This document shows positions 1 to 64,000 of a stretch of 64,000 bases of DNA, one piece after another (within the stretch, counting starts at the first letter, position 1; every line of letters begins with the position of its first letter). The notes beneath the pieces were generated by a model, which ran no database searches, was not told the DNA's origin, and saw only the letters and a list, made by a program, of their open reading frames with translations. Position numbers and translations under genes: made by a program. The DNA is taken from assembly GCA_964591855.1 (NCBI GenBank), contig CAZQAZ010000002.1, positions 36,851 to 100,850 of the forward strand. Direction: 5' to 3'. This stretch comes from Candidatus Woesearchaeota archaeon (lineage in GTDB: Archaea > Nanobdellota > Nanobdellia > CAZCWL01 > CAZQAZ01).

Positions 1-9
1 TACACTTAC

Positions 10-2979
10 TTGAGTAGTCTTGGAAGTTTGACATGCGAGACTATAGAGAGATTAGAAAGAGAATCAGGTGTTATAAAGAATGTGGGTGAGGGTTACTTTG
101 TTAGTGAGGAATATAATTCTATGTATAATTACATTCCAGAGTATTGGGGAGAGGTTGATGATAACTTCAAAGGGACACTTGACTTGATGAAAGAAATATT
201 TGAGAAGGGGGTAGATTGGGAAGTAAGTCCAAAGCTAACTGTACCTAGTTACTTGGATTCAAGGTACCTTGAATACGAGGTTACAGCATATTCATTTGAT
301 CAAAATTTCTGTACGAATGGAAGACTAAGTAGTGAATCTAAAGGGTTATATACTCTAAAAGGGCAGTGTAATAGCAAGGATCTCCAGACCGATGAAACTT
401 GTAAGGACCCTTCAGTATATCCAAGCGAAGATGACGAATCCAAATATGCTGGCAGAGCCTTTAGAGATGATCTAAGTAACGATGATAATTACTTCTGTTC
501 AGACTTTACGTGTCATGCATGTTATAGAGGTCCAGAGGACATGTGGTTTAGCGGTGAGGCTAAAGAGTCGGAAAAGTTAAGTTTCGGACCATTCTGTCCT
601 ACAGGTATAAGCGTAAGCAATTCTTATGTTTATGGGATAAATTTAACTCTTAAGCCAGGAGCGTATCCAAAGGAGTGGACACCTGGTTTTGTGGTTTATA
701 TAGAACCTGACTATGATTTAGGTGTGAGTAAGGATGATTTAGAAAATGTACAAGTTAATATCTCAAATGTAGATCCCATAGGCAGGGAAGTAGACCACCC
801 CCTTTGTGAGGAAGTCACAGTATACGGTAAAGATGGCAATATTCTTACTGCAGATGAAGAGGGATGGTATACTGGTGCTAAAAAGGTTGTATGTAAACTA
901 GACTGGACGAAGCATGATGATCCAAGTGATGCGTTATATTACCTCGTATACGGTGGACCGACTAGATTAATCCCTGATAGCATTAATCTAACCTCCTACT
1001 TCCGTATAAAAATGAAAGAAGGAGACAACAGCAAAGCACATGTCAACTTCTTTATAGATATGGGTGTTGTTGGTAGTGATAGTGCATCAAGTCAAGGTGT
1101 GACCCCAGTTCTTCACGAGTATGATTGTTATAATGGGATAGACGATGATGGAGATGGAGCTATAGATCAAGATGACGATGATTGTAAGGAGGTTTGTAAT
1201 AATGGTGAAGACGATGACCACACAGTAAGCTCTAAAAAATTTGTAGAGATAATAAAAGGTTTTTATGAGGATCAAAATGATGAGTGTTACCAAGATTATT
1301 CCTGTGCTTTACAAAAAGCTATACAAAACGATCTTTTAACAGATACAGACCCCACTACTGGTGTTGATAGGGATGATTGGAAGTGTCACGAATATTCATG
1401 TACAGACGGGTCTGACGAGTATGATCCTAATAAATTCCCTGAGTTTTTCAACGACAACGATGGCAATGCGGATGGGAAAGATCCCGACTGTTGGGTTTAT
1501 GCAGACTTTTCTTGCTTAAGAGATTATGATCCAAGCAATCCATATACAACAAGCAAATTAAAAGATGGTGCTGAGGTGTTAAAACTTGTAGCAATAGTCA
1601 AAGTAAAAGATGAAGATGGGAATTGGCACTTTGTTAGAAGTGTTGATCTGGGTACAAGCGTTGTGGAGAACTACATAAACTTTTGTCCAACAAGCGAGAA
1701 TGATGAGGGACTCGTCTCCTTCTCCGGAGCTAATAATGGTTTGGTATCTATAGACTATCTTGGGACTGAGAGAAATTTCAGACCAATGCAGAGCCAGATC
1801 TCTCCTGGACTAGAAAAACCAATTGAAACTCCAGAAATACAGCCCATAAGAGGTCCATTTAGAATAGTACCTATAGAACCTGCTGACAAAGACATTGTTA
1901 CAGGAGATAGTGTTGAACTGAAGGCAGATGTTTTCAATGGGGATTCAAACTATCTTTATAGGTTTTACGTTAAGGACGTAACAAACCCTTCGGAGGGGGT
2001 GGAGACATGTGATGGAAGTGTGAAGAAATTGGAGGACAAACTAGAAGCTAGCTGTACATTTGAGGGCTTGAAAGAAGGACATGTATATGAATGGTATGTA
2101 GGAGCATATGATAAAGATGTGCCTGTGGGAACATTCTCCGATAAAAGTTTATTTAGAGTATCACCTGGTCCTGGAAGTATTTGCTACGATTACAAGGGAA
2201 ATGAGATTCCTTGTTCGTCCTTCGCAACTAAAAAGTATATAGATAGAAATCTTGTTACCCTTCCTTTAAGCTTCAAGTATGGTGCGTCAGTACACAAAAC
2301 GTATGAGTCAGAGGAACCACCAACGCCTAAGAACCCATCTTGCGGTGATTATCCAGTGGTTCAGTACTTCCCTGAAGAAGATAGGGCGAGTGATTTCTTA
2401 TTCGCATATAAGATACCTATTGAATCGTGTACAGGAAGCGACCAATGTAAGAAATGTACAATACGTTGTGGAATAGAGAGTGGAGGTATACTAAGTGAGA
2501 GTAAAGAAAGTGAGATCCTATCAAATGGTGAGGTTTGTAGTTTAGTTTGCTACGAAGAGAATGGTGATGAGGAATGCACAATATGGTGTAATCCATCTGA
2601 ACCGGAAGTGTCATGTTCTTGTAGTAAGAATGTGGCTAATGATCTTTATTATGATTACTACAACAAAGATGGCGTCCAAAGCAACGTTCGATGTAAAGAT
2701 GAGGAAGGCAAAGTTGAGTGTGTTGTGGATTACTTGGACTCGGATACAGGCGAAACAAAGAGGGTTTGCGATGTGATACACGATAAAACATGCGATGAAG
2801 AAAGGTGTGTATCTTGGGATTCAAATGATAATTGTGTGCCCGAGAGCTTTATTGCGTTTGAGAATAGAACTCTTGTTAATATGAGCTTTAAGTTCAAGTT
2901 TGATATAGATTACAATGCTTTGATCTCGCTTTACTCTAATGAAGATAGAGTACCAATGTTAATAGGGAGGGCAATATGA
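10..2979 (+). CDS. Large acidic cysteine-rich secreted protein; 5' end lies outside the window; contains a MopE/thrombospondin-like Ca-binding motif (CYNGIDDDGDGAIDQDDDDC) and an Ig/Fn3-like segment
   Basis: Open frame runs from the window edge for 989 aa. Very high Cys and Asp/Glu content. The CxDxDxDGxxDxDDDC motif was read directly. Its stop overlaps the next start (ATGA). Confidence 0.55.
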   Translation: MSSLGSLTCETIERLERESGVIKNVGEGYFVSEEYNSMYNYIPEYWGEVDDNFKGTLDLMKEIFEKGVDWEVSPKLTVPSYLDSRYLEYEVTAYSFDQNFCTNGRLSSESKGLYTLKGQCNSKDLQTDETCKDPSVYPSEDDESKYAGRAFRDDLSNDDNYFCSDFTCHACYRGPEDMWFSGEAKESEKLSFGPFCPTGISVSNSYVYGINLTLKPGAYPKEWTPGFVVYIEPDYDLGVSKDDLENVQVNISNVDPIGREVDHPLCEEVTVYGKDGNILTADEEGWYTGAKKVVCKLDWTKHDDPSDALYYLVYGGPTRLIPDSINLTSYFRIKMKEGDNSKAHVNFFIDMGVVGSDSASSQGVTPVLHEYDCYNGIDDDGDGAIDQDDDDCKEVCNNGEDDDHTVSSKKFVEIIKGFYEDQNDECYQDYSCALQKAIQNDLLTDTDPTTGVDRDDWKCHEYSCTDGSDEYDPNKFPEFFNDNDGNADGKDPDCWVYADFSCLRDYDPSNPYTTSKLKDGAEVLKLVAIVKVKDEDGNWHFVRSVDLGTSVVENYINFCPTSENDEGLVSFSGANNGLVSIDYLGTERNFRPMQSQISPGLEKPIETPEIQPIRGPFRIVPIEPADKDIVTGDSVELKADVFNGDSNYLYRFYVKDVTNPSEGVETCDGSVKKLEDKLEASCTFEGLKEGHVYEWYVGAYDKDVPVGTFSDKSLFRVSPGPGSICYDYKGNEIPCSSFATKKYIDRNLVTLPLSFKYGASVHKTYESEEPPTPKNPSCGDYPVVQYFPEEDRASDFLFAYKIPIESCTGSDQCKKCTIRCGIESGGILSESKESEILSNGEVCSLVCYEENGDEECTIWCNPSEPEVSCSCSKNVANDLYYDYYNKDGVQSNVRCKDEEGKVECVVDYLDSDTGETKRVCDVIHDKTCDEERCVSWDSNDNCVPESFIAFENRTLVNMSFKFKFDIDYNALISLYSNEDRVPMLIGRAI

Positions 2980-5078
2980 GAAAATTTGTTTATATTGCTG
3001 CTGTTGTATTGATTCTGCTAGTTGTACATCTGTCACTAGGGCTGCAGTACGACCAGAATACTAAGTGTGGAGATAAGGCCTTATCTAACAAGTTTGTTTT
3101 CTCTATTGATAACGGCTGTAAGCCATACGGTCAGAGTGGTAAGTATGTATTTACTTTTAGGGATGGGTTAGCAGCTAGAGGGGCATGTTTTGCAGAGGAT
3201 GGAAGATGTACAGAAAGCAGGTGTGATTTCTCACAACCAGATGGTTCCTTTTGTGCAGTAGGTGTTGGCATAGATAAAGGTGCTACGGAGTATGGTGCTA
3301 TTTGTAGTAGTAAAGATTATGCAGCATGGGACAACTCTTCAGGAGCATGCGTCGAATGTTCAGGAATATATGAGCTTGGAAAGTATGCCGACCAAAAAGA
3401 TATATACTTATCTCCAGAGAGTCCGCGTATAGACTCAAGTATAATGACTTTGCCAAAAGACACTCTTGGTGAGACAAGAAAGACAGTAGAGTCAGGTTGT
3501 GCAATTAGGATGGGATCTCCACTTGATGTTTATTGGTGCGATGAGTACTATCCCTTCTCTGAGGGCGAAGAATTAAACGAAGATCAAATTGACTTTTACC
3601 TTGATAAAGGAATATTTAGGCCAGATTCCTACAGGAAGGTTATTAAAAGTGAAGGTGATGACTTTGAAAAGTATGAATACTCGGATCCTATTCCCTCTAC
3701 AGAACTTCCACCGATAGCAACAGAGTGTTATACAAAGAATAAGTTTGGACAAGGGAAGTGTGCAGCTTACTGTGGTTATGATGGACAGTTGCATGCTATG
3801 GAATGTGTTGACGATAATGAGTGCCCAGACGCATTCCTCATCACCAAAGATCCAGACTCATCGGACTACTTCCCAAGATATGAAATAAGAAGATCTGTGA
3901 GGCACTGTACAAGGAAACTCCCATTTGAATGTGCAGTCGATTCCGAAGAGGATTTGGATGACTCAAGACAGGCATGTGCAGCTTACGGACTTCAATACAT
4001 TAAAGCAGGAGAGGAAAATGTAGGAGAGTATGTAGACACAGATACACTTGGATGTTGTGGAGATGATGTTTATGCAAATGGGAGACCAAAGGAATTTATA
4101 AGGTACAGGGTGGTTGTTGGAGGAAGGACAGATTATAGTGATGTAGCTTGTTGTGGAGGAGAGGATAGATGTGTATACAATGGCAAGTGTTACAAAGAAG
4201 GATCAGCTGTTACCATAGATGGAAGGAAAGCACATTGTTATAACGGTGTTTGGGTGGCAAGAGGCTTAGACTTATATTATGGCTATCCTTCATATGTAGA
4301 ACTTCCAAAGTGTGGAGACTATATATGTGATGTCTCCACAGGTGAGAATTGTTTCACCTGCCCAATAGACTGTAGCTTTGATAGAGAATTCTCAAGTGTG
4401 GAAGTGTTTGACAAGGAAGTAATGCACAAAGGAGATAAGGATTATTATCCAGACGAAGTTGGAAATTACCATAACAATTCCTTTGATCTTACATGGTCCG
4501 ATAAGATAGTATGCGCTCCGTACTCCAACTTAAAATATAAAAGTCTTTATGGCTGGACTAGAGAAAAGACTAATTTCAATAATTCAAGAGTTGTTGTAAA
4601 GTGCGATAGTGACGAAGGTAAGGGTTGCGACGATGAGTTATCCTGCGAAGGACTATTCTGGTTCAAGCAATCCTCTAATGCTTTCTGCGTTAAGGCTTCG
4701 CCTGGGGATAAGCTTGAAGTTGAGTTGGAGGATGAAAATAGTGGTGATCACAGCAAGATCTTCACTGTAGAAGAAATAGATCCAACAGCAACAGACAGGA
4801 CGAAACCATTTGGATGCTTAAACAAAGGGATAGTATGTTTTTATGTTGATGTACTTGGATTTGACTCCCATAATGTGGAAGAAGACTACGTAGATAAAAT
4901 TAAGAGTGTTAAATACATTCAGTATCCTAAATCAGTTAGATCAACATGTGAATATGATTCGGAATGTGAATCTCATAACTGTGCTAAGTTTGGAGTGACA
5001 GGTGTGTGCTGTCCTTATGGTTACAAATTCAACGGAGAGGAGTGTTACCTTCCAGAGCAGTTTGATTACGACTCTTAG
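2976..5078 (+). CDS. Cysteine-rich secreted/membrane-anchored protein (700 aa) with N-terminal hydrophobic signal/anchor
   Basis: ATG overlaps the upstream stop. N-terminus MRKFVYIAAVVLILLVV is hydrophobic. Many paired Cys (CCGG, CxxC). Confidence 0.6.
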   Translation: MRKFVYIAAVVLILLVVHLSLGLQYDQNTKCGDKALSNKFVFSIDNGCKPYGQSGKYVFTFRDGLAARGACFAEDGRCTESRCDFSQPDGSFCAVGVGIDKGATEYGAICSSKDYAAWDNSSGACVECSGIYELGKYADQKDIYLSPESPRIDSSIMTLPKDTLGETRKTVESGCAIRMGSPLDVYWCDEYYPFSEGEELNEDQIDFYLDKGIFRPDSYRKVIKSEGDDFEKYEYSDPIPSTELPPIATECYTKNKFGQGKCAAYCGYDGQLHAMECVDDNECPDAFLITKDPDSSDYFPRYEIRRSVRHCTRKLPFECAVDSEEDLDDSRQACAAYGLQYIKAGEENVGEYVDTDTLGCCGDDVYANGRPKEFIRYRVVVGGRTDYSDVACCGGEDRCVYNGKCYKEGSAVTIDGRKAHCYNGVWVARGLDLYYGYPSYVELPKCGDYICDVSTGENCFTCPIDCSFDREFSSVEVFDKEVMHKGDKDYYPDEVGNYHNNSFDLTWSDKIVCAPYSNLKYKSLYGWTREKTNFNNSRVVVKCDSDEGKGCDDELSCEGLFWFKQSSNAFCVKASPGDKLEVELEDENSGDHSKIFTVEEIDPTATDRTKPFGCLNKGIVCFYVDVLGFDSHNVEEDYVDKIKSVKYIQYPKSVRSTCEYDSECESHNCAKFGVTGVCCPYGYKFNGEECYLPEQFDYDS

Positions 5079-5080
5079 GA

Positions 5081-6325
5081 GTGAATAAAATGGTATCAAG
5101 TAAAGCTGTAGTTTTTGTTGTCTCGACGATAATAGTAGTGATAACCTTGTTTTACTTTGCTTTACCTGTTACATCAATTCTTCATGCTTCGGCAGTCGAA
5201 CTGAACATGAAATCTTACTATGCTTTAACCGATGCTATAAAAGAAGCAAACACAAAAGGCATGGGAATAACAGATAAAATCTACCTTCAGAACAATTATT
5301 TCATAGTCTTTTTCAGGAATAATGAAGTTCTTGATAAACTTGTTAAAGGGGAGATATCGGGGTTTGAGGTCAAAGAGTATGTTTTTGATGGGAGTAGGTC
5401 AGGTTATATGTATTACAGGTCTGGTGTAGATAAGAAAGTGTATGAAGTGGACAGTAAGGCGTTTTATGGTGAAGACGAATTGAACAAGTGCGATATGGAT
5501 GAAAACTGCGTATGTTTGGTGAATTTAGATTACTATGATCCCAGCAACATTAACACGTGGATATACCAAATAGGTACTGAGCAGGGCGGGTTTGGTTGTT
5601 TAGATAGAGTATCCATCCAAGATACAACTATGAATAAATGGGAGACAAATACAGAACCGTACTTTTATGAGGTGAAGCTTTTCAAGCCACTAGGATGTTC
5701 TATCCCACAGAATAATATGAAGGCACCAATTCTGGAGTACAGAGATGGTGAAGGGAAAACACACAGGTTCTTTACGGATTTCTCTACGCTTGCCTTCATG
5801 GATCAATTTATATCCAAAGTTGGGAAGAACTTTACCTTGACTTTCGTTGAGTGTAAGCCTATGAAGGAATTATGTTCATGTGATATCTGTAGTCTATATG
5901 CAGATGAATACTCATGTACAGGAACAGGCTACGAGGAAGGTAGCCACTTTGGATGTGCATGGGATAGTGAGAAAGGAATGTGCTACAATGAGAAAAATTA
6001 TGAAAACTCAACCAACGACTGTTCGTTATGGATAATAAGTGATAAGGTGCGTCAGATATATTCTATCACCGAAAGGTCTAAGTTTGATTACATAATCTTT
6101 AAGAAAGAAGGCTGTGCTTTGCAGTGGTTTGATTCTTCGAAGAGGCCAATTGGCACAGACTCTATCTTTTATGAAGATTATGGAGGAGAGCTATTTGTAG
6201 AGGGGAAGGGCGAGGATAAGGATAAGATTGGAGCATGTGAGCCATGTTTCCAGACTATACCTGTGGAGCAATGTGGGGATCAACAACCTTGCTGTAAAGA
6301 GGAGGCAAAGTGTTCTCCCATATAG
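5081..6325 (+). CDS. Cysteine-rich surface protein (414 aa) with class III-like signal (SSKA/VVFVVSTIIVVITLF) and a C-terminal CCK...C module
   Basis: Third gene of the translationally coupled operon. N-terminal basic stretch followed by a hydrophobic helix. C-terminus is CEPCFQTIPVEQCGDQQPCCKEEAKC. Confidence 0.55.
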   Translation: MNKMVSSKAVVFVVSTIIVVITLFYFALPVTSILHASAVELNMKSYYALTDAIKEANTKGMGITDKIYLQNNYFIVFFRNNEVLDKLVKGEISGFEVKEYVFDGSRSGYMYYRSGVDKKVYEVDSKAFYGEDELNKCDMDENCVCLVNLDYYDPSNINTWIYQIGTEQGGFGCLDRVSIQDTTMNKWETNTEPYFYEVKLFKPLGCSIPQNNMKAPILEYRDGEGKTHRFFTDFSTLAFMDQFISKVGKNFTLTFVECKPMKELCSCDICSLYADEYSCTGTGYEEGSHFGCAWDSEKGMCYNEKNYENSTNDCSLWIISDKVRQIYSITERSKFDYIIFKKEGCALQWFDSSKRPIGTDSIFYEDYGGELFVEGKGEDKDKIGACEPCFQTIPVEQCGDQQPCCKEEAKCSPI

Positions 6326-6385
6326 TAAGCTTTTTAAACAAATCCTTTCATATTGTTTTAATCTTAAATGCAGAGGTGATACAAA

Positions 6386-6664
6386 ATGGCAGAAAACGAA
6401 AACGTCATATACATTGGTTCAAAGCCTACAATGAACTACGTCTTAGCTGTGATAACACAGTTCCACAGCGGTGCAAAGCAAGTTGTTGTGAAGGCGAGGG
6501 GAAGAGCAATCTCCAAAGCCGTAGACGTGGTGGAGATTGTGAGAAACAAGTTCATGAACGACGTTAAGCCAACAAAGATAGAAGTCATGACAGAAGAGAT
6601 AGAAACAGAGAAAGGAACAAGGAACATATCAACAATGACAATAACACTTGAGAAGAGTGCATGA
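6386..6664 (+). CDS. albA: Alba chromatin/RNA-binding protein
   Basis: 92 aa. Sequence [22 protein letters not shown]...[21 protein letters not shown] is typical Alba. GAGGTGAT Shine-Dalgarno sits 8 nt upstream. Confidence 0.85.
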
Positions 6665-7338
6665 AAATGGCAATCAAAGCAAACGATTTTTTAATTATTA
6701 ATTTTTCTGCTAAACTTAAGTCCACTGGAGAGGTCTTTGATAGCACTTTCCCAGACGAGGCTAAAAAGCTTGGAATAGAGAATCCAAAACCTGTTAAGGT
6801 CATCGTTGGGCAGGAAATGATAGTTAAAGGTTTAGATGAAAGCTTTTTAGGAAGGGAAGAAGGAGAGGAGTACACTATAGAAGTTCCACCTGAGAAGGCA
6901 TTTGGTAAGAGAGATCCAAGCCTTGTAAAGCTTATACCTATGAAGGAATTTAAAAAACAAGGAATAACTCCTTATCCAGGCATGCAGCTAAGGATAGATA
7001 ACATTCCTGCAAGAGTCATAACTGTTTCTTCAGGTAGGGTTGTTATAGATTTTAACTTTCCTCTTGCAGGCAAGGACATAATTTATAAAGTTAAAATAGA
7101 AAAGGTTATAAAGGACCCAAAAGAGAAGATAGATACCCTTCTTGAGATGTTTAACATACAGGCTGAAAAAGAATATAAAGATAAGAGTGTTATAATAAGG
7201 TTAGAAAAAGACCTTCCAGAAAGTTTAAAAAATGAGATTTCAAAGAAAATTCAAGAGTTTACTGGTTACGAAGCTAAGTTTGAGGTGAAGTCAGATGGAG
7301 TCGATAATAAGGAACGCAAAGTTGAGAATGGAGAATGA
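6661..7338 (+). CDS. FKBP-type peptidyl-prolyl cis-trans isomerase (long archaeal FKBP with IF domain)
   Basis: FKBP fold motifs read in [17 protein letters not shown]...[19 protein letters not shown]. Confidence 0.75.
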
Positions 7339-8434
7339 AGAGAAAGGAGCTTTGGCTGTAAAAACTTTGAGATCAACAGACAAAACAAAGAACGTTGATG
7401 CTGAATTAGAGAAGTTACTTGAGAACAGGAGAGCTGCAATAAAAGTTATAGGTGTGGGTGGAGCAGGTAATAACTCAATAACAAGAATGTCGGAGGTTGG
7501 AATTAAAGGTGCAGAGTTGATAGCAGTTAACACAGATGCTGCTGACTTGTTATGTACACAGTGTGATGTTAAGATACTAATAGGAAGGGAGATCTCACAG
7601 GGACTTGGTGCAGGTGCAGATCCAAAGGTTGGTAGAGAAGCTGCTAAAGAACAAGAGCAAGAATTAAAGAAAGCTCTTAAGGGAGCAGATTTAGTTTTCA
7701 TAACAGCAGGTTTGGGTGGAGGTACTGGTTCTGGAGCAGCACCAATTATAGCAGAGCTAGCTAAGAAACAAGGCATATTAACAGTTGCCGTGGTTACTTT
7801 ACCTTTCTCAATGGAAGGTAAAGTAAGAATGGAGAATGCAATGGAAGCATTAGAAAGATTAGAAGCTGTCACGGATACAATAATAGTTATACCAAATGAT
7901 AAACTTCTTGAGATAGCTCCTGACTTACCATTACATGTATCATTCAAAGTAGCAGATGAGATCTTAACAAACGCTGTTAAAGGAATCACAGAGTTAATAA
8001 CAAAGAGCGGATTGATAAACTTAGACTTTGCGGACATTAAGGCGGTGATGAAGGAAGGAGGAGTAGCAATGATTGGTGTTGGAGAAGACGATTCAGAGAA
8101 CAGAGCACAGATGGCAGTTGAGAAAGCAATTAACAACCCATTGTTGGATGTTGATATAGCAGGAGCATCAGGTGCATTAATTAATGTTACTGGTGGAACA
8201 AACATGACTCTTGACGAAGCAAAGAAAGTAGTTGAAACCATATCTAAGATGTTAAGTGAGGATGCAAAGATAATATGGGGAGCACAAATTGAACCAGACA
8301 TGAAAAATAGCATAAGAGCTATGTTAATAGTAACTGGTGTTACTAGCCCACAGATCTATGGTAAAGACAAACTAATACTTGAAGAGAGACACAGCGAATA
8401 CGAGGATGAATTAGGAATTGAGTACTTAAAGTAA
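7295..8434 (+). CDS. ftsZ: Cell division GTPase FtsZ
   Basis: GVGGAGNN and GLGGGTGSGAAP tubulin signature motifs. Confidence 0.9.
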   Translation: MESIIRNAKLRMENEEKGALAVKTLRSTDKTKNVDAELEKLLENRRAAIKVIGVGGAGNNSITRMSEVGIKGAELIAVNTDAADLLCTQCDVKILIGREISQGLGAGADPKVGREAAKEQEQELKKALKGADLVFITAGLGGGTGSGAAPIIAELAKKQGILTVAVVTLPFSMEGKVRMENAMEALERLEAVTDTIIVIPNDKLLEIAPDLPLHVSFKVADEILTNAVKGITELITKSGLINLDFADIKAVMKEGGVAMIGVGEDDSENRAQMAVEKAINNPLLDVDIAGASGALINVTGGTNMTLDEAKKVVETISKMLSEDAKIIWGAQIEPDMKNSIRAMLIVTGVTSPQIYGKDKLILEERHSEYEDELGIEYLK

Positions 8435-8446
8435 AGAGTTGATACC

Positions 8447-8647
8447 ATGAGATTCAACATTAAAGCATGGATAAGAAGCTTGCCCCACAAGTTAAGAGAG
8501 TACATTAGGATAATTAAGATAGCAAGAAAACCAACCAAAGAAGAGTTTACAAGAATAGCAAAGATCACAGGGGCAGGTATAGTGATTATAGGACTTATAG
8601 GTTTCATTGTACAAGCAGTATACAATGTGGTGACACACCTTGTCTAA
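8447..8647 (+). CDS. secE: Protein translocase subunit SecE (Sec61 gamma)
   Basis: 66 aa with a single C-terminal transmembrane helix, placed immediately upstream of nusG-L11. Confidence 0.7.
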   Translation: MRFNIKAWIRSLPHKLREYIRIIKIARKPTKEEFTRIAKITGAGIVIIGLIGFIVQAVYNVVTHLV

Positions 8648-9095
8648 GATATTCATAGTAAGAACAACATCTGGAAGAGAAACACAAGTAGTTGAGAGAC
8701 TTGTTTCAAGATACAATCATGAGAAAGAAAACTACCCAGGAATCTTTGCTATAATGAAGCCGCATGAGATCAGAGGTTACATATTTGTTGAGGCAGATTC
8801 AAGGGAGCAAGTGTCCCAGTTAATATATGGAGTCACATATGCAAAGGGAGTTATAAATGAGCCAATAACAATAAAGGAGCTTGAGCACTTCTTTGCGCCA
8901 GTGTCGGAGATTATTAACATACAAAAAGGAGACATAGTAGAAATAACCTCAGGACCATTCAAAGGTGAGAAAGCAAAAGTTAGGAGAGTAAACAAAATAA
9001 AAGAAGAGGTTGTTGTAGAGCTAATCGAAGCAGCAGTCTCCATACCAATAACTTTAAAACTTGATGCTGTCAGAGTTATAAGAAGAGAGGAGTGA
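8640..9095 (+). CDS. nusG: Transcription elongation factor Spt5/NusG
   Basis: NGN domain at the N-terminus (IFIVRTTSGRE) and a KOW motif (GDIVEITSGPFKGEKAKV). Conserved position between secE and L11. Confidence 0.85.
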   Translation: MSKIFIVRTTSGRETQVVERLVSRYNHEKENYPGIFAIMKPHEIRGYIFVEADSREQVSQLIYGVTYAKGVINEPITIKELEHFFAPVSEIINIQKGDIVEITSGPFKGEKAKVRRVNKIKEEVVVELIEAAVSIPITLKLDAVRVIRREE

Positions 9096-9099
9096 GATT

Positions 9100-9576
9100 A
9101 TGAGTGAAGTAATAGAGTTGCTTATTGAAGGAGGTAAGGCAACAGCCGGACCACCACTAGGTCCAACTTTAGCTCCACTTAAGGTTAATGTTGGTAAAAT
9201 TGTAGCAGACATAAATGAAAAAACAAAGTCATTTGCTGGAATGAAAGTTCCAGTGAAGGTCATAGTTGATCCAGAGACTAAAGAATACGAGATAGAAGTT
9301 GGACTTCCACCAACGTCTCAGTTAATAAAGAAAGAACTAAACCTTGAGAAAGGAAGCCAGCAAGCTGGGAGAGAAATAGTTGGTGACATAAGTCTAGAGA
9401 AGGTTATCGAGATAGCAAAGATTAAAATGGAGAGTATGCTAACAAAGGACTTGAAGAACGCAGCCAAGCAAGTCATTGGAACTTGTTTGTCCATGGGGAT
9501 AACAGTAAATGGAAAGGATCCAAGAGAAGTGATACAAGAAATAAACGAAGGCAAGCATGATTCTTTATTCAAGTAA
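9100..9576 (+). CDS. rpl11: 50S ribosomal protein L11
   Basis: GKATAGPPLGPTLAPLKVNVGKIV L11 signature. GAGGAGTGA Shine-Dalgarno upstream. Confidence 0.9.
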   Translation: MSEVIELLIEGGKATAGPPLGPTLAPLKVNVGKIVADINEKTKSFAGMKVPVKVIVDPETKEYEIEVGLPPTSQLIKKELNLEKGSQQAGREIVGDISLEKVIEIAKIKMESMLTKDLKNAAKQVIGTCLSMGITVNGKDPREVIQEINEGKHDSLFK

Positions 9577-9578
9577 AT

Positions 9579-10592
9579 TTAGTGTTCTTTTACTTTCTCC
9601 TTAAGATAGTAATTATAAATAGTTTGAATTATACCTGCTATGAAAGGTCCATAGATGAAACCCATAGGTCCAAATAACATTGGACCTGCAATAAGTGATA
9701 CAAGGACCAAAGCAGGATGAATATCAGAACCTTTTGATGTAAGCATTGGGATTATGTAGAAAGTAGGTAAGATCGATAAGAATATTCCACCATAGAAGAA
9801 GAGGAATACTCCTTGCCATATGTGCCCAACATAAATATGCCATATCGAAGCTGGAATGTATATGAGATATGTTGTAAGGATTGGAAGTAATGCTCCTAAT
9901 GCACAAAGCATTGCAAGTAGAAGGGCAAATGGAGTATTTGTTAAGAAGAAACCTAAGTATGCTAAGACACCAACGATTATTGCAGCTAAGATATATCTTA
10001 TGAAGAAAGACCTGTATACCTCCTCAAGAATTACCAAGAAGCTTTTAACGTTTTTCTTCACATTTTTTGGGGTCAAATAATCCACGAACTCAGATACAGA
10101 GCTTCTGACCTCTTCCTGTTCTGCCAGTAAGAAGAATAGAATGTACAATCCAACTGCTAACTTAAGCAGCGAAATTAAGAACCACTTCGCTGTCTCTTGT
10201 GTTACGACCATGTTATTGACATAGTTAAGCACAAAGCTGGATAGAGTGGGCCCAACTCCTGATAAGCCATACTTGCTAAGTGTTTCACTTAGTTTGTCTT
10301 CTAAGCTAAGTGATTCCGAATAGAAAGAATTAAAGAATGTAAACAAGAAGTACGAGGAGTACACTAAAAAGATGAGTAAGAGAAGCAACAAGATGCCAAT
10401 AATAATAGCCGTTGACTTGAATCTGTTCTTAGTGCGCTTGTCTAATTTTTTTCTGAGGGGGTAGAGTATGAAACTTCCTAGCAAAGCAAGGACCACAGCG
10501 TCTATAAGTGGTGATATCAACAGTAGGCCAAGAGCAAGAAATATGAGCAAAGTAATTGTTTTAAAGTCAAGCTTCATGTTTTTTATTAACAA
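9579..10592 (-). CDS. Polytopic membrane protein, AI-2E (UPF0118/PerM-like) transporter family candidate
   Basis: 337 aa with about 8 predicted transmembrane helices. It sits on the opposite strand between L11 and L1. Confidence 0.45.
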   Translation of the reverse strand: MLIKNMKLDFKTITLLIFLALGLLLISPLIDAVVLALLGSFILYPLRKKLDKRTKNRFKSTAIIIGILLLLLLIFLVYSSYFLFTFFNSFYSESLSLEDKLSETLSKYGLSGVGPTLSSFVLNYVNNMVVTQETAKWFLISLLKLAVGLYILFFLLAEQEEVRSSVSEFVDYLTPKNVKKNVKSFLVILEEVYRSFFIRYILAAIIVGVLAYLGFFLTNTPFALLLAMLCALGALLPILTTYLIYIPASIWHIYVGHIWQGVFLFFYGGIFLSILPTFYIIPMLTSKGSDIHPALVLVSLIAGPMLFGPMGFIYGPFIAGIIQTIYNYYLKEKVKEH

Positions 10593-10608
10593 AAACCTTT
10601 ATAAATAG
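10591..10608 (+). promoter_or_regulatory. BRE/TATA promoter (AAAAACC-TTTATAAATA) for the L1-L10-L12 operon
   Basis: AT-rich TATA box about 55 bp upstream of the L1 ATG. Matches the recurrent consensus seen elsewhere in this window. Confidence 0.6.
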
Positions 10609-10660
10609 ATTACTGTTAATAAATAGCAATCCGCTTACTGCTTCGGCAGGAGGAAGAAGA

Positions 10661-11308
10661 ATGGATAAAAAGAAACTTTTGGAAGCAATTAAGAAAGTAA
10701 GAGAGAATTCTAAGAAGAGGAATTTTGTACAGTCAGTTGATATGATCATAGCCCTTAAGGGTGTAGACTTAAAGAAGCCTGAAGACAGGGTTTCTGTTGT
10801 TGTTGCGTTACCACATGGCAAAGGAAAGAAGCCAAAAGTGTGTGCTCTTGTAGACAAGTCCTTAATAGTTCAAGCAAAAGAAGTCTTTGACAAAGCAATT
10901 GTCAAAGACGAGTTTAAAGACATAAAACCAAAGGAAGCAAAGAAGATAGTTGAAGATTATGATTACTTTGTAGCGCAGGCAACGATAATGTCCGATATAG
11001 CTTCTACATTTGGTAAGTATTTGGGTCCAAAAGGGAAGATGCCAGATCCAAAGTTGGGACTCATTATAACTCCAAAGACAGACTTGAAAGCCTTGAAAGA
11101 AAGATTAGGTAAGGTTCTAAGGTTAAGGATTAAGAAGAACCCTGTTTTAAGTGGAATGATTGGTGTTGAAACTATGTCTGATGAAGAATTAGCAGACAAT
11201 GCACTAGCTGTTTATAATGCTGTTGAGAAAGCTCTTCCAAGAGGAAAGCAGCAGATAGGTAAAGTTTACTTAAAGACTACAATGGGTAAGCCAGTGGTGG
11301 TCGAATGA
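10661..11308 (+). CDS. rpl1: 50S ribosomal protein L1
   Basis: 215 aa L1 family protein. GGAGG Shine-Dalgarno 7 nt upstream. Stop overlaps the L10 start. Confidence 0.9.
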   Translation: MDKKKLLEAIKKVRENSKKRNFVQSVDMIIALKGVDLKKPEDRVSVVVALPHGKGKKPKVCALVDKSLIVQAKEVFDKAIVKDEFKDIKPKEAKKIVEDYDYFVAQATIMSDIASTFGKYLGPKGKMPDPKLGLIITPKTDLKALKERLGKVLRLRIKKNPVLSGMIGVETMSDEELADNALAVYNAVEKALPRGKQQIGKVYLKTTMGKPVVVE

Positions 11309-12159
11309 GAAAAGCTGTTGAGATGAAAAAGAAAAAGGTAGAAGAATTGAAGAAGATAATGGAGTCTTACCCAGTTATAGGTATACTGGACTTAAGGAAT
11401 CTTCCTTCCAAGCAGTTCCACGAGATAAAGAAGAAGCTTTCTGATCATGCTAAGATTATTGTTTCTAAGAAAGTTGTCATCTTAAAGGCTCTTGAAGGAT
11501 TGAAGGACAAATATAAAGGCATAGAGAAGTTAGAAAGCTATGTTAAAGACATAATACCTGCAGTTATAGTCTCTGATTTGGACGCTTTCAAGTTAATGAA
11601 GAAGATAAGGGAGAACTTATCGCCAGCCCCTGCGAAGGCTGGCCAAATAGCACCAGAGGACATTGTGGTCAAGAAGGGACCTACTCCTTTTGCTCCAGGC
11701 CCAATGTTATCCGAGTTTGGTAAGATAGGTGTGAAAGCTAAGGTTGAAAATCAAAAGATAGTTGTTTTGAAGGACACAGTTGTTACGAAAAAAGGTGAAG
11801 AGGTAACAGAAGAAGTAGCAAGTATGCTTTTAAAACTTGGGATACAACCTATGAAAATAGGATTAAATCTTCTTGCTGCATATGAAGGTGGAGTTGTATT
11901 CGATAAAGATGTCTTAACAATAAATGAAGAGGAGTACATCAATAAGATTGAGACTGCATATAGGCATGCATTTAACTTGGCAATGAACGTTGGTATATTA
12001 ACCAAAGAAACAGTTGAACACATAATCCAAAAAGCATTTATAGATGCAAAGGCTCTTGCTGTTGAGTGTAATATAGTTTCAAAAGAGGTCATGGACTTAA
12101 TACTAGCGAAGGCGGAAGGTCAAGCTTCCGCTATTCATAAAATGATCCAAGGAGGGTAA
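11305..12159 (+). CDS. rpl10: 50S ribosomal protein L10 (acidic stalk protein P0)
   Basis: 284 aa, conserved L1-L10-L12 gene order. The C-terminal region resembles L12. Confidence 0.9.
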
Positions 12160-12161
12160 GT

Positions 12162-12467
12162 ATGGAATACGTATATGCTGCGTTGATATTGCACAAGCTA
12201 GGAAAGGAAATAAACGAAGAGAACGTTAAGAAAGTATTAGAAGCAGCAGGAGCACAAGTAGACGAAGCAAGAGTAAAAGCATTAGTATCAGCTCTTGAAG
12301 GTGTGAACATAGATGAAGTGATAGAGAAGGCAGCTATGCCTGTAGCAGCACCAGTTGCGGCTGCAGCAACAGAGGAAGCTAAGGAAGAGAAGAAAGAAGA
12401 GAAGAAAGAGGAAGAAAAGAAGTCAACTGAGGAAGCAGTGGCAGGATTAGGTGCATTGTTCGGCTAA
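12162..12467 (+). CDS. rpl12: 50S ribosomal protein L12 (P1 stalk protein)
   Basis: N-terminus [22 protein letters not shown]. Ala/Glu/Lys-rich hinge and a C-terminal GLGALFG. Confidence 0.9.
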
Positions 12468-12528
12468 ACACTCTTTTTATTTTCTATTTTATAGCAAAGT
12501 TTTTAGTCTAGGGTATCTTAGTTTTTGT

Positions 12529-13755
12529 ATGGATAAGTTATTATACATAATACTAGATGGTGTTGCTGATAGACCTAATAAGATCTTAGATGGCAAGACT
12601 CCGTTGGAAGCTGCAAGTACACCACACCTTGATTACTTTGCAAGAGAAGGAAAGCTAGGATACGTTTACACTGTTAAAGAAGGTATAGCTCCTGAGTCTG
12701 ATATAGCAGTTTATGCTCTTCTAGGAAATAAGCCTGAGAAGCACACAGGTAGAGGTCCAATTGAAGCACTTGGTTCGGGAATGACTCTACCTAGAAATTA
12801 TCTTGCAATGAGAACAAACTTTGCTACACTTAAAGGAGATGAGATTGTAGATAGGAGGGCAGGTAGAATAATAACTAAGAAAGAAGGGAAAGTTCTTGAG
12901 GATGCAATTAATAGTATAAATTTGTCTGTACCTTTTAAGTTCAAACACACAATTTCGCATAGAGGAGTTGTTGTTTTTGAGGGTGTGTTCTCTCCAAACA
13001 TCTCCAATACAGATCCTGCTTATACGAGGGTTGGAACATTTGGTGTTGTAAATTCAAAGTTCAAGAACAAGGTGCAGGAGTGTAAGCCTCTTGAGAACAG
13101 TCTAGAAGCCAACAATGCAGCTTTGGTTGTTAACGAGTTTGTGTCCAAAGTTAGAGATGTCCTATCGAGATTAGAGCTTAATGAAGAAAGAATACAAAGA
13201 GGCTTGAATCCAGTTAATGGGATTCTTCTTAGAGATGCAGGAGTTTCTTTACCAAAGATGGTTGATCTAAATAAACTTACTGGAAGAAAGTGGGCATCGA
13301 TTGTTGGCATGCCTTTGGAGAATGGTTTATCCATTCTAGCGCACATAAAGCCAATACACTTTTCTTATCCCGATGTTGAGGATTTACACTCTTTCTTGAT
13401 TACGGAGATAAAAGAAGCACTTAAGAACATAAGTAAAAGCTATGATGCATTTTACATTCATATAAAGCAGACTGACATCCCTGGACACGATGGGAATCCT
13501 ATGCTTAAAAAGGAGTTAATAGAGATACTTGATCAAGAGTTCTTCTCAAGGCTTGTTGATCAAGACTTTGATATTTGCGTCACTGCTGATCATGCTACAC
13601 CTTGTGAACTAAAAGCCCATTCCTCAGACCCTGTACCTCTCCTTTTCTTCTCAAGAAGAATGGAGGGAGATTCTGCAAAGAGATTCACAGAAAAGGAAGC
13701 TATGAAAGGTTCCCTGGGCAAATTATATGGTTACCAAGTACCTTTACTGTTCTAA
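12529..13755 (+). CDS. apgM: 2,3-bisphosphoglycerate-independent phosphoglycerate mutase, archaeal type (ApgM)
   Basis: LYIILDGVADRP N-terminal motif. Start placed at the internal ATG (MDKLLYI); the track ORF begins at 12451 and overlaps L12. Confidence 0.8.
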   Translation: MDKLLYIILDGVADRPNKILDGKTPLEAASTPHLDYFAREGKLGYVYTVKEGIAPESDIAVYALLGNKPEKHTGRGPIEALGSGMTLPRNYLAMRTNFATLKGDEIVDRRAGRIITKKEGKVLEDAINSINLSVPFKFKHTISHRGVVVFEGVFSPNISNTDPAYTRVGTFGVVNSKFKNKVQECKPLENSLEANNAALVVNEFVSKVRDVLSRLELNEERIQRGLNPVNGILLRDAGVSLPKMVDLNKLTGRKWASIVGMPLENGLSILAHIKPIHFSYPDVEDLHSFLITEIKEALKNISKSYDAFYIHIKQTDIPGHDGNPMLKKELIEILDQEFFSRLVDQDFDICVTADHATPCELKAHSSDPVPLLFFSRRMEGDSAKRFTEKEAMKGSLGKLYGYQVPLLF

Positions 13756-13756
13756 C

Positions 13757-13774
13757 AAAAACCTTAAATAATAG
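13757..13774 (+). promoter_or_regulatory. BRE/TATA promoter (AAAAACC-TTAAATAATA) for tRNA-Val
   Basis: TATA centre lies about 29 nt upstream of tRNA nucleotide 1. Confidence 0.6.
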
Positions 13775-13796
13775 ACTTTAGTTTTTAACTTTGAAT

Positions 13797-13868
13797 GGGC
13801 TTGTGGTCTAGGGGTATGACGTCGCCCTTACACGGCGAAGGTCGCCGGTTCGAATCCGGCCAAGCCCA
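13797..13868 (+). tRNA. tRNA-Val (anticodon TAC)
   Basis: Cloverleaf folded by hand. Acceptor GGGCTTG/CAAGCCC, anticodon loop CTTACAC, T-arm GCCGG-TTCGAAT-CCGGC. No encoded CCA. Confidence 0.85.
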
Positions 13869-14399
13869 TTACTTCTTTTTACCCCACATCTCATAGAAGA
13901 TAAGATCATGTAGGCCTCTTCTTATAGGTATTCTAGCACTTTTGGAGTAGTGGCCTATTGTCACTAGACCAATAACTTTCACATGCTTTGGTATGCCAAG
14001 TATAGTTCTTACTTTCTCAGAGTCAAAGGCACCAACCCAACAAGAACCAAGTCCCAATTCTGTAGCCATTAATAACATGTTTTCTATAGCTGCCCCACCA
14101 TCGCACAATGCATATCTATATGCCATCTCGCCATACTTTGCCTCTAGAATCTCAAGGTTGGCACAAACAGCTATAATCACAGGAGCTTTGACTATCCAGT
14201 CCTGACCAAATGCTGCTTGGGCAAGTCTTTCTTTAATGAACTTTTTCCTTACTATAATGTATCTAATCTCTTGTGAATTACCAGCTGTTGGAGCCCATCT
14301 CCCGGCATTTATGATCTTAAGAACATCGTCCTCAGAAACAGGCCTGTCATCATACTCTCTTATGGACCTTCTATTTATTACAAGGTTCTCGAAGTTCAT
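13869..14399 (-). CDS. Nitroreductase-family NAD(P)H oxidoreductase
   Basis: RRSIREYDDRPVSEDDVLKIINAGRWAPTAGNSQ nitroreductase fold signature. Confidence 0.75.
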   Translation of the reverse strand: MNFENLVINRRSIREYDDRPVSEDDVLKIINAGRWAPTAGNSQEIRYIIVRKKFIKERLAQAAFGQDWIVKAPVIIAVCANLEILEAKYGEMAYRYALCDGGAAIENMLLMATELGLGSCWVGAFDSEKVRTILGIPKHVKVIGLVTIGHYSKSARIPIRRGLHDLIFYEMWGKKK

Positions 14400-14454
14400 A
14401 AACTTTATAAATAAATGTTAGTAATAAACCTTTCTGATACAACTCTTGAATAGT

Positions 14455-14470
14455 AAAAACATTTATAAAT
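14455..14470 (+). promoter_or_regulatory. BRE/TATA promoter (AAAAACA-TTTATAAAT) for the TrmB-like regulator gene
   Basis: TATA about 31 nt upstream of the ATG at 14501, consistent with a near-leaderless transcript. Confidence 0.5.
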
Positions 14471-14500
14471 GTGAAACTCAAACAATAATTGTGGTGTAAG

Positions 14501-15277
14501 ATGGTACTAAGCGAAGAGACGTTGGCAAAATTAAGGAGAATGTTTGGATTGAATCTTTATGAAGTAAGGATCTGGACAGCTTTGCTATCTAGAGGTAAGA
14601 GTACAGCTGGAGAATTATCTGAGATAGCAAATGTTCCAAGATCAAGAACCTATGATATTCTAGAATCCTTAGAGAAGAAAGGTTTTGTGATGATGAAGAT
14701 GGGTAAGCCAATTCAGTATTTAGCTATACCACCAAACGAGGTTATAGAAAGAGCGAAGGCAAATCTTGAGAAGGAAAAGAAGATGAAAGAGAAGATGTTA
14801 GATGAGCTAAAGAAGTCAAAGGAAATGAGTGAACTTCAATTGTTGTTCAAGCAAGGAATAGAGTATATCGACCCACTTGATCTTTCTGGTGTAGTTAGAG
14901 GTAGAGAAAACATATATGCAAGATTGGAAGCCATGATAAACAATTCCAAAAAGCATGTTAACATAGTAGTTCCTCCATCAGAGGTTAAGGACAAGTTTGA
15001 AGCAGTGAAGAAGGCCATTGAGAAGGCAAAGAAAAGAGGTGTGAAGGTTAATATCATAACTAAATCCACGCCGGAGAATAAAGACTTAATTCAAGCTGTT
15101 GCAAAGATGGCCAACATAAAAGAAAAAGATTTGAATGCAAGAATAGCAATAGCCGACAACAAACAAGTTTTATTCATGCTCTTGCCTCATGAAGAAGTGC
15201 ATCCAAAGTACGATGTTGGTGTTTGGGTGCAGTCTGAATTGTTTGCAAATGCTTTGAACAAGATGATAGGCCAGTAA
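14501..15277 (+). CDS. TrmB-family winged-helix transcriptional regulator
   Basis: N-terminal TrmB-type HTH (YEVRIWTALLSRGKSTAGELSEIANVPRSRTYDILESLEKKGFV) followed by a coiled coil. Start moved to the ATG downstream of the promoter; the track start at 14489 is TTG. Confidence 0.7.
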   Translation: MVLSEETLAKLRRMFGLNLYEVRIWTALLSRGKSTAGELSEIANVPRSRTYDILESLEKKGFVMMKMGKPIQYLAIPPNEVIERAKANLEKEKKMKEKMLDELKKSKEMSELQLLFKQGIEYIDPLDLSGVVRGRENIYARLEAMINNSKKHVNIVVPPSEVKDKFEAVKKAIEKAKKRGVKVNIITKSTPENKDLIQAVAKMANIKEKDLNARIAIADNKQVLFMLLPHEEVHPKYDVGVWVQSELFANALNKMIGQ

Positions 15278-15317
15278 TTTCAATAAGTTTTTATATCGAA
15301 TTCTTTGTTCTGTTCTT

Positions 15318-16859
15318 ATGACCAATGAAGAGCAAAGAGAGTTAGCTATAAAAGAGATAATAGATAATTTAGATAGTGTTAACTCTAAAGAAGAATTAGA
15401 AAAGTTGAAGTATAAGGTTTGTAGGAAGTACAAGGTTCCATTGATGCTCAATGCAGATATTCTATCCAGGATCAAAAACCCGTCAGATAAAGTAAAGGAG
15501 CTGCTGACCACGAAACCAATTAGAAGTTTATCTGGTGTTAGTGTCGTTGCTGTGATGACAAAACCATTCCCATGTCCCCATGGTAAATGTGTGATGTGTC
15601 CACAAGGTAAGAATGCCCCGCAAAGTTATACTGGAAAAGAACCTGCCACAATGAGAGCCATTAGTGCTAATTATGATCCCACACTCCAAGTTAAGAATAG
15701 GATAAGACAACTTGAATTAACTGGGCATCCAACTGATAAAATAGAAGTAATTGTTATGGGAGGAACTTTTACTTCTATGCCAAGAGATTACACCACGAAT
15801 TTTGTTAAGGGCATCTTTGATGGTCTGAATGGAGTAAAGGCTAGAACTCTTGAAGAAGCACACATGCTAAATGAGGAATCTAAGCACAGATGCGTTGGAT
15901 TAACTATAGAGACAAGACCTGATTATTGCTTTGAGGACGACATAAGGTATATCCTTAGCCTTGGTGCTACAAGAGTAGAGATTGGTGTGCAGTCTACTTT
16001 TGATGATGTGCTTAAGAAGATAAAGAGAGGACATACTGTGCAGGATTCCATCAAAGCAACACAACTACTGAAGGACTCTTCTTATAAAATAAACTATCAC
16101 ATGATGACGGGTCTCCCAGGATCTAACCCAAAGAAAGACCTTGAGTCATTTAAAAAAATATTTCAAGATCAAAGATTCAAGCCAGATATGATTAAGATAT
16201 ATCCTACTATGGTCATAAAAGGTACGGAGTTGTATGATATGTGGAAGAGGGGAGAATACGAGCCTTACTCTCAAGAAACTCTGATTAACTTATTGGCTGA
16301 CATAAAAAGAATAACTCCAAGATGGGTTAGAATAATGAGGATACAAAGAGACATTCCTCTCAATCAGGCTGAAGCAGGAGTTTTAAAGGGAAATATAAGA
16401 GAAATCTTAAAGACAAAAGTGAAGTGTAATTGTATAAGGTGTAGAGAAGTAGGACATAAGGATCCAAAGTTAGTTAAGGGTCTAAAGCCAAAACTTTTCG
16501 TGGAGGAGTATAGAGCATCCAACTCGAAAGAGTTTTTCATATCCTTCGAAAGCGAAGATCAAGAAGTACTCTTCGGCTTCATAAGGTTAAGAATACCTTA
16601 CAAGCCATTCATGGAGCAAATAACTAAGACTACTGGCTTAATTAGAGAGCTTCACGTGTATGGTAAAGAAGCAAGTTTAGGAAAGGAAGGGTATGTGCAA
16701 CACAAGGGCCTTGGTAGAAAACTTCTAGAGGAAGCGGAGTCCATAGCCAAGTCTGAAGGTATGGACAAGATGGTGATAATAAGTGGTGTTGGAGTTAGGC
16801 CATACTTTAAAAAGTTTGGCTATAGAAGAGATGGTCCATACATGTCAAAATCATTATAA
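15318..16859 (+). CDS. elp3: Elp3-like radical SAM/GNAT tRNA uridine-34 modification enzyme
   Basis: CPHGKCVMC (CX4CX2C) radical-SAM cluster, a C-terminal GNAT domain, and the FPCPHGKC motif typical of Elp3. Confidence 0.9.
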   Translation: MTNEEQRELAIKEIIDNLDSVNSKEELEKLKYKVCRKYKVPLMLNADILSRIKNPSDKVKELLTTKPIRSLSGVSVVAVMTKPFPCPHGKCVMCPQGKNAPQSYTGKEPATMRAISANYDPTLQVKNRIRQLELTGHPTDKIEVIVMGGTFTSMPRDYTTNFVKGIFDGLNGVKARTLEEAHMLNEESKHRCVGLTIETRPDYCFEDDIRYILSLGATRVEIGVQSTFDDVLKKIKRGHTVQDSIKATQLLKDSSYKINYHMMTGLPGSNPKKDLESFKKIFQDQRFKPDMIKIYPTMVIKGTELYDMWKRGEYEPYSQETLINLLADIKRITPRWVRIMRIQRDIPLNQAEAGVLKGNIREILKTKVKCNCIRCREVGHKDPKLVKGLKPKLFVEEYRASNSKEFFISFESEDQEVLFGFIRLRIPYKPFMEQITKTTGLIRELHVYGKEASLGKEGYVQHKGLGRKLLEEAESIAKSEGMDKMVIISGVGVRPYFKKFGYRRDGPYMSKSL

Positions 16860-16871
16860 ACAGGAACAGAC

Positions 16872-17987
16872 TTGTTATATTTGGTGATGGAGATGAAGAT
16901 AAAGTTCTCAAGGAAACCTGTTGTCTGCTACGAAGATGAATCTGTGTTTAAGGCAATATCTAGAATGGAGAGAAATAAAGTTAAGGCCTTACCTGTTGTG
17001 GACAAGAAGGGAAGGCTTAAGGGAATTTTCTCAGAGTACAGGATTTTATATCAGCTCAAAAATCCAAATGAGTACACTAAGGTTAAGTCGGCTATGCAAA
17101 GTGCAACTTCTTTAGAAAAAGATAAAGATGAACTTCAAGCCCTTAATCTAATGGTACAGACAGGATTTGAAACTATACCAGTAGTTGTGAAGGACAAAGT
17201 TGTAGGTATAATCTCAGACTATGATATGCTTAAGAAGTTCAAGGATTCACCTTTGTTTAAGCACATGCTTGTAACAGACATAATGTACAAGGCTGTGAAG
17301 GTTAAGCACGATGACCCAATATCAAAAGCTAGAGACCTAATGAAGAAAAACAGGGTGGACTCCCTCCCTGTTTATAAGAGAGATGATTTCATAGGCGTAG
17401 CTGTGGCCCGCAGGTTGCTTGAGAAGTTCTTAAGCATACCAATAACAAAAGAAGCCAGGAAGGGCGAGAGGGTTGGAATAAAACTTAAAAGATTTTCTGC
17501 ACCAGTTGAGACTTTAATTGAGAGATCAATAAAGCCAATATCCGATACAGACACATTAAGTGAAGGTCTAGCAAAACTCTTGAAGTATAATTTATCATCA
17601 CTTCCTATCCTTAAAGGAAGTGAAGTGGTTGGCTTTTTAAGAAGAATGGACATAATGAAGCTAATTAGTAACAAGCTTAAATCTAAAGACATATTCGTTA
17701 ACGTATCCGGTAAAGTTAGTCTCGAAGAGGCTAGAGCTATAATCGAACAGGTAAAGGATAGAATTAAAAAAGTGAATTACTTGTTTAAGAACACAAGAAG
17801 GGTGGACATTTACATAAAGAGGCCATTAATCAAACATTACTTCGTAGCACATATGTACCTTGATAACCCAAGATTACAGGTTAAGTACGAAGGAAAAGAT
17901 CTTATGAAGACCATACACGACACTATGGACAAGGTTGAGGAGATACTAGAAAAAGAGCTAAGGATTAAAAAGTCTAGAAAGCATTAG
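16872..17987 (+). CDS. Four-CBS-domain protein fused to a C-terminal HPF/YfiA (S30AE)-like ribosome hibernation domain
   Basis: Four CBS repeats across aa 10-265. The C-terminal 95 aa (IFVNVSGKVSLEEARAIIEQVKDRIKK...MYLDNPRLQVKYEGKDLMKTIHDTMDKVEEILEKELRIKKSRKH) aligns by eye with bacterial HPF/RaiA. Confidence 0.55.
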   Translation: MLYLVMEMKIKFSRKPVVCYEDESVFKAISRMERNKVKALPVVDKKGRLKGIFSEYRILYQLKNPNEYTKVKSAMQSATSLEKDKDELQALNLMVQTGFETIPVVVKDKVVGIISDYDMLKKFKDSPLFKHMLVTDIMYKAVKVKHDDPISKARDLMKKNRVDSLPVYKRDDFIGVAVARRLLEKFLSIPITKEARKGERVGIKLKRFSAPVETLIERSIKPISDTDTLSEGLAKLLKYNLSSLPILKGSEVVGFLRRMDIMKLISNKLKSKDIFVNVSGKVSLEEARAIIEQVKDRIKKVNYLFKNTRRVDIYIKRPLIKHYFVAHMYLDNPRLQVKYEGKDLMKTIHDTMDKVEEILEKELRIKKSRKH

Positions 17988-17996
17988 TTTTAGGGA

Positions 17997-18069
17997 AGCC
18001 CCGTCGTCTAGTGGTCAAGGATGCGGGCCTTTGGAGCCTGAGACCCCGGTTCGAATCCGGGCGGGGCTA
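17997..18069 (+). tRNA. tRNA-Gln (anticodon TTG)
   Basis: Acceptor AGCCCCG/CGGGGCT. Anticodon stem CGGGC/GCCTG with loop CTTTGGA. T-arm CCCGG-TTCGAAT-CCGGG. The D-arm pairing is imperfect in the hand fold. Confidence 0.75.
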
Positions 18070-18106
18070 TCATAATTTTTATAAAAGTTCTTATGGTGTT
18101 GAGAAC

Positions 18107-18946
18107 ATGGACTTCGATTCTAATAGAGGAGAAGAGCTTGTCAGGATAGTAATGGATGCTTACTCTTCTAGAGATCCAAAGGAATACTTGGGAAACTTGC
18201 TCCTCCCAGGCGTAGAAACAAATAGCAGAGAGCAAGCTAATTTCTTGTTCTTTGTTGCTATGTTATCCCCCTTCAACAATTCAAATACTTTAGTCAAGAG
18301 AGCAAAGCGCATCTACTCAAAACATAGCGAGATTTTTGACCCAGATAGTGTGGTAGAAGCTATAGAGAAGGATAGAAGTCTCTTTATAGCAACCCTGAGG
18401 GATTTGGAGAATAGGGAAGATTATATAGAAGCGTGGTGTAACAACTCACGAAGGCTGAAGGAGAAGTACAGCTCAGATGCTAGGAAGATATTCGAAACAT
18501 CATCTTACAAGCAGGCTATGGACAACATAACATCCTTCGATAGGTTTGGTGAGAAAACTGGTTCTATGCTTTTAGGATGGTACATCACTCTTGGATTGGT
18601 CGAAGATAATTGGGATGATATATACAATTATCCTACACCTTTAGACACACAAGTTATGAAGTTACTTGTTGGAAGAGAGGTTGTGAGCTTTGAAGGTGAG
18701 GTTGATTACGAGCCTTTGTTTAAGAGAGTTAGACAGGAATTCTCAAGTTTACTTCATGAGTTGGGAGTTAATCCATACTTGTTCCACGACGCAGCTTGGG
18801 ATTATGTTACAGGAGTGTGTAGATATTGTGAAAGGGCGCAGCACCCAGAGTGTTTATTTGGAGAACCTTGTAGGGTAGAATTAGTCACCTCAGATACGAA
18901 ACGTAGGGGGAAAGTTCGAATTACAAAGAAGGAATTTTTCACTTAA
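18107..18946 (+). CDS. Hypothetical protein with a possible HhH-GPD-like motif (PLDTQVMKLLVGRE) and a C-terminal 4-Cys cluster (CX2CX6CX5C)
   Basis: Start moved to the first ATG downstream of the tRNA (MDFDSNRGEEL). A TATA box (TTTTTATAAAAG) lies about 20 nt upstream. The function call is weak. Confidence 0.45.
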   Translation: MDFDSNRGEELVRIVMDAYSSRDPKEYLGNLLLPGVETNSREQANFLFFVAMLSPFNNSNTLVKRAKRIYSKHSEIFDPDSVVEAIEKDRSLFIATLRDLENREDYIEAWCNNSRRLKEKYSSDARKIFETSSYKQAMDNITSFDRFGEKTGSMLLGWYITLGLVEDNWDDIYNYPTPLDTQVMKLLVGREVVSFEGEVDYEPLFKRVRQEFSSLLHELGVNPYLFHDAAWDYVTGVCRYCERAQHPECLFGEPCRVELVTSDTKRRGKVRITKKEFFT

Positions 18947-18950
18947 GAAG

Positions 18951-19703
18951 TTAGATGACTTTCTCTAGCTCCTTCAAGGATTCTATCTTCTTCTTGATGG
19001 CGTTTATTTCATTGAGAATATCCCTCTTGATTCTCTCCACGTCAATAACCTGCATTGGAGTTCCACAGTAGGGACAGAGATAATTAGTTTCCATAGCTTT
19101 AAGCATGCTCATTTGTACTCCACACTCATTGCAAGAGAAGAATTCCTTTCCTTCTTGCTTTAAGTGGTACTTCTTCTCGAGAACCTTAATATCCGAGTTT
19201 AGCTCGTTAATAACGTATTTTATAATGTTCTTGGGATTTATTTCCCAAGTGAAGATGTACCATCCCTTTCTTTTGTCTCTCCTTCTTGAGAAAGATACTA
19301 TCCCTCTGGTTTGTAGCTTGTAAAGTATGGACCTCACCTTATTGACTTTGAGGTTCATTAGTGAAGCTAGCTTGAACTCTGAGATTTTTCTCTTCTCTAA
19401 AAGTATCTTTAGAAGTGTAAATCCGGTCTCATCTAAGAAAGCACTTAATTTCTCATTTATGATCTTGTTCCTTAGTATGAGTTGGTTCTTCTGAGCTTTG
19501 GTTAATCTCTTTGACTTCCTTTTCGTTGTTTTTGTTGGTTTCCCCGCACTTTTCTTCTTTGTGGTTTTAGACTTAGCTTTCCCCGCAACTCTTTTTTTAC
19601 TTCTGGTTATCCTTCCCTTGTGCTTAGTTCTCTTAGAGCGTGTAGAAGAAGCCTTTTTCCTACTAGACTTTGTTGCCATCGTATTAAGTTTACATACAGT
19701 CAT
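18951..19703 (-). CDS. tfe: Transcription factor E (TFIIE-alpha homolog) with a lysine-rich N-terminal extension
   Basis: Winged helix (ISEFKLASLMNLKVNKVRSILYKLQTRGIV) plus zinc ribbon (CNECG...CPYCG). The N-terminal ~75 aa are K/R/S/T-rich. Confidence 0.7.
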   Translation of the reverse strand: MTVCKLNTMATKSSRKKASSTRSKRTKHKGRITRSKKRVAGKAKSKTTKKKSAGKPTKTTKRKSKRLTKAQKNQLILRNKIINEKLSAFLDETGFTLLKILLEKRKISEFKLASLMNLKVNKVRSILYKLQTRGIVSFSRRRDKRKGWYIFTWEINPKNIIKYVINELNSDIKVLEKKYHLKQEGKEFFSCNECGVQMSMLKAMETNYLCPYCGTPMQVIDVERIKRDILNEINAIKKKIESLKELEKVI

Positions 19704-19720
19704 GAAATATATACTTTACC

Positions 19721-20848
19721 CTAAAGAATGTATGGTCCAACAATGTTAATTATAAGAATGATGGTCACGAATCCTATTATGGCATTTGCTATGCTAAGCC
19801 TTAACTTATCGTTCTTCGTGAAGTATCCTAAGAACTCAAAGAGCATCTTACACCCATCTGTTATCCAGAGTACGGGCAAGAAGTTGATTATACCTATAGC
19901 CATATTCAACAAGCCAAGCCAGAATATTAAGTTATATAATCCTATTAGTATTGATCCTTCAAAGTCCCTTGGTGCGTAGTGATCTCTAAATTCCCCACCC
20001 AATCTTCCAGATCCGGTGGCTTCGTCTTTGCTTAGTGTTACAATATATTCCCCACGGGATGTATTAAGTACTAGGGTTTGATTAGGCAAGGTATTTGACA
20101 TGAAAGCCTTGAATGTTGTTATGTTCATATGGGTTCCGTTTATAGTGTATATTACGTCACCACTTGATAAATTTGTTAAGGAAAGAGGCTCACCTTTTAT
20201 GTTGAATATACCTATACCCTCATGCATCACATGTGGGGAGCTTGCTATGTGCACAGCGAGGTATGACCCCAAAAGCATGAAAACAAAAGCAAACACTATG
20301 TTTGCACCACTACCTGCGGAAAGAATCCTCAACCTATCTATGATTCTTGCTTTGTTCATACTCTTCTCATCAGGTTCGACAAATGCTAATGGTATAGGTA
20401 AAGGTAATAGAAATCCAAACCCAGCATTTTTAATACGCACTTTCCTAGCGAATGCAACTATTCCATGGGAAAATTCGTGGACAAACGCTAAGAATATTAT
20501 GGATATTATCCCACTTAGCAATGGAAGGTATGGTCCTCCTGGTAACTTTATTCCAGGAAGTATGAAAGAAGCTCCAGGTGTGGTTACTTTGCCAGTAATT
20601 ATGTCAATGGCATTGTTGTACAAAGCTTTTACTCCGACAGCAGTGAAGTAAACTGCAAGCAAAATGAACAGTGTCGACAACACTGTCCAGAACAGAGCTG
20701 GCTTTGCTAGTTTCTTCATGAGGTTTACTCCTTTCTTTGTTCTGTGAAGAAAGAAGACTTTGTTCTCAATCTGAAACTTTTTCCTATTCAAAAGTATGAG
20801 AACAATGACTAATACGTAAAAACTTAAGCTCACTAGGAGAGAGTTCAT
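19721..20848 (-). CDS. Site-2 protease family (M50) membrane metalloprotease with PDZ domain
   Basis: HEFSHG HExxH motif within a transmembrane helix, multiple TM segments, and a central PDZ-like region. Confidence 0.8.
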   Translation of the reverse strand: MNSLLVSLSFYVLVIVLILLNRKKFQIENKVFFLHRTKKGVNLMKKLAKPALFWTVLSTLFILLAVYFTAVGVKALYNNAIDIITGKVTTPGASFILPGIKLPGGPYLPLLSGIISIIFLAFVHEFSHGIVAFARKVRIKNAGFGFLLPLPIPLAFVEPDEKSMNKARIIDRLRILSAGSGANIVFAFVFMLLGSYLAVHIASSPHVMHEGIGIFNIKGEPLSLTNLSSGDVIYTINGTHMNITTFKAFMSNTLPNQTLVLNTSRGEYIVTLSKDEATGSGRLGGEFRDHYAPRDFEGSILIGLYNLIFWLGLLNMAIGIINFLPVLWITDGCKMLFEFLGYFTKNDKLRLSIANAIIGFVTIILIINIVGPYIL

Positions 20849-20849
20849 C

Positions 20850-21026
20850 TTACCCCTTCTTTGAGACTTCCTTTTTCTTAGGCCTTAGGCCCTTGTATCC
20901 ACACTTTCTGCACTTGGCTCTGCCCTTCTTTAGAGCGGAAGGGTTACTAACCCTTATCTTAGACTTACACTTCTTACATACGTAAACATTTTTGAACAAT
21001 CTGTTTTCTACCTCTTTGAATTTCAT
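20850..21026 (-). CDS. rpl40e: 50S ribosomal protein L40e
   Basis: Hand-translated 58-aa ORF below the track cutoff: [59 protein letters not shown]4 zinc-ribbon pattern of L40e. Confidence 0.8.
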
Positions 21027-21040
21027 AGCGCATCTAATCT

Positions 21041-21982
21041 TTAAGCAAATTCTCTATTTAAAAAGCTTTTGAAGTAGAGAAAGAAGCCAATAACCTTATC
21101 TTTGAGGTCCTCTTCATATCCAATGCCATTTATCTCTTGACTCTTGATGTAACCATTTGTAACTATAAATGGCCATGAGCCATACTTGTTTTCTTTGTAC
21201 GTTAAGATCTTCCTATAGGGATTATAAAGATAGGGACCTCTTTTTCTTAATTTGAGTTGACATTCTCTCTGCTCCACAGGATTAAAATTGTAATCAAAAG
21301 GTTCTGAGGGGTCTGTGCTGTACATGTATCTTGCTTTACTGTAACCAAGAAGGGTGTAATCTGGGCCAAGGTACCCGTACCTTCCAAAGGTTGGATCCAC
21401 TGGAAGCCAAGAGTTTGAGTAGTTGACTTCTATCCAAGAGTGAGGTTCTCCACTCTTCCATCCATACACAACCCGCGATTCAATCCCAATGGAGTTTAGC
21501 ATACTAACTGTAAGTTTTGATATGGACTCGCAGTTCCCACTCTTAGTCTCGAATGTTAACTCTGGGCTTTTCTCGTCCTGTGAGTAGTATATGCTTTCGT
21601 AAACCCATGTTGTGATGTTTAAAATAGCGTCCATTAGTGTTTTGGAACCAGAAGTAAGCTCAAAAGCCTTTTCGCAGTAGGCTTTTGAGCAGTTGCCTTG
21701 CACATGCTTGAATGGCACGTCTTTGAATTCGAAAGGCTTTGAGTATGGTTTACTCACGCCGTAGAAATAAAACTTCCCTGAGCAGTTTAAGTATTCTCCT
21801 TCAACCTCGCAGTTCGTAGAGTAGGATTCTAAGTATGGCATTTTAATCGCAAATGATGCATTTGTCTCACCACCGAGTGTTATGTTGTAAAGAGTGTAAC
21901 AAGGTGGGGAAGCCAAGGATATTGTAGGCATTGTACATATAAGACTAATAACAAGTACAAAGGCTATAAACTTCTTTAGCAT
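21041..21982 (-). CDS. Secreted transglutaminase-like cysteine protease-fold protein
   Basis: Sec signal peptide. Cys-His core ([28 protein letters not shown]...HSWIEV). Confidence 0.65.
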
Positions 21983-22015
21983 AAGCTTATTAATCTGGAG
22001 ATTTTAATATACTTT

Positions 22016-22528
22016 ATGATAGTTGATGCTTACTTGCAGTTTAAGCCAGATGAGGAAGCTCTTAACTTAGCATACAGACTTGGCTTCGACACAGTTTTCT
22101 ATAACAAATTAAAGGTGCTTAAGAAGTATACTAAATCAAGCTTGCTATCAAATATCAAGTCGCTAAAATACGACTTGATTTTAGGCTTGGAGAAGAATCC
22201 TAGCTATTTTACATCAGGCTTGGCTAAGATAGCAGGACAGAAGAAAGTGGGTGTATTGTTCTTATTTAGCACACTATTGAACTCCAAGCCTATAGAGAGA
22301 TCTAAGTACTTAAGAAACATGAGAAAAGTAACAAGGCTATGTGTCAAATACGATGTTCCTATAGTTCTGTCATCTGGAGCAAGGGATATATGGGAGCTTA
22401 GGGGAAAATCTGAATTACTTGCTCTGGGTTCTATAATTGGACTGAATGGGAAACAAGCAAAGAACGCAATAAGCATATGGCCAATGAAGTATATCCATAA
22501 GGAAGAAATAGTCAAGGTTTTGGAATGA
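22016..22528 (+). CDS. rnp3: RNase P protein component 3 (Rpp30), shortened form
   Basis: The C-terminal half aligns with Pyrococcus Rpp30 (PIVLSSGARDIWELRGKSELLALGSIIGL). Only 170 aa. Located in the superoperon position. Confidence 0.65.
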   Translation: MIVDAYLQFKPDEEALNLAYRLGFDTVFYNKLKVLKKYTKSSLLSNIKSLKYDLILGLEKNPSYFTSGLAKIAGQKKVGVLFLFSTLLNSKPIERSKYLRNMRKVTRLCVKYDVPIVLSSGARDIWELRGKSELLALGSIIGLNGKQAKNAISIWPMKYIHKEEIVKVLE

Positions 22529-22562
22529 AAGTTATATATATAGTTAACTTTATGTAAAGAAT

Positions 22563-23465
22563 ATGAGGAAATTTGTGTTGTTGGCCATGCTTGTGTTGTG
22601 TCTAGGTTTATCTTATGCTGCAGACATAGATAAGGCCCTTATATCTATTAATCCCTATGGGAAGGCCCATGTTGAGTATACTTTGGATGTAAATGCGTCT
22701 TCATTAGAGACCATAACTATCCCAAAACCCCTAGCTGGAAGTGTTAAACTGTATCAGGATGGAGAACCTTTGGATTACAAGCTTATCAAATCAGGTGCTG
22801 AGACTTATGATGTGATCTTCACATCAAGAATAAGTAAGGTAAAACTTGAGTTTGATACTTATCTTCTAACCAGCAAGATTGGAGAGTATTGGCATGCAAA
22901 TGTAACAATGAATGTGAAACCAGATGCAACTGTTCTACTAACTCTCCCAATAAATGTGATAATCGAAGACATTAAAAGCAATGGCAACACAAGAACGTAT
23001 GCAGGTACAACCGCATTAATAGTAGAAGCTAAAGCCATAGAGCCACATTTTAACCTGTTTGTTAAGTACATGGTTAAAGGCTCTTCATCAAAGAAAAGCA
23101 ATATTCTCCCATATCTATTGGGAGGAGCCCTTATAGTTTTAGTTGGGGTTGTAATATTCTTGTATCACAGGTTTAAGGCTGCACAATTAAAGCTTAAGAG
23201 GAAGGTTAAAAGAAAGCCAAGAAAAGTTAAAGGTAAGAGGATCAAGAAGAGTGTTGATAAAGTTTTAGATAGAAATGAGAGGAAAGTGGTTTACTTTTTG
23301 AAAGACGTGGTAGACGCTACACACTCACAGATACATAGAGCAACTAAACTTCCAAAGACAACCTTAACTAAAGTACTTCAAAGGCTGGAGAAGAGAAACT
23401 TAATTAAGAAGATACCATTTGGTAAGAGGTATAGATTTGCTCTTCAGGATTGGGTCTTTGAGTAG
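22563..23465 (+). CDS. Membrane-anchored winged-HTH protein: Sec signal, extracytoplasmic domain, one TM helix, cytoplasmic basic linker plus wHTH
   Basis: Signal MRKFVLLAMLVLCLGLSYA. TM helix ILPYLLGGALIVLVGVVIFLY. C-terminal HTH VVYFLKDVVDATHSQIHRATKLPKTTLTKVLQRLEKRNLI. Confidence 0.5.
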   Translation: MRKFVLLAMLVLCLGLSYAADIDKALISINPYGKAHVEYTLDVNASSLETITIPKPLAGSVKLYQDGEPLDYKLIKSGAETYDVIFTSRISKVKLEFDTYLLTSKIGEYWHANVTMNVKPDATVLLTLPINVIIEDIKSNGNTRTYAGTTALIVEAKAIEPHFNLFVKYMVKGSSSKKSNILPYLLGGALIVLVGVVIFLYHRFKAAQLKLKRKVKRKPRKVKGKRIKKSVDKVLDRNERKVVYFLKDVVDATHSQIHRATKLPKTTLTKVLQRLEKRNLIKKIPFGKRYRFALQDWVFE

Positions 23466-23780
23466 GTGCATTGTATGAAGACCATAAGGAATAGGTATAT
23501 ACTGTTTGAGATCATTTCAGATGAAGAGATAGGTTATGAGGAGTTTAGGAAAAGCTTTTTAAATGTATGCTTCTCTCTGCTTGGAGAATTAGACTATAAG
23601 AATGCAAACATTTTAATATTAGAAAATGAGTTTAAAGGTAGGAAAGGAATAATCAAATGTTCGCATAAATATGTTGATCCCGTGAAACTGGGATTAGGCT
23701 TGTTAAGGGAGATAAACGGTAAAAAAGTCATAGTACAAAGCTTAAAAGTAAGTGGGACTTTAAAATCTTTGAAAAGGTGA
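23466..23780 (+). CDS. rnp2: RNase P protein component 2 (Pop5)
   Basis: RNRYILFEI...CFSLLGEL...GIIKCSH...VSGTLKSLKR matches archaeal Pop5. Confidence 0.7.
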   Translation: MHCMKTIRNRYILFEIISDEEIGYEEFRKSFLNVCFSLLGELDYKNANILILENEFKGRKGIIKCSHKYVDPVKLGLGLLREINGKKVIVQSLKVSGTLKSLKR

Positions 23781-23785
23781 TGTGA

Positions 23786-24490
23786 ATGGAAGCTCCTGAA
23801 TTGATGGGATATGACCGTGCTATAACTGTTTTTACTCCGGATGGAAGATTATTACAAGTAGAGTATGCAAGGAAAACCGTATCTCAAGGAACAACAGCTA
23901 TAGGAATGGTGTGTAAAGACGGTGTAGTTCTAATAACAGATAAGAGAGTAACCGAGAAGCTATTGGTACCAACAAGTATCGAGAAGATACATCAGATAGA
24001 CACACACATAGGCGCAACTATGTCTGGTCTTGTATCCGATGGAAGAGTATTGATAGAAAGAGCACAAGATGAAGCACAGAAGCATAGATTAACTTATGGT
24101 GAACCTTCTGACATACTAAGTATAGTTAGAAGTTTATGTGATTATATGCAATTGTACACACAGTATGGAGGAATGAGACCCTTTGGTGTTTCATTATTAA
24201 TAGCGGGTGTCGATGAGAGGCCAAAGCTTTATCTCACCGAGTTGTCGGGTGTATACTTTGAGTACAAAGCAACCGCTATTGGGGAAGGTTCGGACACTGC
24301 AATAAAGATGTTAGAAACTAATTATAAAGAAAGCATGACTATGGAGCAAGGAATAAAGCTGGGGATAAGGATAATAAAGAAAATTCTTGGACCTAAGTTC
24401 AAGAATGAGAGGTTAGAGGTGGCGGTTATTCCTACCGAAACCAAAAAGTTTAAGAAGCTTACACAAAAGGAAATAGATAAGTATATTTAA
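23786..24490 (+). CDS. psmA: Proteasome subunit alpha
   Basis: GYDRAITVFTPDGRLLQVEYA N-terminal signature. Confidence 0.9.
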   Translation: MEAPELMGYDRAITVFTPDGRLLQVEYARKTVSQGTTAIGMVCKDGVVLITDKRVTEKLLVPTSIEKIHQIDTHIGATMSGLVSDGRVLIERAQDEAQKHRLTYGEPSDILSIVRSLCDYMQLYTQYGGMRPFGVSLLIAGVDERPKLYLTELSGVYFEYKATAIGEGSDTAIKMLETNYKESMTMEQGIKLGIRIIKKILGPKFKNERLEVAVIPTETKKFKKLTQKEIDKYI

Positions 24491-24501
24491 AATGATGAGT
24501 T

Positions 24502-25185
24502 ATGGTAGACATTGACAAAGCTGTTATTGCTAGGTTAAAGAAACAAGGTAAAACTTTTGAGGTCCTAGTTGACTGCGAGAAGGCTATTGATCTTAGACAT
24601 GGTAAGGACGTTGATGTAAGAGAAGTTCTCGCAGTAGAGGATGTATTTACAGACGCTAAGAAAGGGTTAAGAGCAGGCGACCTCAAAAGTGTGTTTGGGA
24701 CGGAAGACGTCCTAGAAATAGCAAAGGAAATAATAAAACATGGTGACATTCAGCTTACACAAGAGTACAGAAAGAAACTTTTAGAACAGAAAGTGAACAG
24801 AATAATCAACACAATAACAACGAATGCATACGACCCACGCACAAATGCACCAATACCTCCGGAGAGAATAAGACTTGCTATGGAACAAGCTAAGGTTCAT
24901 ATAGACTTATACAAGCCAGATAAAGAAGTGATGGACGAAGTTGTGGAAGCTTTAAAGAAGATCATGCCAATCTCATTTGAAAAAAGAAAGTTAAGAGTGA
25001 TAGTACCTGCGCAGTATGCTATGAAAGCTTACTCTTTAATAAACAAGTATAAAGTATCTGAGAAATGGTTGGCTAATGGTGATTTAGAATGTTACTTAGA
25101 AGTCTTGGGTGGTCTTGTCCCCGAGCTTTATGATAAACTTAACAAGTTAACACATGGAAACGTTGATATAAAAGAGGTGAATTGA
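24502..25185 (+). CDS. Ribosome maturation factor SBDS/Sdo1
   Basis: FEVLVDCEKAIDLRHGKDVDVREVLAVEDVF motif. Superoperon position. Confidence 0.85.
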   Translation: MVDIDKAVIARLKKQGKTFEVLVDCEKAIDLRHGKDVDVREVLAVEDVFTDAKKGLRAGDLKSVFGTEDVLEIAKEIIKHGDIQLTQEYRKKLLEQKVNRIINTITTNAYDPRTNAPIPPERIRLAMEQAKVHIDLYKPDKEVMDEVVEALKKIMPISFEKRKLRVIVPAQYAMKAYSLINKYKVSEKWLANGDLECYLEVLGGLVPELYDKLNKLTHGNVDIKEVN

Positions 25186-25186
25186 T

Positions 25187-25873
25187 ATGGGAGAAGTGTT
25201 ATTTCAAGAGGGAGATATAGTTTTACCTGGAGACACTGTTGCAAAAGGTATGGACTTACTTCCTGCAAGAGGAACTTATAGGGATGGCGAGGAAATAGTC
25301 GCCACAAACATAGGTATCCTAAAGAGAAGAGACAACATTATTAATGTGATCCCTTTATTTGGACCTTACGTGCCAAGGGTTGGGGATCAGGTTATAGGTA
25401 AGGTCATAGAGGTTGGATACTCTCACTGGGTTGTAGACATAGGCACACCATATCCAGCGGTTTTGCTAGTTAAGGATGGTGTGTCAGAGTATGTAGACCT
25501 AGAGAAAGTTAGTTTAGACAGATTCTACAAAAAAGGAGACTTGATTGTGGCAAGGATACTTAAGAAGGAAGATCCAACCTTTATAAGAATCACAACGAGA
25601 GGACCTGGATTAAAGAAACTAACAGGTGGAAAGATAATAGAAATTACACCATATAAAATACCAAGACTCATAGGAAAAGAAGGGTCCATGGTAAATATGA
25701 TCAAGAACAAAACGAATACAAATATAATTGCAGGACAGAATGGTTGGGTCTGGATAAGTGGAGACCCTCTTGATGAGTTAAAAGCTGCTAAGGCAATAGA
25801 GATAATTGAAAACCAAGCCCATACGCAAGGGCTTACTGAAAAGGTTGAAAAGTTTTTAGGTGGTGAAAAATGA
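25187..25873 (+). CDS. rrp4: Exosome RNA-binding cap subunit Rrp4 (S1 + KH)
   Basis: S1 domain (GDQVIGKVIEVGYSHWVVDIG) and KH domain (IPRLIGKEGSMVNMI). Confidence 0.85.
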   Translation: MGEVLFQEGDIVLPGDTVAKGMDLLPARGTYRDGEEIVATNIGILKRRDNIINVIPLFGPYVPRVGDQVIGKVIEVGYSHWVVDIGTPYPAVLLVKDGVSEYVDLEKVSLDRFYKKGDLIVARILKKEDPTFIRITTRGPGLKKLTGGKIIEITPYKIPRLIGKEGSMVNMIKNKTNTNIIAGQNGWVWISGDPLDELKAAKAIEIIENQAHTQGLTEKVEKFLGGEK

Positions 25874-26574
25874 GTTATGAGAAAAGATTTGATGGTAGAG
25901 CATTTGATGAACTAAGGCCAATCGATATTAAGATAGGCGTTATAAAGAATGCTAAAGGAAGTGCTATGTTTAAGATAGGAGATACGATAGCAATAGCAGG
26001 AGTTATGGGTCCTAAAGAGGTTCATCCAAAGCACTTAAGAAACCCAGAGAAGGGAATACTACAAGTTCATTATGATATGATGTCCTTCTCTGTTTCGGAT
26101 AGAGCAAGACCAGGACCTGACAGAAGAGACATAGAACTTAGCAAGGTTATAAAGAATGCATTAGAACCTGCACTTATACTAAATGATCTACCGGAAACAG
26201 GTGTGTATCTCTATGTGTACATATTACAGGCAAACGCAGGAACGAGATGTGCAGCAGTATGCGCATCCTCTCTAGCACTTGCCCATGCAGGTATACCTAT
26301 GAAAGATTTAGTTCCAGCTGTAGCTGCTGGTAAAGTAGCAGATAAAATAGTTCTGGATTTAAGCAAAGAGGAGGAAGACCATCCAGAAGGAGCTACAGAT
26401 ATGGCTATAGCTATGGTTCCACGTGGGGAAAAAATAACTCTCTTAACGATGGATGGGAACATATCAGATAAAGAACTACGTCAAGCTTTAGAGTATGCTA
26501 AGAAAGGATGTATGCAGATATACAAGCTTCAAAAGGAAGCTTTAAGAAAATTCTTAAAGGGTGAAGAAAAATGA
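25870..26574 (+). CDS. rrp41: Exosome catalytic subunit Rrp41 (RNase PH family)
   Basis: RNase PH fold motifs. ATGA overlap with rrp4. Confidence 0.9.
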   Translation: MSYEKRFDGRAFDELRPIDIKIGVIKNAKGSAMFKIGDTIAIAGVMGPKEVHPKHLRNPEKGILQVHYDMMSFSVSDRARPGPDRRDIELSKVIKNALEPALILNDLPETGVYLYVYILQANAGTRCAAVCASSLALAHAGIPMKDLVPAVAAGKVADKIVLDLSKEEEDHPEGATDMAIAMVPRGEKITLLTMDGNISDKELRQALEYAKKGCMQIYKLQKEALRKFLKGEEK

Positions 26575-27338
26575 ACAATTATATTATAGGATTAATAAAA
26601 AAGAAGATAAGACCTGATGGAAGAACATTTCTAGAACATAGAAAGATAAACATAACAAAGGACCCTTCAAAATATGCTGAAGGATCTGTTATTGTTGAGT
26701 TAGGGAAAACAAAAGTGGCAGTTGGCGTGAAGATGGGTATAGGAGAGCCTTTCAAAGACACACCAAACGAAGGAATACTTATAACGAGTGCAGAATTCGT
26801 ACCCTTTGCATCTAAAGAGTTTGAGCCAGGGCCACCATCTCCAGATGCAATAGAGTTGGCAAGAGTTGTAGACAGAGGAATAAGAGAGTCAAAGGCCGTT
26901 GACTTGGAGAAACTTTGTATAAAGGAAGGAGAAAAGGTTTGGATGGTCTTTGTGGACATTTATGTTCTCAACCACGATGGTAACCTTATAGACGCGGCAG
27001 GAATAGGAGCTATAGCAGCATTACTAAATGCAAAGATACCAAAGCTTGATGAGAATGAAGAGATTGTACATGGAGAGTACCAGGGAGAATTGCCAGTGGT
27101 TAAGAAACCTGTTCCAGTAACTTTTTATAAAATCGCCGACCAAATAATAGTAGATCCAACTAAAGAAGAAGAGGATGCAGCAGAAGCAAGATTAACTATA
27201 ATTTTCAATGACGATGGGAACATAGTTGGAATGCAGAAGGAACTTCCAGGATACTGGACAGTCGACGAGATAAAATCTTGTATAGAAACAGGAAAGAGGT
27301 TGTCAAGCAAAATAAGAAGTGAGGTGTTATCAAAATGA
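26571..27338 (+). CDS. rrp42: Exosome subunit Rrp42 (RNase PH family)
   Basis: RNase PH-like domain. ATGA overlap with rrp41. Confidence 0.85.
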   Translation: MNNYIIGLIKKKIRPDGRTFLEHRKINITKDPSKYAEGSVIVELGKTKVAVGVKMGIGEPFKDTPNEGILITSAEFVPFASKEFEPGPPSPDAIELARVVDRGIRESKAVDLEKLCIKEGEKVWMVFVDIYVLNHDGNLIDAAGIGAIAALLNAKIPKLDENEEIVHGEYQGELPVVKKPVPVTFYKIADQIIVDPTKEEEDAAEARLTIIFNDDGNIVGMQKELPGYWTVDEIKSCIETGKRLSSKIRSEVLSK

Positions 27339-27505
27339 AGTACACCAAATTTGAAAAAGCAAGGATCCTTGGAGCGAGAGCTTTACAAATCTCAATGGGT
27401 GCTCCTATCCTAGTAAAAGTACCCAAGGATATCAAATCACCTTTAGCTATAGCTGAGCTAGAGCTTGAGAAAGAAGTAATACCTATAGAAGTTAGATACG
27501 AGTAA
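27335..27505 (+). CDS. rpoK: DNA-directed RNA polymerase subunit K (RpoK/Rpb6)
   Basis: Hand-translated 56-aa ORF below the track cutoff: MKYTKFEKARILGARALQISMGAPILV...IPIEVRYE. Matches the Rpb6 C-terminal consensus. ATGA overlap with the rrp42 stop. Confidence 0.8.
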   Translation: MKYTKFEKARILGARALQISMGAPILVKVPKDIKSPLAIAELELEKEVIPIEVRYE

Positions 27506-27537
27506 ACTTTTTAACATCTTACTTTTTTACTTTTAAC

Positions 27538-28611
27538 ATGCGTTTGAAGTTTTTGAAAATACTTAACTCTTGTGGAGAGTTTACTTTACAAGTTGATATA
27601 GATGGGTTTAAATCCTCTGTACCTAGAGGAACTTCTAGGAGTAAATACGAAGCCAAACCTTCAAGTTTAAGAGATCTTAGTTCGAAAGCAAGATGTATAC
27701 AAAGAAAACTTAATTCTCACTCGTTCTCGGACTTAAGGTCTATACTCGAGTTTGAAAAGTATACTGAGAAGTTTGGTTCGGAGATCTGTTTGGGCGTAAC
27801 TTATTCTTTGTTGAGAATGTTGGCACATAAGAAAGGAGTTGGGGTTTGGAGATTGTTTACAAATAAGAAGGAAGCTCCAAGAGTGATATCAAAGATTATG
27901 GGTGGAGGAAAGCACTTCATTACTGGGCCAAAGATCCAGGAGTTCCTCTTCTCTTCTAATTCTAAAGGTTTGGTTGGGAATATAACAGGGAATGTTAAAG
28001 TGTACGATGAAGTAAAAGAAAAGCTTGCAAAGAGTAAGAGGATATTGGGTGTGGACTTGGAAGGTGGGCTAGTTCCAAACATGAGTAGCGAGGAAAGCCT
28101 TAACCTCCTAAGAAGATACAGACACAATGGTAAGGTTGGTGTGGACATTGCTGGAGTCAATCTTGTTAGGGGAAAGTCTAAGAACTTTGCTTACGTAGAC
28201 TGGTTAACCTCAAGATACAAACTGGATTATGTGGAAGATCCATTTGACGAGGACGAATTTAAACTGCATGCAAAGTTATGGGCCAAGCATAGCAAGGTCT
28301 TAATAGTTGGAGACGATTTATACGCAACAAACCCATCAAGATTATTAGAAGGCATAAAAGAAAACTCTACGAATGCGTGTATTGTTAAGCCAAATCAAGC
28401 AGGAAGTTTAAGCAAAACAATGGACTTTGTCAACCTGGCAAAGAAATATAAATTAGTAACTGTTATCTCCCACAGGTCTAGGGAGACAAATGACAGCATA
28501 CTTGCTGACTTAGCCGTTGGTTTGGGGGCTGATATGATAAAAGTAAGTATTATAAATGGAGAAAGGGTTTCAAAATTGAATAGATTGATTGAGATAATGG
28601 AGGGAGAGTAA
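27538..28611 (+). CDS. eno: Enolase, compact/divergent form
   Basis: Conserved catalytic motifs DLEGGLVP, VEDPFDEDEF, IVGDDL, KPNQAG and ISHRSRETND. Only 357 aa, with a shortened and divergent N-terminal domain. Conserved rpoK-eno-rps2 context. Confidence 0.75.
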   Translation: MRLKFLKILNSCGEFTLQVDIDGFKSSVPRGTSRSKYEAKPSSLRDLSSKARCIQRKLNSHSFSDLRSILEFEKYTEKFGSEICLGVTYSLLRMLAHKKGVGVWRLFTNKKEAPRVISKIMGGGKHFITGPKIQEFLFSSNSKGLVGNITGNVKVYDEVKEKLAKSKRILGVDLEGGLVPNMSSEESLNLLRRYRHNGKVGVDIAGVNLVRGKSKNFAYVDWLTSRYKLDYVEDPFDEDEFKLHAKLWAKHSKVLIVGDDLYATNPSRLLEGIKENSTNACIVKPNQAGSLSKTMDFVNLAKKYKLVTVISHRSRETNDSILADLAVGLGADMIKVSIINGERVSKLNRLIEIMEGE

Positions 28612-29202
28612 ATGGAAAAGCTATTGGTTCCATTGGATGTGTACCTTAAATCTGGGATTCACATAGGATCTAGATTTAGAACAAAGTACATGCTACCTTT
28701 TGTTTATAAGATAAGAGCAGATGGTCTTTCTATTATCAATGTTCAGGACGTGGACAAGAGAATAAAGCTGGCTATAAATTTCATATCAAGGTATAAACCT
28801 GAAGAGATATTGGTTGTTTGTAGACGAAGAAAGGGTAGAAAGGCAGCAGAACTCTTTTCAAAGCTGATAGGATGTAAGAGTTATATCGGGAGATACCTTC
28901 CAGGTTCCATGACGAACATACACTACGAAAAGTATATGGAACCTAAGCTTGTTATTACAGTTGATCCATGGCAAGATAGAAATGCTATAAAGGATGCAAA
29001 GAAAGTTGGTGCTGTGGTTCTATCTCTTGCTGATACGAACAATGTATATTCAAATGTAGATCTTGTCATACCTGGAAACAACAAGAGCAAGAAGAGTATA
29101 GGTTTGGTGTTTTATTTACTTGCTAAGGGCTATCTTGAGAAGACTAAGCAATTAACACCTGAGTTAGAAAAAGAACTTAAGTTAGAGGATTTCCAAGAGT
29201 AA
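28612..29202 (+). CDS. rps2: 30S ribosomal protein S2
   Basis: LLVPLDVYLKSGIHIGSRFRTKYM S2 N-terminal signature. Confidence 0.9.
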   Translation: MEKLLVPLDVYLKSGIHIGSRFRTKYMLPFVYKIRADGLSIINVQDVDKRIKLAINFISRYKPEEILVVCRRRKGRKAAELFSKLIGCKSYIGRYLPGSMTNIHYEKYMEPKLVITVDPWQDRNAIKDAKKVGAVVLSLADTNNVYSNVDLVIPGNNKSKKSIGLVFYLLAKGYLEKTKQLTPELEKELKLEDFQE

Positions 29203-30048
29203 ATGATTATGAGGAAGCCTGTTGCCGCTGGGACCTTTTACCCTTCAGATGAGAAGGAACTCTTAGAAGAGATAACTTACAGTTTTACATCTAAGTTTGG
29301 GTTTGGTAGTTTAGACTCGTATGGCAAAGCTGTTGGAGCCATAGTTCCACATGCAGGTTATGTGTATTCGGGACCATGTGCATCACATGCCTATTCCTCC
29401 CTTAAGAAAGATATTAACACAGTAGTTATCTTTGGAACCAATCACACAGGGCTTGGGGAGAGCATTGCGCTATCCGATGAGGTGTGGATGACACCCTTAG
29501 GAAAGGTCAAGCCGGACACTTTGTTCATAGAAGGGCTTAAGAAAGAAGGATTTAAGGTTGACAACACAGCCCACAAGTTTGAGCATTCAATAGAGGTGCA
29601 ATTACCTTTCCTTCAGTTTAAGTACAAGAACTTTTTGATTGTACCTATCTGTGTTTCACACAGAGCAAGCTTAGATGAAGTAAAGAAGCTTGCTAAAGCT
29701 GTGATAAAGCTTAGCAATTCAAGAACTATTTACTTAGCGTCTTCGGACTTCACACATTATGGTTATAATTATGGCTTTCTTCCTTTTGTAGGAAGCAGAG
29801 AAGAAGTTAGAACACAACTTTACAACCTTGATAAGAGAGCAATATTTGCTATAGAGAATCTTGACACAAAAACATTTCTTAACATCGCAAACCAAACAAC
29901 CATATGTGGTACAAATGCTATAGTAACCATGATAGAATTGGCCAAAATCAAAAAGCTAAAGCCAAGACTATTGCAATATTACACATCTGGGGATCTGCTT
30001 GGTGATTATTCTAATGCGGTTGGTTATGCGGCCATAGTTTTTGAGTAG
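29203..30048 (+). CDS. MEMO1-family protein (AmmeMemoRadiSam system protein B-like)
   Basis: RKPVAAGTFYP...AIVPHAGYVYSG MEMO1 motifs. Confidence 0.8.
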   Translation: MIMRKPVAAGTFYPSDEKELLEEITYSFTSKFGFGSLDSYGKAVGAIVPHAGYVYSGPCASHAYSSLKKDINTVVIFGTNHTGLGESIALSDEVWMTPLGKVKPDTLFIEGLKKEGFKVDNTAHKFEHSIEVQLPFLQFKYKNFLIVPICVSHRASLDEVKKLAKAVIKLSNSRTIYLASSDFTHYGYNYGFLPFVGSREEVRTQLYNLDKRAIFAIENLDTKTFLNIANQTTICGTNAIVTMIELAKIKKLKPRLLQYYTSGDLLGDYSNAVGYAAIVFE

Positions 30049-30056
30049 GTGAGTGT

Positions 30057-30302
30057 ATGGAGACAATTATATGTAACACAAAGCTTAAACAGCTTAGAGG
30101 TCTTATGTTTAGATTCAAAAAAGTTAGAGCTGTCTTCCCGGCAATACCTGTCCACACTTGGTTTGTCTTCTACCCAATAAAGTTAAAGTGGCTAGACAAA
30201 AACAAGAATTTAATCAAGGAAGAAATAGCAAAACCCTTCTCACTTAGGGTCTTCCACCCCCCAAAGAACGCATCCCATCTAATCGAGGAACCTCCTAATT
30301 AA
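30057..30302 (+). CDS. DUF192/COG1430-like small protein
   Basis: LRGLMFR and WFVFYPIKLKWLD motifs resemble DUF192. The match is weak. Confidence 0.4.
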   Translation: METIICNTKLKQLRGLMFRFKKVRAVFPAIPVHTWFVFYPIKLKWLDKNKNLIKEEIAKPFSLRVFHPPKNASHLIEEPPN

Positions 30303-30664
30303 CTGCAGGTAGATGCTGAGCAGTTTAGTCGACAAGATATTCCCGAAGGGTCCGTTAGTCTACATATTGTTAACTCTTTACATGTCATAGATTTACCACC
30401 GACAGTTACGGGCTCTGTACAGAAACTTATACCTACAGGTATACAATCACATTCCCCATCTTCATCATCATCTACTAATGATGTTATTAGCTCTTGGTCT
30501 TTGGCGCATACATTCTTACAGTGTGCTATTGCTTGAGCTGAAGATATACCTGCACCACCACCTTTTTGTGCGGATGTGAAGAATAGAAGTATAGCAGCAA
30601 GAGTAATAACTGCTAACGCCAAGACAATTATAAACTCAATTGGAATGGATACCCCTTTTTTCAA
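30299..30664 (-). CDS. Class III signal peptide (type IV pilin-like) cysteine-rich protein, paralog 1
   Basis: Pilin-like N-terminus KKG/VSIPIEFIIVLALAVITLAAILLFF followed by HCKNVCAKDQE...CKELTICRLTDPSGISC. The track ORF extends to 30742 (TTG) and overlaps the upstream gene, so start is placed at the in-frame TTG giving MKKGV. Confidence 0.6.
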   Translation of the reverse strand: MKKGVSIPIEFIIVLALAVITLAAILLFFTSAQKGGGAGISSAQAIAHCKNVCAKDQELITSLVDDDEDGECDCIPVGISFCTEPVTVGGKSMTCKELTICRLTDPSGISCRLNCSASTCS

Positions 30665-30705
30665 GTTACCACCTAAGTCTAAGAGACATTTGTTCTTTTT
30701 AAGCT

Positions 30706-31107
30706 TTAAGTTTGGCCAGACTGTCCACAAGAGGCCACACAAGTTCCTCCAAAGTTGTCTACTAGTTTACATGTTGTAATTTCATAGCATGGCGTCTTTT
30801 TGCCTTCAATGTAATAATGTCCATTACAGAACTTTGATGCAAGATTACCATACTCCTTACTACTATCTATACATCCTTCGTATCTAAGCTCCCCAGAATC
30901 TAATCTTTCGGTAAGATTTATCCCAGCAGGTAGAGCAGATCTGTCTTGCATACATAAGTTCAAACAAAAGGAAGTAGCCTTAATTGAAGAAGTTCCACTT
31001 TCTCCTTTAGCAGATTTTGAGATAAGCATAACGGCTGCTGCTAAGACCATTAGACCTATCCCAACTGCTACTAGAAAATTCATCATAGCACTTCCTTTCT
31101 TTGGCAT
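30706..31107 (-). CDS. Class III signal peptide (type IV pilin-like) cysteine-rich protein, paralog 2
   Basis: MPKKG/SAMMNFLVAVGIGLMVLAAAV followed by FCLNLCMQDRS...CYEITTCKLVDNFGGTC. Confidence 0.7.
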   Translation of the reverse strand: MPKKGSAMMNFLVAVGIGLMVLAAAVMLISKSAKGESGTSSIKATSFCLNLCMQDRSALPAGINLTERLDSGELRYEGCIDSSKEYGNLASKFCNGHYYIEGKKTPCYEITTCKLVDNFGGTCVASCGQSGQT

Positions 31108-31145
31108 AATTATCTAAAGAATGCTGAGTATATAAACTTTACAAT

Positions 31146-31706
31146 CTAACAGTTCACCCATGAGGCTAAGCAGCCCTCTTTTGGCAATTTACAGCATGCG
31201 CCAATGTTTAAGCATTTTTGTTTGTTAAGGATAGTGCTGTGGTAGTCTGGTCCTATGTAATTCAATTTACATAGTCTCTCCATTTTTCTTGTACCAACTT
31301 CACATGTATCACCTATACAACTAGGTATTCCACCATCTAATACACATGCAATTTCACATGCTTTTTTCATATCAACAGTTAGATTCGTAATCTCACAAGT
31401 CTCACCAAATGAATCCTTGATTACACAGCTTGTTAGGTCAAAGCATGTTACAGTTTCTCCACCTATTCTAAACTTAAGTTTCGCGAACTCTGATTCTTGA
31501 GACGTAACGCATACACCTTCTATGCTAACACTATCTAACCTCGAGTCGTTAAGACATGCAGCTTCACACATCTTTATAGCAGTGGTCCTTGAGACAGTTC
31601 CTATCCCAAGCAGTCCTACATTCCTAAGCATGATAAGAGCGACCAATATAACAGCTACTATTATAACAATTGTTATAAGCATGGTGAATTGTATTCCTCT
31701 TTTCAT
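31146..31706 (-). CDS. Class III signal peptide (type IV pilin-like) cysteine-rich protein, paralog 3 (two Cys modules)
   Basis: MKRG/IQFTMLITIVIIVAV. Module A is KMCEAACLNDS...TCFDLTSCVIKDSFGETC. Module B is KACEIACVLDGG...CCKLPKEGCLASWVNC. The track start 31715 (MVFM) lies 9 nt upstream. Confidence 0.7.
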   Translation of the reverse strand: MKRGIQFTMLITIVIIVAVILVALIMLRNVGLLGIGTVSRTTAIKMCEAACLNDSRLDSVSIEGVCVTSQESEFAKLKFRIGGETVTCFDLTSCVIKDSFGETCEITNLTVDMKKACEIACVLDGGIPSCIGDTCEVGTRKMERLCKLNYIGPDYHSTILNKQKCLNIGACCKLPKEGCLASWVNC

Positions 31707-32230
31707 GAACACCAACTCTTACTAAAGTATTTCCCATCTCTTATACACTTCTTCCCACCAACCGTCTCGCAGTCTGTTTTCAAAACAGTCCAAAGCTCAC
31801 ATAGCTTTGGGAACCTATCAGGTTCTTGGTCTGAGAGAAGACCATAACTTCCACCGTCTATCTCGCACGCCTTCTGACATGTTTTAATCTTGCTGAATGT
31901 AATGGGAGATACAGCACAGATGCCATACTCTGTTGACATCCTACACTCTGTTAAGTTGTAACAATTAACTTTTCCCATACCTTCCACATTTAGGTATGTG
32001 TGAATAAAAGAATAGTCATCACTATATGCACATGAGCCTTCTAGGTTAACGGCTCCATGTATAGAGTCCTCTGAACATAGATCATCGCATTTTGATATCG
32101 CACTAAGTTGTGTTATTGTTGCTGCACTTGGCTTCGTAAGGGATCCAGATAAATAAAGACCAACGAGAAGAACCATAACCCCCACGGCGACTGCTAGCAA
32201 AAAGCTAAATCCTGCTTGCAAAGCTTTCAT
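31703..32230 (-). CDS. Class III signal peptide (type IV pilin-like) cysteine-rich protein, paralog 4
   Basis: MKALQAG/FSFLLAVAVGVMVLLV followed by KCDDLCSEDS...NCYNLTECRMSTEYGIC...CQKACEIDGG. Confidence 0.7.
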   Translation of the reverse strand: MKALQAGFSFLLAVAVGVMVLLVGLYLSGSLTKPSAATITQLSAISKCDDLCSEDSIHGAVNLEGSCAYSDDYSFIHTYLNVEGMGKVNCYNLTECRMSTEYGICAVSPITFSKIKTCQKACEIDGGSYGLLSDQEPDRFPKLCELWTVLKTDCETVGGKKCIRDGKYFSKSWCS

Positions 32231-32257
32231 ATCAAATCTAAGGCTTTTGCAGTTTAA

Positions 32258-33913
32258 TTAGTTTTTCCTTACAACAACTGCTACTCCACTATCAAAGTCC
32301 ATTATCTCCTTTGGACTAAGTAAAGCATCTCCATTACCAATGTACTCTCCTTTCTCGTCTACTATTGCAACTTGATCCCCAGCTAGGAAGCTGCCTACGT
32401 CCTTAACAAACTTACAAAATACACTCTTCCCTTTCTTAACAAAGGGTACAGCCTCCTCATCTATTTTAACGTAGTAATCTTTGGCCAACTTGAATATGTC
32501 CCTCATACCTTCGTCCCCGAATACTATCCTTCCATCACCAGGTCTTATGGTTGCGTACACTCCCCCTTTCTTTAAGATTCTCCTTATCCTTCCAGTCTTT
32601 CTGCTCTTTTCAATCACGGCTCCTTTCAAGACTTTCTTACCTATGCCTTTCCCAAATTGAAAGTCCACAAGCTTTTCGATTCTTTTCATGTCGCTGAATT
32701 CTTTCTTGGAGAATTTGAATACATTTTCTCCTCCAAGCATGTTGAATGGAAACACTTCTTTGAAAGAAGGATTCACTTTAGAACCTACTCTCTCTTTGTA
32801 AAGTCTCAAGGCAACCTTAACATCAGGTCTTAGCTTTGTTTCCATTCCCAAGAAATGAGGTGCCTTTTTCTTCTTTAAACTTACAAACTCCTCCATGAAC
32901 TTACCATACTTTTTAAGTAAATGAATGTATGCAGAGTAAATGTCTGCATGGAGCCTTGCCCTATTTACTAGAAACTCAAAGAATCTCCCACCTTTTATAG
33001 CAACCCTTATCTTCCTTATCTCATCCAATGTAACATTCAGATTGTGTCTTGCAATTAATTCTTCTGTCATCTCAGATGGTGATCTTCCTTTACAGACATC
33101 GCATGTACATGGCAATTCATGCATTTCCTTAAGCTCATTAATGTCTATAATCTTTTCAATAGTCATGTATGCGCCCCTGCTTGCATACAAAGCATATGCA
33201 GCTGAATCAAATATGTCAACACCCATTGCTACAAGAAGAGCGAATATCTGTGGATTGCCTGCACCAAAAGCATGAATTGGTATGTTCTGTGGCAAGCTCA
33301 TTTTGCAAGTCATTATTATGTCTACAAGGTCTTTGAAGTTGTAGTTTTCCATAAGGGGAACTATCCCACCTATTGCTGCTATGTCCCCATATACCTTAGA
33401 ACAAGCTTTCTTTCTTAGGTCTAAGAACTTGCCTCCTTGAATAGGCTGACACAGTAACCTATCTTCTTTCATTTCCTTAGCAGCTTCTATCCTTTTAAAG
33501 GTCTCTTCCAACTTTCTTTTGGCTGTAGTGTAATCATCGTCAGGGAATGTGAATACGTCTAAAGGAGTTATTATATCAGATCTTATCTTCTTTTGAAATT
33601 CAAGGGTTTCTTCATTTGTTATGCGTGCATCTCCAATAGAATACATTTGGAATGTTCCAGAATCCGTATATATTGGCTTATTCCACCTGAAGAACTTATG
33701 TAGTCCTTTCTTTTCTATCTCTTTTCTTGATTTGGAGCTCTTGATGATGTAAGAGTTAGTGATTATCAAGTCAAAGTCCTTCAAGTCTTTGATTGGGACT
33801 GTCATCTTGTTGGGGTTTACAACTACGGCAATAGTAGGTGTAGTTATCTTTTTGCCTCTTATGTTCAGCTCTCCAACTCTTGCTAATCCATCCTTAGCTT
33901 TAATCTGAAACAT
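32258..33913 (-). CDS. tgtA: Archaeosine tRNA-guanine transglycosylase (ArcTGT) with C-terminal PUA domain
   Basis: Catalytic YTDSGTFQ and PLDVF motifs. Zinc site CTCDVCKG. C-terminal PUA domain (AIVDEKGEYIGNG). Confidence 0.85.
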   Translation of the reverse strand: MFQIKAKDGLARVGELNIRGKKITTPTIAVVVNPNKMTVPIKDLKDFDLIITNSYIIKSSKSRKEIEKKGLHKFFRWNKPIYTDSGTFQMYSIGDARITNEETLEFQKKIRSDIITPLDVFTFPDDDYTTAKRKLEETFKRIEAAKEMKEDRLLCQPIQGGKFLDLRKKACSKVYGDIAAIGGIVPLMENYNFKDLVDIIMTCKMSLPQNIPIHAFGAGNPQIFALLVAMGVDIFDSAAYALYASRGAYMTIEKIIDINELKEMHELPCTCDVCKGRSPSEMTEELIARHNLNVTLDEIRKIRVAIKGGRFFEFLVNRARLHADIYSAYIHLLKKYGKFMEEFVSLKKKKAPHFLGMETKLRPDVKVALRLYKERVGSKVNPSFKEVFPFNMLGGENVFKFSKKEFSDMKRIEKLVDFQFGKGIGKKVLKGAVIEKSRKTGRIRRILKKGGVYATIRPGDGRIVFGDEGMRDIFKLAKDYYVKIDEEAVPFVKKGKSVFCKFVKDVGSFLAGDQVAIVDEKGEYIGNGDALLSPKEIMDFDSGVAVVVRKN

Positions 33914-33934
33914 AAAAATAAAGATTATACATAG

Positions 33935-33944
33935 TTTTATAAAT
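33935..33944. promoter_or_regulatory. Near-palindromic TATA box (TTTTATAAAT) shared by divergent tgtA and the radical-SAM gene
   Basis: Centred at about 33939.5, which is the midpoint between the two divergent start codons (33913 and 33965), 22-31 nt from each. Confidence 0.5.
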
Positions 33945-33964
33945 GCTTCTAGTGTAGTGCTTTT

Positions 33965-35251
33965 ATGGCAACGATAATACTCTCTTCAGGTAAGTGTAGA
34001 TGGGGAAAGTGTGTATTCTGTGGATGGGGTAAGTTAGTTGCAGATAGGGATGAGAATAGAGTTAAGCGTGACTTCCTTAGGAAGCTTTCTAACATTAAAG
34101 GCGAAGATACACTCTCCATATTTGCTTCTGGATCTTTTTTGGACGATTTACAATTCTCCCCAGAACTGAGAAAGTGGATTGTAGAGAAATTAAAGGAGAA
34201 AGGCTTTAAGAACCTAACTATAGAATCTAGGCCTGAGTTCATAACCAAAGAGAAACTTGAAGAGTTTAAGGGATTAAACCTCACAGTTGCTATTGGGTTA
34301 GAAGTTGCAGATGATGAGGTTCTTAAGAAGTTAAAGAAAGGGATAACCCTAAAAGACTTTGAGAGAGCAGCAAAAATAATACACGATTCTGGAGCCAAGC
34401 TTAGGGTTTACTTGCTTGTAAATCCCCCATTTGTGGATGATCCAAAAGAGTCTTTTAGGAAATCTGTTGAGTACGCTAAAAAGTTTGCGGATTCAATAGT
34501 CGCTATAAATTGCTATCCTCACTCTAAGTCAGAGTTGTTTGACATGTGGGTAAGGGGTGAGTGGAGACCTTTAGACGAGGAGGAGTTTAAAGAAGTGACG
34601 AAGGGTTATGATGTGGAGCTAGACTTCAGCAATTATAATTTCATCCCGAAGTTTCCTAAAGATAAACAAGAGAGGATAGTAGGTGTCTCTAAGGATACTT
34701 TACTTCACCCATATTATGAAGTTTGGCAGGATTATTTTCAGAGATTTTACAAGGTTCCAAAGGGTAAGAGATTTGCCCTTTTCTTACCATGTTCTTACAT
34801 TAAGCCTTACAGAAGATCCCCCACACACAGAGCTATCCTGAGAAAGCTACTAAAGCTTCCAACATACAAACAAATACATCAGATTATGATCTCATCACCT
34901 GGAGTTATACCAAGGGAGTTTGAGAACTACTATCCATTTAACTCATATGAGTGGAACGAGAAAGACGAGACAGAAGAGATAAAGAAACTTTACATAGACG
35001 TTAATAAAGAAAGGATTAAGAAGTATTTGCGAAGGCACAAATATGAGAAAGTATTCTCATATTTGAAGCCAGACTCAGAATCTTATAAGGCTCTTAAAGA
35101 AGCATGTGATGAGCTTGGGATAAACCTAATAAATCTTGTGGACGAGGAGAAGTACTTAGAACTTAAAGATAGAATCAAGGCAAGAATTTTAACACATGAA
35201 AGTTTGTTGGAATCGATGTGTAATAAGCTCTTGGAAGAAACGAAGAGTTAA
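33965..35251 (+). CDS. Elp3-like radical SAM protein (CX4CX2C), candidate archaeosine-pathway RaSEA-like enzyme
   Basis: N-terminal SSGKCRWGKCVFCGWGK parallels the Elp3 CPHGKCVMC motif. Divergently adjacent to tgtA. Pathway assignment is inference. Confidence 0.5.
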   Translation: MATIILSSGKCRWGKCVFCGWGKLVADRDENRVKRDFLRKLSNIKGEDTLSIFASGSFLDDLQFSPELRKWIVEKLKEKGFKNLTIESRPEFITKEKLEEFKGLNLTVAIGLEVADDEVLKKLKKGITLKDFERAAKIIHDSGAKLRVYLLVNPPFVDDPKESFRKSVEYAKKFADSIVAINCYPHSKSELFDMWVRGEWRPLDEEEFKEVTKGYDVELDFSNYNFIPKFPKDKQERIVGVSKDTLLHPYYEVWQDYFQRFYKVPKGKRFALFLPCSYIKPYRRSPTHRAILRKLLKLPTYKQIHQIMISSPGVIPREFENYYPFNSYEWNEKDETEEIKKLYIDVNKERIKKYLRRHKYEKVFSYLKPDSESYKALKEACDELGINLINLVDEEKYLELKDRIKARILTHESLLESMCNKLLEETKS

Positions 35252-35259
35252 AATGAAAG

Positions 35260-38200
35260 TTAACACTGTAGCCATGAAGCTATGCAGTTGTATTCTGGGA
35301 GCTTACAGCAGTAGCCGCTTGCCTTACACTTCTCTAGGTTGTCTTGATTTGTTTGGAAGGTTGGCCCTATCTTGTTAAGCTCACAAACTGTAGGGGTTGG
35401 ACTTTCACCCTCTTCGAAGTTCCACACGTCACTTCCACAGCTATTCAAGCTCCCACAAGTGACAGGCTCTCCACCATCTTTCAAACAAGCCTCCACACAA
35501 GCTTTTCCAAAATCCGTTGAATCCCTGCTTATGTAACAATCACCCAAACTGCAGGTTAGCACTTGATCACAATATACAGTTGTTCCTTCGACATTGAAAC
35601 TTAAGCTTGCAAAGTCTGAACTATTAAAGTAACACACCCCATTGATGTTAACAAACTCTTTGTTTGTGTCATTCATACAAGCTTCCTCACACATCCTCTG
35701 AATCTCAGGATGTGTGGATATTATCTTCTCCACATTTGTATGTTTGATTAATGTGTTACAATCGTACACGTTATTGGATCCAAGATCGTTAGGGAGTATA
35801 TCACCTTTTGTATCCAGTAGACACACATTTCCTTCCATCTTGTTATTGTTGAAAGTCACAGGAGTATCAAACACAAACCCATATACATTGTTCACGAAGT
35901 TGTTACTGTCAAACACACCACTGCATTCGCTACATAGCACACCATAGTAATTAGAGTAGAATGTATTACCTACCACGTTTACATTTCCACCTATAGCACT
36001 TATGCCAGAGTCTGAGTTCGAGAATGAAGATGATTTGATATTTCCAACACCAGAGACTCTGACATAATTTAACCCAGTTATATCGGAGTCTTCGATTGTT
36101 ATATTACCATAAGATTCAATCTTAAAGTCCTTATCTGCATAATGGATTTTAACCCCCTTCAGCGTGAGGTTTCCATAGTTCACCAAACTACATGGAGATG
36201 TACAGTTGATGTACAAGTTAACATTCTCTAAAGTAAGATTTCCATGCACAGTTGTATTCTTAAGGAGCACAACACCTAAGTTCTTAACATTACAGTTGTC
36301 GGATTTCTCAACTATCCAATCTTTGTACGTTGAAGGATAGCACCTATTCTCTTCGAGAACAGCAATAATCTTTTTTGGAGAATCAAATCTAACTTTAAGT
36401 GTGGTGTAGTTATAATGTCTCCAGTAATTTAAGACCTGAGCACCTGTTACGTTGACTGTGTAATCTCCCACATCAATTAAGTTAAAGTCCTTGTCGAGAT
36501 AATACGCCTGTCCACACCATGTTTTAACTGGCGAAGAAATGTATCCTGCATCACATTCTAAAATCCTTGTGGTTGGATAGGGTCTTATCTTATTTCCATT
36601 TGTGTCTTTAATTTCTATCTCTATTATGCTTGTTGATGCAATTAAACCTTTAGTATTGCTATCAGGCAAGAGTGTGTTTTTCGAACTCAAGCTATTAAAG
36701 AAAGCTTCGATATCACTCCCAGATATGTCTGAGTTGACGAGCATTATTAAGAATGAACCTCCTTTTAAAGTGTTCCCTTCTATGTCAACATTGTTTTCCG
36801 AAGTAAGTCTTATAGGATTGTTATAGTACTTGTAGTCCTTTACGGTTACAGAGTTGTGTTTAATGGAACCTGAGGAGTTGGATACAGAGATCCATCCAAC
36901 ATTCATATCATTTGATGTTAAGTTTATTGTAGAGTTTGTTATTGCTAAACCAATTGATTGATCTACATCATTGTTGCTAAACTCCACCGTTGAGTTGTAA
37001 GAGTAGAGAGGATAGACTACACCAACTATGTTGCTCTCATTAATCTTAGCTTTTGAGTTAAGCACATAAAATCCATAGTATGTTTTGTAACTTCTACCGC
37101 CAGAGAATGTGAAGTTGGTGTTTGATATGTTCACACCCTTTTCATCGGATATGTAAACACCGCCATACATTCTCTTATATGGACCCGACATGAATCTATT
37201 CTTATAGAATGTGACATTCTTGTTATTTATGAGGTAGACCTCAAATATGTAACTTGATGTATTTGTGTGGAAGGTGTTATTTGTTATGTTGATGTATGAG
37301 TTTGTTGAATAGATCCCCCTCGCTCCGAAAAATGTGGAGTTGGAGACAGTTATGTTAGAGCCTCTTGCGAAGAGTCCATAATAACTCTTGTCCACCACAT
37401 TTTTAAGTGTCAAGTTAGACTCAACCGAAACAACACTTACTCCCTTGTTGTTGAAGAAAGCGTCCTTAATTTCCCCACTTGAGTTGAAGTAGTAAAGAAG
37501 CTTATTGACCTTACCAAAATCTCCAAATGATCCATAAAAGTCTTGCTTGGTGTTGAGATTGTATAGAAGTATCTTAACATTGTCTGCTTTGTTACCCCTT
37601 CCATATACTTTGTTGGTGTTGTGGATTCCTAACTTATAGTCGTATGAGAACGAGTTACCGAAGAATAATGCTTCTCCGTAATTGTAGACGAAGGAATATG
37701 CATGATCCCATGTGTTACTAATAAACCTTGTCCCTACAGCATAGTTTTTAACAGGGATGTATGCGTTTGTGAATACATTCTTTAATAGAACAGTGGGCTC
37801 CACTATGTTTAAAGCCCTCCTTCCAAAGAAAGTGTTTCCAACGAGTTTAATCTTCTCGCCCACATCAAAGTCTTTGTCTAGTTCTATGTTATTCCCTTTT
37901 AGAACGATATGATTACTAAGTGACAGTTGGCTGGTTTTGATACTGTTTCCTCTTATCACAGCCTTACTTGTTCTCACATCTAACTCTGAGTTGTGAAGTA
38001 TTGATTTTTGGATGTTCAATGAGGATCCTTCTAAAGCAGTTATGTATGCCTTACTAACAAACGAGCTGGCTATTAGTATTTGACCACCCTGGTTAGCTTG
38101 TATGGTCTTTGAGTTTCCATTAAGGTAAGAGTTTATTAAAACAAGCGCTCCACCGTCCTTCACCACAATAGGATACTTTAAGTCTATGTCTTTACCATAA

Positions 38201-39273
38201 CAAACCTCCACGTCTTTAATCTCCCAAGTTCTATCTTCTGGTATTCTACAATTGGATATGTCGTACACTCTATATTCGTTGTTTGTGTAGTTTGCATCGC
38301 CTTGTGTGGAGTTTACCACAAGTCTCAATGGAAGAATAGAACCCATATTGAAAGCATCGTATTTTGTGTTGAGCATTATAGTGCCTGCAGTCCCAACTGG
38401 GAGTGTTCCTTTTGTATACTCCAGAAGCTTTTGGTTTCTTTTGTTGAACAAGGTTAAGTTATAGTCCTCAGCGTCTACGAGTCCAAGATTATAAACTGAA
38501 GTCTGAAGAGTTCCTTCTAGAGGAGTGTAGTATAACACGTATGGCTTAATTTCTGCTTGGGAACCCATATCAAATTTAATTGATATGGTATTCGAATTAA
38601 AGAGATGTGAGAAGTCATAAGGTTCAGAATCATTTGAGGCACCATTCTCTATAATAGCTTCGTATGTTCCATCGGCTCCAAAGTCTACTCTTATTTTCCC
38701 AGAGTAGCTTGTTGTCAAGTTTGCGAAGTAGATGACAGCTCCTTGTGGTAAAGTAATATGTACTACGTCCCCTGGATTAATAGTGTTTCCCTCATTAAAA
38801 GTGTTGGTTACGTTGATCTCATTAAGAGTGAAGTTAAACTCAGCACCAAGTATTGTTTGGTCTGGAAGATAAACGAGTGAACAGTCTTGTGGACACGTTT
38901 CTTCTGTTTCATTCCCATTACATATTCCATCTCCACAGTATGCCCCAACACATGTTCTCTTGGATACGACACAAGTACGTCCAGAACTATCGGTCAATGT
39001 ACATTTAACGTAGTTATAACAGTCCTTCGAACAGAAGTTTGGAGCCAGACCTTGGCTACAGAACCCCCTATCAGATGTAACGGTTCTGACGATATTATTG
39101 TCCTCTTCACATAACTCCCTACATTCTTTCTCAAGGCTAACTATACTTTGAACTTGCTCCGTTCCACCTTTAGATCTGATAACCAAGAAGTATACTGCTG
39201 CAAGAACGGCAACTGCTATTATTACAACAGCTAGAATCTCTACGCTGCTAGCCCTCTTGTAAGCTTTGTACAT
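35260..39273 (-). CDS. Giant (1337 aa) class III signal peptide surface protein/adhesin candidate: pilin-like N-terminus, Cys module A, long N-x-S/T-rich beta-helix-like repeat region, C-terminal Cys modules A and B
   Basis: N-terminus MYKAYKRA/SSVEILAVVIIAVAVLAAV. Then EKECRELCEEDNN...CSQGLAPNFCS. Central region is rich in N, S, T and Y with dozens of NxS/T sequons (NITNNTFHTNTSSY...). C-terminus MCEEACMNDTN...YCDQVLTCSLGDC and KACVEACLKDGG...CCKLPEYNCIASWLQC. Confidence 0.75.
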   Translation of the reverse strand: MYKAYKRASSVEILAVVIIAVAVLAAVYFLVIRSKGGTEQVQSIVSLEKECRELCEEDNNIVRTVTSDRGFCSQGLAPNFCSKDCYNYVKCTLTDSSGRTCVVSKRTCVGAYCGDGICNGNETEETCPQDCSLVYLPDQTILGAEFNFTLNEINVTNTFNEGNTINPGDVVHITLPQGAVIYFANLTTSYSGKIRVDFGADGTYEAIIENGASNDSEPYDFSHLFNSNTISIKFDMGSQAEIKPYVLYYTPLEGTLQTSVYNLGLVDAEDYNLTLFNKRNQKLLEYTKGTLPVGTAGTIMLNTKYDAFNMGSILPLRLVVNSTQGDANYTNNEYRVYDISNCRIPEDRTWEIKDVEVCYGKDIDLKYPIVVKDGGALVLINSYLNGNSKTIQANQGGQILIASSFVSKAYITALEGSSLNIQKSILHNSELDVRTSKAVIRGNSIKTSQLSLSNHIVLKGNNIELDKDFDVGEKIKLVGNTFFGRRALNIVEPTVLLKNVFTNAYIPVKNYAVGTRFISNTWDHAYSFVYNYGEALFFGNSFSYDYKLGIHNTNKVYGRGNKADNVKILLYNLNTKQDFYGSFGDFGKVNKLLYYFNSSGEIKDAFFNNKGVSVVSVESNLTLKNVVDKSYYGLFARGSNITVSNSTFFGARGIYSTNSYINITNNTFHTNTSSYIFEVYLINNKNVTFYKNRFMSGPYKRMYGGVYISDEKGVNISNTNFTFSGGRSYKTYYGFYVLNSKAKINESNIVGVVYPLYSYNSTVEFSNNDVDQSIGLAITNSTINLTSNDMNVGWISVSNSSGSIKHNSVTVKDYKYYNNPIRLTSENNVDIEGNTLKGGSFLIMLVNSDISGSDIEAFFNSLSSKNTLLPDSNTKGLIASTSIIEIEIKDTNGNKIRPYPTTRILECDAGYISSPVKTWCGQAYYLDKDFNLIDVGDYTVNVTGAQVLNYWRHYNYTTLKVRFDSPKKIIAVLEENRCYPSTYKDWIVEKSDNCNVKNLGVVLLKNTTVHGNLTLENVNLYINCTSPCSLVNYGNLTLKGVKIHYADKDFKIESYGNITIEDSDITGLNYVRVSGVGNIKSSSFSNSDSGISAIGGNVNVVGNTFYSNYYGVLCSECSGVFDSNNFVNNVYGFVFDTPVTFNNNKMEGNVCLLDTKGDILPNDLGSNNVYDCNTLIKHTNVEKIISTHPEIQRMCEEACMNDTNKEFVNINGVCYFNSSDFASLSFNVEGTTVYCDQVLTCSLGDCYISRDSTDFGKACVEACLKDGGEPVTCGSLNSCGSDVWNFEEGESPTPTVCELNKIGPTFQTNQDNLEKCKASGYCCKLPEYNCIASWLQC

Positions 39274-39315
39274 GAAAAATTAAAGAAGTAATACTTAATA
39301 AAACTAATTAAGCAA

Positions 39316-39666
39316 CTAGCAGCTATTAGAGGTCACAACACAAGTTCTCCCATCTTCAAATGTTAGAACACATTTAGTTATGTCGTAACATCTCAAGGTT
39401 CTGCCTGCTATCTTAAATGAACCGCTACAGAAGTTTGGAGCTAGACCCTGTCCACAAGACCCATCTTCATATATCTCTCCACTAATAAGAAGCTGGTTGT
39501 CCTTAGCACAGGCAGCTTCACATGAGGACTTAGCATCGGATAGGGTTATAGACTCCCCAGATTGTGCTTTCCCTTTGAAAACTAGGTAAAGTCCAGCTAC
39601 CGCCACCATAGCACTTAATATGATAACGACTATCAAGTTTATCGAACTTTGTCCTCTCATCCACAT
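39316..39666 (-). CDS. Class III signal peptide (type IV pilin-like) cysteine-rich protein, paralog 6
   Basis: MWMRG/QSSINLIVVIILSAMVAVAG followed by SSCEAACAKDNQ...CGQGLAPNFCSG...CYDITKCVLTFEDGRTCVV. Closely matches the N-module of the giant protein. Confidence 0.7.
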   Translation of the reverse strand: MWMRGQSSINLIVVIILSAMVAVAGLYLVFKGKAQSGESITLSDAKSSCEAACAKDNQLLISGEIYEDGSCGQGLAPNFCSGSFKIAGRTLRCYDITKCVLTFEDGRTCVVTSNSC

Positions 39667-40076
39667 CTCACTCCTATAGCTTCTAATCTATCAACGACAC
39701 CAAGCTGTTCGGCATAATTACATATCTCTTCTTCATCGTAGCTTGAGAGCTCACCAAAGTAACATATCCCCCAAGGTGTTTCAGCTGAACATTGGACTAT
39801 GTCATAACAGTGTTTGGTCTTGCCACTTAACTTGAACTCAAGCTTTCCAAAATCTGACTTTGGATTTGTATAGCATTGTCCATCTATGCTTGTTATGTTT
39901 TTGTATTGGTCAAGCAGACAAAAATCGCTGCATTTTGATTTTAAAGATGCTCTTGAGAGGGAGCCGAGATTGGAGATGTAACCTTTATTGAATATGAAGA
40001 TGACTATTAGTATAACTGAGAGAGCAAGTAAAGCTGCTATGACATAGTTTATTCCCAGTGAAACACCTTTTTTCAT
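39657..40076 (-). CDS. Class III signal peptide (type IV pilin-like) cysteine-rich protein, paralog 7
   Basis: MKKG/VSLGINYVIAALLALSVILIV followed by KCSDFCLLDQ...HCYDIVQCSAETPWGIC. Confidence 0.7.
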   Translation of the reverse strand: MKKGVSLGINYVIAALLALSVILIVIFIFNKGYISNLGSLSRASLKSKCSDFCLLDQYKNITSIDGQCYTNPKSDFGKLEFKLSGKTKHCYDIVQCSAETPWGICYFGELSSYDEEEICNYAEQLGVVDRLEAIGVRCG

Positions 40077-40118
40077 AAATAATAAATGATTTATTTGTTA
40101 ATAAAGTTTTATTTTAGT

Positions 40119-40706
40119 ATGAACTACTCCGATGCTACAAGGAGAACTTATGATAAGGTGGCAGACCTTTGGAAGGTTTATAGAAACAAACCATTTAAGG
40201 AAGTTGTGGATTTCATGTCCAATGTGAAGAACTCGTATGTGTTGGATTTGGGATGTGGAACTGGAAGAAACTTAAAGGCAATCAACAAGACAAACTTCAT
40301 AGTTGAAGCAGATTACTCCTTGGGTATGTTAAAGCTTAATCCTCACCCCGTAAAGGTTTTGTGTGATGCAAGAAAACTCCCTTTTGCCGAGAGAAGTTTT
40401 GATGTGGTCTTAGCAGTATCAGTTCTACACCATCTTCCAATAGATGGTGTAAAGAGGGCAGCGAGTGAGGTAAGAAGAGTATTAAAAAACAAAGGTAGGG
40501 CTTTACTGACCTTTTGGAAGAAAGAAGGAGTTGAAGAAGGGAAACCGGTAAATGTGCCTTGGAAGAAAGAAGGTGTGAGTTACGACAGATATTACTACTT
40601 CTACTCCAAGGAAACCATAAAGACTATAATACAAGACATTTTAAGAATTGATAAGATATACATAGATGAGAAAGATATGAACTACATTGTGGAGGTAAGA
40701 AAATGA
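40119..40706 (+). CDS. Class I SAM-dependent methyltransferase
   Basis: VLDLGCGTGRN motif I. Start taken at the second in-frame Met of the track ORF (40086..40706); the exact start is uncertain. Confidence 0.7.
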   Translation: MNYSDATRRTYDKVADLWKVYRNKPFKEVVDFMSNVKNSYVLDLGCGTGRNLKAINKTNFIVEADYSLGMLKLNPHPVKVLCDARKLPFAERSFDVVLAVSVLHHLPIDGVKRAASEVRRVLKNKGRALLTFWKKEGVEEGKPVNVPWKKEGVSYDRYYYFYSKETIKTIIQDILRIDKIYIDEKDMNYIVEVRK

Positions 40707-42025
40707 TAGAAGTTTGGGCAGTTGGAGGGTACTCTGAGATTGGAAGGAACATGACTGGTATTAACATAGATGGAGAGGTAGTAATTCTTGACATGGGTTT
40801 GCATATGGATAAGATTGTAGCTTATTCTGGAGATGATGTGCACTTGCTTCCTTATGATAAAATGCTTGAAATGGATATGATTGCTGATGATAGAGAGTTC
40901 AGGAAAGAGTGGGGACAAAAAGTTAAAGCCATAATATGTGGACATGCACATCTAGATCATGTTGGGGCAATTCCAGTTATGGCTAAGAATTATAATGCAC
41001 CCATAATTGTTACACCATTCACTGCAGAGGTTATTAAAGGTTTATTTGAAAAAAGAAGGCTTAGAAACAAATTAATTCCAATGAACGCTGGCCAGACACG
41101 TAAGATCTCGGACAACATAGAATTAGAATTTGTACACATAACTCACTCTACTCTCCAGACTGTAGTTGTAGTACTTAAGACGAAGTATGGAAACATAGTG
41201 TATGCCAATGATTACAAGTTAGATAACCATCCTGTGATTGGAAAGAAGCCAAATTACAAAAGACTAAAAGAATTGGGAAAGGAAGGAGTTGTACTCTTTA
41301 TTTGTGACACTACAAGAATAGAACTTGAAGGGCACACATACTCAGAGCAAGTTGTTAAAGCAATGCTTGAGGACCTGTTTGAGTTCCAAGACACAGAGGG
41401 TAAGGCAGTTTTTGTCACGACTTTCGCTTCTCATATAGCAAGAATATCCACTTTGGTCTCCATAGCTAAAAAGCTTGGGAGAACACCAGTTATATTGGGT
41501 AGAAGTATGGCAAGTTATGTTGGTGCAGCAGAAAGGCTGGGTTTGTACAGACCAAAGTGTGAAGTTTTGGGTTACAAAAAACAAATTGCTAAGAAGCTTA
41601 GGGAGATAAACAGAAACAGAGAGAAGTATTTTGTGATCCTAACAGGAAATCAAGGTGAACCTGATGCAGTGTTATCTAGAGTAGCAAATGATAAGTTTGA
41701 TTTCAGATTTAATCCAGGAGACATAGTTATATTCTCGACCAGTACGATACCAACAGCTACTTGTCAAGCTAATCGTGAAACCTTGGAGAGCAAATTGAAG
41801 GAAAAGAAGGTTAGAGTATTTAAGGATGTACACGTTAGTGGGCATGCATCTAGAGAGGACTTAAGAGACATGTTAGAAATGCTTAAACCAAAACACTTTA
41901 TACCAACACATGGAGGTATAGAGAAGATAACAAAGGCTGCGGAGCTTGCTGTAGAGGAAGGATACATCATTGGTAGAACAGTCCATATTCTACAAAATGG
42001 ATCGAGGTTGATCCTAAATGTCTAG
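40703..42025 (+). CDS. rnj: Archaeal RNase J (beta-CASP metallo-beta-lactamase ribonuclease)
   Basis: HAHLDHVGAIP MBL motif and beta-CASP region. About 440 aa, typical of aRNase J. Confidence 0.8.
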   Translation: MIEVWAVGGYSEIGRNMTGINIDGEVVILDMGLHMDKIVAYSGDDVHLLPYDKMLEMDMIADDREFRKEWGQKVKAIICGHAHLDHVGAIPVMAKNYNAPIIVTPFTAEVIKGLFEKRRLRNKLIPMNAGQTRKISDNIELEFVHITHSTLQTVVVVLKTKYGNIVYANDYKLDNHPVIGKKPNYKRLKELGKEGVVLFICDTTRIELEGHTYSEQVVKAMLEDLFEFQDTEGKAVFVTTFASHIARISTLVSIAKKLGRTPVILGRSMASYVGAAERLGLYRPKCEVLGYKKQIAKKLREINRNREKYFVILTGNQGEPDAVLSRVANDKFDFRFNPGDIVIFSTSTIPTATCQANRETLESKLKEKKVRVFKDVHVSGHASREDLRDMLEMLKPKHFIPTHGGIEKITKAAELAVEEGYIIGRTVHILQNGSRLILNV

Positions 42026-43670
42026 GCTTAAAGAAAGCATTAGGAAGTGGGTTCTTAAGAATGCAATAGACCACGATGGAAAGGCAGTTGTGGGAGCCAT
42101 AATCCCTAAGCTCATAGGGGAAAACAAGGAGCTTAAGAACAAGGTAAAAGAATTAATTCCATTAATAAAGGAAGAGGTAGAGAAAGTTAACAAGATGAGC
42201 ATAGATGATCAAATTAAGGAACTTAAGGACCTTGCTCCTGAATTACTTGAGAAGAAAGAGCAACAATTGTTACCCGATCTTCCACACGGGAAGGAAGTTA
42301 GAATGGCATTTCTTCCCGAACCAAGTAAACACTTGCATATAGGCCATGCTAAAGCATGTATTATGAATTACTACTACGCTAGGAAGTATAATGGAAAATT
42401 CTTCATAAGATTTGAAGACTCGAATCCAGAAAAAGCTAAGCTTGAGTTTTACGACTCAATACTTGAGGACCTAAAATGGTTAGGTGTGGATTGGGACGAA
42501 GTGCATTACATCTCAGACTACTTTGATGTCATGCTTGAGGACATAAAAGGACTCATAGAGAGAGACAAAGCTTATGTTTGCACATGTGATGTGGAAACCA
42601 TAAGGGAAGGGCGTAGATTAAAGAAAGCCTGTCCTTGCAGATCGAATACAAAGGAAGAGAATCTTAAGAGATACGAAAGAATGTTAGAAGGGAAATACTC
42701 AGAAGGCGAAGCTATTGTCAGATTGAAAATAGATATGGCCCATAAGAATGCTGCTATGAGAGATCCTGCCATAGCAAGAATAATCTTAACACCCCACCCA
42801 AGAACAGGAAGTAAGTATAAAGTTTATCCTCTCTACGATTTCGCTACAGCTTATATGAATGGCGTAGAAAAACTCACTCATAGAATAAGGTCCAAAGAGT
42901 TTGAGCTTAAAAAGGAATTGCAGGATTACATACATGATCTGTTTGGCATAAAGAAACCCTTTATATTTGAGATAGGGAGGTTTAATCTCGAAGGCAAAAT
43001 TGCATCTGGAAGGCAGATAAGAGAGTTAGTGGAGAGTGGTGAGGTAAGTTCTTGGGACGATCCAAGGCTTACGACTCTTAAAGCATATAAGAGAAGAGGT
43101 TTCCAGCCACAAGCCATATTTAATTTCATACTTCAGACAGGTCTCTCTAAAGCAGAGGCTCATGTATCCGAGGATGTCTTAGCCGCTGAGAACAGGAAAA
43201 TAATCGATCCAATAGCAAAGAGATACTTCTTTGTACACGATCCAGTAACTTTGGAGTTGACAAATATACCAGAGAATTATGAAGTAGAAGTTCCTTTACA
43301 TCCGGATAAGAACCTTGGCGTTAAGACATATGCAATCAAAAATGGAGACAAAGTTCTAATAGAAAGAAGAGACTACATCAATGGAAAGACTGTTAGGTTG
43401 AAGGACTTAATGAACATAGAGATAAAAGGTAAAACAGGCAAATACATTGGTAACGAAATAATTAAAGATATGAGTAAGATACATTGGGTTTTAGACAGTA
43501 AAAAAGTAAAGGTTGTTGTTGTTATGCCAGATGCTTCTGAATTGGAAGGATATGCAGAGGAGTATGTGCTGGATCTAAATGTGGACGACGTAATTCAGTT
43601 TGAGAGATTTGGGTTTGTAAGAGTAGATGACATGGGAGAAGTCATAAGATTTTACTTTGCTCACAAGTAG
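42018..43670 (+). CDS. gltX: Glutamyl-tRNA synthetase (archaeal/eukaryotic-type GluRS)
   Basis: HIGH motif (HLHIGHAKA) within a class I catalytic core. About 550 aa. Confidence 0.85.
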   Translation: MSRLKESIRKWVLKNAIDHDGKAVVGAIIPKLIGENKELKNKVKELIPLIKEEVEKVNKMSIDDQIKELKDLAPELLEKKEQQLLPDLPHGKEVRMAFLPEPSKHLHIGHAKACIMNYYYARKYNGKFFIRFEDSNPEKAKLEFYDSILEDLKWLGVDWDEVHYISDYFDVMLEDIKGLIERDKAYVCTCDVETIREGRRLKKACPCRSNTKEENLKRYERMLEGKYSEGEAIVRLKIDMAHKNAAMRDPAIARIILTPHPRTGSKYKVYPLYDFATAYMNGVEKLTHRIRSKEFELKKELQDYIHDLFGIKKPFIFEIGRFNLEGKIASGRQIRELVESGEVSSWDDPRLTTLKAYKRRGFQPQAIFNFILQTGLSKAEAHVSEDVLAAENRKIIDPIAKRYFFVHDPVTLELTNIPENYEVEVPLHPDKNLGVKTYAIKNGDKVLIERRDYINGKTVRLKDLMNIEIKGKTGKYIGNEIIKDMSKIHWVLDSKKVKVVVVMPDASELEGYAEEYVLDLNVDDVIQFERFGFVRVDDMGEVIRFYFAHK

Positions 43671-43710
43671 AAACACTAAATTTATAAAAGCAATTCTTAT
43701 TTCTTTAATT

Positions 43711-44319
43711 ATGAAAATTTTAGCCGTAGCAGATATACATGGTGATAAAGAGTTTGTTAGGAAACTAGCTAATAAAGCTAGAGACGAGAACGTTGATTTG
43801 GTTATCCTAGCAGGGGATCTTACCTTCTGGGAACAAGACTTAGAAGGATTAATAGGCCCATTCAAGGAAGTAGACAAGAAAGTTGTTATCATACCTGGAA
43901 ATCATGAGACCGTAGCTACAGTTGATTTTCTAGCTAAGTTGTATAGTCCTGGAACATATAACATTCATGGTTACGCACTCAAGCTTGATTCTATTGGGCT
44001 TCTTGGTTTTGGTGGAGCAAGAATTGGGATGTTTAGAGTGGACGAAGAACAGGTTCTAAACTCTCTTTTAAAGTCTAACGAGTACTTAAAAGGAGTGAAG
44101 AAGAAAATAATGGTGGTACATATGCCTCCAAAAGGTACTAAGTTAGATGCTCTTGGGGAGTATAGTACTGGCTCAGAAGCTGTACGTGAGGCTATTGAGA
44201 GAATAAAGCCAGACCTTTGTTTGTGTGGCCATATCCACGAGAATGGAGGGCTTGAAGACAAACTTGGCAGCACAAGAATAATAAACGTCGCAGGCCGCGA
44301 CGTCATCCTTGAGATATAA
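43711..44319 (+). CDS. Calcineurin-like metallophosphoesterase
   Basis: MKILAVADIHGD...VILAGDLT...GNHE phosphoesterase motifs. Start at the internal ATG; the track ORF begins at 43657 within gltX. Confidence 0.75.
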   Translation: MKILAVADIHGDKEFVRKLANKARDENVDLVILAGDLTFWEQDLEGLIGPFKEVDKKVVIIPGNHETVATVDFLAKLYSPGTYNIHGYALKLDSIGLLGFGGARIGMFRVDEEQVLNSLLKSNEYLKGVKKKIMVVHMPPKGTKLDALGEYSTGSEAVREAIERIKPDLCLCGHIHENGGLEDKLGSTRIINVAGRDVILEI

Positions 44320-44334
44320 GGAAATATTTATTAT

Positions 44335-44988
44335 ATGCTGTCTCTGTTTATTCTTATGATCTTCAGGGTCAAGTCAAGTTCGGATGAAAAGATAGATGAA
44401 GTATATAAAGAAGCTATAAGAGAAATGGAAAAGTTTTTTGGGATAAAGTGGACTCACAGAAGACCAAATATCTTTATAGTTCCAGATAGGAGAACAATAG
44501 ATCCACTTTTGGGATACAAAACACCAAAGTGGTTAGTCGCCTGGGCAGAAGGGAAGGATGTGTTTATCTTGGATAGGAAATCTTATGGAAAAGAAAGCGT
44601 GCATAAATATTCTTGGAAGAAATATGTAACAGTAATAAAGCATGAGTTAGCACACTCGTTTTTAAATTCCTTGTTTAATACACAAAACATGCCTGGGTGG
44701 CTTCTTGAAGGGCTTGCAATGTATCTTAGTGAGAAAGAGAGATGCTCTAAAATGCCCAAAAAATTTTCAAGCTTCTTGGAATTCTATACAAAGAATGGTC
44801 CGGGGATATATAAGGAGTCTGGACATGCAGTGTACTTACTCATCAAAAGATTTGGGAGAGGAAAGATCTTAAAGCTGCTGAAATGTGCTAGTTATATAAA
44901 AACGAAGAAAGAGTTTTATTTTCAGTTCGAGAGAATCTATGGCTTCAAGTTGAACTACACTAACTTTAACAAACTCCTTAAACTCTAG
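44335..44988 (+). CDS. Hypothetical protein with HExxH (HELAH) zincin-like motif
   Basis: IKHELAHSF...GWLLEGLA suggests a zincin-like metallopeptidase fold. No firm family assignment. Confidence 0.4.
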   Translation: MLSLFILMIFRVKSSSDEKIDEVYKEAIREMEKFFGIKWTHRRPNIFIVPDRRTIDPLLGYKTPKWLVAWAEGKDVFILDRKSYGKESVHKYSWKKYVTVIKHELAHSFLNSLFNTQNMPGWLLEGLAMYLSEKERCSKMPKKFSSFLEFYTKNGPGIYKESGHAVYLLIKRFGRGKILKLLKCASYIKTKKEFYFQFERIYGFKLNYTNFNKLLKL

Positions 44989-45001
44989 TGTCCCACCCAC
45001 C

Positions 45002-45018
45002 AAAAACCTTTTAAATAC
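45002..45018 (+). promoter_or_regulatory. BRE/TATA promoter (AAAAACC-TTTTAAATAC) for the L7Ae-S28e-L24e operon
   Basis: Consensus promoter about 50 nt upstream of the L7Ae ATG, with an AAAGGAGGGG Shine-Dalgarno in the leader. Confidence 0.55.
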
Positions 45019-45067
45019 ATTCTTTCCAAATTTATTAACCAATGACCTTTAAAAGGAGGGGTTAAAG

Positions 45068-45430
45068 ATGGAGTTGAAGTTTGAAGTCCCAAAGGAGCTT
45101 CAAGATAAGATCTATGAGCTTGTAGAGACAGCTAGAACATCTGGTAAGGTAAAGAGAGGTACCAATGAGGTAACAAAAGCTATTGAGAAGAATCAGGCTA
45201 AGTTTGTTGTCATAGCAAAGGATGTTGATCCACCAGAGATAGTGATGCACTTGCCTGGCTTATGTGACGATAAAAAAGTCCCATTTGCATACGTTGACTC
45301 CAAGAAGGAGCTTGGAGCAGCAGCAGGTTTGGAGGTTGCAACAGCATCTGTTGCAATAATAGATGCTGGTACAGGAAAAACTGCCTTACAAGATATAGCC
45401 GATCAAGTCCAAAAGCTAAGAAAAGAGTGA
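45068..45430 (+). CDS. rpl7ae: 50S ribosomal protein L7Ae (K-turn binding)
   Basis: L7Ae/L30e fold signature VKRGTNEVTKAIEKNQAKFVVIAKDVDP. Confidence 0.9.
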   Translation: MELKFEVPKELQDKIYELVETARTSGKVKRGTNEVTKAIEKNQAKFVVIAKDVDPPEIVMHLPGLCDDKKVPFAYVDSKKELGAAAGLEVATASVAIIDAGTGKTALQDIADQVQKLRKE

Positions 45431-45436
45431 TTTTAG

Positions 45437-45700
45437 ATGCCAAGGAAAAAGCAAGAGAAGAAACAAGACGTGGAAAAGGTAGAGGAAGAAATGGAGCCGT
45501 ACAATGAGGCGTACCCAGCTAGAGTTATAGAGATAATTGGAAGAACAGGTATGTCTGGGGAAGTAACACAAGTGAGATGTAAAATACTAGCAGGAAGGGA
45601 CAAAGGAAAAGTGTTAAGAAGAAATGTACTTGGCCCAGTAAGGAAGGATGATATATTAATGTTGAAGGAAACAGTTATGGAGGCAACTCCTCTTAAGTAA
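45437..45700 (+). CDS. rps28e: 30S ribosomal protein S28e
   Basis: [24 protein letters not shown]...[15 protein letters not shown]. Carries a short basic N-terminal extension. Confidence 0.85.
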
Positions 45701-45711
45701 GGTGATAGACT

Positions 45712-45879
45712 ATGAAGTGTTCGTTCTGCGGAAAGACGATACCGAAAGGAACAGGTAAGGAGTATGTAAAAAGTGATGGTAAAGTACTTTACTTCTGTTC
45801 ATCTAAATGCCAGAAGAACATGTTAAAGCTTAAGAGAGACCCTAAGAAGCTAAAGTGGGCTAGACCCAAGAAGGCTTAA
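45712..45879 (+). CDS. rpl24e: 50S ribosomal protein L24e
   Basis: Hand-translated 55-aa ORF below the track cutoff: [37 protein letters not shown]... C4 TRASH-like L24e pattern. Confidence 0.85.
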
Positions 45880-46476
45880 AGCTTTGTTAATTAATTCTAA
45901 GTCTCTTTTTTCATTTTTCTCATCAAGAGCACTCATTCTAAGTATGAAGTCAAGCTTATCTAACTCTTTCTTAATCTCGTCGTAATTGGATAGGGACTTT
46001 AGTCTCTCCAACTCTTCTTTTTTCTTCCTCATGATCTCTTGATGCCTCAACAAAACTTTTTCTCTATCCTCTTCTGTTAAGTGAAGAGTATAGGGAAAAT
46101 CTGGATGTAAAAGAACATTCAAATCGAATCCAGCAGGAATTAGTTTTACAAGCTTTTCTTCTTGTCTCCCAAGTAGAGAGTTCATACCATTGTCTAAAAT
46201 CATTCTAGATGCAGCTAATCTCACTACACATTCGAACAGAAATTCTTTGTCTTCATCATCTGTTACTCCTTCCTCTGTTAGTTCCTTCAGAATCTCTCTT
46301 GACTTCTCTTTTATTTTTAGTAATTCGCTTAGATCTTTTTCTTTGAGCTCTTTTATTATGGCTTGAACCTTTGGGTGGTGTTCATATTTCTCCTTTAGCT
46401 CCTTAAATGAGCTTATCATGTTAAGAAATTCTCTTCCAAATTTAAAAAGGTTTTTAAACCATTGCGAAATTTTCAT
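45850..46476 (-). CDS. Hypothetical coiled-coil-rich protein
   Basis: 208-aa ORF with no recognisable family. Its 3' end overlaps the L24e 3' end by about 30 nt on the opposite strand. Confidence 0.35.
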
Positions 46477-48240
46477 ATCATGATAAGACAGCCTATTGTG
46501 TCAGTACTTGCACACGTAGATCATGGTAAAACAACACTTCTAGACACAATTAGGAATAGTGCTGTGGCTCAAAAGGAGGCTGGTGGAATAACACAATGTA
46601 TTGATGCAACCGAAGTCCCAATAGATGCCATCAAGAAAATCACAAAGAACCTCTTGAAGAATGTTAAGATTACTATACCTGGCTTATTGTTTATAGATAC
46701 GCCTGGCCACGAAGCCTTCTCTTCTTTAAGGAAAAGAGGTGGAGCTATATCTGACTTAGCAATACTGATCATAGACATAAATCAAGGCGTCCAACCCCAA
46801 ACAAGGGAATCAATTGAAATATTAAAGACATTCAAGGTCCCATTTGTTGTAGCTCTAAATAAGATAGATATGATAAATGGGTGGAAGCCTCAAAATACAT
46901 ATTCTTACTTGGAGTCCATTAAGCATCAAAATGATTTTGTTAAAGAGGAAATACAGAATAAAGTTTATGAGATCATGGGTGAACTTTCAAGCTTTGGCTT
47001 TGATTCTGATTTATTCACAAATATATCGGATTATACGAAAACCCTTTCAATTATCCCCATCTCCGGTAAGACAGGAGAGGGGATAGCAGAGTTACTTGCA
47101 GTACTTGTTGGTATGGCTCAAAAATACTTAGAGAATAGGCTTGAAATAGACCCAAACTCTGAAGCACTTGGAACTATTCTTGAAGTTAAAGAGGTAAAAG
47201 GTCTTGGGAAGGTTATAGACGCAATAATATACGATGGCTCATTGAAGAGGGGCGATTTGATAGTTATAGGTACAAATGATGAGCCAATAGTTACTAAAGT
47301 AAAGGCGCTCTTGAAACCTAAGCCTCTTACAGAAACGAGAGAAAAAATGATCAACTTTAGGCCTGTGGATAAAGTTGTAGCAGCATGTGGGGTTAGAATT
47401 GCAGCTCCAGATTTAGACAGGGCGGTTGCAGGTATGCCTTTAATGTCTGCTAAGGGAGACATAGAGAAAGTAAAGGAGTACATAAAAAAGGAGATTTCTT
47501 CTGTGAAAGTCGATACTCAGGAAGAAGGTGTTGTGATAAAAGTTGACACCCTTGGTTCTCTGGAGGCCATACTCTCACTTGTTAGGAAAGAAAACATACC
47601 TATCAAGAAGGCAGAAATAGGACCTGTTTCTAAATCTGATGTTATAACGGCAAGAAATGTGGAGGACAAATACCTTAGAGTTATATTTGCATTCAATACG
47701 CAAGTTCTTCCAGATGCGAAAAAACTAGCAGAGGAATTTAAGATAAAAATCTTCAGAAGTGATGTGATATACAAGATACTTGAAGATTATGAAGAATGGA
47801 AGAAAGAGGAAGAAGAAAGAGAGAGAAAAGAAGCCATGGCAAAGCTAACACTTCCTGCTAAAATTAGAATACTTCCAGGATATGTGTTCAGACAGTCTAA
47901 GCCAGCGGTTTGTGGTATTGAAGTACTTGAGGGTAAGCTTACAAAAGGTTCTAAGCTTATGAATGCTGAGGGTAAAGTTATAGGTGAAGTGAAGGATATT
48001 CAGGATCAAGGAGAAAGTATAGAAAGTGCGGATAAGGGAATGAAGGTTGCAATATCAATAGAGGGTGCTGTTATAGGTAGAAATGTAGACGAAGGAGAGG
48101 ACTTGTGGACAGACATACCTCTAGACGACTTCAAAACCATGACAACTAAGTATAAAGACCTTCTTAGAGACACAGATCTGGAAGCCCTAAGGCAAATCCT
48201 CGAGCTCAAACGCAAGCATGATCCTATGTGGGGTTTATGA
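46462..48240 (+). CDS. infB: Translation initiation factor aIF5B (IF-2 homolog)
   Basis: G domain starting VSVLAHVDHGKTTLLD, plus DTPGHEAF and NKID motifs. About 590 aa. Confidence 0.85.
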   Translation: MRNFHIMIRQPIVSVLAHVDHGKTTLLDTIRNSAVAQKEAGGITQCIDATEVPIDAIKKITKNLLKNVKITIPGLLFIDTPGHEAFSSLRKRGGAISDLAILIIDINQGVQPQTRESIEILKTFKVPFVVALNKIDMINGWKPQNTYSYLESIKHQNDFVKEEIQNKVYEIMGELSSFGFDSDLFTNISDYTKTLSIIPISGKTGEGIAELLAVLVGMAQKYLENRLEIDPNSEALGTILEVKEVKGLGKVIDAIIYDGSLKRGDLIVIGTNDEPIVTKVKALLKPKPLTETREKMINFRPVDKVVAACGVRIAAPDLDRAVAGMPLMSAKGDIEKVKEYIKKEISSVKVDTQEEGVVIKVDTLGSLEAILSLVRKENIPIKKAEIGPVSKSDVITARNVEDKYLRVIFAFNTQVLPDAKKLAEEFKIKIFRSDVIYKILEDYEEWKKEEEERERKEAMAKLTLPAKIRILPGYVFRQSKPAVCGIEVLEGKLTKGSKLMNAEGKVIGEVKDIQDQGESIESADKGMKVAISIEGAVIGRNVDEGEDLWTDIPLDDFKTMTTKYKDLLRDTDLEALRQILELKRKHDPMWGL

Positions 48241-48247
48241 ATAAAAA

Positions 48248-48258
48248 TATTTATAAAT
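48248..48258 (+). promoter_or_regulatory. TATA box (TATTTATAAAT) for the S6e-aIF2gamma operon
   Basis: About 50 nt upstream of the S6e ATG. GAGGAAAGGTGA Shine-Dalgarno in the leader. Confidence 0.5.
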
Positions 48259-48305
48259 CCCTCTTTTATTCTTCTTTTAGTTTTTAAAGAGGAAAGGTGA
48301 TACTG

Positions 48306-48689
48306 ATGGCAAAATTCGTCATAGGAACAAAATCTGGAAAAACATACACTATAGAGAAAGATATAGACATAGTTCTCAATAAGCAAATAGGCGACGTAAT
48401 AAAAGGAGAGCTCTTAGATTTGCCAGGATATGAGTTAGAGATAACAGGAGGTTCTGATAAGCAAGGTTTCCCCATGAGGAAAGATATAGTTGGATCAAGG
48501 AGAGCAAGACCTATACTAACTAAGGGTGTAGGGATGAGAGAAAAAGGAGTAAGAAGAAGGAAAACTGTTAGAGGAAATACAATATCAGAAGAGATAATAC
48601 AGGTTAATTTGAAAGTTGTTAAGGAAGGGCCTAAAAAGTTAGAAGAAATATTTAACAAGGAGGCGGAAGGTGGAGAGCAAACAGCCTGA
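48306..48689 (+). CDS. rps6e: 30S ribosomal protein S6e
   Basis: MAKFVIGTKSGKTYTIE...GGSDKQGFPMRKD S6e signature. Start at the ATG just after the SD; the track start 48297 lies 9 nt upstream. Confidence 0.85.
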   Translation: MAKFVIGTKSGKTYTIEKDIDIVLNKQIGDVIKGELLDLPGYELEITGGSDKQGFPMRKDIVGSRRARPILTKGVGMREKGVRRRKTVRGNTISEEIIQVNLKVVKEGPKKLEEIFNKEAEGGEQTA

Positions 48690-49887
48690 GATTAATATAG
48701 GAGTCATAGGTCACATAGCCCATGGCAAATCAACTTTAGTTTATGCTTTGACCAAAAAAAGGACACAAACTCATTCTGAGGAGCTTAAGAGAGGAATAAC
48801 GATAAGACTTGGGTATGCGGAGTTTTCTGTATATAAATGTAAAGATCATGGCTACACTACTGATAAGGTTTGTCCAGTGTGCAAAAAGAAATGTGAGTTT
48901 GTTAGGAAGATCTCATTTGTAGATGCACCAGGACATGAAACATTAATGGCGACAATGTTGGCTGGTGCGTCTATAATAGATGGCGCTATACTTGTCATAG
49001 CTGCAAATGAACCTTGTCCTCAACCTCAAACTAGAGAGCATCTTATGGCCATAGAAATAAGTGGGATTAAGAACATAGTCATAGTCCAGAATAAAATAGA
49101 TCTTGTAAGCAAAGAACAAGCTTTAGAGAACTATAAGCAAATAAAGGAGTTTGTTAAGGGAACTGTTGCTGAGAATGCTCCAATCATACCTGTTTCTGCT
49201 CAATATGGAACGAATATTGACTTGTTACTTAAAGCTATGGAAGAGAATATACCAACTCCTAAGAGAGACGAAAATGCTACTCCATTATTCTTAACAGTTA
49301 GAACTTTCGATGTTAACAAGCCAGGTACAGATGTTATGAAGTTAGTTGGGGGAGTTTTTGGAGGGTCTATAATTAAAGGTAAGTTAAGTGTTGGAGATGA
49401 GATAGAGATTGTTCCTGGAATTAAAAAGATCAAACAAAACAAGGAAGTATGGGAACCTTTGGTTACAAAAATAAAAGCCATATACTCAGGGAATACACCT
49501 TTAGATGAAGCAAGACCTGGTGGAAACATTGCTTTATCCACAGGGTTAGATCCTAGTTTAACAAAGTCAGACTCTTTGGCTGGATCTGTCATCAGCCTAA
49601 AAGGGAAAACTCCAGAGGTTTATCATGAATTAACTTTGGAAGCTCATTTGCTTAGTAGAAGTGTTGGTACTAAGGAGGAGCTTAACCAAGAGCCATTTAA
49701 GACCAATGAACCTTTACTTCTAAATGTCTGGACATCGAAGACCTTGGGAGTAGTAAAGAAAGTTGTAGGCAACAAACTAGAGCTTGTTCTTAAGCTACCA
49801 GTGGCTGTTAACAAAGGCGAAAAAGTAGCTATCTCCAGAAGACTTGGAACAAAATGGAGATTGGTTGGGTACGGTATTGTTCTGTGA
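48670..49887 (+). CDS. eif2g: Translation initiation factor aIF2 gamma subunit
   Basis: GVIGHIAHGKSTL G1 motif, a zinc knuckle (CPVCKKKC) and DAPGHE. Confidence 0.9.
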   Translation: MESKQPEINIGVIGHIAHGKSTLVYALTKKRTQTHSEELKRGITIRLGYAEFSVYKCKDHGYTTDKVCPVCKKKCEFVRKISFVDAPGHETLMATMLAGASIIDGAILVIAANEPCPQPQTREHLMAIEISGIKNIVIVQNKIDLVSKEQALENYKQIKEFVKGTVAENAPIIPVSAQYGTNIDLLLKAMEENIPTPKRDENATPLFLTVRTFDVNKPGTDVMKLVGGVFGGSIIKGKLSVGDEIEIVPGIKKIKQNKEVWEPLVTKIKAIYSGNTPLDEARPGGNIALSTGLDPSLTKSDSLAGSVISLKGKTPEVYHELTLEAHLLSRSVGTKEELNQEPFKTNEPLLLNVWTSKTLGVVKKVVGNKLELVLKLPVAVNKGEKVAISRRLGTKWRLVGYGIVL

Positions 49888-50721
49888 TTATGCCAAATAC
49901 CATCCAACGAGAGCTCTCTCTATCTTTTTTAGTGGAGAGTAAACATCACTCCCCTCCAAGTCTTTAAGTACACTGTTGTATTCCCATATCTTATCAAATG
50001 AGAGATCTTCCAACAAAACAATAGCAAGTCCTATTAGTTTCTTTACTTTCTCTCTAGCATCTTGGTTAACACTTGTATAAAGCTTATCTAACTCTCTTAC
50101 TTGTTCTGCTATCTTACTTATGAAAAAGCAATCTATTGGTTTGAGCTTTGAGCCAAGTAAAATTGAAGGGTTGATCAAAGCTCTTCTGAAGAATCTTTCA
50201 ATTGAGAGATGTGACTTCTCAAGCTCCTTTCTATGCCATTCCCTAATGTCTTTCTCGTTTTTCTTAGTTCTATAAATGTTTAGTAATCTGTTCAAAGAAT
50301 TCTTAAGAAGATCTCTCAAAGGCATGTAAGACTCAGCACTATAAAACACTGCCTTCTCCTGTGTGAATTCAAGTACATCTACAGGTAAACCTAACTCTTC
50401 TATTCTTTTTTGATGGTACTTAATCTCATTCTTGTTAAGTTTTTGCCCAAACACAACCTCAAATTTGTTGTAGCCATCCAAATAAAGGTTTGTTATGAAC
50501 CTATGAGCAAGAAGAGGTTCATACTTCTCCAGCTTGACTTTCTTTTCTGTTATCTTCTCTTCTAATGGTTTTGTTGGGGAGATGATCACATTTCCATTTG
50601 TGTCTATTACGATATCAACGTACGGATTCTCTTCCAACTTGACACTCTCAACCCACTTTTTGGGCAAGTACACAAAGTAAGAACTCCCAACTTTCTGTAC
50701 TTTCTTCCTGATGGAATCCAT
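49888..50721 (-). CDS. AbrB/SpoVT-type N-terminal domain protein, possibly a PhoU-like regulator
   Basis: N-terminal KKVQKVGSSYFVYLPKKWVESVKL swapped-hairpin motif. The helical C-terminal region is weakly PhoU-like. Confidence 0.35.
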   Translation of the reverse strand: MDSIRKKVQKVGSSYFVYLPKKWVESVKLEENPYVDIVIDTNGNVIISPTKPLEEKITEKKVKLEKYEPLLAHRFITNLYLDGYNKFEVVFGQKLNKNEIKYHQKRIEELGLPVDVLEFTQEKAVFYSAESYMPLRDLLKNSLNRLLNIYRTKKNEKDIREWHRKELEKSHLSIERFFRRALINPSILLGSKLKPIDCFFISKIAEQVRELDKLYTSVNQDAREKVKKLIGLAIVLLEDLSFDKIWEYNSVLKDLEGSDVYSPLKKIERALVGWYLA

Positions 50722-50796
50722 ATACTTTATATATATTATAAGTATTTAAGCCTTCCCATACGCAAAGATTAAAAACACATTAATCCTCCTTTTTCT

Positions 50797-51165
50797 ATGA
50801 AAGTCTTCCTTGACACCAACTTTTTGGTACTTCCCTTTGAGGAAAGGATTGACATATTCGATGAAATAATTGGACTTGTGGAAGCACCAGAGATAATAGT
50901 GCTAGAGGAAGTTTTGGGCGAGCTTAAAAAAATAAAGCCAAAGCTTTACAATTCTGTTTTAGACCTTCTAAAGCTTAAGAAGGTGAAGATAGTAAAGTCT
51001 AACACAAAATCCACGAGAGCAAGTGTAGATGATCTTCTTTTAACTCGTGCATCATCCGAAAAAGGAGCCATTGCTACTTTAGACAGAGAACTGAAACAAA
51101 AAGCTTTAAAACAGGGAGTTCCAATAATAAGTGTTAGAGGAAATAAGCTTGAAATGAGGTGGTAA
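50797..51165 (+). CDS. PIN-domain protein (putative ribonuclease)
   Basis: MKVFLDTNFLV...TLDRELKQKA PIN acidic-residue pattern. Confidence 0.5.
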   Translation: MKVFLDTNFLVLPFEERIDIFDEIIGLVEAPEIIVLEEVLGELKKIKPKLYNSVLDLLKLKKVKIVKSNTKSTRASVDDLLLTRASSEKGAIATLDRELKQKALKQGVPIISVRGNKLEMRW

Positions 51166-51695
51166 GGATTAATTTAGAGGCCGGACCTAAAGGAAAAGTT
51201 CCAGACGAGATCTATGTCGTTGTTGAGATACCAAAGGGCCTAAACTTAAAATACGAGTTTAGAGACGGGAACTTATTCCTAGACAGAGTTCTTAGGTACA
51301 ATCTCTTTCTTCCAGGGGATTACGGTATAATTCCAAGCACTTTGGCAGAAGATGGGGACAACTTGGATTGCGTTGTTCTAGTAAACCATGCTAACTTCCC
51401 TGGGTCTGTTATAAGAGCTAGACCTATTGGTTATTTAGAGATGGAAGACGAGAAAGGAATAGATAAGAAGGTGATAGCAGTCCCAGTTAAGGACGTAGAT
51501 CCAAGCTTCTCTAAGATAAAAAATATAAATGATGTGTCAAAATACACACTTGCTCAGATAAGGTTTTACTTCGAGCATTACAAATCTCTAGAAGAGGGCA
51601 AGTGGACAAAAATAGGTAAATTTAAAAATGCGAAACAAGCCAAAATGTTAATAAAGAAAAGTATAAAAGCATATAAGGAGCAAAATAATGAGTGA
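51159..51695 (+). CDS. ppa: Inorganic pyrophosphatase (family I)
   Basis: IYVVVEIPKG...DGDNLDCVVL...KVIAVP motifs. Confidence 0.85.
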   Translation: MVRINLEAGPKGKVPDEIYVVVEIPKGLNLKYEFRDGNLFLDRVLRYNLFLPGDYGIIPSTLAEDGDNLDCVVLVNHANFPGSVIRARPIGYLEMEDEKGIDKKVIAVPVKDVDPSFSKIKNINDVSKYTLAQIRFYFEHYKSLEEGKWTKIGKFKNAKQAKMLIKKSIKAYKEQNNE

Positions 51696-51701
51696 TGTGT
51701 T

Positions 51702-52268
51702 ATGTATAAAGTTTTGACCATAAGAGATAGAATAAGAGTGCCCCCAGACAAATTGGGGTCAAGGGTAAAGTCAAGTATAAAGGAGTCTATAAAGCACAAG
51801 TTCGAGGGCATGGTATTCAATAACACCTTGATCTTAGCATTTATGGAATTAAAAGACATAGGAGAAGGTATAATCATTCCTGGAGATGGAGCTGTTTATT
51901 ACGATTCTACATTTACAGTATTGGCTTACGAACCAAGGTTAAATGAAGTTGTTGAAGGAAAGGTTAGTGAAGTGACAGAGTTTGGAGCTTTCATAGAGAT
52001 AGGGCCAATAGATGGACTTTCTCACTTATCACAAGTGATGGATGATTATGTTTCGTACTCCAAATCAGGCACTTTATCTGGAAAGAAAACCAAGAAAACA
52101 TTATCTGTTAATGATAAGGTAAGAGCAAGGATAATTGCTATATCGTTAAAAGCTACGAAGGGAGCAAAGATAGGTCTTACAATGAGACAAGCTGGTTTAG
52201 GTAAGTTAGAGTGGTTAGAAAAGGAGAAAGCTAAAAAGGCAAAACAAAGTAAGGTGAAGAAGAAATGA
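51702..52268 (+). CDS. rpoE: DNA-directed RNA polymerase subunit E' (Rpb7 homolog, S1 domain)
   Basis: MYKVLTIRDRIRVPP N-terminal signature followed by an S1 fold. Confidence 0.85.
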   Translation: MYKVLTIRDRIRVPPDKLGSRVKSSIKESIKHKFEGMVFNNTLILAFMELKDIGEGIIIPGDGAVYYDSTFTVLAYEPRLNEVVEGKVSEVTEFGAFIEIGPIDGLSHLSQVMDDYVSYSKSGTLSGKKTKKTLSVNDKVRARIIAISLKATKGAKIGLTMRQAGLGKLEWLEKEKAKKAKQSKVKKK

Positions 52269-52447
52269 AGAAAGCATGTAAGGTTTGCAAAAGGTTAACA
52301 TCTGAAAAGAAATGTCCAGTCTGTGGATCAACAGAATTCGAATCAAATTGGAAAGGTTTAGTCATAATCTTTGATCCTGATAACTCTGAGATTGCAAAGA
52401 AAATGGGTATAAAACTACCGGGAGAATATGCACTTAAGTTAAGGTGA
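52265..52447 (+). CDS. spt4: Transcription elongation factor Spt4 (RpoE'')
   Basis: 60 aa with the zinc ribbon CKVCKRLTSEKKCPVCGS. ATGA overlap with rpoE. Confidence 0.8.
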   Translation: MKKACKVCKRLTSEKKCPVCGSTEFESNWKGLVIIFDPDNSEIAKKMGIKLPGEYALKLR

Positions 52448-52453
52448 GTAAGC

Positions 52454-52864
52454 ATGGAACTTAAAATCATATCACAAAAGGAAAATCCATTACTAAATAG
52501 GCTCGAAGTAGAAGTAGAGATTACACACCCAAAAGAGCCTACACCTACAAGACAGGTTGTTTTGTTAGAAGTTGCTAAGATGCTTAATAAGCCTGTGAAT
52601 TTAGGTGTTGTTAAGACCATAAGAACAAGCTTTGGTTCGAACATATCTAAGGCCAGGATAAACTTTTATAACACTGAAGAGGATCTAAAGAAGACTGAAC
52701 CTGAACACATAATAAAGAAGTCAAAAGTTGAAGTCCAAGAGAGTAAAGAGGAACAAAAGGAAGAACAAAAAGAAGAGACAGAATCTAAACCCGAGACGGG
52801 AGGAGTAGAAGATGGGGAAGAAAAAGGAGAGAGTAAAGAAGGGGAAGAAGAAAAGAAAGAATAG
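52454..52864 (+). CDS. rps24e: 30S ribosomal protein S24e with acidic/lysine-rich C-terminal tail
   Basis: [26 protein letters not shown]24e N-terminal signature. Confidence 0.85.
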
Positions 52865-53036
52865 AGTCCCATCTAAGAAATGGGAAGCTTATGCAAAGAA
52901 GAAGAGGATTTGCCCAAAGTGTGGTCCAGGAGTATTTCTAGCAGAGCATAAAGATAGGTTACACTGTGGTAAGTGCGGGTACACAGAATTTAAGAGACAA
53001 GAAAAGCAAGAAAATACTCAAGAATCGAAGCAGTAA
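52812..53036 (+). CDS. rps27ae: 30S ribosomal protein S27ae
   Basis: [28 protein letters not shown] zinc ribbon. K-rich N-terminus. Overlaps the S24e 3' end in another frame. Confidence 0.75.
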
Positions 53037-53314
53037 AGCACGTCTTTAAAGTTTACTATCTTATCTCCTTTGATTTTCACACCTTCGGATTTTAACATCT
53101 TTATCTTAGATTTCTTCCCACCTTTGCCAGAGTATCCACCAACTTTTCCAGAGCTTAATACAACCCTATGGCAAGGTACTCTTGGGGCATAAGGATTCTT
53201 TTTCATCAGCATTCCAACAACTCTTGGATGCAATCCTAAAGCTTTTCCCAATTCTTTATAAGTTGTTACCTTTCCCTTAGGGACCTTTAACAATCTCTTG
53301 TAGATTTCTTCCAT
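53018..53314 (-). CDS. ogt: O6-alkylguanine-DNA alkyltransferase (MGMT/Ogt) C-terminal-domain-only protein
   Basis: [17 protein letters not shown]...PCHRVV active-site motif. Only about 98 aa. Start at ATG; the track start is TTG at 53317. Confidence 0.65.
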
Positions 53315-53329
53315 CAAAAGTATTTTAAC

Positions 53330-54313
53330 TTGTGTTCAATTATAAGGATTATGATAGTGTTGGGTATAGAGTCAACTGCACATACATTTGGTGTAGGAAT
53401 AATAGATTCAGAAGAGAGAAAAGTTCTATCAAATGTAAGAGACACTTTTAAACCTCCTAAAGGAGGTTTTGTTCCAAGAGATTTGTCAGAACATCATGCT
53501 AAAGTTTGTTATGATGTGACACAAAAGGCATTGGATGAGGCTAAGCTTTCTATAAAAGATATTGACAGGATAGCCTATTCTCGTGGGCCAGGAATAGGAC
53601 AAGCTCTTTTGATAGGTTCAACTTTTGCCAAGACTCTTCACATAAGACATAAGATACCTGTAGTTGGAGTCAATCACTGTATAGCTCACTTGGAGATAGG
53701 GAGATTCTTAACGGAGTGTAAGGATCCAGTTATGCTTTACGTTTCGGGAGGAAACACCCAAGTCATATCTTACGAAGGTAAAAGATACAGAGTCTTTGGA
53801 GAGACTATGGATATAGCTCTAGGGAACTTGATAGATGTTTTTGGTAGAGAAGCAGGCCTTCCCACCCCAGCAGGTCCTATTGTTGAAAAGCTTGCAAAGA
53901 ACGGGAAATATGTAGAATTGCCTTATGTGGTCAAGGGTATGGATGTGTCACTAGCAGGAATGTTAACTAACCTTAAAGATAAACTTAAGAGAGGATACAA
54001 AGTTGAAGATCTTGCATATTCGTTGCAGGAAACAGCGTTTGCTATGTTGGTTGAAGTAACAGAGAGAGCTATGGCTCATACCGAGAAGAAGGAAATGTTG
54101 CTTACTGGTGGGGTGGCTGCAAATAAAAGACTCCAGGAAATGAGTAAGATTATGTGCGAAGAAAGAGGTGCACGTTTTTACACCATACCTTTACAGTATG
54201 CAGGAGACAATGGTGCAATGATAGCCGTTGTTGGAGCCTTAGCAGAACCTGATAACAACTTTGACATAGACCCAAACTGGCGTACAGACCAAGTTAAGAT
54301 AACTTGGCGTTAG
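53330..54313 (+). CDS. kae1: KEOPS subunit Kae1 (tRNA t6A37 threonylcarbamoyltransferase)
   Basis: GIESTAHTFGVGI and HH metal-binding motifs of the Kae1/TsaD family. The true start is possibly the internal Met at 53351. Confidence 0.9.
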   Translation: MCSIIRIMIVLGIESTAHTFGVGIIDSEERKVLSNVRDTFKPPKGGFVPRDLSEHHAKVCYDVTQKALDEAKLSIKDIDRIAYSRGPGIGQALLIGSTFAKTLHIRHKIPVVGVNHCIAHLEIGRFLTECKDPVMLYVSGGNTQVISYEGKRYRVFGETMDIALGNLIDVFGREAGLPTPAGPIVEKLAKNGKYVELPYVVKGMDVSLAGMLTNLKDKLKRGYKVEDLAYSLQETAFAMLVEVTERAMAHTEKKEMLLTGGVAANKRLQEMSKIMCEERGARFYTIPLQYAGDNGAMIAVVGALAEPDNNFDIDPNWRTDQVKITWR

Positions 54314-54498
54314 AATGTTGGAAAGTATTATTAAAGTTAATCCCTTCTAAATCTTATGGCAGAAGGGGAAGTAAGTGTTGTGCCATTTTTGCTGCAGATG
54401 TTAATAGGAGTAATAATAGGACTATTCTTTGGGCCAGGAATAGCTTAATATTAATCTGTTAATAGCGAGTTGGATTGGTTATGGTGGGGTTGTTGTAG

Positions 54499-55320
54499 AT
54501 GCCAGCGAATGTTAATGTGGCATTTGTAGAGGCTGAGAAAGAATACGAGGAAGCTAGAACTAATGAGGAGAAGCTTAAAGCCTTAAAGAAGATGCTTTCT
54601 GTGGCGCCAAAGCACAAAGGTACAGAAAAAATGCTAGCCGAAATAAAAGCAAAGATATCAAAGCTCCAGAAAATAATCCAAAGAGAGAAGCAATTAAAGA
54701 GGAAAGGTAAACCCACTTCAATTAGGAAGCAAGGTGCAGCCACAGTATGTCTTTTCTCTTTACCGAATACAGGAAAGTCTTATCTTATGAATATGTTAAC
54801 AGGATCGAACATTCCTTCGACTTTAAAACCATTTGAAACTGTTGAACCGAAGGTTGGAATGATAGACTATGATGGCGTTAAGATTCAGCTAGTAGAACTT
54901 CCATCAGTATTTGAAGGCTACCACAAAAAGTATCCAAATTACATGAGTATAGCAAGAGTCTCTGATCTCATTGCAATACTTGGTGATCCAAAGATTCCAA
55001 CTAAGGAGTTGGAACAAGCAGGAGTGAAAGTGCCTACAGTTCTTATAACTCCAGAAAATGCTAAAGATTTAATATGGAAAAAGCTGGATCTGATAAGGGT
55101 GTATACTAAAGAACCGGGGAAGAGTGTTACTAAAGAGGCTATGGGTCTTAAAAGGGGCTCGAGGGTAATAGACGCAGCTGAGAGAATACATAAAGACTTT
55201 GTCAAGAAGTTTAAGTATGCGAGAATATGGGGCAAGAGTGCTTCGTTCCCAGGGCAGACAGTTGGACCTAATCATGTACTTGAGGATGGTGATGTTATTG
55301 AAATCCACACCAAAAAATAA
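54499..55320 (+). CDS. DRG/Obg-family-like protein with TGS domain and degenerate GTPase motifs
   Basis: N-terminal DRG helix and C-terminal TGS domain (RVIDAAERIHKDFVKKFKYARIWGKS) are conserved. G1 reads SLPNTGKS (no first Gly), G3 reads ELPS instead of DxxG, and NKxD is absent. 273 aa versus about 365. Confidence 0.6.
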   Translation: MPANVNVAFVEAEKEYEEARTNEEKLKALKKMLSVAPKHKGTEKMLAEIKAKISKLQKIIQREKQLKRKGKPTSIRKQGAATVCLFSLPNTGKSYLMNMLTGSNIPSTLKPFETVEPKVGMIDYDGVKIQLVELPSVFEGYHKKYPNYMSIARVSDLIAILGDPKIPTKELEQAGVKVPTVLITPENAKDLIWKKLDLIRVYTKEPGKSVTKEAMGLKRGSRVIDAAERIHKDFVKKFKYARIWGKSASFPGQTVGPNHVLEDGDVIEIHTKK

Positions 55321-55921
55321 AGAGAAAGTAGCAAGGGAGAAAATAGCCCAAGCTGCGGAGGCTATTATCTATAAAGAAGGGGATAAAATAATCAAATATA
55401 GGATCAAGAAAAAGTATAGAATCCAAAAGATAGATGAAGAACTAAGGAGAAGAAGAACAAAGCTCGAGTCTAAAATATTACTCCGTGCAAGAAGATATGG
55501 AGTGAATGTTCCAGCAGTTCTAGAGGAAAATAAATATGAAATAATTATGGAATACATAGACGGCCAACAACTCAAGAATGTTTTGAATAAGAAAAACTAC
55601 AAATCCTTAATGAAGAAGGTAGCAGAACAGGTTTCTTTGTTGCATGGAGCAGGTATAGTTCATGGAGACTTAACAACATCTAATATGATCTTAAGGAATA
55701 ATGATGTGTTCTTAATAGACTTTGGGCTTGCACAGAATTCTAATAAAATAGAGGATAGGGCAGTAGACTTGTATCTACTCAAGCAAGCCTTAGAGTCTAA
55801 GCATCATGAGATTTCAGATGCTTGCTTCGAGACTTTTATGAAATACTATAAGATAGAGGACAAACAACAAGTTGTTGATAGGTTGAAGGACATTGAGAAA
55901 AGAAGAAGGTACAAGTCTTAG
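55199..55921 (+). CDS. bud32: KEOPS kinase Bud32
   Basis: IAQAAEAIIYKEG...IIMEYIDG...HGDLTTSNMIL RIO-like kinase motifs. True start is probably an internal Met around 55286-55292. Confidence 0.75.
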   Translation: MSRSLSMREYGARVLRSQGRQLDLIMYLRMVMLLKSTPKNKEKVAREKIAQAAEAIIYKEGDKIIKYRIKKKYRIQKIDEELRRRRTKLESKILLRARRYGVNVPAVLEENKYEIIMEYIDGQQLKNVLNKKNYKSLMKKVAEQVSLLHGAGIVHGDLTTSNMILRNNDVFLIDFGLAQNSNKIEDRAVDLYLLKQALESKHHEISDACFETFMKYYKIEDKQQVVDRLKDIEKRRRYKS

Positions 55922-55922
55922 C

Positions 55923-57947
55923 TTAGATTGTTTTCAAATCAAAGAACTTCCTGTTGAAATACTCTTCTCTCCTTCCAGGGTTCCACCTATTGATTGGTCT
56001 TATGTAGCCTGAGATCTTGGAATAAACTTCAACTTCCCCTTCGCACTTTGGACACCTTTCAACATAGCCTTTAAAATAACCGTCTTTTCTGCAAATACTG
56101 AATGTTGGGCTTGTTGTCATGTAAGGAATCTTGTAATCTTTCAAGATCTTTCTAGTAGCGTCTCTTATCATGTTTACATCAGGTTTTTCTTTTAGATACA
56201 AGTCAAACATGTTTCCTCCAGTGTATAACTTTTGTATTTCACTCTGAATTGTAAGCTCTTCTTTTAGATTGTGTGTGAAATAAACAGGAAGGTTGGCAGC
56301 TGTTGTGTAATAAGGTTCTTTCTTTCCGGACGTTATTATGTCAGGATATTTCTCTTTATCAAGGAGTGCAAGTCTATAGCTTGCACTTTCAGCAGGTGTT
56401 GCTTCTAGTAAAAATCTATGTCCACTCTCCTCTTCGAACTCTTTTAGTCTTCTTGCTATGAACTCCATAACTTTCTTGGCAAACTTTAGGCCTTCTTTTG
56501 TGTTAAGCCCTTCTCCCAAGAAGTTAAGTAGGCTTTCGTGCATACCAACAAATCCTACTGTAGAGAAATGATTGTCCCAATACCTTTCTTTCTTTCCCCT
56601 TAAACCCCTAAGGTAGAATCTCGAGTATGGATAAAGTCCTTGCTTTGTGAAATTCTCCATCACTTTCCTTTTAATATCCAAAGCTTCTTTTGCCAACTCA
56701 AGCATTTTATCAAGCTTGTTGAAGAAAGTACTTTCATCTTTTGAAACGTAACCTATTCTCGGAAGGTTTATCGTAACAGCCCCCACAGATCCAGAGTTTG
56801 GACGTGACCAATGTACGCCCATGACTCTTTCTTCACACCCTTCTTTAATAGGTATTGTGAAGTTAGCGAAGTGGGGGTTTCCATACTTTGACACCACTTC
56901 CCAAAGTTCTTCGTTGTCCCAGTTGAAGTCTTTGTTCACTTTTATTGTAGGTATTGGGAATGTAAAAGCTCTTCCTTTGCTGTCACCTTCTTTAAGGACT
57001 TCCATCAATGCTTTGTTAAGCATGTCAACTTCTTTCTGGAAATCTTCGTACTTTTTATCTTCTTCTATACCACCAATGATAACATTCTTATCTTTTAGCT
57101 CATTCGGAACTCTAACATCCAAGGAAATATTTGTGAATGGTGTTTGGAACCCAACTCTTGTTGGAACATTCATATTGAACATGAACTCCTGCATGGCCTG
57201 TTTAACTTCTTTGTAACTTAGGTCATCATGTCTTATGAAGGGTGCTAGAAGTGTGTCGAAGTTAGAGAAAGCTTGGGCTCCAGCAGCTTCTCCTTGTAGT
57301 GTATAGAAGAAGTTAACCACTTGTCCAAGGGCTGTTCTGAAGTGTTTTGCAGGTCTGGATTGCACTTTTCCTCTCACACCTGTGAAACCATGCTTTAACA
57401 AGTCCATTAGATTCCATCCAACTCTATATGCTCCAAAGACAGATAGAGAATGAATATGTAAGTCCCCCAGAGTGTGAGCAGCTCCAACTTCATTTGGGTA
57501 TATCTTATCTCTCCAGTATCTTGATACAAGTTTTGAAGATAGGTAAAAATTTAGCCCTTGAAGAGAGAATGTTAGGTTGGAGTTCTCTCTTAACATCCAG
57601 TCAGCCCTTTGTAGATAAGCATCAACTATGTCAATGTAATCAAACATGTATTTTAAGTTCCTTATGTCACTACGTTGTTTTCTGTATAGGATGTAAGCTT
57701 TTGCGACTTTGGATAAACCTTCTTCTATCAACACCTTCTCGACAAGGTTCTGTATATCTTCAACTCCAGGAATTCTATCCTTAAACTTCTCCTTAGCCAG
57801 ATCGACAACTTTATCTGCTAGCTTGTCAGCCAGCTCTTCGTTTCCCTCCCCTACAGCTCTAAGTGCTTTCCATATTGCATTAGAAATCTTCTCCTTTTGA
57901 AAATCTACAACTCTTCCATCCCTCTTTCTTATTTTGTCTAGAACCAT
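55923..57947 (-). CDS. nrdD: Anaerobic ribonucleoside-triphosphate reductase NrdD (class III)
   Basis: N-terminal ATP-cone, a C-terminal Cys cluster (CPKCEG) and the glycyl radical motif KISGYIRP. Confidence 0.85.
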   Translation of the reverse strand: MVLDKIRKRDGRVVDFQKEKISNAIWKALRAVGEGNEELADKLADKVVDLAKEKFKDRIPGVEDIQNLVEKVLIEEGLSKVAKAYILYRKQRSDIRNLKYMFDYIDIVDAYLQRADWMLRENSNLTFSLQGLNFYLSSKLVSRYWRDKIYPNEVGAAHTLGDLHIHSLSVFGAYRVGWNLMDLLKHGFTGVRGKVQSRPAKHFRTALGQVVNFFYTLQGEAAGAQAFSNFDTLLAPFIRHDDLSYKEVKQAMQEFMFNMNVPTRVGFQTPFTNISLDVRVPNELKDKNVIIGGIEEDKKYEDFQKEVDMLNKALMEVLKEGDSKGRAFTFPIPTIKVNKDFNWDNEELWEVVSKYGNPHFANFTIPIKEGCEERVMGVHWSRPNSGSVGAVTINLPRIGYVSKDESTFFNKLDKMLELAKEALDIKRKVMENFTKQGLYPYSRFYLRGLRGKKERYWDNHFSTVGFVGMHESLLNFLGEGLNTKEGLKFAKKVMEFIARRLKEFEEESGHRFLLEATPAESASYRLALLDKEKYPDIITSGKKEPYYTTAANLPVYFTHNLKEELTIQSEIQKLYTGGNMFDLYLKEKPDVNMIRDATRKILKDYKIPYMTTSPTFSICRKDGYFKGYVERCPKCEGEVEVYSKISGYIRPINRWNPGRREEYFNRKFFDLKTI

Positions 57948-58066
57948 ATATCCTAACTTGTAAAGCGCTTTATATTGTTTTGTGTCTCAGAAAGCATAGA
58001 AAGCTTTTTAAATAGAAATTTTTATGAAACAGCAGGGATTAGCAAGCTTCGGCGTGCTAATGCTCG

Positions 58067-58525
58067 GTGATGAACTTGGCAAGGAATAGAAGTGGAAAGA
58101 GTGGATCTAAAAAACCAATAAGAAAGACTCCTCCAGTTTGGGTTAAGTTTAAGCCTGAGGAAGTTGAAAAGATAGTTGTTAAGCTAGCAAAGGAAGGTTT
58201 AACCACTTCTAAGATAGGTATTGTTTTAAGGGATTCTTATGGTGTACCTGATGTAAAGCAGCTTACAGGCAAGAGTATATTAAAGATTCTTGAGGAGAAT
58301 AACCTAGCTCCTGAAATACCTGAAGATCTTTATGCACTATTAAGGAAGGCAGTTATAATCAGAAATCACCTAAGCAAAAACAAGAAAGACAATGTCTCTA
58401 AAAGGGGACTTATATTCACTGAATCGAAAATAAGAAAGCTTGCAAGATACTATGTAAGGAAAGGTAAACTTCCAGAGGGTTGGAAGTACGATCCAGAAAA
58501 GGCTAAATTAATAGTTAACTTGTAG
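58067..58525 (+). CDS. rps15: 30S ribosomal protein S15 (uS15/S13e)
   Basis: S13e N-terminal domain plus S15 C-terminal motifs ([23 protein letters not shown]). GTG start in the track; the ATG is 3 nt later. Confidence 0.85.
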
Positions 58526-58534
58526 GGTGTTTAG

Positions 58535-59149
58535 ATGGCAAAGAAAAGGAGAGCAATTAAGAAAGTGAAATCAAAGACATGGTACGAAGTACATGCCCCA
58601 GAGATATTTAACAAGGAAAATGTAGTTGGGCATACTTTAAGTTCCGACCCTGAGAAGTTGTTGGGGAGAACACTTGAAATTAAGTTATCGCAGCTAGTTG
58701 GAGATAGAGGTAAGTCCAACCAAAAGTTAAAGCTTAAGATTATTGAGGTGAAAGGAGCAGATGCGTACACAGAGATAGTAAAGTATGATCTTTCAAGAAT
58801 ATACTTAGCAAGATTGATTAGGAGGAGAACTTCTAAGGTAGAAGTTATAACAGACCTTAAGACAAAGGATGGTAAGATGGCTAGGATTAAAGCTTTGGCC
58901 ATAACAAGAGGGAGAGCTGCTGAGAGTCAGAGAAAGTTGATAAGAAAGAAACTTACAGAATATTTAGAGAACTTCGTTAAAGAGAACACCTTTGACTCTT
59001 TGATACTTGCAACCATATCAAATAAGATCCAGAAAGAAGTGTACAAGATACTTAAGAAGATATTCCCAATAAATGTTGTTGAGATAAGAACCATAGAACT
59101 AAAGAAAGAAAAGAAGACAACGGGTACGGCAAAAGGAATAGAAGAGTAA
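58535..59149 (+). CDS. rps3ae: 30S ribosomal protein S3Ae (eS1)
   Basis: MAKKRRAIKKVKSKTWYEVHAPEIF S3Ae signature. Confidence 0.85.
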   Translation: MAKKRRAIKKVKSKTWYEVHAPEIFNKENVVGHTLSSDPEKLLGRTLEIKLSQLVGDRGKSNQKLKLKIIEVKGADAYTEIVKYDLSRIYLARLIRRRTSKVEVITDLKTKDGKMARIKALAITRGRAAESQRKLIRKKLTEYLENFVKENTFDSLILATISNKIQKEVYKILKKIFPINVVEIRTIELKKEKKTTGTAKGIEE

Positions 59150-59150
59150 G

Positions 59151-60083
59151 TCACTTAACTTTTAGTATTCTCCAAGGATAATCTTCCTTTGCTACGAGTG
59201 CAACTCTCGATTCTTCTTTCTCATCTATTACTTTCCATCCTAGTAAGCTTGCTAGTTTATCAGCCATCTCCATAATCTCTGTGTGCTCCATCTGGTTCTT
59301 TGGGGATAGTCTATACTTAGCATTACCAACACTAACGAATGATTTTACCTCAACAAAGTGAGGGTTAGCCTTTGATATGAGTTTAGCATAGCCTTCAAGG
59401 TCTGTATCATTGTATCCTTTAACAACTGTTATTCTTATGACTTTTCTTGTATCCAGACTTGGTAGAAGTTCAAGTGTCTTGTTTAGGTTCTCCCAGTTTT
59501 GTTTTATTATTGGTTGGCATAGCGAGTTGTAGATTTTTTCATTTGGTGCTGATAGAGATATGTAAAGTTGTGTTGGCATGACTTTTAAGTTCTTGAGAGC
59601 ATTTGGTAAAGTACCATTTGTTACAAGGAAAGAAGTCATATCTCTCTTGTGTATTTCTTCTAGGAATTCGCTCATGTAAGGGTAAAGCATAGGCTCCCCA
59701 GCAAGAGATATGGCAAAATGTTTTGGATTCCATGCTTCTTCGAACACTTCCTTTTTGACTTTCGGGTTGCCCTTGAAACCAACAATTAATTTCCTTTGAG
59801 CTTCGATACATTTGTCTACGATGTCTTCTGGTTTGTCGACTATTTTTTCCTTAGACATGTACTCAGCAGGTCTCCAGCAGTATAAGCAGTTTTGAGTACA
59901 TGCAGATACTATTGGAGTCATCTGTACACATCTATGGGATTGGATACCATAGAATTTTTGTTTGTAGCAGAAACCTTCTCCTACCATGGCTTTCTTAAGC
60001 CATAGACATGTCTTTACACAAGAGTGCTCTCCACAGAAGGCATAGCCCTGCTTCTTTAAAAGATTTCTGAAGGTCTCATCCAT
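59151..60083 (-). CDS. taw1: Radical SAM tRNA 4-demethylwyosine synthase Taw1 (TYW1)
   Basis: YKQKFYGIQSHRCVQMTP and CTQNCLYC (CX3CX2C) motifs typical of TYW1. Confidence 0.8.
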   Translation of the reverse strand: MDETFRNLLKKQGYAFCGEHSCVKTCLWLKKAMVGEGFCYKQKFYGIQSHRCVQMTPIVSACTQNCLYCWRPAEYMSKEKIVDKPEDIVDKCIEAQRKLIVGFKGNPKVKKEVFEEAWNPKHFAISLAGEPMLYPYMSEFLEEIHKRDMTSFLVTNGTLPNALKNLKVMPTQLYISLSAPNEKIYNSLCQPIIKQNWENLNKTLELLPSLDTRKVIRITVVKGYNDTDLEGYAKLISKANPHFVEVKSFVSVGNAKYRLSPKNQMEHTEIMEMADKLASLLGWKVIDEKEESRVALVAKEDYPWRILKVK

Positions 60084-60119
60084 ACAAAGCTTTAAATTCT
60101 AATGAATATTTAAATATTT

Positions 60120-61127
60120 ATGGATTTGAAGGCGAAGAAGTACGAGGTCTCATTTAAATCTTTACTTGGATTAATTCCAAAGCCAAGTAGAAGCTTTGAG
60201 CCAACTAAGTTAAGTAAGCCAAAGGCAGTGAAGTTTTTGGCTTTGTTCACAATCCTATTCGCCGTTGCTTTTGGATTTAATCTTTTTGTGTACAAGAGTG
60301 TATTCTCTTATACTTATGAGGGAATACTTTATTCCCTTTTCCAATTTAAGACAGAGTTTTTTAATTTGTTCCTAATCTTGCCTTTCTCCTTACTTTTCCT
60401 ACTGGTTTTTGTACTCGTGGTATCATTTTCAGGTGTGTTTGAGAAGTCTGATGGAATATATGCATCTATAATTGTTTTTATCATAATTATGGTTGAGTCA
60501 ATTTTAATTCTCGGCCACTCTCCCGTCACAATAATATCCTCGTTATTTATAGCTATATCCATACCATATGCAATGAATTACATAAGGAAAAGATTAGGAT
60601 TGTTTAAAGTTAGACAATTATTTTGGAAGGGAACATATATCCTCTTTATAGCAGTGTCTCTTTCCTTAGCCTTAGCGTTTTTCACATCGTTCTTAGTAGA
60701 CCTTGATTACAACATCCTAGCAACAAAACAAGCATTCATCAATGCACCTTCCATAGGTTCAACTTCAGGTCTAGATGCTCTTAAGAATCAAATAAGGCAA
60801 GCTTACATAATAGGCTTCATGGAAGGTGTAGATTACCAAGCAGGATCTAATTTAACAGACTTTGAAAGACAACTTGCTAAGGAGGAGGCAAAATCTAGAG
60901 CTTCTGAGATACTTGAATCAGCTAGAGGTTTACAGATTCTTAGCCAGTACGCGGAGGAATTCCCTTACTTTAACATTCTAATCATACTCATACCAATCTT
61001 AATCTCAGCAGCCATATTCTCCTTATCATTCTTATTCTTCACATTCGTGTTAAGGCCAATATGTGTCGTCCTTTCCTTATTGCTTTACGAGAAATTGATG
61101 AGGTTGTACATAAGATTGAATTATTAG
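60120..61127 (+). CDS. Polytopic membrane protein of unknown function
   Basis: 335 aa with several predicted TM helices. No recognisable family. Confidence 0.4.
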   Translation: MDLKAKKYEVSFKSLLGLIPKPSRSFEPTKLSKPKAVKFLALFTILFAVAFGFNLFVYKSVFSYTYEGILYSLFQFKTEFFNLFLILPFSLLFLLVFVLVVSFSGVFEKSDGIYASIIVFIIIMVESILILGHSPVTIISSLFIAISIPYAMNYIRKRLGLFKVRQLFWKGTYILFIAVSLSLALAFFTSFLVDLDYNILATKQAFINAPSIGSTSGLDALKNQIRQAYIIGFMEGVDYQAGSNLTDFERQLAKEEAKSRASEILESARGLQILSQYAEEFPYFNILIILIPILISAAIFSLSFLFFTFVLRPICVVLSLLLYEKLMRLYIRLNY

Positions 61128-61165
61128 TTAAATTAATAAATCAGAAGTTAAACTTTTATAATGAT

Positions 61166-61237
61166 GCGCCAATAGTCTAGTGGTTAGGATGCGGGCTTGC
61201 CAAGCCTGTGACCCGGGTTCGAATCCCGGTTGGCGCA
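61166..61237 (+). tRNA. tRNA-Gly (anticodon GCC)
   Basis: Acceptor GCGCCAA/TTGGCGC. Anticodon stem CGGGC/GCCTG with loop TTGCCAA. T-arm CCCGG-GTTCGAATC-CCGG. TATA-like TTTTATAAT/TAATAAAT upstream. Confidence 0.85.
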
Positions 61238-61288
61238 CTTCTCGTTACATTTATAAACTCTTCTTACTTCTTTTTCTATTGTGAGAGC

Positions 61289-62488
61289 ATGAAAGTGGCG
61301 ATCTTCACGGAGACTTTCCTTCCAAACAAAGATGGTGTTGTTACATCTATTCTAAGTACAATTAAAGCATTAAGAGAAAGAGGAATAGAGGTGGTGGTCT
61401 TCACCCCTGGTGACGAAACAAAGTTAGAAGTTATAGACGGTGCCAGAGTGTATTATATCAAGGGAAGGCCATTTAGGCCGTATCCAGACTACAAAGTGGT
61501 CAACCCCACTAAACTTGCCATAAGACTTCTCACCTTGCTTGAGATAGAGAGACCTGATGTTTATCACATCATGTCACCATTTTCATTTGGTGTCCTTGGT
61601 TTAGTCTTTGCTAGGAAGTTTAGAAAGCCAACTGTTGGAACATTCCACACTTACCTTGAGGAGTATACAGGGTACCTTTTTAACGGAAGGTTTAGAGAAG
61701 GTTCAAAGAAGATACTTGGTACACCTAGTTGGGTTTACTTCAGAACTGTGTTTAACAGGTGTAATTTAACCATAGCTCCAACTAAGGAGCTTGCAAGTAT
61801 TCTTAAGAGAAAAGGATTCAAGAGAGTAAAAGCATTATCTAATCCTGTGGATTTTGACAAGTTTAAGGGGGTAAAGCTAAAGGACGTAAGGAAGAAACAT
61901 AAGATACCTAAAGATGCTATACTCTTACTTTATGTTGGTAGGGTAACCTTTGAGAAGAAACTTGATGTACTTTTCGACGCTCTTAAGGAGATTAACAGGA
62001 AGGATGTTTATCTTCTTGTAGTGGGAAAAGGACCTTTCTTAAAGCAGTATAAGAAATATGTGAGAGAAAACAAAGTAAAAAATGTTAAGTTCGTTGGCTA
62101 TGTTAAAGACGAAGATCTTGGGAGTTATTACAATTCATGTGATATATTCGTTAGCCCTTCTGATACAGAAACACAAGGGCTAACTTTTGTTGAGGCTATG
62201 TACTTCGGTAAGCCGGTAGTTGGTGCTAATAAGCTTGGTGTTAAAGACTTAATAAGGGACGGTAAGAATGGTTTTAAATTTAGACCAGGCGATCCACACG
62301 ATCTTAAGTTAAAGTTAGAGAAGTTAATCTCAAGTAAAAGTTTAAGGGCAAAGATGGGGAAGAAGTCAAAGCAGTATTCAAAGATGTATTCTAAGGAAAA
62401 AATAGTGGGTTCTTTATTGAGGATATACAAAACAATAAAGTACAAGGATTGGAAGGATAATAAGGCTTGGAAGATTAAAGTAGAATAG
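61289..62488 (+). CDS. GT4-family glycosyltransferase (glycosyl transferase group 1)
   Basis: MKVAIFTETFLPNKDGV N-terminal fold motif. C-terminal EX7E-like signature (ETQGLTFVEAMYFGKPVV). Start at the ATG after the tRNA. Confidence 0.8.
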   Translation: MKVAIFTETFLPNKDGVVTSILSTIKALRERGIEVVVFTPGDETKLEVIDGARVYYIKGRPFRPYPDYKVVNPTKLAIRLLTLLEIERPDVYHIMSPFSFGVLGLVFARKFRKPTVGTFHTYLEEYTGYLFNGRFREGSKKILGTPSWVYFRTVFNRCNLTIAPTKELASILKRKGFKRVKALSNPVDFDKFKGVKLKDVRKKHKIPKDAILLLYVGRVTFEKKLDVLFDALKEINRKDVYLLVVGKGPFLKQYKKYVRENKVKNVKFVGYVKDEDLGSYYNSCDIFVSPSDTETQGLTFVEAMYFGKPVVGANKLGVKDLIRDGKNGFKFRPGDPHDLKLKLEKLISSKSLRAKMGKKSKQYSKMYSKEKIVGSLLRIYKTIKYKDWKDNKAWKIKVE

Positions 62489-62489
62489 A

Positions 62490-62759
62490 TCACTTAGACT
62501 TCCTTAACTTATCTACTCTTATTTTCTTTCCACATTTCTCACACTCGAACTTGAAAGGGACTTTGAACTCTCCCCTTACTTCTCCCTTGTGTCCACAGTA
62601 TGGGCAAGTGTACTTGCCCTGCATTTCATTGCTATTCTTGTAGCACCACAGGAATACAGAACCGGTTGGCTCTTTAGAACCTCTTTTAGTTAGAACTTGC
62701 CTTGTAAAGAACTTAACTTCTGATATGTCCTCCGGTTCTCTTAGTGCCATACTTGCCAT
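62490..62759 (-). CDS. Small zinc-ribbon protein (C4), unknown function
   Basis: CPYCGHKGEV...CEKCGKK zinc ribbon. Start placed at MASMALREPEDI, about 20 nt downstream of a TATA box; the track ORF extends to 62810. Confidence 0.4.
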   Translation of the reverse strand: MASMALREPEDISEVKFFTRQVLTKRGSKEPTGSVFLWCYKNSNEMQGKYTCPYCGHKGEVRGEFKVPFKFECEKCGKKIRVDKLRKSK

Positions 62760-62770
62760 AAAATAAAAAC

Positions 62771-62780
62771 AAATATAAAT
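62771..62780. promoter_or_regulatory. TATA box (AAATATAAAT) in the divergent promoter region between the zinc-ribbon gene and the deoxyhypusine synthase gene
   Basis: Lies 16-25 nt from the divergent start codons at 62759 and 62801. Confidence 0.45.
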
Positions 62781-62800
62781 ACTTATCTGAACTAAGAAGT

Positions 62801-63718
62801 ATGGAACCAATATTCGATGTTAAAAAAACAGATTCGATTAAAGATCTGGTTGATCAGTTTAAAGACGTGGGTGGTTTTACCGCGGCCAAGGTTTACACAG
62901 CTAGGAGGATCTGGAATGATATGCAGAAAGAGGATTGCTTTAAGTTCTTATCATTCCCATCGTGTCTTATAGCTACGGGAATAAGGGGAGTAATAAAGGA
63001 CCTTGTCAAAGATAAAAAAGTAGATTTGATAATCACGACAGCAGGAACTGTTGCATTGGATTTCATACGTTGCTATAGAGACTTCTACAAGGGATCTTTT
63101 ATGTTAGATGATAAGGAGTTACGCAAGAAGCATCTCTTTAGGCTTGGAAGTGTGATAATAAAGGAAGAAGACTATGGGGCTTTCTTGGAGGACAAGCTCC
63201 AGCCCTACTTTGAGAAGCTTTACTCTATAAAGAAGTCGTGGCCAACCTACGAGTTGATTTGGAAGATAGGAGAATTCCTAGAGAAAGACTCCAGTAAGAA
63301 GGAAGAGTCAATTCTATATTGGGCATATAAAAACAAGATTCCAATCATAGTTCCTGGTATTACAGATGGAGCTTTTGGATCACAGCTTTGGCAGTTCTGG
63401 CAGGACCACAAAGATTTTAACATAGATCTCTTCTCAGATGAGCAGTTACTTGCGGACATAGTATTCAAGCACAAGAAGACTGGAGCTTTGATATTGGGTG
63501 GAGGAATATCAAAGCATCATACAATCTGGTGGAATCAGTTTAAAGATGGTTTGGATTACGCAGTTTACATAACCACAGCGCCGGAGTACGATGGTTCTCT
63601 CTCAGGAGCAAGAATGAGAGAAGCAATCTCTTGGGGAAAATTAAGCGAGAACGCAAAGTACGTCACAGTAGAAGGGGATGCAACTCTTATTCTTCCTTTG
63701 ATCGTTTATGGCAATTGA
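62801..63718 (+). CDS. dys: Deoxyhypusine synthase
   Basis: GGGISKHH motif and ITTAGTVALDF. About 305 aa, typical of archaeal DHS. Confidence 0.8.
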   Translation: MEPIFDVKKTDSIKDLVDQFKDVGGFTAAKVYTARRIWNDMQKEDCFKFLSFPSCLIATGIRGVIKDLVKDKKVDLIITTAGTVALDFIRCYRDFYKGSFMLDDKELRKKHLFRLGSVIIKEEDYGAFLEDKLQPYFEKLYSIKKSWPTYELIWKIGEFLEKDSSKKEESILYWAYKNKIPIIVPGITDGAFGSQLWQFWQDHKDFNIDLFSDEQLLADIVFKHKKTGALILGGGISKHHTIWWNQFKDGLDYAVYITTAPEYDGSLSGARMREAISWGKLSENAKYVTVEGDATLILPLIVYGN

Positions 63719-63755
63719 AATTGATAATTTGAACGAGCGTTAGAATAAGTCCAAG

Positions 63756-64000
63756 CTATCTAAACCCAATAATCTGGAATCCATATCTTTTTATGTCTTC
63801 ATCCGACCAAAATTTTATGTTTTTAGTTTTAATTACATAAGTGACCTTCTTTTCGATAATCCTGCCTGTATACTTTTTTGTTTTTGGGTCCCATTCTCTT
63901 AAGATTAATATATCGCCGGGACTACATTTAAAGTCTGCTAGTCTTAGTTCGAAAGTCTTGTCCCCGTCGATTATCTTTTGAAAATACTCTGGCCAAACTT
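63756..64000 (-). CDS. ASCH/DUF3850-like domain protein, N-terminus beyond the window edge
   Basis: Hand translation of the minus strand gives ...DKTFELRLADFKCSPGDILILREWDPKTKKYTGRIIEKKVTYVIK..., matching the ASCH/DUF3850 pattern. Stop at 63756-63758. Confidence 0.5.
   Translation of the reverse strand, partial: VWPEYFQKIIDGDKTFELRLADFKCSPGDILILREWDPKTKKYTGRIIEKKVTYVIKTKNIKFWSDEDIKRYGFQIIGFR

Follow-up and report, generated by a model that had tools for sequence, protein, structure and literature searches.

A candidate modular pilin-like surface protein of 1337 residues, with beta-helix modules, in a DPANN-type archaeon

Right-handed parallel beta-helix surface proteins, of pectin-lyase-like fold with coils of about 22 residues, are represented by the Pfam families Beta_helix (PF13229) and NosD (PF05048) and by the bacterial adhesins EtpA, PfbA, pertactin and UpaB; the known ones carry a Sec signal, an autotransporter domain or an anchor at the C-terminus. 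DPANN archaea rely on contact with host cells, and to our knowledge very few of their contact molecules are known. Appendages resembling pili have been observed to link ultrasmall episymbionts with their hosts (PMC7906910). Modular type IV pilins have been described in bacteria, namely PilB and PilC of S. sanguinis, CofB of ETEC and ComZ of Thermus, the last with a beta-solenoid module; they consist of a class III signal and a small pilin carrier with bulky modules behind, and a role as adhesins exposed at the tip has been proposed for them (Raynaud et al. 2021, PMC8179133). Archaeal class III signals are also found on non-pilin proteins, among them the sugar-binding proteins of the Sulfolobus bindosome and proteins bearing galactose-binding or adhesin-like domains from Methanococcus Epd and other archaeal type IV filament (TFF) loci (PMC4371748; bioRxiv 10.64898/2026.04.22.720090). 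TFF loci also encode large adhesin-like/beta-helical proteins, as well as proteins that join a class III signal to additional domains (bioRxiv 10.64898/2026.04.22.720090).

The window analysed here, a whole stretch of 64 kb from a tiny-genome, DPANN-type archaeon, contains a minus-strand ORF (35260..39273) that runs from ATG to stop without internal stops and encodes a giant protein of 1337 aa and 147 kDa. Like the bacterial modular pilins, it combines a class III-like N-terminus and a putative small carrier with bulky extra modules, at a length exceeding the 860 aa of the most extreme multi-domain modular pilin cited in PMC8179133. Unlike them, it is archaeal, lacks an IPR012902-type motif and an HMM match, has two beta-helix modules (the first putative) and ends in a second copy of paralog head modules. 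With the archaeal class III non-pilin proteins it shares a prepilin-type signal on a large extracellular protein, the hydrophobic N-terminus presumably serving as anchor or for co-assembly, but it has no substrate-binding or lectin domain, belongs to a one-species family and adjoins no TFF ATPase or platform gene within the window. From the known beta-helix surface proteins it differs by its pilin-like N-terminus and the lack of a direct Pfam match. Its parts are as follows.

39250..39273, minus strand: predicted class III leader MYKAYKRA, residues 1-8 (sequence; published criteria, PMC4371748)
39175..39249, minus strand: H-domain, N-terminal hydrophobic helix, residues 9-33, with E12 at +4/+5 (Kyte-Doolittle, AlphaFold)
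38950..39144, minus strand: module A (putative pilin head), residues 44-108, made up of a CxxxC helix and, after it, a Cys-bonded beta part (paralog alignments)
38881..38949, minus strand: mini Cys module CGDGICNGNETEETCPQDC, residues 109-131 (sequence)
38254..38880, minus strand: beta-rich region, residues 132-340, with 7 sequons (AlphaFold, pLDDT <50)
36724..38253, minus strand: residues 341-850, putative beta-helix module 1 (right-handed), whose start bears the cap motif C342-x-IP-x4-W-x-I-x5-C358
36349..36723, minus strand: residues 851-975, the inter-helix region, which contains the C907/C920 pair and, at 930-947, a patch that varies between strains (strain comparison)
35758..36348, minus strand: residues 976-1172, predicted beta-helix module 2 (right-handed), whose start bears the cap motif C978-x-P-x5-W-x-V-x5-C994 (homology to the archaeal protein P0010)
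35524..35757, minus strand: helical linker 1173-1193 and module A' 1194-1250, a second paralog-head copy (alignment with the 189-aa paralog)
35263..35523, minus strand: module B', residues 1251-1337, Cys-rich, C-terminal end ...CCKLPEYNCIASWLQC (common to the 189- and 175-aa paralogs)

All the motif strings quoted in the original prediction were found in the translated ORF, namely KRA/SSVEILAVVIIAVAV at residues 6-23, EKECRELCEEDNN...CSQGLAPNFCS at 48-82, NSTFFGARG...YKNRF at 645-693, MCEEACMNDTN...CSLGDC at 1194-1246 and KACVEACLKDGG...IASWLQC at 1258-1337. The class III-like signature proposed for the N-terminus, MYKAYK-R(-2)-A(-1)/SSVEIL..., likewise held up on inspection against the published rules for archaeal substrates of PibD/FlaK/EppA (charge at -2, one of G, A or S at -1, and a site before the H-domain; PMC4371748). 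The prepilin peptidase would cut after A8. Kyte-Doolittle windows exceed 1.6 at residues 5-37 alone, giving a single membrane-length hydrophobic segment, and AlphaFold places a helix at residues 10-36 (pLDDT ~80). The +1 residue is Ser, outside the commonest +1 residues, which counts against a pilin-like reading. Scans with pilin and class III profiles (Pfam Class_IIIsignal, archaeal Pilin_N, NCBIfam) of the giant whole, its first 50 and first 135 residues and all six of its small paralogs returned no match at E up to 10. These paralogs are encoded in two nearby clusters.

39657-40076, minus strand: upstream paralog of 139 aa (alignment with the giant)
39316-39666, minus strand: upstream paralog of 116 aa, with an RG/QSS signal (alignment with the giant)
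30299..32230, minus strand: second paralog cluster, comprising the following four genes (alignments)
31703-32230, minus strand: paralog of 175 aa
31146-31715, minus strand: paralog of 189 aa
30706-31107, minus strand: paralog of 133 aa
30299-30742, minus strand: paralog of 147 aa, start uncertain

The genes of the 139- and 116-aa paralogs (39316..40076, minus strand) share a 10-nt overlap and sit upstream of the giant gene at a distance of 42 nt, and the same order of all three is seen in three other assemblies. The six small Cys-rich paralogs have module A together with a class III-like signature, their aligned signal sites being RG/Q, KG/V, KG/S, RG/I, and KA/L or AG/F. [KR]-[GA] or an equivalent stands at the aligned place in 6/6 paralogs with an H-domain after it. 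A basic residue plus G/A directly precedes the hydrophobic stretch in 6/7 family members; the 147-aa paralog fits this pattern with an internal start only, and the 175-aa paralog has KA or QAG. Near +4 to +6, the family alignment has a column occupied by a polar N, E, T or S.

Paralogy with small pilin-like genes, as originally proposed, was confirmed by module A, which aligns in all six paralogs and is conserved in 8/8 copies (the giant, the six paralogs and the giant's own C-terminus) with nine invariant positions, C51, C55, D58, G70, F80, C85, C91, C101 and C108 (6 Cys plus D, G and F). Module A of the giant is 34% identical to the neighbouring 116-aa paralog, and its AlphaFold fold model is of low confidence. 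The repetition of modules A and B at the C-terminus was also corroborated: the last 145 aa (A' and B', residues 1193-1337) align with residues 49-190 of the 189-aa paralog, its head, at 39% identity over 151 positions (E 3e-29). Module B is common to the giant's C-terminus and the 189- and 175-aa paralogs, and in phmmer module B' matches a variant of the 189-aa paralog (P0009, E 3e-18). The Cys content of the family is 3-8%, against ~1% in cytoplasmic neighbours, and the 40 Cys of the giant form two clusters, one at residues 51-131 and one at 1195-1337, the core containing sparse pairs.

The giant is rich in N (10.8%), S (9.1%), T (7.3%) and Y (6.1%) and contains 32 N-x-S/T sequons. At 2.39 per 100 aa, compared with 0.41 in the window's other 62 ORFs, their density is ~6x the window average. 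Since shuffling its residues by itself gave 23 +/- 4.2 sequons, the predicted sequon density is real but mostly reflects an N/S/T-rich composition. A selective sequon excess beyond composition is marginal only, 43/2000 shuffles having reached at least 32.

The predicted beta-helix stalk survived in part. In an exhaustive phmmer search (1.84 billion representatives) module 2 matched P0010 (E 1.4e-4), a relationship also seen by pairwise BLASTP (29% over 150 aa, E 9e-13) and Smith-Waterman alignment (z 17.6). P0010 in turn is recognised by two Pfam models, Beta_helix (5e-16) and NosD (1e-15), and the aligned region (giant residues 977-1119) overlaps its Pfam-matched part at P0010 residues 117-170 only. 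By this homology, module 2 is a predicted beta-helix. Pfam and NCBIfam gave no direct match of the giant core to Beta_helix, NosD or PbH1, no family match for residues 132-340 and none to a periplasmic substrate-binding-protein fold domain. For module 1 the sequence-level support consists of weak z-scores only; hhalign of a module-2/P0010 profile against residues 336-900 aligned the cap motif alone (E 0.012, probability 3.6%), and an HMM from seven P0010 coils, a model too small to inform, detected no coils in the giant. The cap motif occurs twice in the protein, as against at least one match in 6/20000 shuffles. Of the strand-like repeats, a 21-residue periodicity (z 3.8) was recovered; the repeats are very degenerate and none was found by self-BLAST. 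In AlphaFold the core is beta-solenoid-like at low confidence (mean pLDDT 42.8, four of five models much worse), with pLDDT 50-73 at residues 992-1086 in module 2, and the Foldseek comparison expected to place the central region found no significant match for this model in the PDB (best E 0.012). The core is accordingly described as two beta-helix modules plus ~330 aa of other beta-rich domains, not as the one continuous 1000-aa stalk of the original prediction.

Outside the species, no homolog was found among billions of proteins other than the single beta-helix relative P0010. Word-indexed searches with the full giant, with the module-A family profile and with the module-2/P0010 profile returned only strain variants, same-organism paralogs or P0010, and the exhaustive phmmer search with the giant returned itself, a paralog variant and P0010. 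Nothing meaningful came from Pfam and NCBIfam (E up to 10) or PHROGs (up to 1) with the whole protein and segments; no PDB sequence matched the giant at E up to 10, and a genome-contig scan with it gave no relative. When the adjacent radical-SAM/DUF5591 gene was used as an anchor, relatives in DPANN archaea were found at <=52% identity, none of which has a syntenic ortholog. The big neighbours at two of these anchor loci are unrelated surface proteins, one NosD-like (1115 aa, L007) and one Cys-rich (1561 aa, L008). They resemble the giant as large, sequon- or Cys-rich, fast-evolving envelope proteins of reduced-genome symbionts, but have ordinary signal peptides, C-terminal membrane anchors and no detectable sequence similarity to it. 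Judged from sequence, the seven-member prepilin-like Cys-rich family is species-restricted.

An architecture without homologs anywhere, whose N- and C-termini look like separate neighbouring genes, could in principle arise by mis-assembly or fusion, or in a decaying pseudogene, as a read-through of a small pilin gene, a beta-helix gene and a second pilin gene. We regard this as extremely improbable: length (1337 aa) and architecture are identical in 5/5 cluster members from independent assemblies (NCBI, ENA, JGI, Logan), synteny of the neighbourhood is kept in other assemblies, and 40/40 Cys are retained among strain variants. Compared with a 98%-identical strain, the gene has 43 synonymous and 31 non-synonymous differences (dN/dS 0.19), indicating purifying selection. 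Pseudogene and mis-assembly are effectively refuted by strain variants, synteny and dN/dS, and the single intact gene first proposed stands. Strain P0003 differs from the giant by 26 substitutions, 6 of them inside residues 930-947, and the inter-helix region has a dN/dS of 0.54 against 0.19 for the whole gene.

We lean towards the giant being a type IV pilin-like surface protein (adhesin), modular and lineage-specific, of a DPANN-type archaeon, a reading we hold to be somewhat probable; judged by computation alone, a function in attachment is plausible. It is supported by K-R-A with the lone N-terminal helix, the paralog signals, module A and the Cys content, and weakened by the missing pilin HMM match, the +1 Ser, the poor core model and the lack of machinery nearby: in the synteny check first suggested, no assembly ATPase, platform protein or prepilin peptidase was found in the scanned ORFs of the window or the called genes 10 kb to its right. 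Archaea have stand-alone pilin loci (PMC4371748). Residues 1-108 are a putative pilin module, assigned from the signal signature and paralogy with the small genes only, and ~1200 aa of extra modules are present behind them, with beta-helix homology for module 2. The same features would fit less well, and we think it rather unlikely, with an uncleaved N-terminal signal-anchor (type II membrane) envelope glycoprotein, S-layer-like or a stand-alone adhesin, unrelated to type IV filaments, whose paralogs would be small anchored Cys-rich surface proteins. One N-terminal membrane-length segment with no other anchor, the lack of pilin HMM and pilin fold matches, the filament machinery not found nearby, and the ordinary signals on the large sequon-rich beta-helix/Cys-rich surface proteins of other DPANN archaea all agree with a plain anchor. 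Such an anchor, however, needs no basic residue plus G/A before the hydrophobic stretch in 6/7 members, and the EppA-type RG/Q site of one member and the polar residue at one aligned column also speak against it, as do the paralogs themselves, which are small (114-189 aa) and clustered in the manner typical of pilin sets.

Less probable still is that the beta-helices are catalytic, the giant being a surface- or pilus-displayed, tailspike-like polysaccharide lyase or hydrolase that cuts host envelope glycans, with adhesion secondary. No lyase, hydrolase or tailspike family matched in Pfam, NCBIfam, PHROGs or PDB sequences, P0010, the sole relative by sequence, belongs to the generic Beta_helix/NosD families, and the core model is too poor for a view of a catalytic groove, with no alignable enzyme homolog. 

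On the pilin-like reading, which we favour, the precursor would be inserted via the Sec pathway and an archaeal prepilin peptidase would remove the 8-residue leader after R-A. The freed hydrophobic helix and the Cys-bonded module A could then act as a carrier, either retained in the membrane or taking a slot in a filament of the six small paralogs, where the giant, because of its bulk, would most likely be a low-abundance or tip subunit. This carrier would hold out ~1200 residues, comprising the beta-rich region, the two beta-helices, the variable patch and A'B'. The two beta-helix modules may form a rigid, probably N-glycosylated stalk, and the terminal disulfide-rich A'B', presumably copied from the 189-aa paralog head, may contact a partner surface.

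The locus is a concrete candidate for a DPANN host-contact molecule, in which one of seven family members has grown to a 147-kDa beta-helix protein. If it is processed and filament-mounted, the modular pilin principle would reach archaea at a size and complexity undescribed so far, and would offer a handle for attachment studies in an uncultured lineage (antibodies, cryo-ET labelling, shear-fraction proteomics); if it is a membrane-anchored envelope protein only, it would be an ordinary fast-evolving surface orphan. A bolder version, which we consider improbable, makes the giant the tip subunit of a DPANN pilus, tailspike-like on a retractable or extendable filament and a species-private host-recognition device of an episymbiont. 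There the pilin-like N-terminus would seat it at the tip, the beta-helices would bind and perhaps cut host envelope glycans, A'B' would serve for host binding or else for docking back onto other filaments, and patch 930-947 would set host specificity; the giant would have arisen when a pilin was fused with stand-alone beta-helix proteins and with another pilin head.

Separately, a looser variant of the mini Cys module, CGDYICDVSTGENCFTCPIDC, occurs in a secreted 700-aa ORF at 2976-5078 of the window.

The 1337-aa protein is encoded by an ORF running from ATG to stop, and BLASTP against all ORFs of the window revealed six small paralogs, arranged as follows:

35260-39273, minus strand: ORF of the 1337-aa protein
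Directly upstream of this ORF: paralogs of 139 aa and 116 aa
30299-32230: second cluster, with paralogs of 175, 189, 133 and 147 aa, just beyond the archaeosine tRNA-guanine transglycosylase gene, which lies between this cluster and the large ORF

Five sequences, drawn from assemblies of NCBI, JGI, ENA and Logan, fell into one cluster at 90% identity, each 1337 aa long. In three other assemblies the gene order is the 139-aa gene, a 114/116-aa gene, the large gene and a convergent radical-SAM/DUF5591 gene. Nei-Gojobori comparison with the most divergent strain, which differs at 26 aa, counted 43 synonymous and 31 non-synonymous differences and gave a dN/dS of 0.19, versus 0.03-0.14 in housekeeping neighbours, with all Cys residues kept. 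Given the constant length, conserved gene order and this dN/dS, a pseudogene or mis-assembly was rejected, and an artefactual origin of the ORF is exceedingly improbable. Six of the 26 aa differences (from GCA_053993735.1) fall within the 18 residues 930-947 (window 36433-36486, minus strand), and residues 881-975 have a dN/dS of 0.54 versus 0.19 for the whole gene between the two strains compared; the 930-947 patch may be a specificity determinant.

A pilin-like N-terminus shared with the small paralogs had been proposed from the sequence. The paralogs carry a short basic leader ending in RG/Q, KG/V, KG/S, RG/I (slash, predicted site) or KA or AG, followed by a hydrophobic stretch of at least 20 residues, and the corresponding site of the large protein is K-R-A/S-S-V-E. 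Experimentally characterised class III sites include RA/QI, KG/QV, RA/LS and RA/VS (PMC4371748), and by inspection the family bears a predicted class III signal signature. At E up to 10, none of the seven family members matched a pilin or class III model of Pfam or NCBIfam, and a family profile searched against 5.8 billion clusters matched only proteins of the same organism. AlphaFold modelling of residues 1-135 with an 11-sequence paralog alignment was confident only for the helix 10-36, the head scoring pLDDT <50. Since profiles, fold model and family search were negative or weak, 'pilin-like' here refers to the signal signature, to the paralogs' size and clustered arrangement and to the helix-plus-strands layout, not to demonstrated homology or fold; the signature and small paralogs of the original prediction stood. 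As listed, the 147-aa paralog (30299-30742, minus strand) has a TTG start, a 37-nt overlap with the previous gene and about 28 extra residues ahead of KKG/VSIPIE, and its true start is probably internal.

Alignment of eight module A copies (six paralogs plus residues 44-108 and 1194-1250 of the large protein) revealed an invariant C-x3-C-x2-D ... G ... F ... C-x5-C ... C pattern. The last 145 residues of the large protein are 39% identical (E 3e-29) to modules A and B of the 189-aa paralog, which make up its entire extracellular part, bearing out the predicted repetition of both modules at the C-terminus. Its 40 Cys residues are clustered at residues 51-131 and 1195-1337, with sparse pairs between.

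The core had been expected to form a beta-helix stalk of about 1000 aa. Searched exhaustively with phmmer against 1.84 billion representatives, residues 138-1337 matched, besides the query, two proteins only: a 189-aa paralog variant and P0010, a 572-aa euryarchaeal protein with the NCBI name 'right-handed parallel beta-helix repeat-containing' and Pfam matches to Beta_helix (5e-16) and NosD (1e-15). Residues 978-1119 align with residues 21-170 of P0010 at 29% identity (pairwise E 9e-13, Smith-Waterman z 17.6 versus shuffles). The mature N-terminus of P0010 reads C-E-P-P-S-A-G-T-W-A-I-N-P-G-E-T-C, a cap motif that occurs twice in the large protein (342-358 and 978-994), at least one occurrence being found in just 6 of 20000 shuffles; the two motifs mark the putative starts of module 1 (residues 341-850) and module 2 (residues 976-1172). 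AlphaFold modelling of residues 132-1195 without an alignment gave a mean pLDDT of 42.8 (24-29 in four other models), reaching 50-73 only at residues 592-811 and 992-1086, both built of short, regularly spaced strands. BLOSUM autocorrelation peaked at lag 21 (z 3.8 for residues 340-880, z 3.3 for 975-1190), pieces of module 1 showed a weak likeness to module 2 and P0010 (z 2.4-4.2), and hhalign aligned the cap alone of module 1. Module 2 is a predicted beta-helix by homology, and module 1 is probably one, on evidence that converges from individually weak lines. The expected fold is predicted for one part of the core and probable for another, but not as one uniform 1000-aa stalk, residues 132-340 and 851-975 being without a fold assignment.

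Every string quoted in the original prediction was located at its expected position, and the protein is rich in N (10.8%), S (9.1%), T (7.3%) and Y (6.1%). Its 32 N-x-S/T sequons correspond to 2.39 per 100 aa, versus 0.41 across the remaining 62 ORFs in the window. Shuffles of its own residues already give 23 +/- 4.2 sequons (at least 32 in 43 of 2000), so the sequon density is real but mostly a product of the N/S/T-rich composition. Asn is replaced by Asp in 5 of the 26 strain differences (residues 121, 160, 328, 658 and 1078), with the loss of two sequons at N121 and N328. Second in sequon density among the window's proteins, at 1.92 per 100 aa, is a 313-aa secreted transglutaminase-like protein (21041-21982, minus strand; 2.6% Cys), which is likely another envelope glycoprotein.

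Taken together, a modular pilin-like surface protein is the best-supported model. The prepilin-type signal and small Cys-bonded carrier module would hold outward a pair of rigid beta-helix modules and, at the end of the chain, two disulfide-rich modules, with the protein (predicted mature form about 147 kDa, pI 5.2) seated in the membrane or in a filament of the small paralogs; given its bulk, it would most likely occupy a tip or sparse position. Precedent comes from ComZ, which bears a beta-solenoid, among bacterial modular pilins (PMC8179133), from archaeal type IV filament (TFF) loci, which encode adhesin-like or beta-helical proteins of large size as well as proteins that combine a class III signal with additional domains (bioRxiv 10.64898/2026.04.22.720090), and from ultrasmall episymbionts joined to their hosts by pili-like appendages (PMC7906910). 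We infer cleavage, assembly, glycosylation and a binding target, and carry forward the pilin and tip-adhesin parts of the original prediction as hypotheses.

The protein might instead be a plain envelope protein held by an uncleaved signal anchor. Its one membrane-length hydrophobic segment (Kyte-Doolittle) is N-terminal, and the suggested check for synteny with pilus machinery came out negative: neither the scanned ORFs of the window nor the called genes within the 10 kb past its right end include a pilus ATPase, a platform protein or a prepilin peptidase. Set beside the class III signature and the clustered paralogs, this reading is rather unlikely. Listed beside the core model were polysaccharide lyases/hydrolases and phage tailspikes together with the adhesins EtpA, Vag8, PfbA, UpaB and pertactin. 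A displayed glycan-cutting enzyme, itself compatible with the modular pilin-like model, is distinctly improbable.

Fusion of a class III signal to non-pilin modules is a known kind of protein. In the literature consulted we found no description of an archaeal (DPANN) example of 1337 aa, of two beta-helix modules, of a pilin-head copy at the far end of such a protein, or of a seven-member family without detectable relatives beyond one species. For experiments on attachment in DPANN archaea, the 1337-aa protein makes a good candidate.

The window (about 38% GC) consists of housekeeping DNA of an archaeon, encoding FtsZ, Spt5, ribosomal L11/L1/L10, exosome, a proteasome subunit, aIF5B, aIF2-gamma, Kae1, NrdD, RNase J and archaeosine tRNA-guanine transglycosylase. 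The best relatives of the radical-SAM/DUF5591 neighbour (52% identity) are from Micrarchaeota, Nanoarchaeota, Parvarchaeota and Aenigmatarchaeota MAGs, indicating that the host is a DPANN-type archaeon without a close species representative. The transglycosylase and radical-SAM/DUF5591 genes (32258-35251) lie between the large gene and the second pilin-like cluster, an order kept in other strains. In two DPANN relatives (loci L007 and L008), large but unrelated surface proteins are likewise encoded close to these genes, which is probably coincidence.

Three consecutive Cys-rich ORFs (4-6% Cys) at 10-6325 on the plus strand, with no Pfam match, appear to be a second locus coding for secreted orphan proteins. 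The first (989 aa) is probably cut short at the edge of the window, the second (700 aa) has an ordinary signal peptide and CGDYIC...CPIDC like CGDGIC...CPQDC of the 1337-aa protein, and the third (411 aa) has an N-terminal hydrophobic anchor after S-S-K-A.

The 139-aa gene and the large gene each have a TATA-like TTTATTAA about 22-30 nt before their ATG (40077-40118 and 39274-39315, minus strand) in AT-rich DNA, and a Shine-Dalgarno motif is absent ahead of both, which suggests putative leaderless transcripts and a promoter of its own for the large gene. As listed, the 139-aa gene and a methyltransferase ORF start divergently with only 9 nt (40077-40085) between them; the methyltransferase is called 11 codons shorter (195 aa) in other assemblies, giving a divergent promoter region of 42 nt.

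Follow-up and report, generated by a model that had tools for sequence, protein, structure and literature searches.

A stretch of 64,000 nucleotides of a Candidatus Woesearchaeota genome (hereafter the window) carries two small genes directly next to a giant one on the minus strand, raising the questions of how their products are related and whether they are pilins. The longer small gene (39657..40076, minus strand) encodes a 139-aa protein with an MKKG leader, a 19-residue uncharged hydrophobic helix, one Cys module (8 Cys) and an acidic C-terminal tail. The shorter (39316..39666, minus strand) is a 116-aa ORF that also carries one Cys module (8 Cys) and is the closest paralog of the N-terminal module of the giant 1337-aa protein (35260..39273, minus strand). 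A first-pass annotation had given these three ORFs and the peptides quoted from them exactly, as well as the 10-nt overlap of the 116-aa and 139-aa ORFs, which holds for the ORFs as delimited above. It had placed the small genes downstream of the giant gene, whereas both lie upstream (5') of it on the coding strand. The 116-aa ORF is probably translated from the ATG at 39660 as a protein of 114 aa (MRG/QSS...). This start was chosen by gene callers on near-identical contigs and creates a 4-nt ATGA overlap between the 139-aa and 114-aa genes. A TATA-box-like sequence, TTTATTAA, at 40098..40105 (minus strand), positions -29 to -22 from the ATG of the 139-aa gene, is a putative promoter, and TTTATTAA is found again at 39295..39302 (minus strand), -29 to -22 from the ATG of the giant gene, where it may serve as a separate promoter. 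Given that the giant gene has a TATA-like box of its own, a single operon with the small genes is only putative. The family genes of the window are under purifying selection, with pN/pS of 0.03-0.25 (0.08 for the 139-aa gene, compared with strain L001, and 0.20 for the giant gene), ruling out that they are non-coding ORFs.

The giant protein consists of a pilin-like N-terminus with a Cys module, a long Asn/Ser-rich beta-repeat ectodomain with 32 NxS/T sequons and 40 Cys, and a C-terminal pair of modules. Its first 32 residues (39178..39273, minus strand) comprise the leader MYKAYKRA and a hydrophobic helix, resembling a class III signal. The N-terminal Cys module (aa 44-109; 38947..39144, minus strand) is of the type found in the 116-aa protein and lacks the F-x-I-x-G hairpin insert; it is followed by a generic Cys-rich linker motif, CGDGICNGNETEETCPQDC (aa 113-131; 38881..38937, minus strand), of a type also present in unrelated secreted proteins (L011-L016). 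Between aa ~360 and ~860 (36694..38196, minus strand) the sequence contains xNx[IV]xxNxF-type repeats and has a periodicity of ~20-21 residues, seen as an autocorrelation peak at lag 20-21, and this region is probably a beta-solenoid. A single-sequence AF2 model of aa 138-1337 displayed regular short strands in an all-beta arrangement; with a pLDDT of 39.8 it is only suggestive, and it was left out of the fold search. Near the C-terminus lies a second, internal Cys module of the 139/186 type that has no TM helix (aa 1189-1261; 35491..35709, minus strand), and then an extension, module B (aa 1262-1337; 35263..35490, minus strand), with the pattern CxxxCxxDGG ... CCKLP..C.ASW..C. The 186-aa and 175-aa paralogs described below also have module B, and the C-terminal 151 aa of the giant are 40% identical to the mature 186-aa protein (E=4e-32). 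At E<=1 the giant protein had no match in Pfam or NCBIfam and none in a sequence search of the PDB; the profiles picked out no C-terminal module of adhesive or enzymatic type, such as a vWA or lectin domain, and the PilY1 beta-propeller and DUF2341 were absent by Pfam at that threshold. A homolog search with the giant protein returned nothing beyond its own species, only itself, and a scan of genome contigs detected no relative.

Comparison of the small proteins with the giant showed that they are true paralogs sharing a Cys-framework module, as had been proposed. BLASTP aligned the 116-aa protein to the giant over 110 aa (34% identity, E=8e-18). When the mature domains without the TM helix were compared with 1000 shuffles in which every Cys was kept in place, the 116-aa protein and the N-module of the giant scored 143, compared with a shuffle mean of 34.5 and maximum of 70 (z=12.9), ruling out that the similarity arises from Cys spacing alone. 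The best match of the 139-aa protein is the C-terminal module of the giant (E=4e-9, z=12.4). The shared core GLAPNFCS...GRTCVV is real: the 116-aa protein and the N-terminus of the giant both contain QGLAPNFCS (9 aa) and GRTCVV (6 aa) without a single difference. Identity over the whole alignment, 34%, does not bear out the description of the N-modules as near-identical.

The first-pass annotation had read this core as a sign of recent duplication or domain shuffling. The identical patches, and the position of the 116-aa protein and the giant N-module as mutually closest paralogs in the window that form sister clades, speak for such an event, or for gene conversion, but the remaining evidence makes it very improbable. 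At the nucleotide level only 22/27 and 13/18 nt of the two patches are the same, and the synonymous differences include switches between six-fold codons (Ser AGC/TCG, Arg AGA/CGT). A neighbor-joining tree groups each copy with orthologs from other genomes, the 116-aa protein with P0024 and the giant N-module with P0048, P0054 and an ORF of locus L009; the 139-aa protein likewise has an ortholog in another genome (P0017). APNFC is a subfamily motif that also occurs in P0018, P0023, P0019, P0048 and P0054. Furthermore, the adjacency of small gene and giant gene is kept in a different species (L009) at ~45-49% identity. The synonymous differences within the conserved patches, together with the retention of the gene pair in another species, indicate that, as judged from these sequences, the duplication that gave rise to the 116-aa gene and the giant N-module is old.

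Four further paralogs cluster at 30.3-32.2 kb on the minus strand: a 175-aa protein consisting of a module and an extension with 12 Cys (31703..32230), a 186-aa protein composed of a module and module B with 16 Cys (31146..31706), whose ATG at 31706 overlaps the 175-aa gene in an ATGA, a 133-aa protein with 8 Cys (30706..31107), and a paralog of ~121 aa (30299..30664). The length of the last assumes a TTG start at 30664 (MKKGVSIPIEF...), suggested by the family N-terminus; in the mechanical ORF and the gene-caller predictions the protein starts at 30742 and has 147 aa. The earlier count of nine module copies in seven proteins was right about the proteins, and a module HMM found eight copies, two of them in the giant. 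A C-terminal extension opening with a second CxxxCxxDGG is present in three further proteins.

The 139-aa protein, the 114/116-aa protein, these four paralogs and the N-terminus of the 1337-aa protein belong to one undescribed family of Cys-rich pilin-like surface proteins that so far occurs only in tiny DPANN archaea. Among 1.84 billion proteins (E<=1e-3) the family comprises 74 representative clusters, nearly all of 100-145 aa, and its named members come from Woesearchaeota, Nanoarchaeia, Nanoarchaeota or DPANN only. The N-module is also fused to Ig-like or CarboxypepD_reg domains, in P0029 (791 aa) and P0030 (804 aa). Searching with an alignment of the eight module copies recovered only copies from the same species, and a scan of metagenome contigs with giant-type N-modules recovered only unrelated proteins with a generic CGDGIC...C..DC motif, none of which matched the family HMM. 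Pfam and NCBIfam gave nothing relevant for any of the seven window proteins at E<=1, including no pilin or archaellin model; the curated models considered were Pilin_N (PF07790), Class_IIIsignal (PF04021), Arch_flagellin (PF01917) and their NCBIfam equivalents. Across the family, Pilin_N matched 3 of 71 members (best E 0.0064) and Arch_flagellin 2 of 71 (best 2.4e-4), in each case at the N-terminus and below the gathering score.

All seven window proteins begin with a short basic leader whose end fits [KR]-x(0-2)-[GA] (MKKG, MRG, MYKAYKRA, MKALQAG, MKRG, MPKKG and, from the TTG, MKKG) that is followed by an uncharged hydrophobic run of 19-27 residues. A K/R leader ahead of 18 or more uncharged residues in a row is present in 116 of 122 family members, most commonly in the form M-K-A-Q-G-L-P-x-N-F-I-V. 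The FlaFind-type cleavage pattern, [KRDE][GA][ALIFQMVED][ILMVTAS]x3, which was trained on other lineages, fits only one of the seven window proteins (the 114-aa protein, RGQSSI) and 5 of 122 members, and the dominant KAQGLP N-terminus departs from it at +2/+4.

An AF2 model of the 114-aa protein, built on an alignment of 71 sequences (pLDDT 89.4), consists of a helix at residues 5-33, a linker, a second helix at 40-57 and four strands, the hydrophobic helix being joined to a small head of ~75 aa by a Gly/Ser-rich linker. Four Cys are invariant in the family, and the Cys count is even in 114 of 119 small members. In the predicted head, the second helix with its invariant CxxxC is probably stapled by disulfides to a four-stranded sheet that contributes the other two invariant Cys; C47/C51 are predicted to have C91/C97 or C109/C114 as partners. 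No solved structural relative of the family head emerged. A profile search of the PDB gave nothing significant, its best hit being an archaeal 'flagellin' (8fk7_A, E=1.1) aligned along the N-helix only.

The genomic context of relatives links the family to filament machinery. Family members sit in tandem inside operons of four other DPANN genomes. In L006/7, L020 and L021 the order is a T2SSE (PF00437) ATPase, a 684-688-aa protein with ~9 TM helices, tiny ORFs, the family members and then mid-size secreted proteins; the tiny ORFs (48-66 aa) have a class-III-like signal and resemble pilins without a head. [quoted passage not shown] This linkage to an ATPase and a platform-like gene holds for the relatives, while the window contains only a homologous operon tail (10..6325, plus strand), which belongs to a type IV filament-like operon, encodes three large, Cys-rich proteins that are secreted or anchored, and is followed by Alba-FKBP-FtsZ, an order also found after the operon tail in the Nanoarchaeia locus L006. 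The cognate filament machinery is probably encoded before the first position of the window. Among the window ORFs scanned, none coded for an ATPase, a platform protein or an A24 peptidase, and no pilus machinery adjoins the family genes. The window also encodes NrdD, suggesting that the organism is probably anaerobic.

We consider it reasonably probable that the family consists of disulfide-stapled type IV pilin-like subunits and that the giant is a modular pilin-adhesin. The pilin-like nature suspected at first sight is backed by the leader and helix in all seven window proteins, by the AF2 model and by the operons of the relatives. According to this model, the leader would be removed by a class III (prepilin) signal peptidase of the PibD/FlaK/EppA kind, and a T2SSE-ATPase/platform machine would pull the subunits out of the membrane and build them into a type IV filament. 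The genes of this machine would lie elsewhere in the genome, and the tail of their operon is probably the one at the 5' end of the window. The giant would be held in or at the end of this filament by its pilin module and display its glycosylated beta-repeat ectodomain, which ends in the second, TM-less paralog head and its extension; the arrangement of a pilin-type N-terminal module and a huge ectodomain fits, by analogy, the logic of a modular pilin or adhesin. The likely function would be adhesion of an episymbiotic archaeon to surfaces or host cells. Several observations argue against this reading: none of the curated pilin models matches any of the seven window proteins, the FlaFind-type pattern fits few members, the scanned ORFs of the window include neither machinery genes nor an A24 peptidase, the helix is interrupted by a flexible Gly/Ser linker that would also fit a simple membrane tether, and the giant ectodomain has no identifiable adhesive domain.

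An alternative that we regard as possible but doubtful places these proteins at the cell surface as membrane-tethered or bindosome-like components that do not build a filament. The helix would then be a signal-anchor, or would be processed as a class III signal without polymerisation, and the linker would hold the small disulfide-rich head, or in the giant a large glycosylated ectodomain, as an envelope or host-contact protein. The Gly/Ser-rich break between helices 5-33 and 40-57, the lack of a structural or HMM match to pilins and the fact that the window genes adjoin no machinery are all in keeping with a tether, and surface proteins other than pilins are known to carry class III signals, among them the sugar-binding proteins of the Sulfolobus bindosome (PMC4858521). 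A tether does not readily account for tandem family members within ATPase/platform operons, among ORFs with class III signals, in four independent genomes, nor for the strong conservation, beyond the needs of a plain anchor, of a leader motif in which [KR][GA] precedes Q or a hydrophobic residue, and the ~75-aa head has the small size typical of filament subunits. A third reading makes the proteins cysteine-stabilised toxins or bacteriocin-like peptides, either secreted or anchored, with no tie to filaments; it is hardly credible. Their small size and even Cys counts, together with a CxxxC helix that is probably stapled to strands, do recall cysteine-stabilised alpha/beta peptides, and 4 of 71 members gave weak YxzE-like matches (best E 0.013), but immunity and export genes are absent nearby, the very long hydrophobic N-terminus is unlike a Sec or bacteriocin leader, the operons of the relatives are those of filament machinery, and the module is fused to ectodomains of 800-1337 aa.

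The pilin and pilin-adhesin reading has precedents. In archaea, pilin loci that stand apart from the machinery, large adhesin candidates with class III signals and Cys-rich pilins have been described (PMC4858521; bioRxiv 10.64898/2026.04.22.720090), and bacteria have modular pilins with adhesive C-terminal modules (PMC8179133). Like archaeal type IV pilins and minor pilins, above all those of TFF 'system 1'/Epd-type loci in methanogens, Thermococcales and DPANN (PMC4858521; bioRxiv 10.64898/2026.04.22.720090), the family has a short basic leader with G/A at its end, followed at +1 by Q in the 114-aa protein and probably also in the majority with KA/QGLP, a hydrophobic helix of ~20 residues or longer, a small head predicted to contain beta strands, many paralogs in each genome and, in relatives, ATPase and platform operons with tiny head-less (Epd/Flp-like) ORFs. 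It differs in that, apart from the hits below gathering score, it does not match Pilin_N, Class_IIIsignal, Arch_flagellin or TIGR models, in that its head, known here from sequence and model, is a helix with four strands and four invariant Cys, and in that its loci have a single ~685-aa platform-like gene rather than two. The Cys-rich pilins of Thermoproteales (Pyrobaculum arsenaticum, with disulfide bonds) share conserved Cys thought to stabilise extracellular pilins (bioRxiv 10.64898/2026.04.22.720090; PMC4858521), but they are an unrelated sequence family and belong to thermophilic crenarchaea and another TFF subsystem, unlike the DPANN proteins here. Sulfolobus bindosome substrates likewise carry a class-III-type N-terminus on proteins that do not necessarily form pili; they are solute-binding proteins of ~500 aa or larger with recognisable domains, whereas the family has ~75-aa heads in tandem arrays.

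Coupling of a large secreted protein to small pilin-like genes recalls PilY1-type tip adhesins and the large proteins with class III signal peptides, adhesins or minor pilins, of archaeal type IV pilus loci (PMC4858521), and the small/large gene pair is kept across species; the giant differs in having no DUF2341/PilY1 domain and in bearing the pilin-type N-terminus itself, and a position at the tip would be conjectural, as would the role of minor pilin proposed for the small proteins. The giant also compares with PilB of Streptococcus sanguinis, in which a pilin module is joined to a vWA adhesion module (PMC8179133): its aa 1-109 are homologous to stand-alone pilin-like proteins of the same organism, as expected of a modular pilin, and a bulky extra part follows, a design through which a filament can gain adhesive properties. 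The giant is archaeal and PilB bacterial, and the extra part of the giant is far larger (~1200 aa), has no recognisable adhesive domain and ends in a second, TM-less copy of the paralog head with its extension. To our knowledge, no modular pilin with such an ending has been described. In a bolder version, which we hold to be rather unlikely, the giant would be a double-ended modular pilin whose pilin module sits in the filament while the far-end head and extension dock onto pilin heads, whether of its own filament or of another, or mimic them on the host, the heads would represent a new minimal disulfide-stapled helix/sheet fold, and the subunits would be DPANN-specific. If true, the giant would be a self-recognising tether for host attachment by episymbionts.

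The family and the giant are a variation on the well-known theme of pilins and modular pilins and not a new kind of system. Since no Pfam or NCBIfam model covers the family and no solved relative of its head emerged, a family model and one experimental structure or filament map would help to annotate many DPANN genomes better. For one clade of nanoarchaeal ATPases, the cognate pilins had escaped an earlier census (PMC4858521). DPANN archaea are ultra-small, mostly uncultivated and thought to be attached to hosts. The family, with ~75 clusters, several copies per genome and members embedded in filament operons, offers widely distributed candidate pilins for these organisms, and the conserved pair of small subunit and giant protein is an obvious candidate adhesin.

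The first-pass annotation had placed ORFs of 139 aa (40076..39657), 116 aa (39666..39316) and 1337 aa (the giant gene, 39273..35260) on the minus strand; all three were found there, the quoted peptides match exactly, and the 10-nt overlap between the two smaller ORFs was borne out. Given this strand, the two small genes precede the giant gene on its 5' (upstream) side and do not lie downstream of it as annotated. In near-identical public contigs the second small gene has been called from the following ATG (39660; MRGQSS..., 114 aa), so that it overlaps the 139-aa gene by a classic ATGA. The block is closed at 35251 by a convergent radical-SAM gene, and a divergent methyltransferase gene begins ~42 nt from the 139-aa gene. 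Identical copies of the octamer TTTATTAA, which occurs 13 times in the window versus 8.9 expected, are positioned at -29 to -22 relative to the ATG start codons of the 139-aa gene (40098-40105, minus strand) and the giant gene (39295-39302, minus strand). This placement fits archaeal TATA boxes of leaderless or short-leader mRNAs. The arrangement suggests two transcription units with separate promoters, one for 139-114 and one for the giant gene, instead of a single proven operon, and transcripts that are leaderless or carry a short leader.

Four further paralogs (175, 186, 133 and ~121/147 aa) form a second co-directional cluster at 30299-32230 on the minus strand, where similar TATA-like boxes, TAATTAAA and TTTATATA, stand at much the same distance in front of the 175-aa and 133-aa genes. 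The last ORF (30299-30742, minus strand) is 147 aa long both as a mechanical ORF and in public gene calls, with a non-pilin-like N-terminal extension and a 37-nt overlap with the 133-aa gene. Since translation from the TTG at 30664, which follows GGTGG, yields a family-typical N-terminus (MKKGVSIPIEF...), the deposited start is probably wrong. Comparison with a second strain (L001, GCA_053993735.1) gave pN/pS values of 0.03-0.25 for all seven genes, with 0.20 for the giant gene and 0.03-0.12 for neighbouring housekeeping genes; the seven ORFs are real genes.

BLASTP aligned the 116-aa protein with the giant at 34% identity over 110 aa (E=8e-18), with a second, weaker match at giant aa 1187-1243, while the 139-aa protein matched best the C-terminal module of the giant (E=4e-9) and matched the 116-aa protein at E=6e-11. 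When the hydrophobic N-termini were removed and all non-Cys residues shuffled 1000 times around the fixed Cys positions, the true local score of the 116-aa protein versus the giant N-module was 143, compared with 34.5 +/- 8.4 (maximum 70) in the shuffles (z=12.9); the 139-aa protein versus the giant C-module gave z=12.4. Homology to the giant thus exceeds both chance and shared Cys spacing. Calling the N-module near-identical was nevertheless an overstatement, as identity is confined to QGLAPNFCS and GRTCVV within the 34%-identical alignment. Seven proteins carry the module, as originally counted, but a motif scan followed by a module HMM found eight copies instead of nine, two of them in the giant (aa 44-109 and 1189-1261). 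A C-terminal extension, CxxxCxxDGG ... CCKLP..C.ASW..C, is common to the 175-aa, 186-aa and giant proteins, and the last 151 aa of the giant match the mature 186-aa protein over its whole length (40% identity, E=4e-32). The two ends of the giant thus carry modules of different paralogs, a 116-type one that has the hydrophobic N-terminus and a 186-type one that lacks it.

The similarity had been ascribed to recent duplication or shuffling, a view that the data contradict. The identical peptide patches are encoded by 22/27 and 13/18 identical nucleotides, with switches between AGC and TCG (Ser) and between AGA and CGT (Arg); this points to constraint on the protein and away from recent conversion. 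In a neighbor-joining tree of the modules, built from a short alignment without bootstrap, the 116-aa protein grouped with P0024 from another metagenome, and this clade was sister to that of the giant N-module with P0054 and P0048. The remaining modules also paired with foreign orthologs (139 with P0017, 175 with P0014 and P0013, 133 with P0018 and P0023, 121 with P0012 and P0020), and the giant C-module paired with the 186-aa protein. The APNFC motif recurs in P0018, with APSFC in P0019 and AKNFC in P0023. An 809-bp contig of a different species (L009) carries the P0024 gene, 41 nt, and then the start of a giant-like ORF (...CKQGLAPNFCSRGC...CVGDYCGDGIC). The pair of small and giant genes is therefore old and conserved, arguing for a functional link between them. 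P0054 is a 107-aa stand-alone protein with a giant-type module. P0048 (L010, 317-904) is a giant-type ortholog from another metagenome whose called ORF spans just 195 aa and ends in a stop behind ...DYPDFNVDEL. Truncation of the allele, an error in sequencing or assembly, or a naturally short form could each account for this.

At E<=1, none of the seven proteins was matched by a Pfam or NCBIfam model. Queried with the alignment of all eight copies, a word-indexed search returned same-species copies alone. HMMER run in full over 1.84 billion representatives revealed 74 clusters at E<=1e-3 and 27 at <=1e-10, nearly all of 100-145 aa. A second search yielded 58 members, none with a precomputed Pfam domain, those named being a "hypothetical protein" of Candidatus Woesearchaeota, Nanoarchaeia, Nanoarchaeota or DPANN archaea. 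Typical N-termini (M-K-A-Q-G-L-P-x-N-F-I-V or M-[KR]-K-G-[IV]-S-L-P-[IV]-E-F-I-I) are followed by an uncharged stretch of 20-27 residues, a Gly/Ser-rich segment and CxxxC ... FC ... G..C.....C ... G..C...C. Four Cys are invariant among 71 sequences, and the Cys count is even in 114 of 119 small members (mostly 6 or 8), implying extracellular disulfides. The gene content of the window is archaeal (arcTGT, archaeal-type GluRS, aIF2-gamma, Kae1, TFE, Alba) and includes the anaerobic class III ribonucleotide reductase NrdD (55923-57947, minus strand), so the organism is probably an anaerobe, despite which extracellular disulfides are implied; no gene for a thiol-disulfide oxidoreductase turned up in the window.

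We consider it fairly likely that these proteins constitute a family of type IV pilin-like subunits, specific to DPANN and stapled by disulfides, with a conserved modular pilin-adhesin partner. The main alternative, rather unlikely, is that the same proteins are membrane-tethered or bindosome-like surface proteins that do not polymerise. All seven window proteins carry a basic leader of 3-8 residues ending in [KR]-[GA] (K-x-x-x-x-G in the 175-aa protein) and then an uncharged run of 19-27 residues, a layout seen in 116 of 122 family members. A confident AF2 model of the 114-aa protein from a 71-sequence alignment (pLDDT 89.4) predicts helix 5-33, a short break, helix 40-57 with CxxxC, and four short strands, in outline a "lollipop" of helix and sheet. 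The Gly/Ser break that follows helix 5-33 would suit a simple tether as well. Curated pilin models stayed below threshold (Pilin_N in 3 and Arch_flagellin in 2 of 71 members), the best PDB sequence match was an archaeal "flagellin" N-helix at E=1.1, and a FlaFind-style regex fits just 5 of 122 members.

The strongest evidence for a pilin-like nature is the genomic context of relatives. Three long, independent contigs (L006/L007, from a Nanoarchaeia contig of 956 kb; L020; L021) each carry the members inside one co-directional operon, in which a 766-769-aa T2SSE ATPase (PF00437) is followed by a platform-like protein of 684-688 aa with about nine TM segments, several mid-size proteins, three or four tiny ORFs of 48-66 aa, and tandem arrays of ~100-140-aa proteins, two to five of them family members. 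The layout recurs in a fourth genome (L004/5/8), where the platform-like homolog stands at the edge. The tandem tiny ORFs (L006 7668-8368; L004 7213-7693; L020 8316-8838; L021 7917-8569) each consist of a class-III-like leader and a single hydrophobic helix. They resemble head-less pilins of the Epd/Flp type and could be the true major subunits. These operons resemble archaeal TFF "system 1"/Epd-type loci, which have a main pilin without globular head, many further class-III-signal pilins, and standalone pilin loci elsewhere in the genome (bioRxiv 10.64898/2026.04.22.720090; PMC4858521). In L020, an ABC ATPase and MacB/FtsX-type permease pair (10433-13537) is inserted right after the Cys-module genes.

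No T2SSE ATPase, TadC-like protein or A24 peptidase was found among the window ORFs scanned. The window opens (10-6325, plus strand) with three large Cys-rich, signal-bearing ORFs without Pfam match (the first 1259 aa at full length, of which the window contains 989, the others 700 and 411 aa; 41-49, 44 and 20 Cys), then Alba-FKBP-FtsZ, the same order as at the close of the L006 operon. A public contig identical over the window start (L017, 1-11236) reaches 5 kb further upstream into co-directional genes with class-III-like N-termini (MRK[SA]Q...), and two upstream genes (197 and 611 aa) are homologous to L006 and L004 operon-tail genes. The window therefore very probably begins within the tail of the organism's own filament operon; the seven Cys-module genes form satellite clusters 24-34 kb from it.

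The giant had no homolog beyond the species in a word-indexed search and no Pfam, NCBIfam or PDB match. It is Asn/Ser-rich (N 10.8%), with 32 NxS/T sequons, 40 Cys and, at residues ~360-860, xNx[IV]xxNxF-like repeats with a periodicity of ~20-21 residues. Single-sequence AF2 gave regular short strands, but at pLDDT 39.8 the model is unusable, so we infer rather than model a beta-solenoid, adhesin-like ectodomain. The Cys-rich linker motif CGDGICNGNETEETCPQDC (aa 113-131; 38881-38937, minus strand) is generic, being widespread, stand-alone and often tandem in unrelated large secreted metagenome proteins (L011-L016). Two DPANN proteins of 791 and 804 aa (P0029, P0030) carry the same N-module joined by a poly-Gly linker to domains of Ig-like or CarboxypepD_reg type; the pilin-like module has thus been fused to big ectodomains repeatedly. 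Bacterial "modular pilins" are built in this way (PMC8179133), as is the "large class III signal protein, adhesin or minor pilin" of archaeal loci (PMC4858521).

The overall logic is familiar; new are the unannotated family, its head without detectable structural relative, and the unusual double-module architecture of the giant. The labels "minor pilin" and "tip", leader cleavage, disulfide pairing and adhesion are predicted attributes, and the family offers concrete candidates for DPANN attachment structures.

Follow-up and report, generated by a model that had tools for sequence, protein, structure and literature searches.

A short-form DRG-like protein of DPANN archaea retains a TGS domain and the half of the G domain that binds phosphate

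The archaeal gene drgS encodes a DRG/Rbg1-like protein in which an N-terminal HTH and a TGS domain flank the half of the G domain that binds phosphate (P-loop, sensor Thr, and switch-II Glu-x-Pro). The S5D2L insert has been lost, as have the elements that confer guanine specificity: the NKxD motif, the helix and strand that follow it, and the G5 loop. As judged from sequence comparison, and with a probability of roughly 0.72, drgS still functions and has descended vertically, in reduced form, as the ortholog of the archaeal Obg-family NTPases of DRG/Rbg1 type that associate with the ribosome. Its short-form relatives make up a large and apparently undescribed family in DPANN archaea. DRG proteins in general have been described as GTPases that are highly conserved and cannot function without their GTPase activity (PMC3510508, PMC8629797). 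The features of the locus are collected in Table 1; the window referred to below is the whole 64-kb stretch of DNA that was analysed.

Table 1 Features of the drgS locus (positions within the window)
Feature	Position	Strand	Remarks
kae1 (KEOPS t6A transferase), directly upstream of drgS	53330..54313	+	TIGR03722 arch_KAE1, 5.9e-136, 452.8 bits vs cutoff 375
kae1–drgS spacer, 185 nt	54314..54498	+	Read from sequence
drgS, short-form DRG-like protein	54499..55320	+	Complete ORF, ATG start, 273 aa
N-terminal helical domain, residues 1–68	54499..54702	+	DRG-type HTH and long basic helix with PKHKGTEK motif
G1/P-loop SLPNTGKS, residues 87–94	54757..54780	+	Ser for first Gly; Asn90, Gly92, Lys93, Ser94 kept
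G2/switch I PFETVEP, residues 111–117	54829..54849	+	Sensor Thr113/114 kept; FET variant of FTT
G3 position ELPS, residues 133–136	54895..54906	+	Replaces DxxG; family-wide signature ExP[SA]
Junction, residues 177–187	55027..55059	+	S5D2L, NKxD, next helix/strand, G5 absent; strand PTVLI kept
C-terminal TGS domain, residues 198–271	55090..55311	+	PF02824; matches human DRG1 TGS 2eki; IHKDF motif invariant
bud32 (KEOPS kinase/ATPase)	55292..55921	+	TIGR03724 arch_bud32, 4.4e-61, 205.8 bits vs cutoff 125

Architecture of the drgS product

An initial annotation of the ORF had described a truncated DRG-like protein of 273 residues, with an N-terminal helix (residues 24–57), a SLPNTGKS P-loop, and ELPS at G3, and all of these are present. 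The proposed kinship with DRG1/Rbg1 is likewise borne out. In the PDB, the nearest sequences are those of Rbg2 and Rbg1 from yeast (E about 1e-26), and the top four Foldseek matches to the AF2 model, which has a mean pLDDT of 90.3 and a five-stranded half G domain, are Rbg1 and Rbg2. The closest of the 1080 homologs shares 58% identity with the query and has the same length. In phmmer alignments, the protein matches Rbg1 in two blocks (residues 19–177 with Rbg1 8–179 and residues 190–269 with Rbg1 292–373), such that ~112 Rbg1 residues (180–291) holding S5D2L, G4, and G5 are replaced by ~12. The loss of G4, G5, and about 100 residues that had been noted by eye is thus genuine. Pfam agrees with this outline: MMR_HSR1 is found at residues 83–171 (E = 3.4e-11) and covers only positions 2–96 of the 113 in the profile, TGS (PF02824) is found at residues 199–271 and matched over the full profile (1–60/60, E = 1.5e-19), and the protein has no Pfam match to MMR_HSR1_Xtn/S5D2L (PF16897).

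The N-terminal domain aligns from residue 19 with Rbg1 8 to about 50–60. It is modeled by AF2 as three helices (residues 7–18, 22–35, and 40–68), and P37, H39, and K40 are invariant in the short-form alignment. In the P-loop, the GKS residues and the Asn of the DRG-type GxP[SN]xGKS motif are present, and Ser replaces the first Gly. Asn90 is predicted to stand at the position of the K+ ligand. The strand that normally bears G4 is seemingly kept (PTVLI, residues 179–183; residues 180–183 in the AF2 model). Downstream of this strand, the NKxD residues are lost and the next helix, strand, and G5 loop are deleted. In alignments to both Rbg1 and P. furiosus DRG, the G4 NKxD and G5 SAx motifs are absent, and the S5D2L gap corresponds to Rbg1 176–240; proper alignment restored no G motif that inspection by eye might have missed. 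The backbone amide of the G3 Gly normally serves as the γ-phosphate sensor. In the short forms, Ser or Ala stands at this position. Nucleotide affinity could also be drastically reduced by the absence of the G4 Lys and of the G5 loop.

The product is about 110 residues shorter than a canonical DRG, as would be expected of a pseudogene fragment or an assembly artefact of a full-length gene. However, the ORF is unbroken, and contigs assembled independently from other samples encode an identical protein with the same neighboring genes. Furthermore, 85 of the 120 best matches are ≤295 aa in length (about 70% short forms), and dozens of homologs have an identical length and junction. When the whole window was searched by tblastn with the missing segment of six relatives, only short scattered matches were returned (E ≥ 0.01), and no frameshifted G-domain remnant lies nearby. 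With a compact and confident AF2 model in addition, a pseudogene or artefact is effectively ruled out.

Extent and conservation of the short-form family

Relatives from the same DRG subfamily are found in at least 565 species-representative genomes, and an exhaustive profile search gave 741 clusters at 50% identity with E ≤ 1e-30. Forms of 260–295 aa are the commonest among the closest homologs. The best-matching 80 loci are almost all from DPANN archaea, and in the loci sampled the short form is restricted almost wholly to this group. Its carriers include archaeon GW2011_AR20 (CP010426.1) and Woesearchaeota CP066683.1, both among the complete DPANN genomes, as well as a 528-kb scaffold that encodes P0017. 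Bacterial forms from WOR-3/Hydrothermota also exist and may be transfers. No description of short DRGs was found in the literature on archaeal DRG/TGS proteins, DPANN DRG GTPases, or pseudoGTPase motifs. The similarly named Drg1 (PMC8481954) is an unrelated AAA-ATPase.

Conserved residues were counted over 86 short forms that share only 40–58% identity. GK[ST] and the sensor Thr are each present in 85 of these sequences, the Glu and Pro of G3 in all 86, and Asn at P-loop position 4 in 72. Ser or Ala takes the place of the G3 Gly in 82/86, and G4/G5 are absent from 82/86 as well. As measured by the frequency of the top residue, the P-loop (0.73) and G3 (0.75) contrast with the former G4 region (0.31), which is the most variable segment. 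The drgS product itself differs from the ≥80% consensus at only four positions.

The initial annotation had taken the G1 and G3 sequences as signs of degeneration. A P-loop that begins with Ser occurs in four of the 86 short forms, and it also occurs, together with ExP[AS] at G3, in 12 full-length forms in which NKxD, SAx, and S5D2L are intact. Similarly, 270 of the 290 family members carry Glu at G3. Among them are Pyrococcus and Thermococcus proteins whose G domain is complete; those of the Thermococcales combine EVPG at G3 with NKGD and SAK. Because the same states are found in full-length relatives with intact guanine-binding motifs, SxxNxGKS and ExP[SA] are best read from the alignments as lineage signatures and not as decay.

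These data also bear on the proposal that the protein is GTPase-dead. In its strictest form, this proposal holds that the truncated G domain binds no nucleotide and that the protein is a pseudoGTPase, a constitutive ribosome or RNA scaffold that binds by way of the HTH and TGS domains. In its favor, pseudoGTPases have been recognised as a class, G4 and G5 are wholly absent here, the G3 Gly is substituted in nearly all short forms, and the query additionally has Ser for the first P-loop Gly. In such nucleotide-free proteins, the phosphate- and Mg-ligand residues are usually lost and the P-loops are degenerate. In the short DRGs, in contrast, the G-domain fold is present, GKS, Thr, and Glu are near-invariant despite the low overall identity, they lie in the most conserved segments, and the query's G1 and G3 states recur in full-length relatives. 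Loss of all nucleotide binding is therefore considered unlikely. Since conservation in the family peaks at the P-loop and switch core and is lowest in the former G4 region, binding of Mg-NTP has most likely been retained. The protein would then bind Mg-NTP through the phosphates and would probably hydrolyse NTP with relaxed or altered base specificity. DRG proteins depend on K+ (PMC8629797), and the conserved P-loop Asn hints at a dependence on monovalent cations in the short form as well.

Apparent stepwise reduction and probable orthology

The lengths and motifs of the family form a continuous series. Three classes of reduced protein are distinguished: those with S5D2L and without G4/G5 (class D), those with G4/G5 and without S5D2L (class C), and those without both (class A). 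It seems that S5D2L and G4/G5 were shed in separate events by different lineages. Full-length and intermediate forms are both present in DPANN-type metagenomic contigs, and one full-length DPANN gene (P0280) sits in the arrangement MscS(-)/DRG/PTH2. Among the short forms, MscS is a neighbor in 29 loci and PTH2 in 19. The occupation of a single MscS/DRG/PTH2 slot by a full-length DPANN form and by many short forms argues for orthologous reduction. It also fits, as does the near restriction of the short form to DPANN in our sample, with the earlier suggestion of a reduced-genome adaptation.

Alternatively, a canonical full-length DRG could be encoded elsewhere in the genome, and the short protein would be a neofunctionalised duplicate. 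The coexistence of full-length and intermediate forms in DPANN-type contigs is compatible with such a duplication, and the scan for a second DRG covered the 64-kb window out of a 118-kb contig. Within that window, a search of all 243 stop-to-stop ORFs (family HMM, hmmsearch) returned only the query. Given also the shared genomic slot and the continuity of the length and motif series, an origin as an extra paralog is regarded as quite improbable, and reduction of the DRG gene itself is the preferred explanation.

Genomic neighborhood and the KEOPS genes

The gene order kae1–drgS–bud32 that had been reported is correct, as the flanking genes exceed the cutoffs of the archaeal Kae1 and Bud32 models (Table 1). 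Like the Pfam and Rbg1/Rbg2 matches of drgS, these scores are much stronger than chance would give. The gene caller places the kae1 start at about 53351. The spacer between kae1 and drgS contains an A/T-rich box (TTAATATTAA, 54446–54455) and a Shine–Dalgarno-like GGTGGGG at 54483–54489, 9 nt upstream of the drgS ATG, and may hold a promoter for drgS of its own. No RNA element was detected in this spacer at the Rfam gathering threshold, and the three tRNAs detected in the window lie elsewhere. At the other end of drgS, the start of bud32 must overlap the drgS 3′ end, because no start codon lies between the drgS stop and the conserved N-terminus of Bud32. The overlap is 29 nt (ATG at 55292, chosen by the gene caller) or 23 nt (TTG at 55298); a GTG start after the drgS stop was considered and discarded, as the codon there is GTA. 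Based on this arrangement, drgS is predicted to be co-transcribed with bud32 in a t6A and translation neighborhood, both in this genome and in one Nanoarchaeota clade, and the two genes are probably coupled translationally.

The initial annotation viewed drgS as inserted into an otherwise conserved kae1–bud32 pair, possibly as a new KEOPS-associated factor. In this scenario, the short DRG of the clade would work physically or functionally with Bud32, Kae1, or Sua5, either with the TGS domain bringing tRNA to KEOPS in a Cgi121-like manner or with t6A synthesis coupled to the ribosome. In RelA-type proteins, the TGS domain makes contact with the 3′ end of tRNA. Cgi121, a subunit bound to Bud32, binds the CCA tail of tRNA (PMC9889334). 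The pairing with bud32 is tight in seven genomes (7/85 loci), with an overlap or gap of ≤25 nt (a 23-nt overlap in L003, gaps of 4–8 nt in L005, L012, and L025, and gaps of 4–25 nt overall), and the DRG proteins of these genomes are only 45–58% identical. Upstream of drgS lies kae1 in the window and sua5/yrdC (PF01300, 1.9e-53) in L009 and L025; in clade members where kae1 was found within the fetched flanks, it is 4–6 kb from drgS.

In contrast, the bud32-linked genes all fall in one clade (10/85 leaves), marked by a FET switch I in 10/10 members, and this distribution points to a single ancestral event. Because the whole region, including the genes for S15, S3Ae, Taw1, and nrdD, is syntenic across the clade, the drgS–bud32 pair is not singled out. 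A tblastn search of 86 loci with Kae1 and Bud32 found no KEOPS gene within 6 kb at the ~70 other DPANN loci, and no t6A or KEOPS gene neighbors the full-length relatives in P. furiosus, Theionarchaea, and one DPANN genome. PTH2, and not KEOPS, is the family-wide neighbor. Conserved synteny thus holds for drgS–bud32 within a single clade and does not extend to other DPANN; a family-wide linkage to KEOPS is rejected, and the KEOPS-adjacent position is confined to one small lineage. The Pfam annotation of 10 kb on either side of drgS includes neither cgi121 nor pcc1. The drgS product shows no homology to Kae1, Bud32, Cgi121, Pcc1, or Pcc2/Gon7, only the MMR_HSR1 and TGS matches, and its link to KEOPS is one of adjacency alone. 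A partnership with the t6A machinery in this lineage is accordingly judged very unlikely. Even less probable is the fuller account in which a minimal DRG was recruited in the Nanoarchaeota clade through a sua5/kae1–drgS–bud32 operon, with translational coupling to bud32, and binds Bud32 and holds the tRNA 3′ end with its TGS domain as Cgi121 does, or couples KEOPS to the ribosome, the missing half of its G domain being made up for by the Bud32 ATPase site or by some other partner. We infer instead that the arrangement reflects operon-level co-regulation of translation genes and is not evidence for a KEOPS subunit. Synteny with three t6A genes (kae1, sua5, and bud32) is more than a generic translation neighborhood would need.

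Comparison with related proteins

Within the DRG/Rbg1–Rbg2 group (COG1163; Obg-HflX superfamily, TRAFAC), the closest kin of drgS is an archaeal subfamily of Thermococcales and Theionarchaea (for example, P. furiosus P0198, 387 aa). Full-length homologs in Pyrococcus and Thermococcus are annotated RBG1/RBG2 or DRG. Shared features are the HTH with a K-[HN]-K-[GA]-T motif, a GxxNxGKS-type P-loop, the FTT/FET sensor Thr, the strand-3 sequence Q-[LIV]-[LIV]-E-x-P, and the C-terminal TGS domain with IHKDF. Unlike DRG, drgS has Ser as the first P-loop residue; its G3 reads ELPS as compared with DxPG in eukaryotic DRG and EVPG in Thermococcales, and it is without S5D2L, the G4 NKxD, the next helix and strand, and the G5 SAx. 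The roles of the Rbg1 domains on the ribosome have been described (PMC3510508; bioRxiv 10.1101/2020.07.06.190082). By analogy, the drgS protein would probably dock with its HTH and G domain on the large subunit and sarcin-ricin loop and with its TGS domain on small-subunit helix 5. The contact to A-site tRNA, made in Rbg1 by S5D2L, would be missing.

YchF/OLA1 proteins resemble drgS in combining a TGS-type C-terminal domain with an Obg-family G domain whose base specificity is altered, and they are ribosome-associated, but they keep a modified G4 (NxxE) and a coiled-coil insert. Membership in this group was rejected: the score for PF06071 (YchF-GTPase_C) is 20.6 bits, below the cutoff of 27, and that for TIGR00092 is 23 bits against a cutoff of 279. 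Matches to the NCBIfam YchF models are limited to fragments, and the structural likeness is lower than to Rbg1. PseudoGTPases such as the p190RhoGAP pG domains, CENP-M, and the AAGAB N-domain also have a G-domain fold without canonical G motifs; in the short DRGs, by comparison, GKS, the sensor Thr, and the acid at the Walker B position are near-invariant. A precedent for altered specificity is SpoIVA, a TRAFAC GTPase turned ATPase by degeneration of NKxD, in which Walker A, the sensor Thr, and Walker B are kept, guanine specificity is lost, and another NTP is used (PMC7952092). SpoIVA differs from drgS in its lineage, as it is an Era-derived sporulation coat protein, and in that its G4/G5 elements are altered, whereas those of drgS are deleted.

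Implications

Across a large natural family, the half of the G domain that recognises guanine has been deleted along with S5D2L, the insert that contacts tRNA, while the phosphate-binding and switch residues remain strongly constrained. We suggest that its members be annotated as short-form DRG-like NTPases, and not as GTPases or simply as TGS domain-containing proteins. The operon that groups three t6A genes in this clade offers a testable lead and is not yet evidence of a KEOPS role; if the recruitment account were true, a translational GTPase would have given rise to a new accessory subunit of KEOPS. The apparently separate losses of S5D2L and G4/G5 illustrate clearly how domains can be reduced step by step in archaea with small genomes. 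If active, short DRGs would mark out the smallest core with which a ribosome-associated Obg-family NTPase can function, would amount to a natural experiment on which DRG–ribosome contacts are dispensable, and may represent another TRAFAC GTPase with a changed nucleotide specificity.

The drgS product is a DRG-type protein without S5D2L, G4 and G5

The drgS gene lies exactly where the initial annotation had placed it, with an ATG start, and the segments quoted there, namely the N-terminal helix, SLPNTGKS (residues 87–94) and ELPS (residues 133–136), are all present in the product. Pfam places a TGS domain at residues 199–271 (E = 1.5e-19) and a partial MMR_HSR1 G domain at residues 83–171, which covers profile positions 2–96 of 113 and thus ends ahead of the G4 region; no Pfam match to the DRG-specific insert PF16897 was found in the query. 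The top sequence matches among solved structures are the yeast DRGs Rbg2 (7nrc, 2.4e-26) and Rbg1 (4a9a, 8e-26). The alignment with Rbg1 consists of two blocks (query 19–177 with Rbg1 8–179, and query 190–269 with Rbg1 292–373), so that approximately 112 Rbg1 residues correspond to approximately 12 in the query. The unmatched Rbg1 stretch is composed of S5D2L, which spans residues 176–240 between G3 and G4 (PMC3510508), and, after it, G4 and G5. In a multiple alignment, the query strand PTVLI (residues 179–183) aligns with the NKxD-bearing strand of Rbg1 and the Pyrococcus proteins; the NKxD residues, the helix and strand after them, and the G5 loop are missing. These alignments bear out the claimed absence of NKxD and G5, add S5D2L to the loss, and bring back no intact G motif overlooked by eye. 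A tblastn search with the missing segment from six relatives detected no remnant, frameshifted or otherwise, anywhere in the 64 kb window, and base composition is even throughout the kae1-drgS-bud32 region.

From an alignment of 38 family sequences, AlphaFold2 gave a confident model of the query (mean pLDDT 90.3, pTM 0.70). It predicts, in order, three N-terminal helices, a five-stranded half G domain (strands 81–85, 118–124, 127–133, 157–161 and 180–183; helices 93–101, 141–154, 165–173 and 188–196) and the TGS domain. In a Foldseek search against the PDB, Rbg1 and Rbg2 were the top matches (E down to 1.4e-17), with HflX, YchF and Nog1 next. By descent, as judged from sequence, the product is in the archaeal DRG subfamily, and it is predicted to work like a DRG. 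In contrast to canonical DRGs, it lacks three defining features (DxxG, NKxD/SAx and S5D2L) and is therefore filed as a reduced variant. Membership in YchF was rejected, with scores below thresholds, as was assignment as a KEOPS subunit by homology.

Coordinates of drgS, its neighbors and selected features at related loci
Feature	Locus	Coordinates	Strand	Remark
PF01035 gene	window	53018–53317	−	99 aa; only the O6-methylguanine-DNA methyltransferase C-terminal/DNA-binding domain (3.5e-23)
kae1	window	53330–54313		directly upstream of drgS; TIGR03722, 452.8 bits (cutoff 375)
30 aa ORF	window	54356–54448	+	kae1-drgS spacer; called by one pipeline; no family match
A/T-rich box	window	54446–54455		kae1-drgS spacer
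drgS	window	54499–55320	+	273 aa
bud32	window	ends 55921		directly downstream of drgS; TIGR03724, 205.8 bits (cutoff 125)
tRNA genes	window	13797–13868, 17997–18069, 61166–61237	+	sole Rfam matches in the window at gathering threshold
Stand-alone small GTPase, OapB and OapC genes	L001 (genome of the window)	19740–20822		GTPase of 213 aa; past the 3' end of the window (about window 64238 onward)
sua5/yrdC	L009; L025	5372–5977; 5079–5660		PF01300 (E = 1.9e-53)
Pcc1-like gene	L006	3613–3822		weak match
MscS-like, DRG, PTH2 order	L089	3452–5490
DRG-subfamily gene	L063 (Hydrothermota)	4442–5425

The P-loop and G3 states are lineage signatures

The P-loop and G3 of drgS had been read as degenerate. 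Motif states were tabulated for 290 collected family members, 86 of them short forms, that is, DRG-subfamily proteins of at most 295 aa, typically without G4 and G5. Among the short forms, the P-loop tail GK[ST] and the sensor Thr are each present in 85 of 86, and none of the 86 lacks the Glu and Pro at G3 (E-x-P-[S/A]). Across the whole set, this Glu is found in 270 of the 290 members, including proteins of 387 aa from Pyrococcus furiosus, P. abyssi and many Thermococcus species; these have complete G domains (EVPG, NKGD, SAK and S5D2L) and are annotated as RBG1/RBG2 or DRG in the sources. Few short forms (4/86) share the Ser-first P-loop of the query; it is also found in 12 full-length DPANN-type proteins (368–382 aa) with E-x-P-[A/S/P] and S5D2L. 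NKxD is intact in 11 of these 12 (SRSD in the remaining one), an S-x-x G5-like triplet is present in 12/12, and SAx in 10/12. The two states thus coexist with selected guanine-binding motifs and give no evidence of decay. Relative to the family consensus at 80% or above, the query departs at four positions only: G87S, L97M, E118K and K249S.

Short forms make up a large family at the end of a reduction series

In a search across 5.8 billion proteins, 1080 homologs were recovered, the closest having 58% identity and 271 aa; 85 of the best 120 measure 230–295 aa. With one genome scanned for each GTDB species, at least 565 DRG-subfamily relatives were confirmed, and the best 80 are nearly all from DPANN archaea (Woesearchaeota, Nanoarchaeota/Nanoarchaeia, Aenigmatarchaeota, Micrarchaeota and Parvarchaeota), plus one Hydrothermota bacterium. 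When 1.84 billion cluster representatives were searched exhaustively with a profile, 741 had E ≤ 1e-30, of which the best 150 include 34 of at most 300 aa, 59 of 301–345 aa and 57 longer proteins. The identical protein in the same gene context is also present on independently assembled contigs from other samples. drgS is a family member, not an accident, and an ordinary one in a large, conserved short-form DRG family that is seemingly undescribed. A limited literature search found no paper describing DRGs without G4 and G5, and databases label the homologs "TGS domain-containing protein", "ribosome-interacting GTPase 1" or "50S ribosome-binding GTPase".

Architecture varies with length. Full-length proteins (at least 361 aa) have S5D2L, [N/T]KxD and SAx; those of 336–360 aa keep S5D2L and lack G4/G5; those of 320–335 aa lack S5D2L and keep NKxD and SAL, and include bacterial WOR-3/Hydrothermota proteins with DTPP; G4/G5 are absent from proteins of 296–319 aa and of ≤295 aa, the latter being devoid of S5D2L as well. 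Judging from these intermediates, loss of S5D2L and loss of G4/G5 appear to be separate events in different lineages, and the drgS product is the common end state of the series. The bacterial members (WOR-3 P0116, P0091 and P0101, 329–346 aa, and the Hydrothermota protein) carry DTPP at G3 and NKLD at G4 without S5D2L, and one lies on a 1.07 Mb contig. They are at odds with the statement in a review that DRGs are absent from bacteria (PMC8629797) and are probably archaea-to-bacteria transfers.

No second DRG-family member was found within the 64 kb window. Two neighbors are commonest around short forms: at 29 loci they are immediately preceded by a divergent gene for an MscS-type channel, and at 19 loci a co-oriented gene for the peptidyl-tRNA hydrolase PTH2 lies downstream. 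A full-length DPANN form (P0280, 371 aa, with S5D2L and NKGD) occupies this exact slot, positional evidence that favors orthology of short and full-length DRGs. The divergent MscS-like channel, DRG, PTH2 order recurs in Woesearchaeota-type loci (L007–L086, e.g., L027 and L045), often with an Ogg-type glycosylase and a conserved 117 aa protein between PTH2 and a short or full-length DRG. DRG is linked to PTH2 much more widely than to KEOPS genes, in keeping with a role at stalled ribosomes. Past the window, the stand-alone GTPase has a complete MMR_HSR1 domain (profile 2–113/113), so the organism does encode complete G domains; OapB (PF09846) and OapC (PF09845) genes follow it.

Linkage to t6A genes is confined to one clade

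The claimed kae1-drgS-bud32 order is real, and each of the two flanking genes also matches one half of the fused Kae1-Bud32 model NF007174. The stretch from the drgS stop (55320) to the conserved N-terminus of Bud32 contains no start codon; bud32 therefore starts at ATG 55292, the choice of the gene caller, or at TTG 55298, overlapping drgS by 29 or 23 nt. In the 185-nt kae1-drgS spacer, an SD-like GGTGGGG lies 9 nt ahead of the ATG and the A/T-rich box about 45 nt upstream; with these elements, drgS-bud32 may have its own putative promoter. The 30 aa spacer ORF is probably spurious. The PF01035 gene, divergent from kae1, encodes a PCHRV active-site motif, and the same gene lies upstream of kae1 in L009.

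In seven genomes among 85 loci, bud32 comes directly after drgS (L001, the genome of the window, L003, L005, L009, L011, L012 and L025), with spacings from a 23–29 nt overlap to a gap of about 25 nt. All seven fall within one 10-leaf clade of a neighbor-joining tree, whose members all have FET, not FTT, in switch I. kae1 is directly upstream of drgS in the window only, and 4.2–5.7 kb upstream in L009, L011 and L025. Unexpectedly, in two Nanoarchaeota relatives (L009 and L025) the gene directly upstream of drgS-bud32 is sua5/yrdC, encoding threonylcarbamoyl-AMP synthase, the first t6A-pathway enzyme; sua5 was not found in the 64 kb window. Within the FET clade, drgS is thus flanked by three different t6A genes.

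The drgS-bud32 linkage is real and restricted to one clade. A dedicated KEOPS function is nonetheless rated improbable: the linkage goes back to one ancestral gene order, synteny extends to the surrounding region (nrdD, S15, S3Ae, Taw1), and no kae1 or bud32 lies within 6 kb at about 70 other DPANN loci. Neither is there a t6A neighbor at the loci of full-length relatives in P. furiosus, Theionarchaea and DPANN. The idea can still be tested on two grounds. TGS domains of RelA-type proteins bind tRNA 3' ends. Cgi121, the Bud32-bound subunit, recruits tRNA via its CCA end (PMC9889334). In L006, another DPANN genome, the Pcc1-like gene (a KEOPS subunit) belongs to an L37ae-Pcc1-prefoldin cluster and lies ~1.2 kb upstream of a short DRG, with a divergent MscS gene in between. 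L37ae, prefoldin-like and UPF0147-like clusters are each upstream in six loci, and the L006 proximity is probably a coincidence of translation-related clusters. Overall, the observation in the initial annotation stands and its reading holds in part: G4/G5 loss is upheld, G1/G3 decay is not, and the KEOPS linkage applies to one clade.

Predicted function of the short form

Across the short family, conservation is highest at the G3 position (mean top-residue frequency 0.75) and in the P-loop (0.73), strands 2–3 (0.69) and TGS (0.66); variability peaks in the former G4 region (0.31). This pattern would be expected if Mg-NTP phosphate binding and the switches were still used and the base went unread. 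It would not be expected of a nucleotide-free scaffold. The main rival reading is that the short form is a nucleotide-free pseudoGTPase. In 72/86 short forms the P-loop carries an Asn at what we take to be the monovalent-cation ligand site of K+-dependent GTPases such as DRG1. DRG1 is K+ dependent (PMC8629797), and SpoIVA, a TRAFAC GTPase that has lost NKxD and uses ATP (PMC7952092), is taken as precedent. On the ribosome, Rbg1 contacts 60S and the sarcin-ricin loop through HTH and G domain, 18S helix 5 through TGS, and A-site tRNA through S5D2L (bioRxiv 10.1101/2020.07.06.190082). By comparison, the short form retains the HTH, G domain and TGS elements but lacks S5D2L; in yeast, deletion of S5D2L leaves a conditionally functional protein that retains GTP hydrolysis (PMC3510508). 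The best reading is that the short form is a predicted minimal ribosome-associated NTPase with relaxed base specificity, which would bind the phosphates and no longer specifically read the base.
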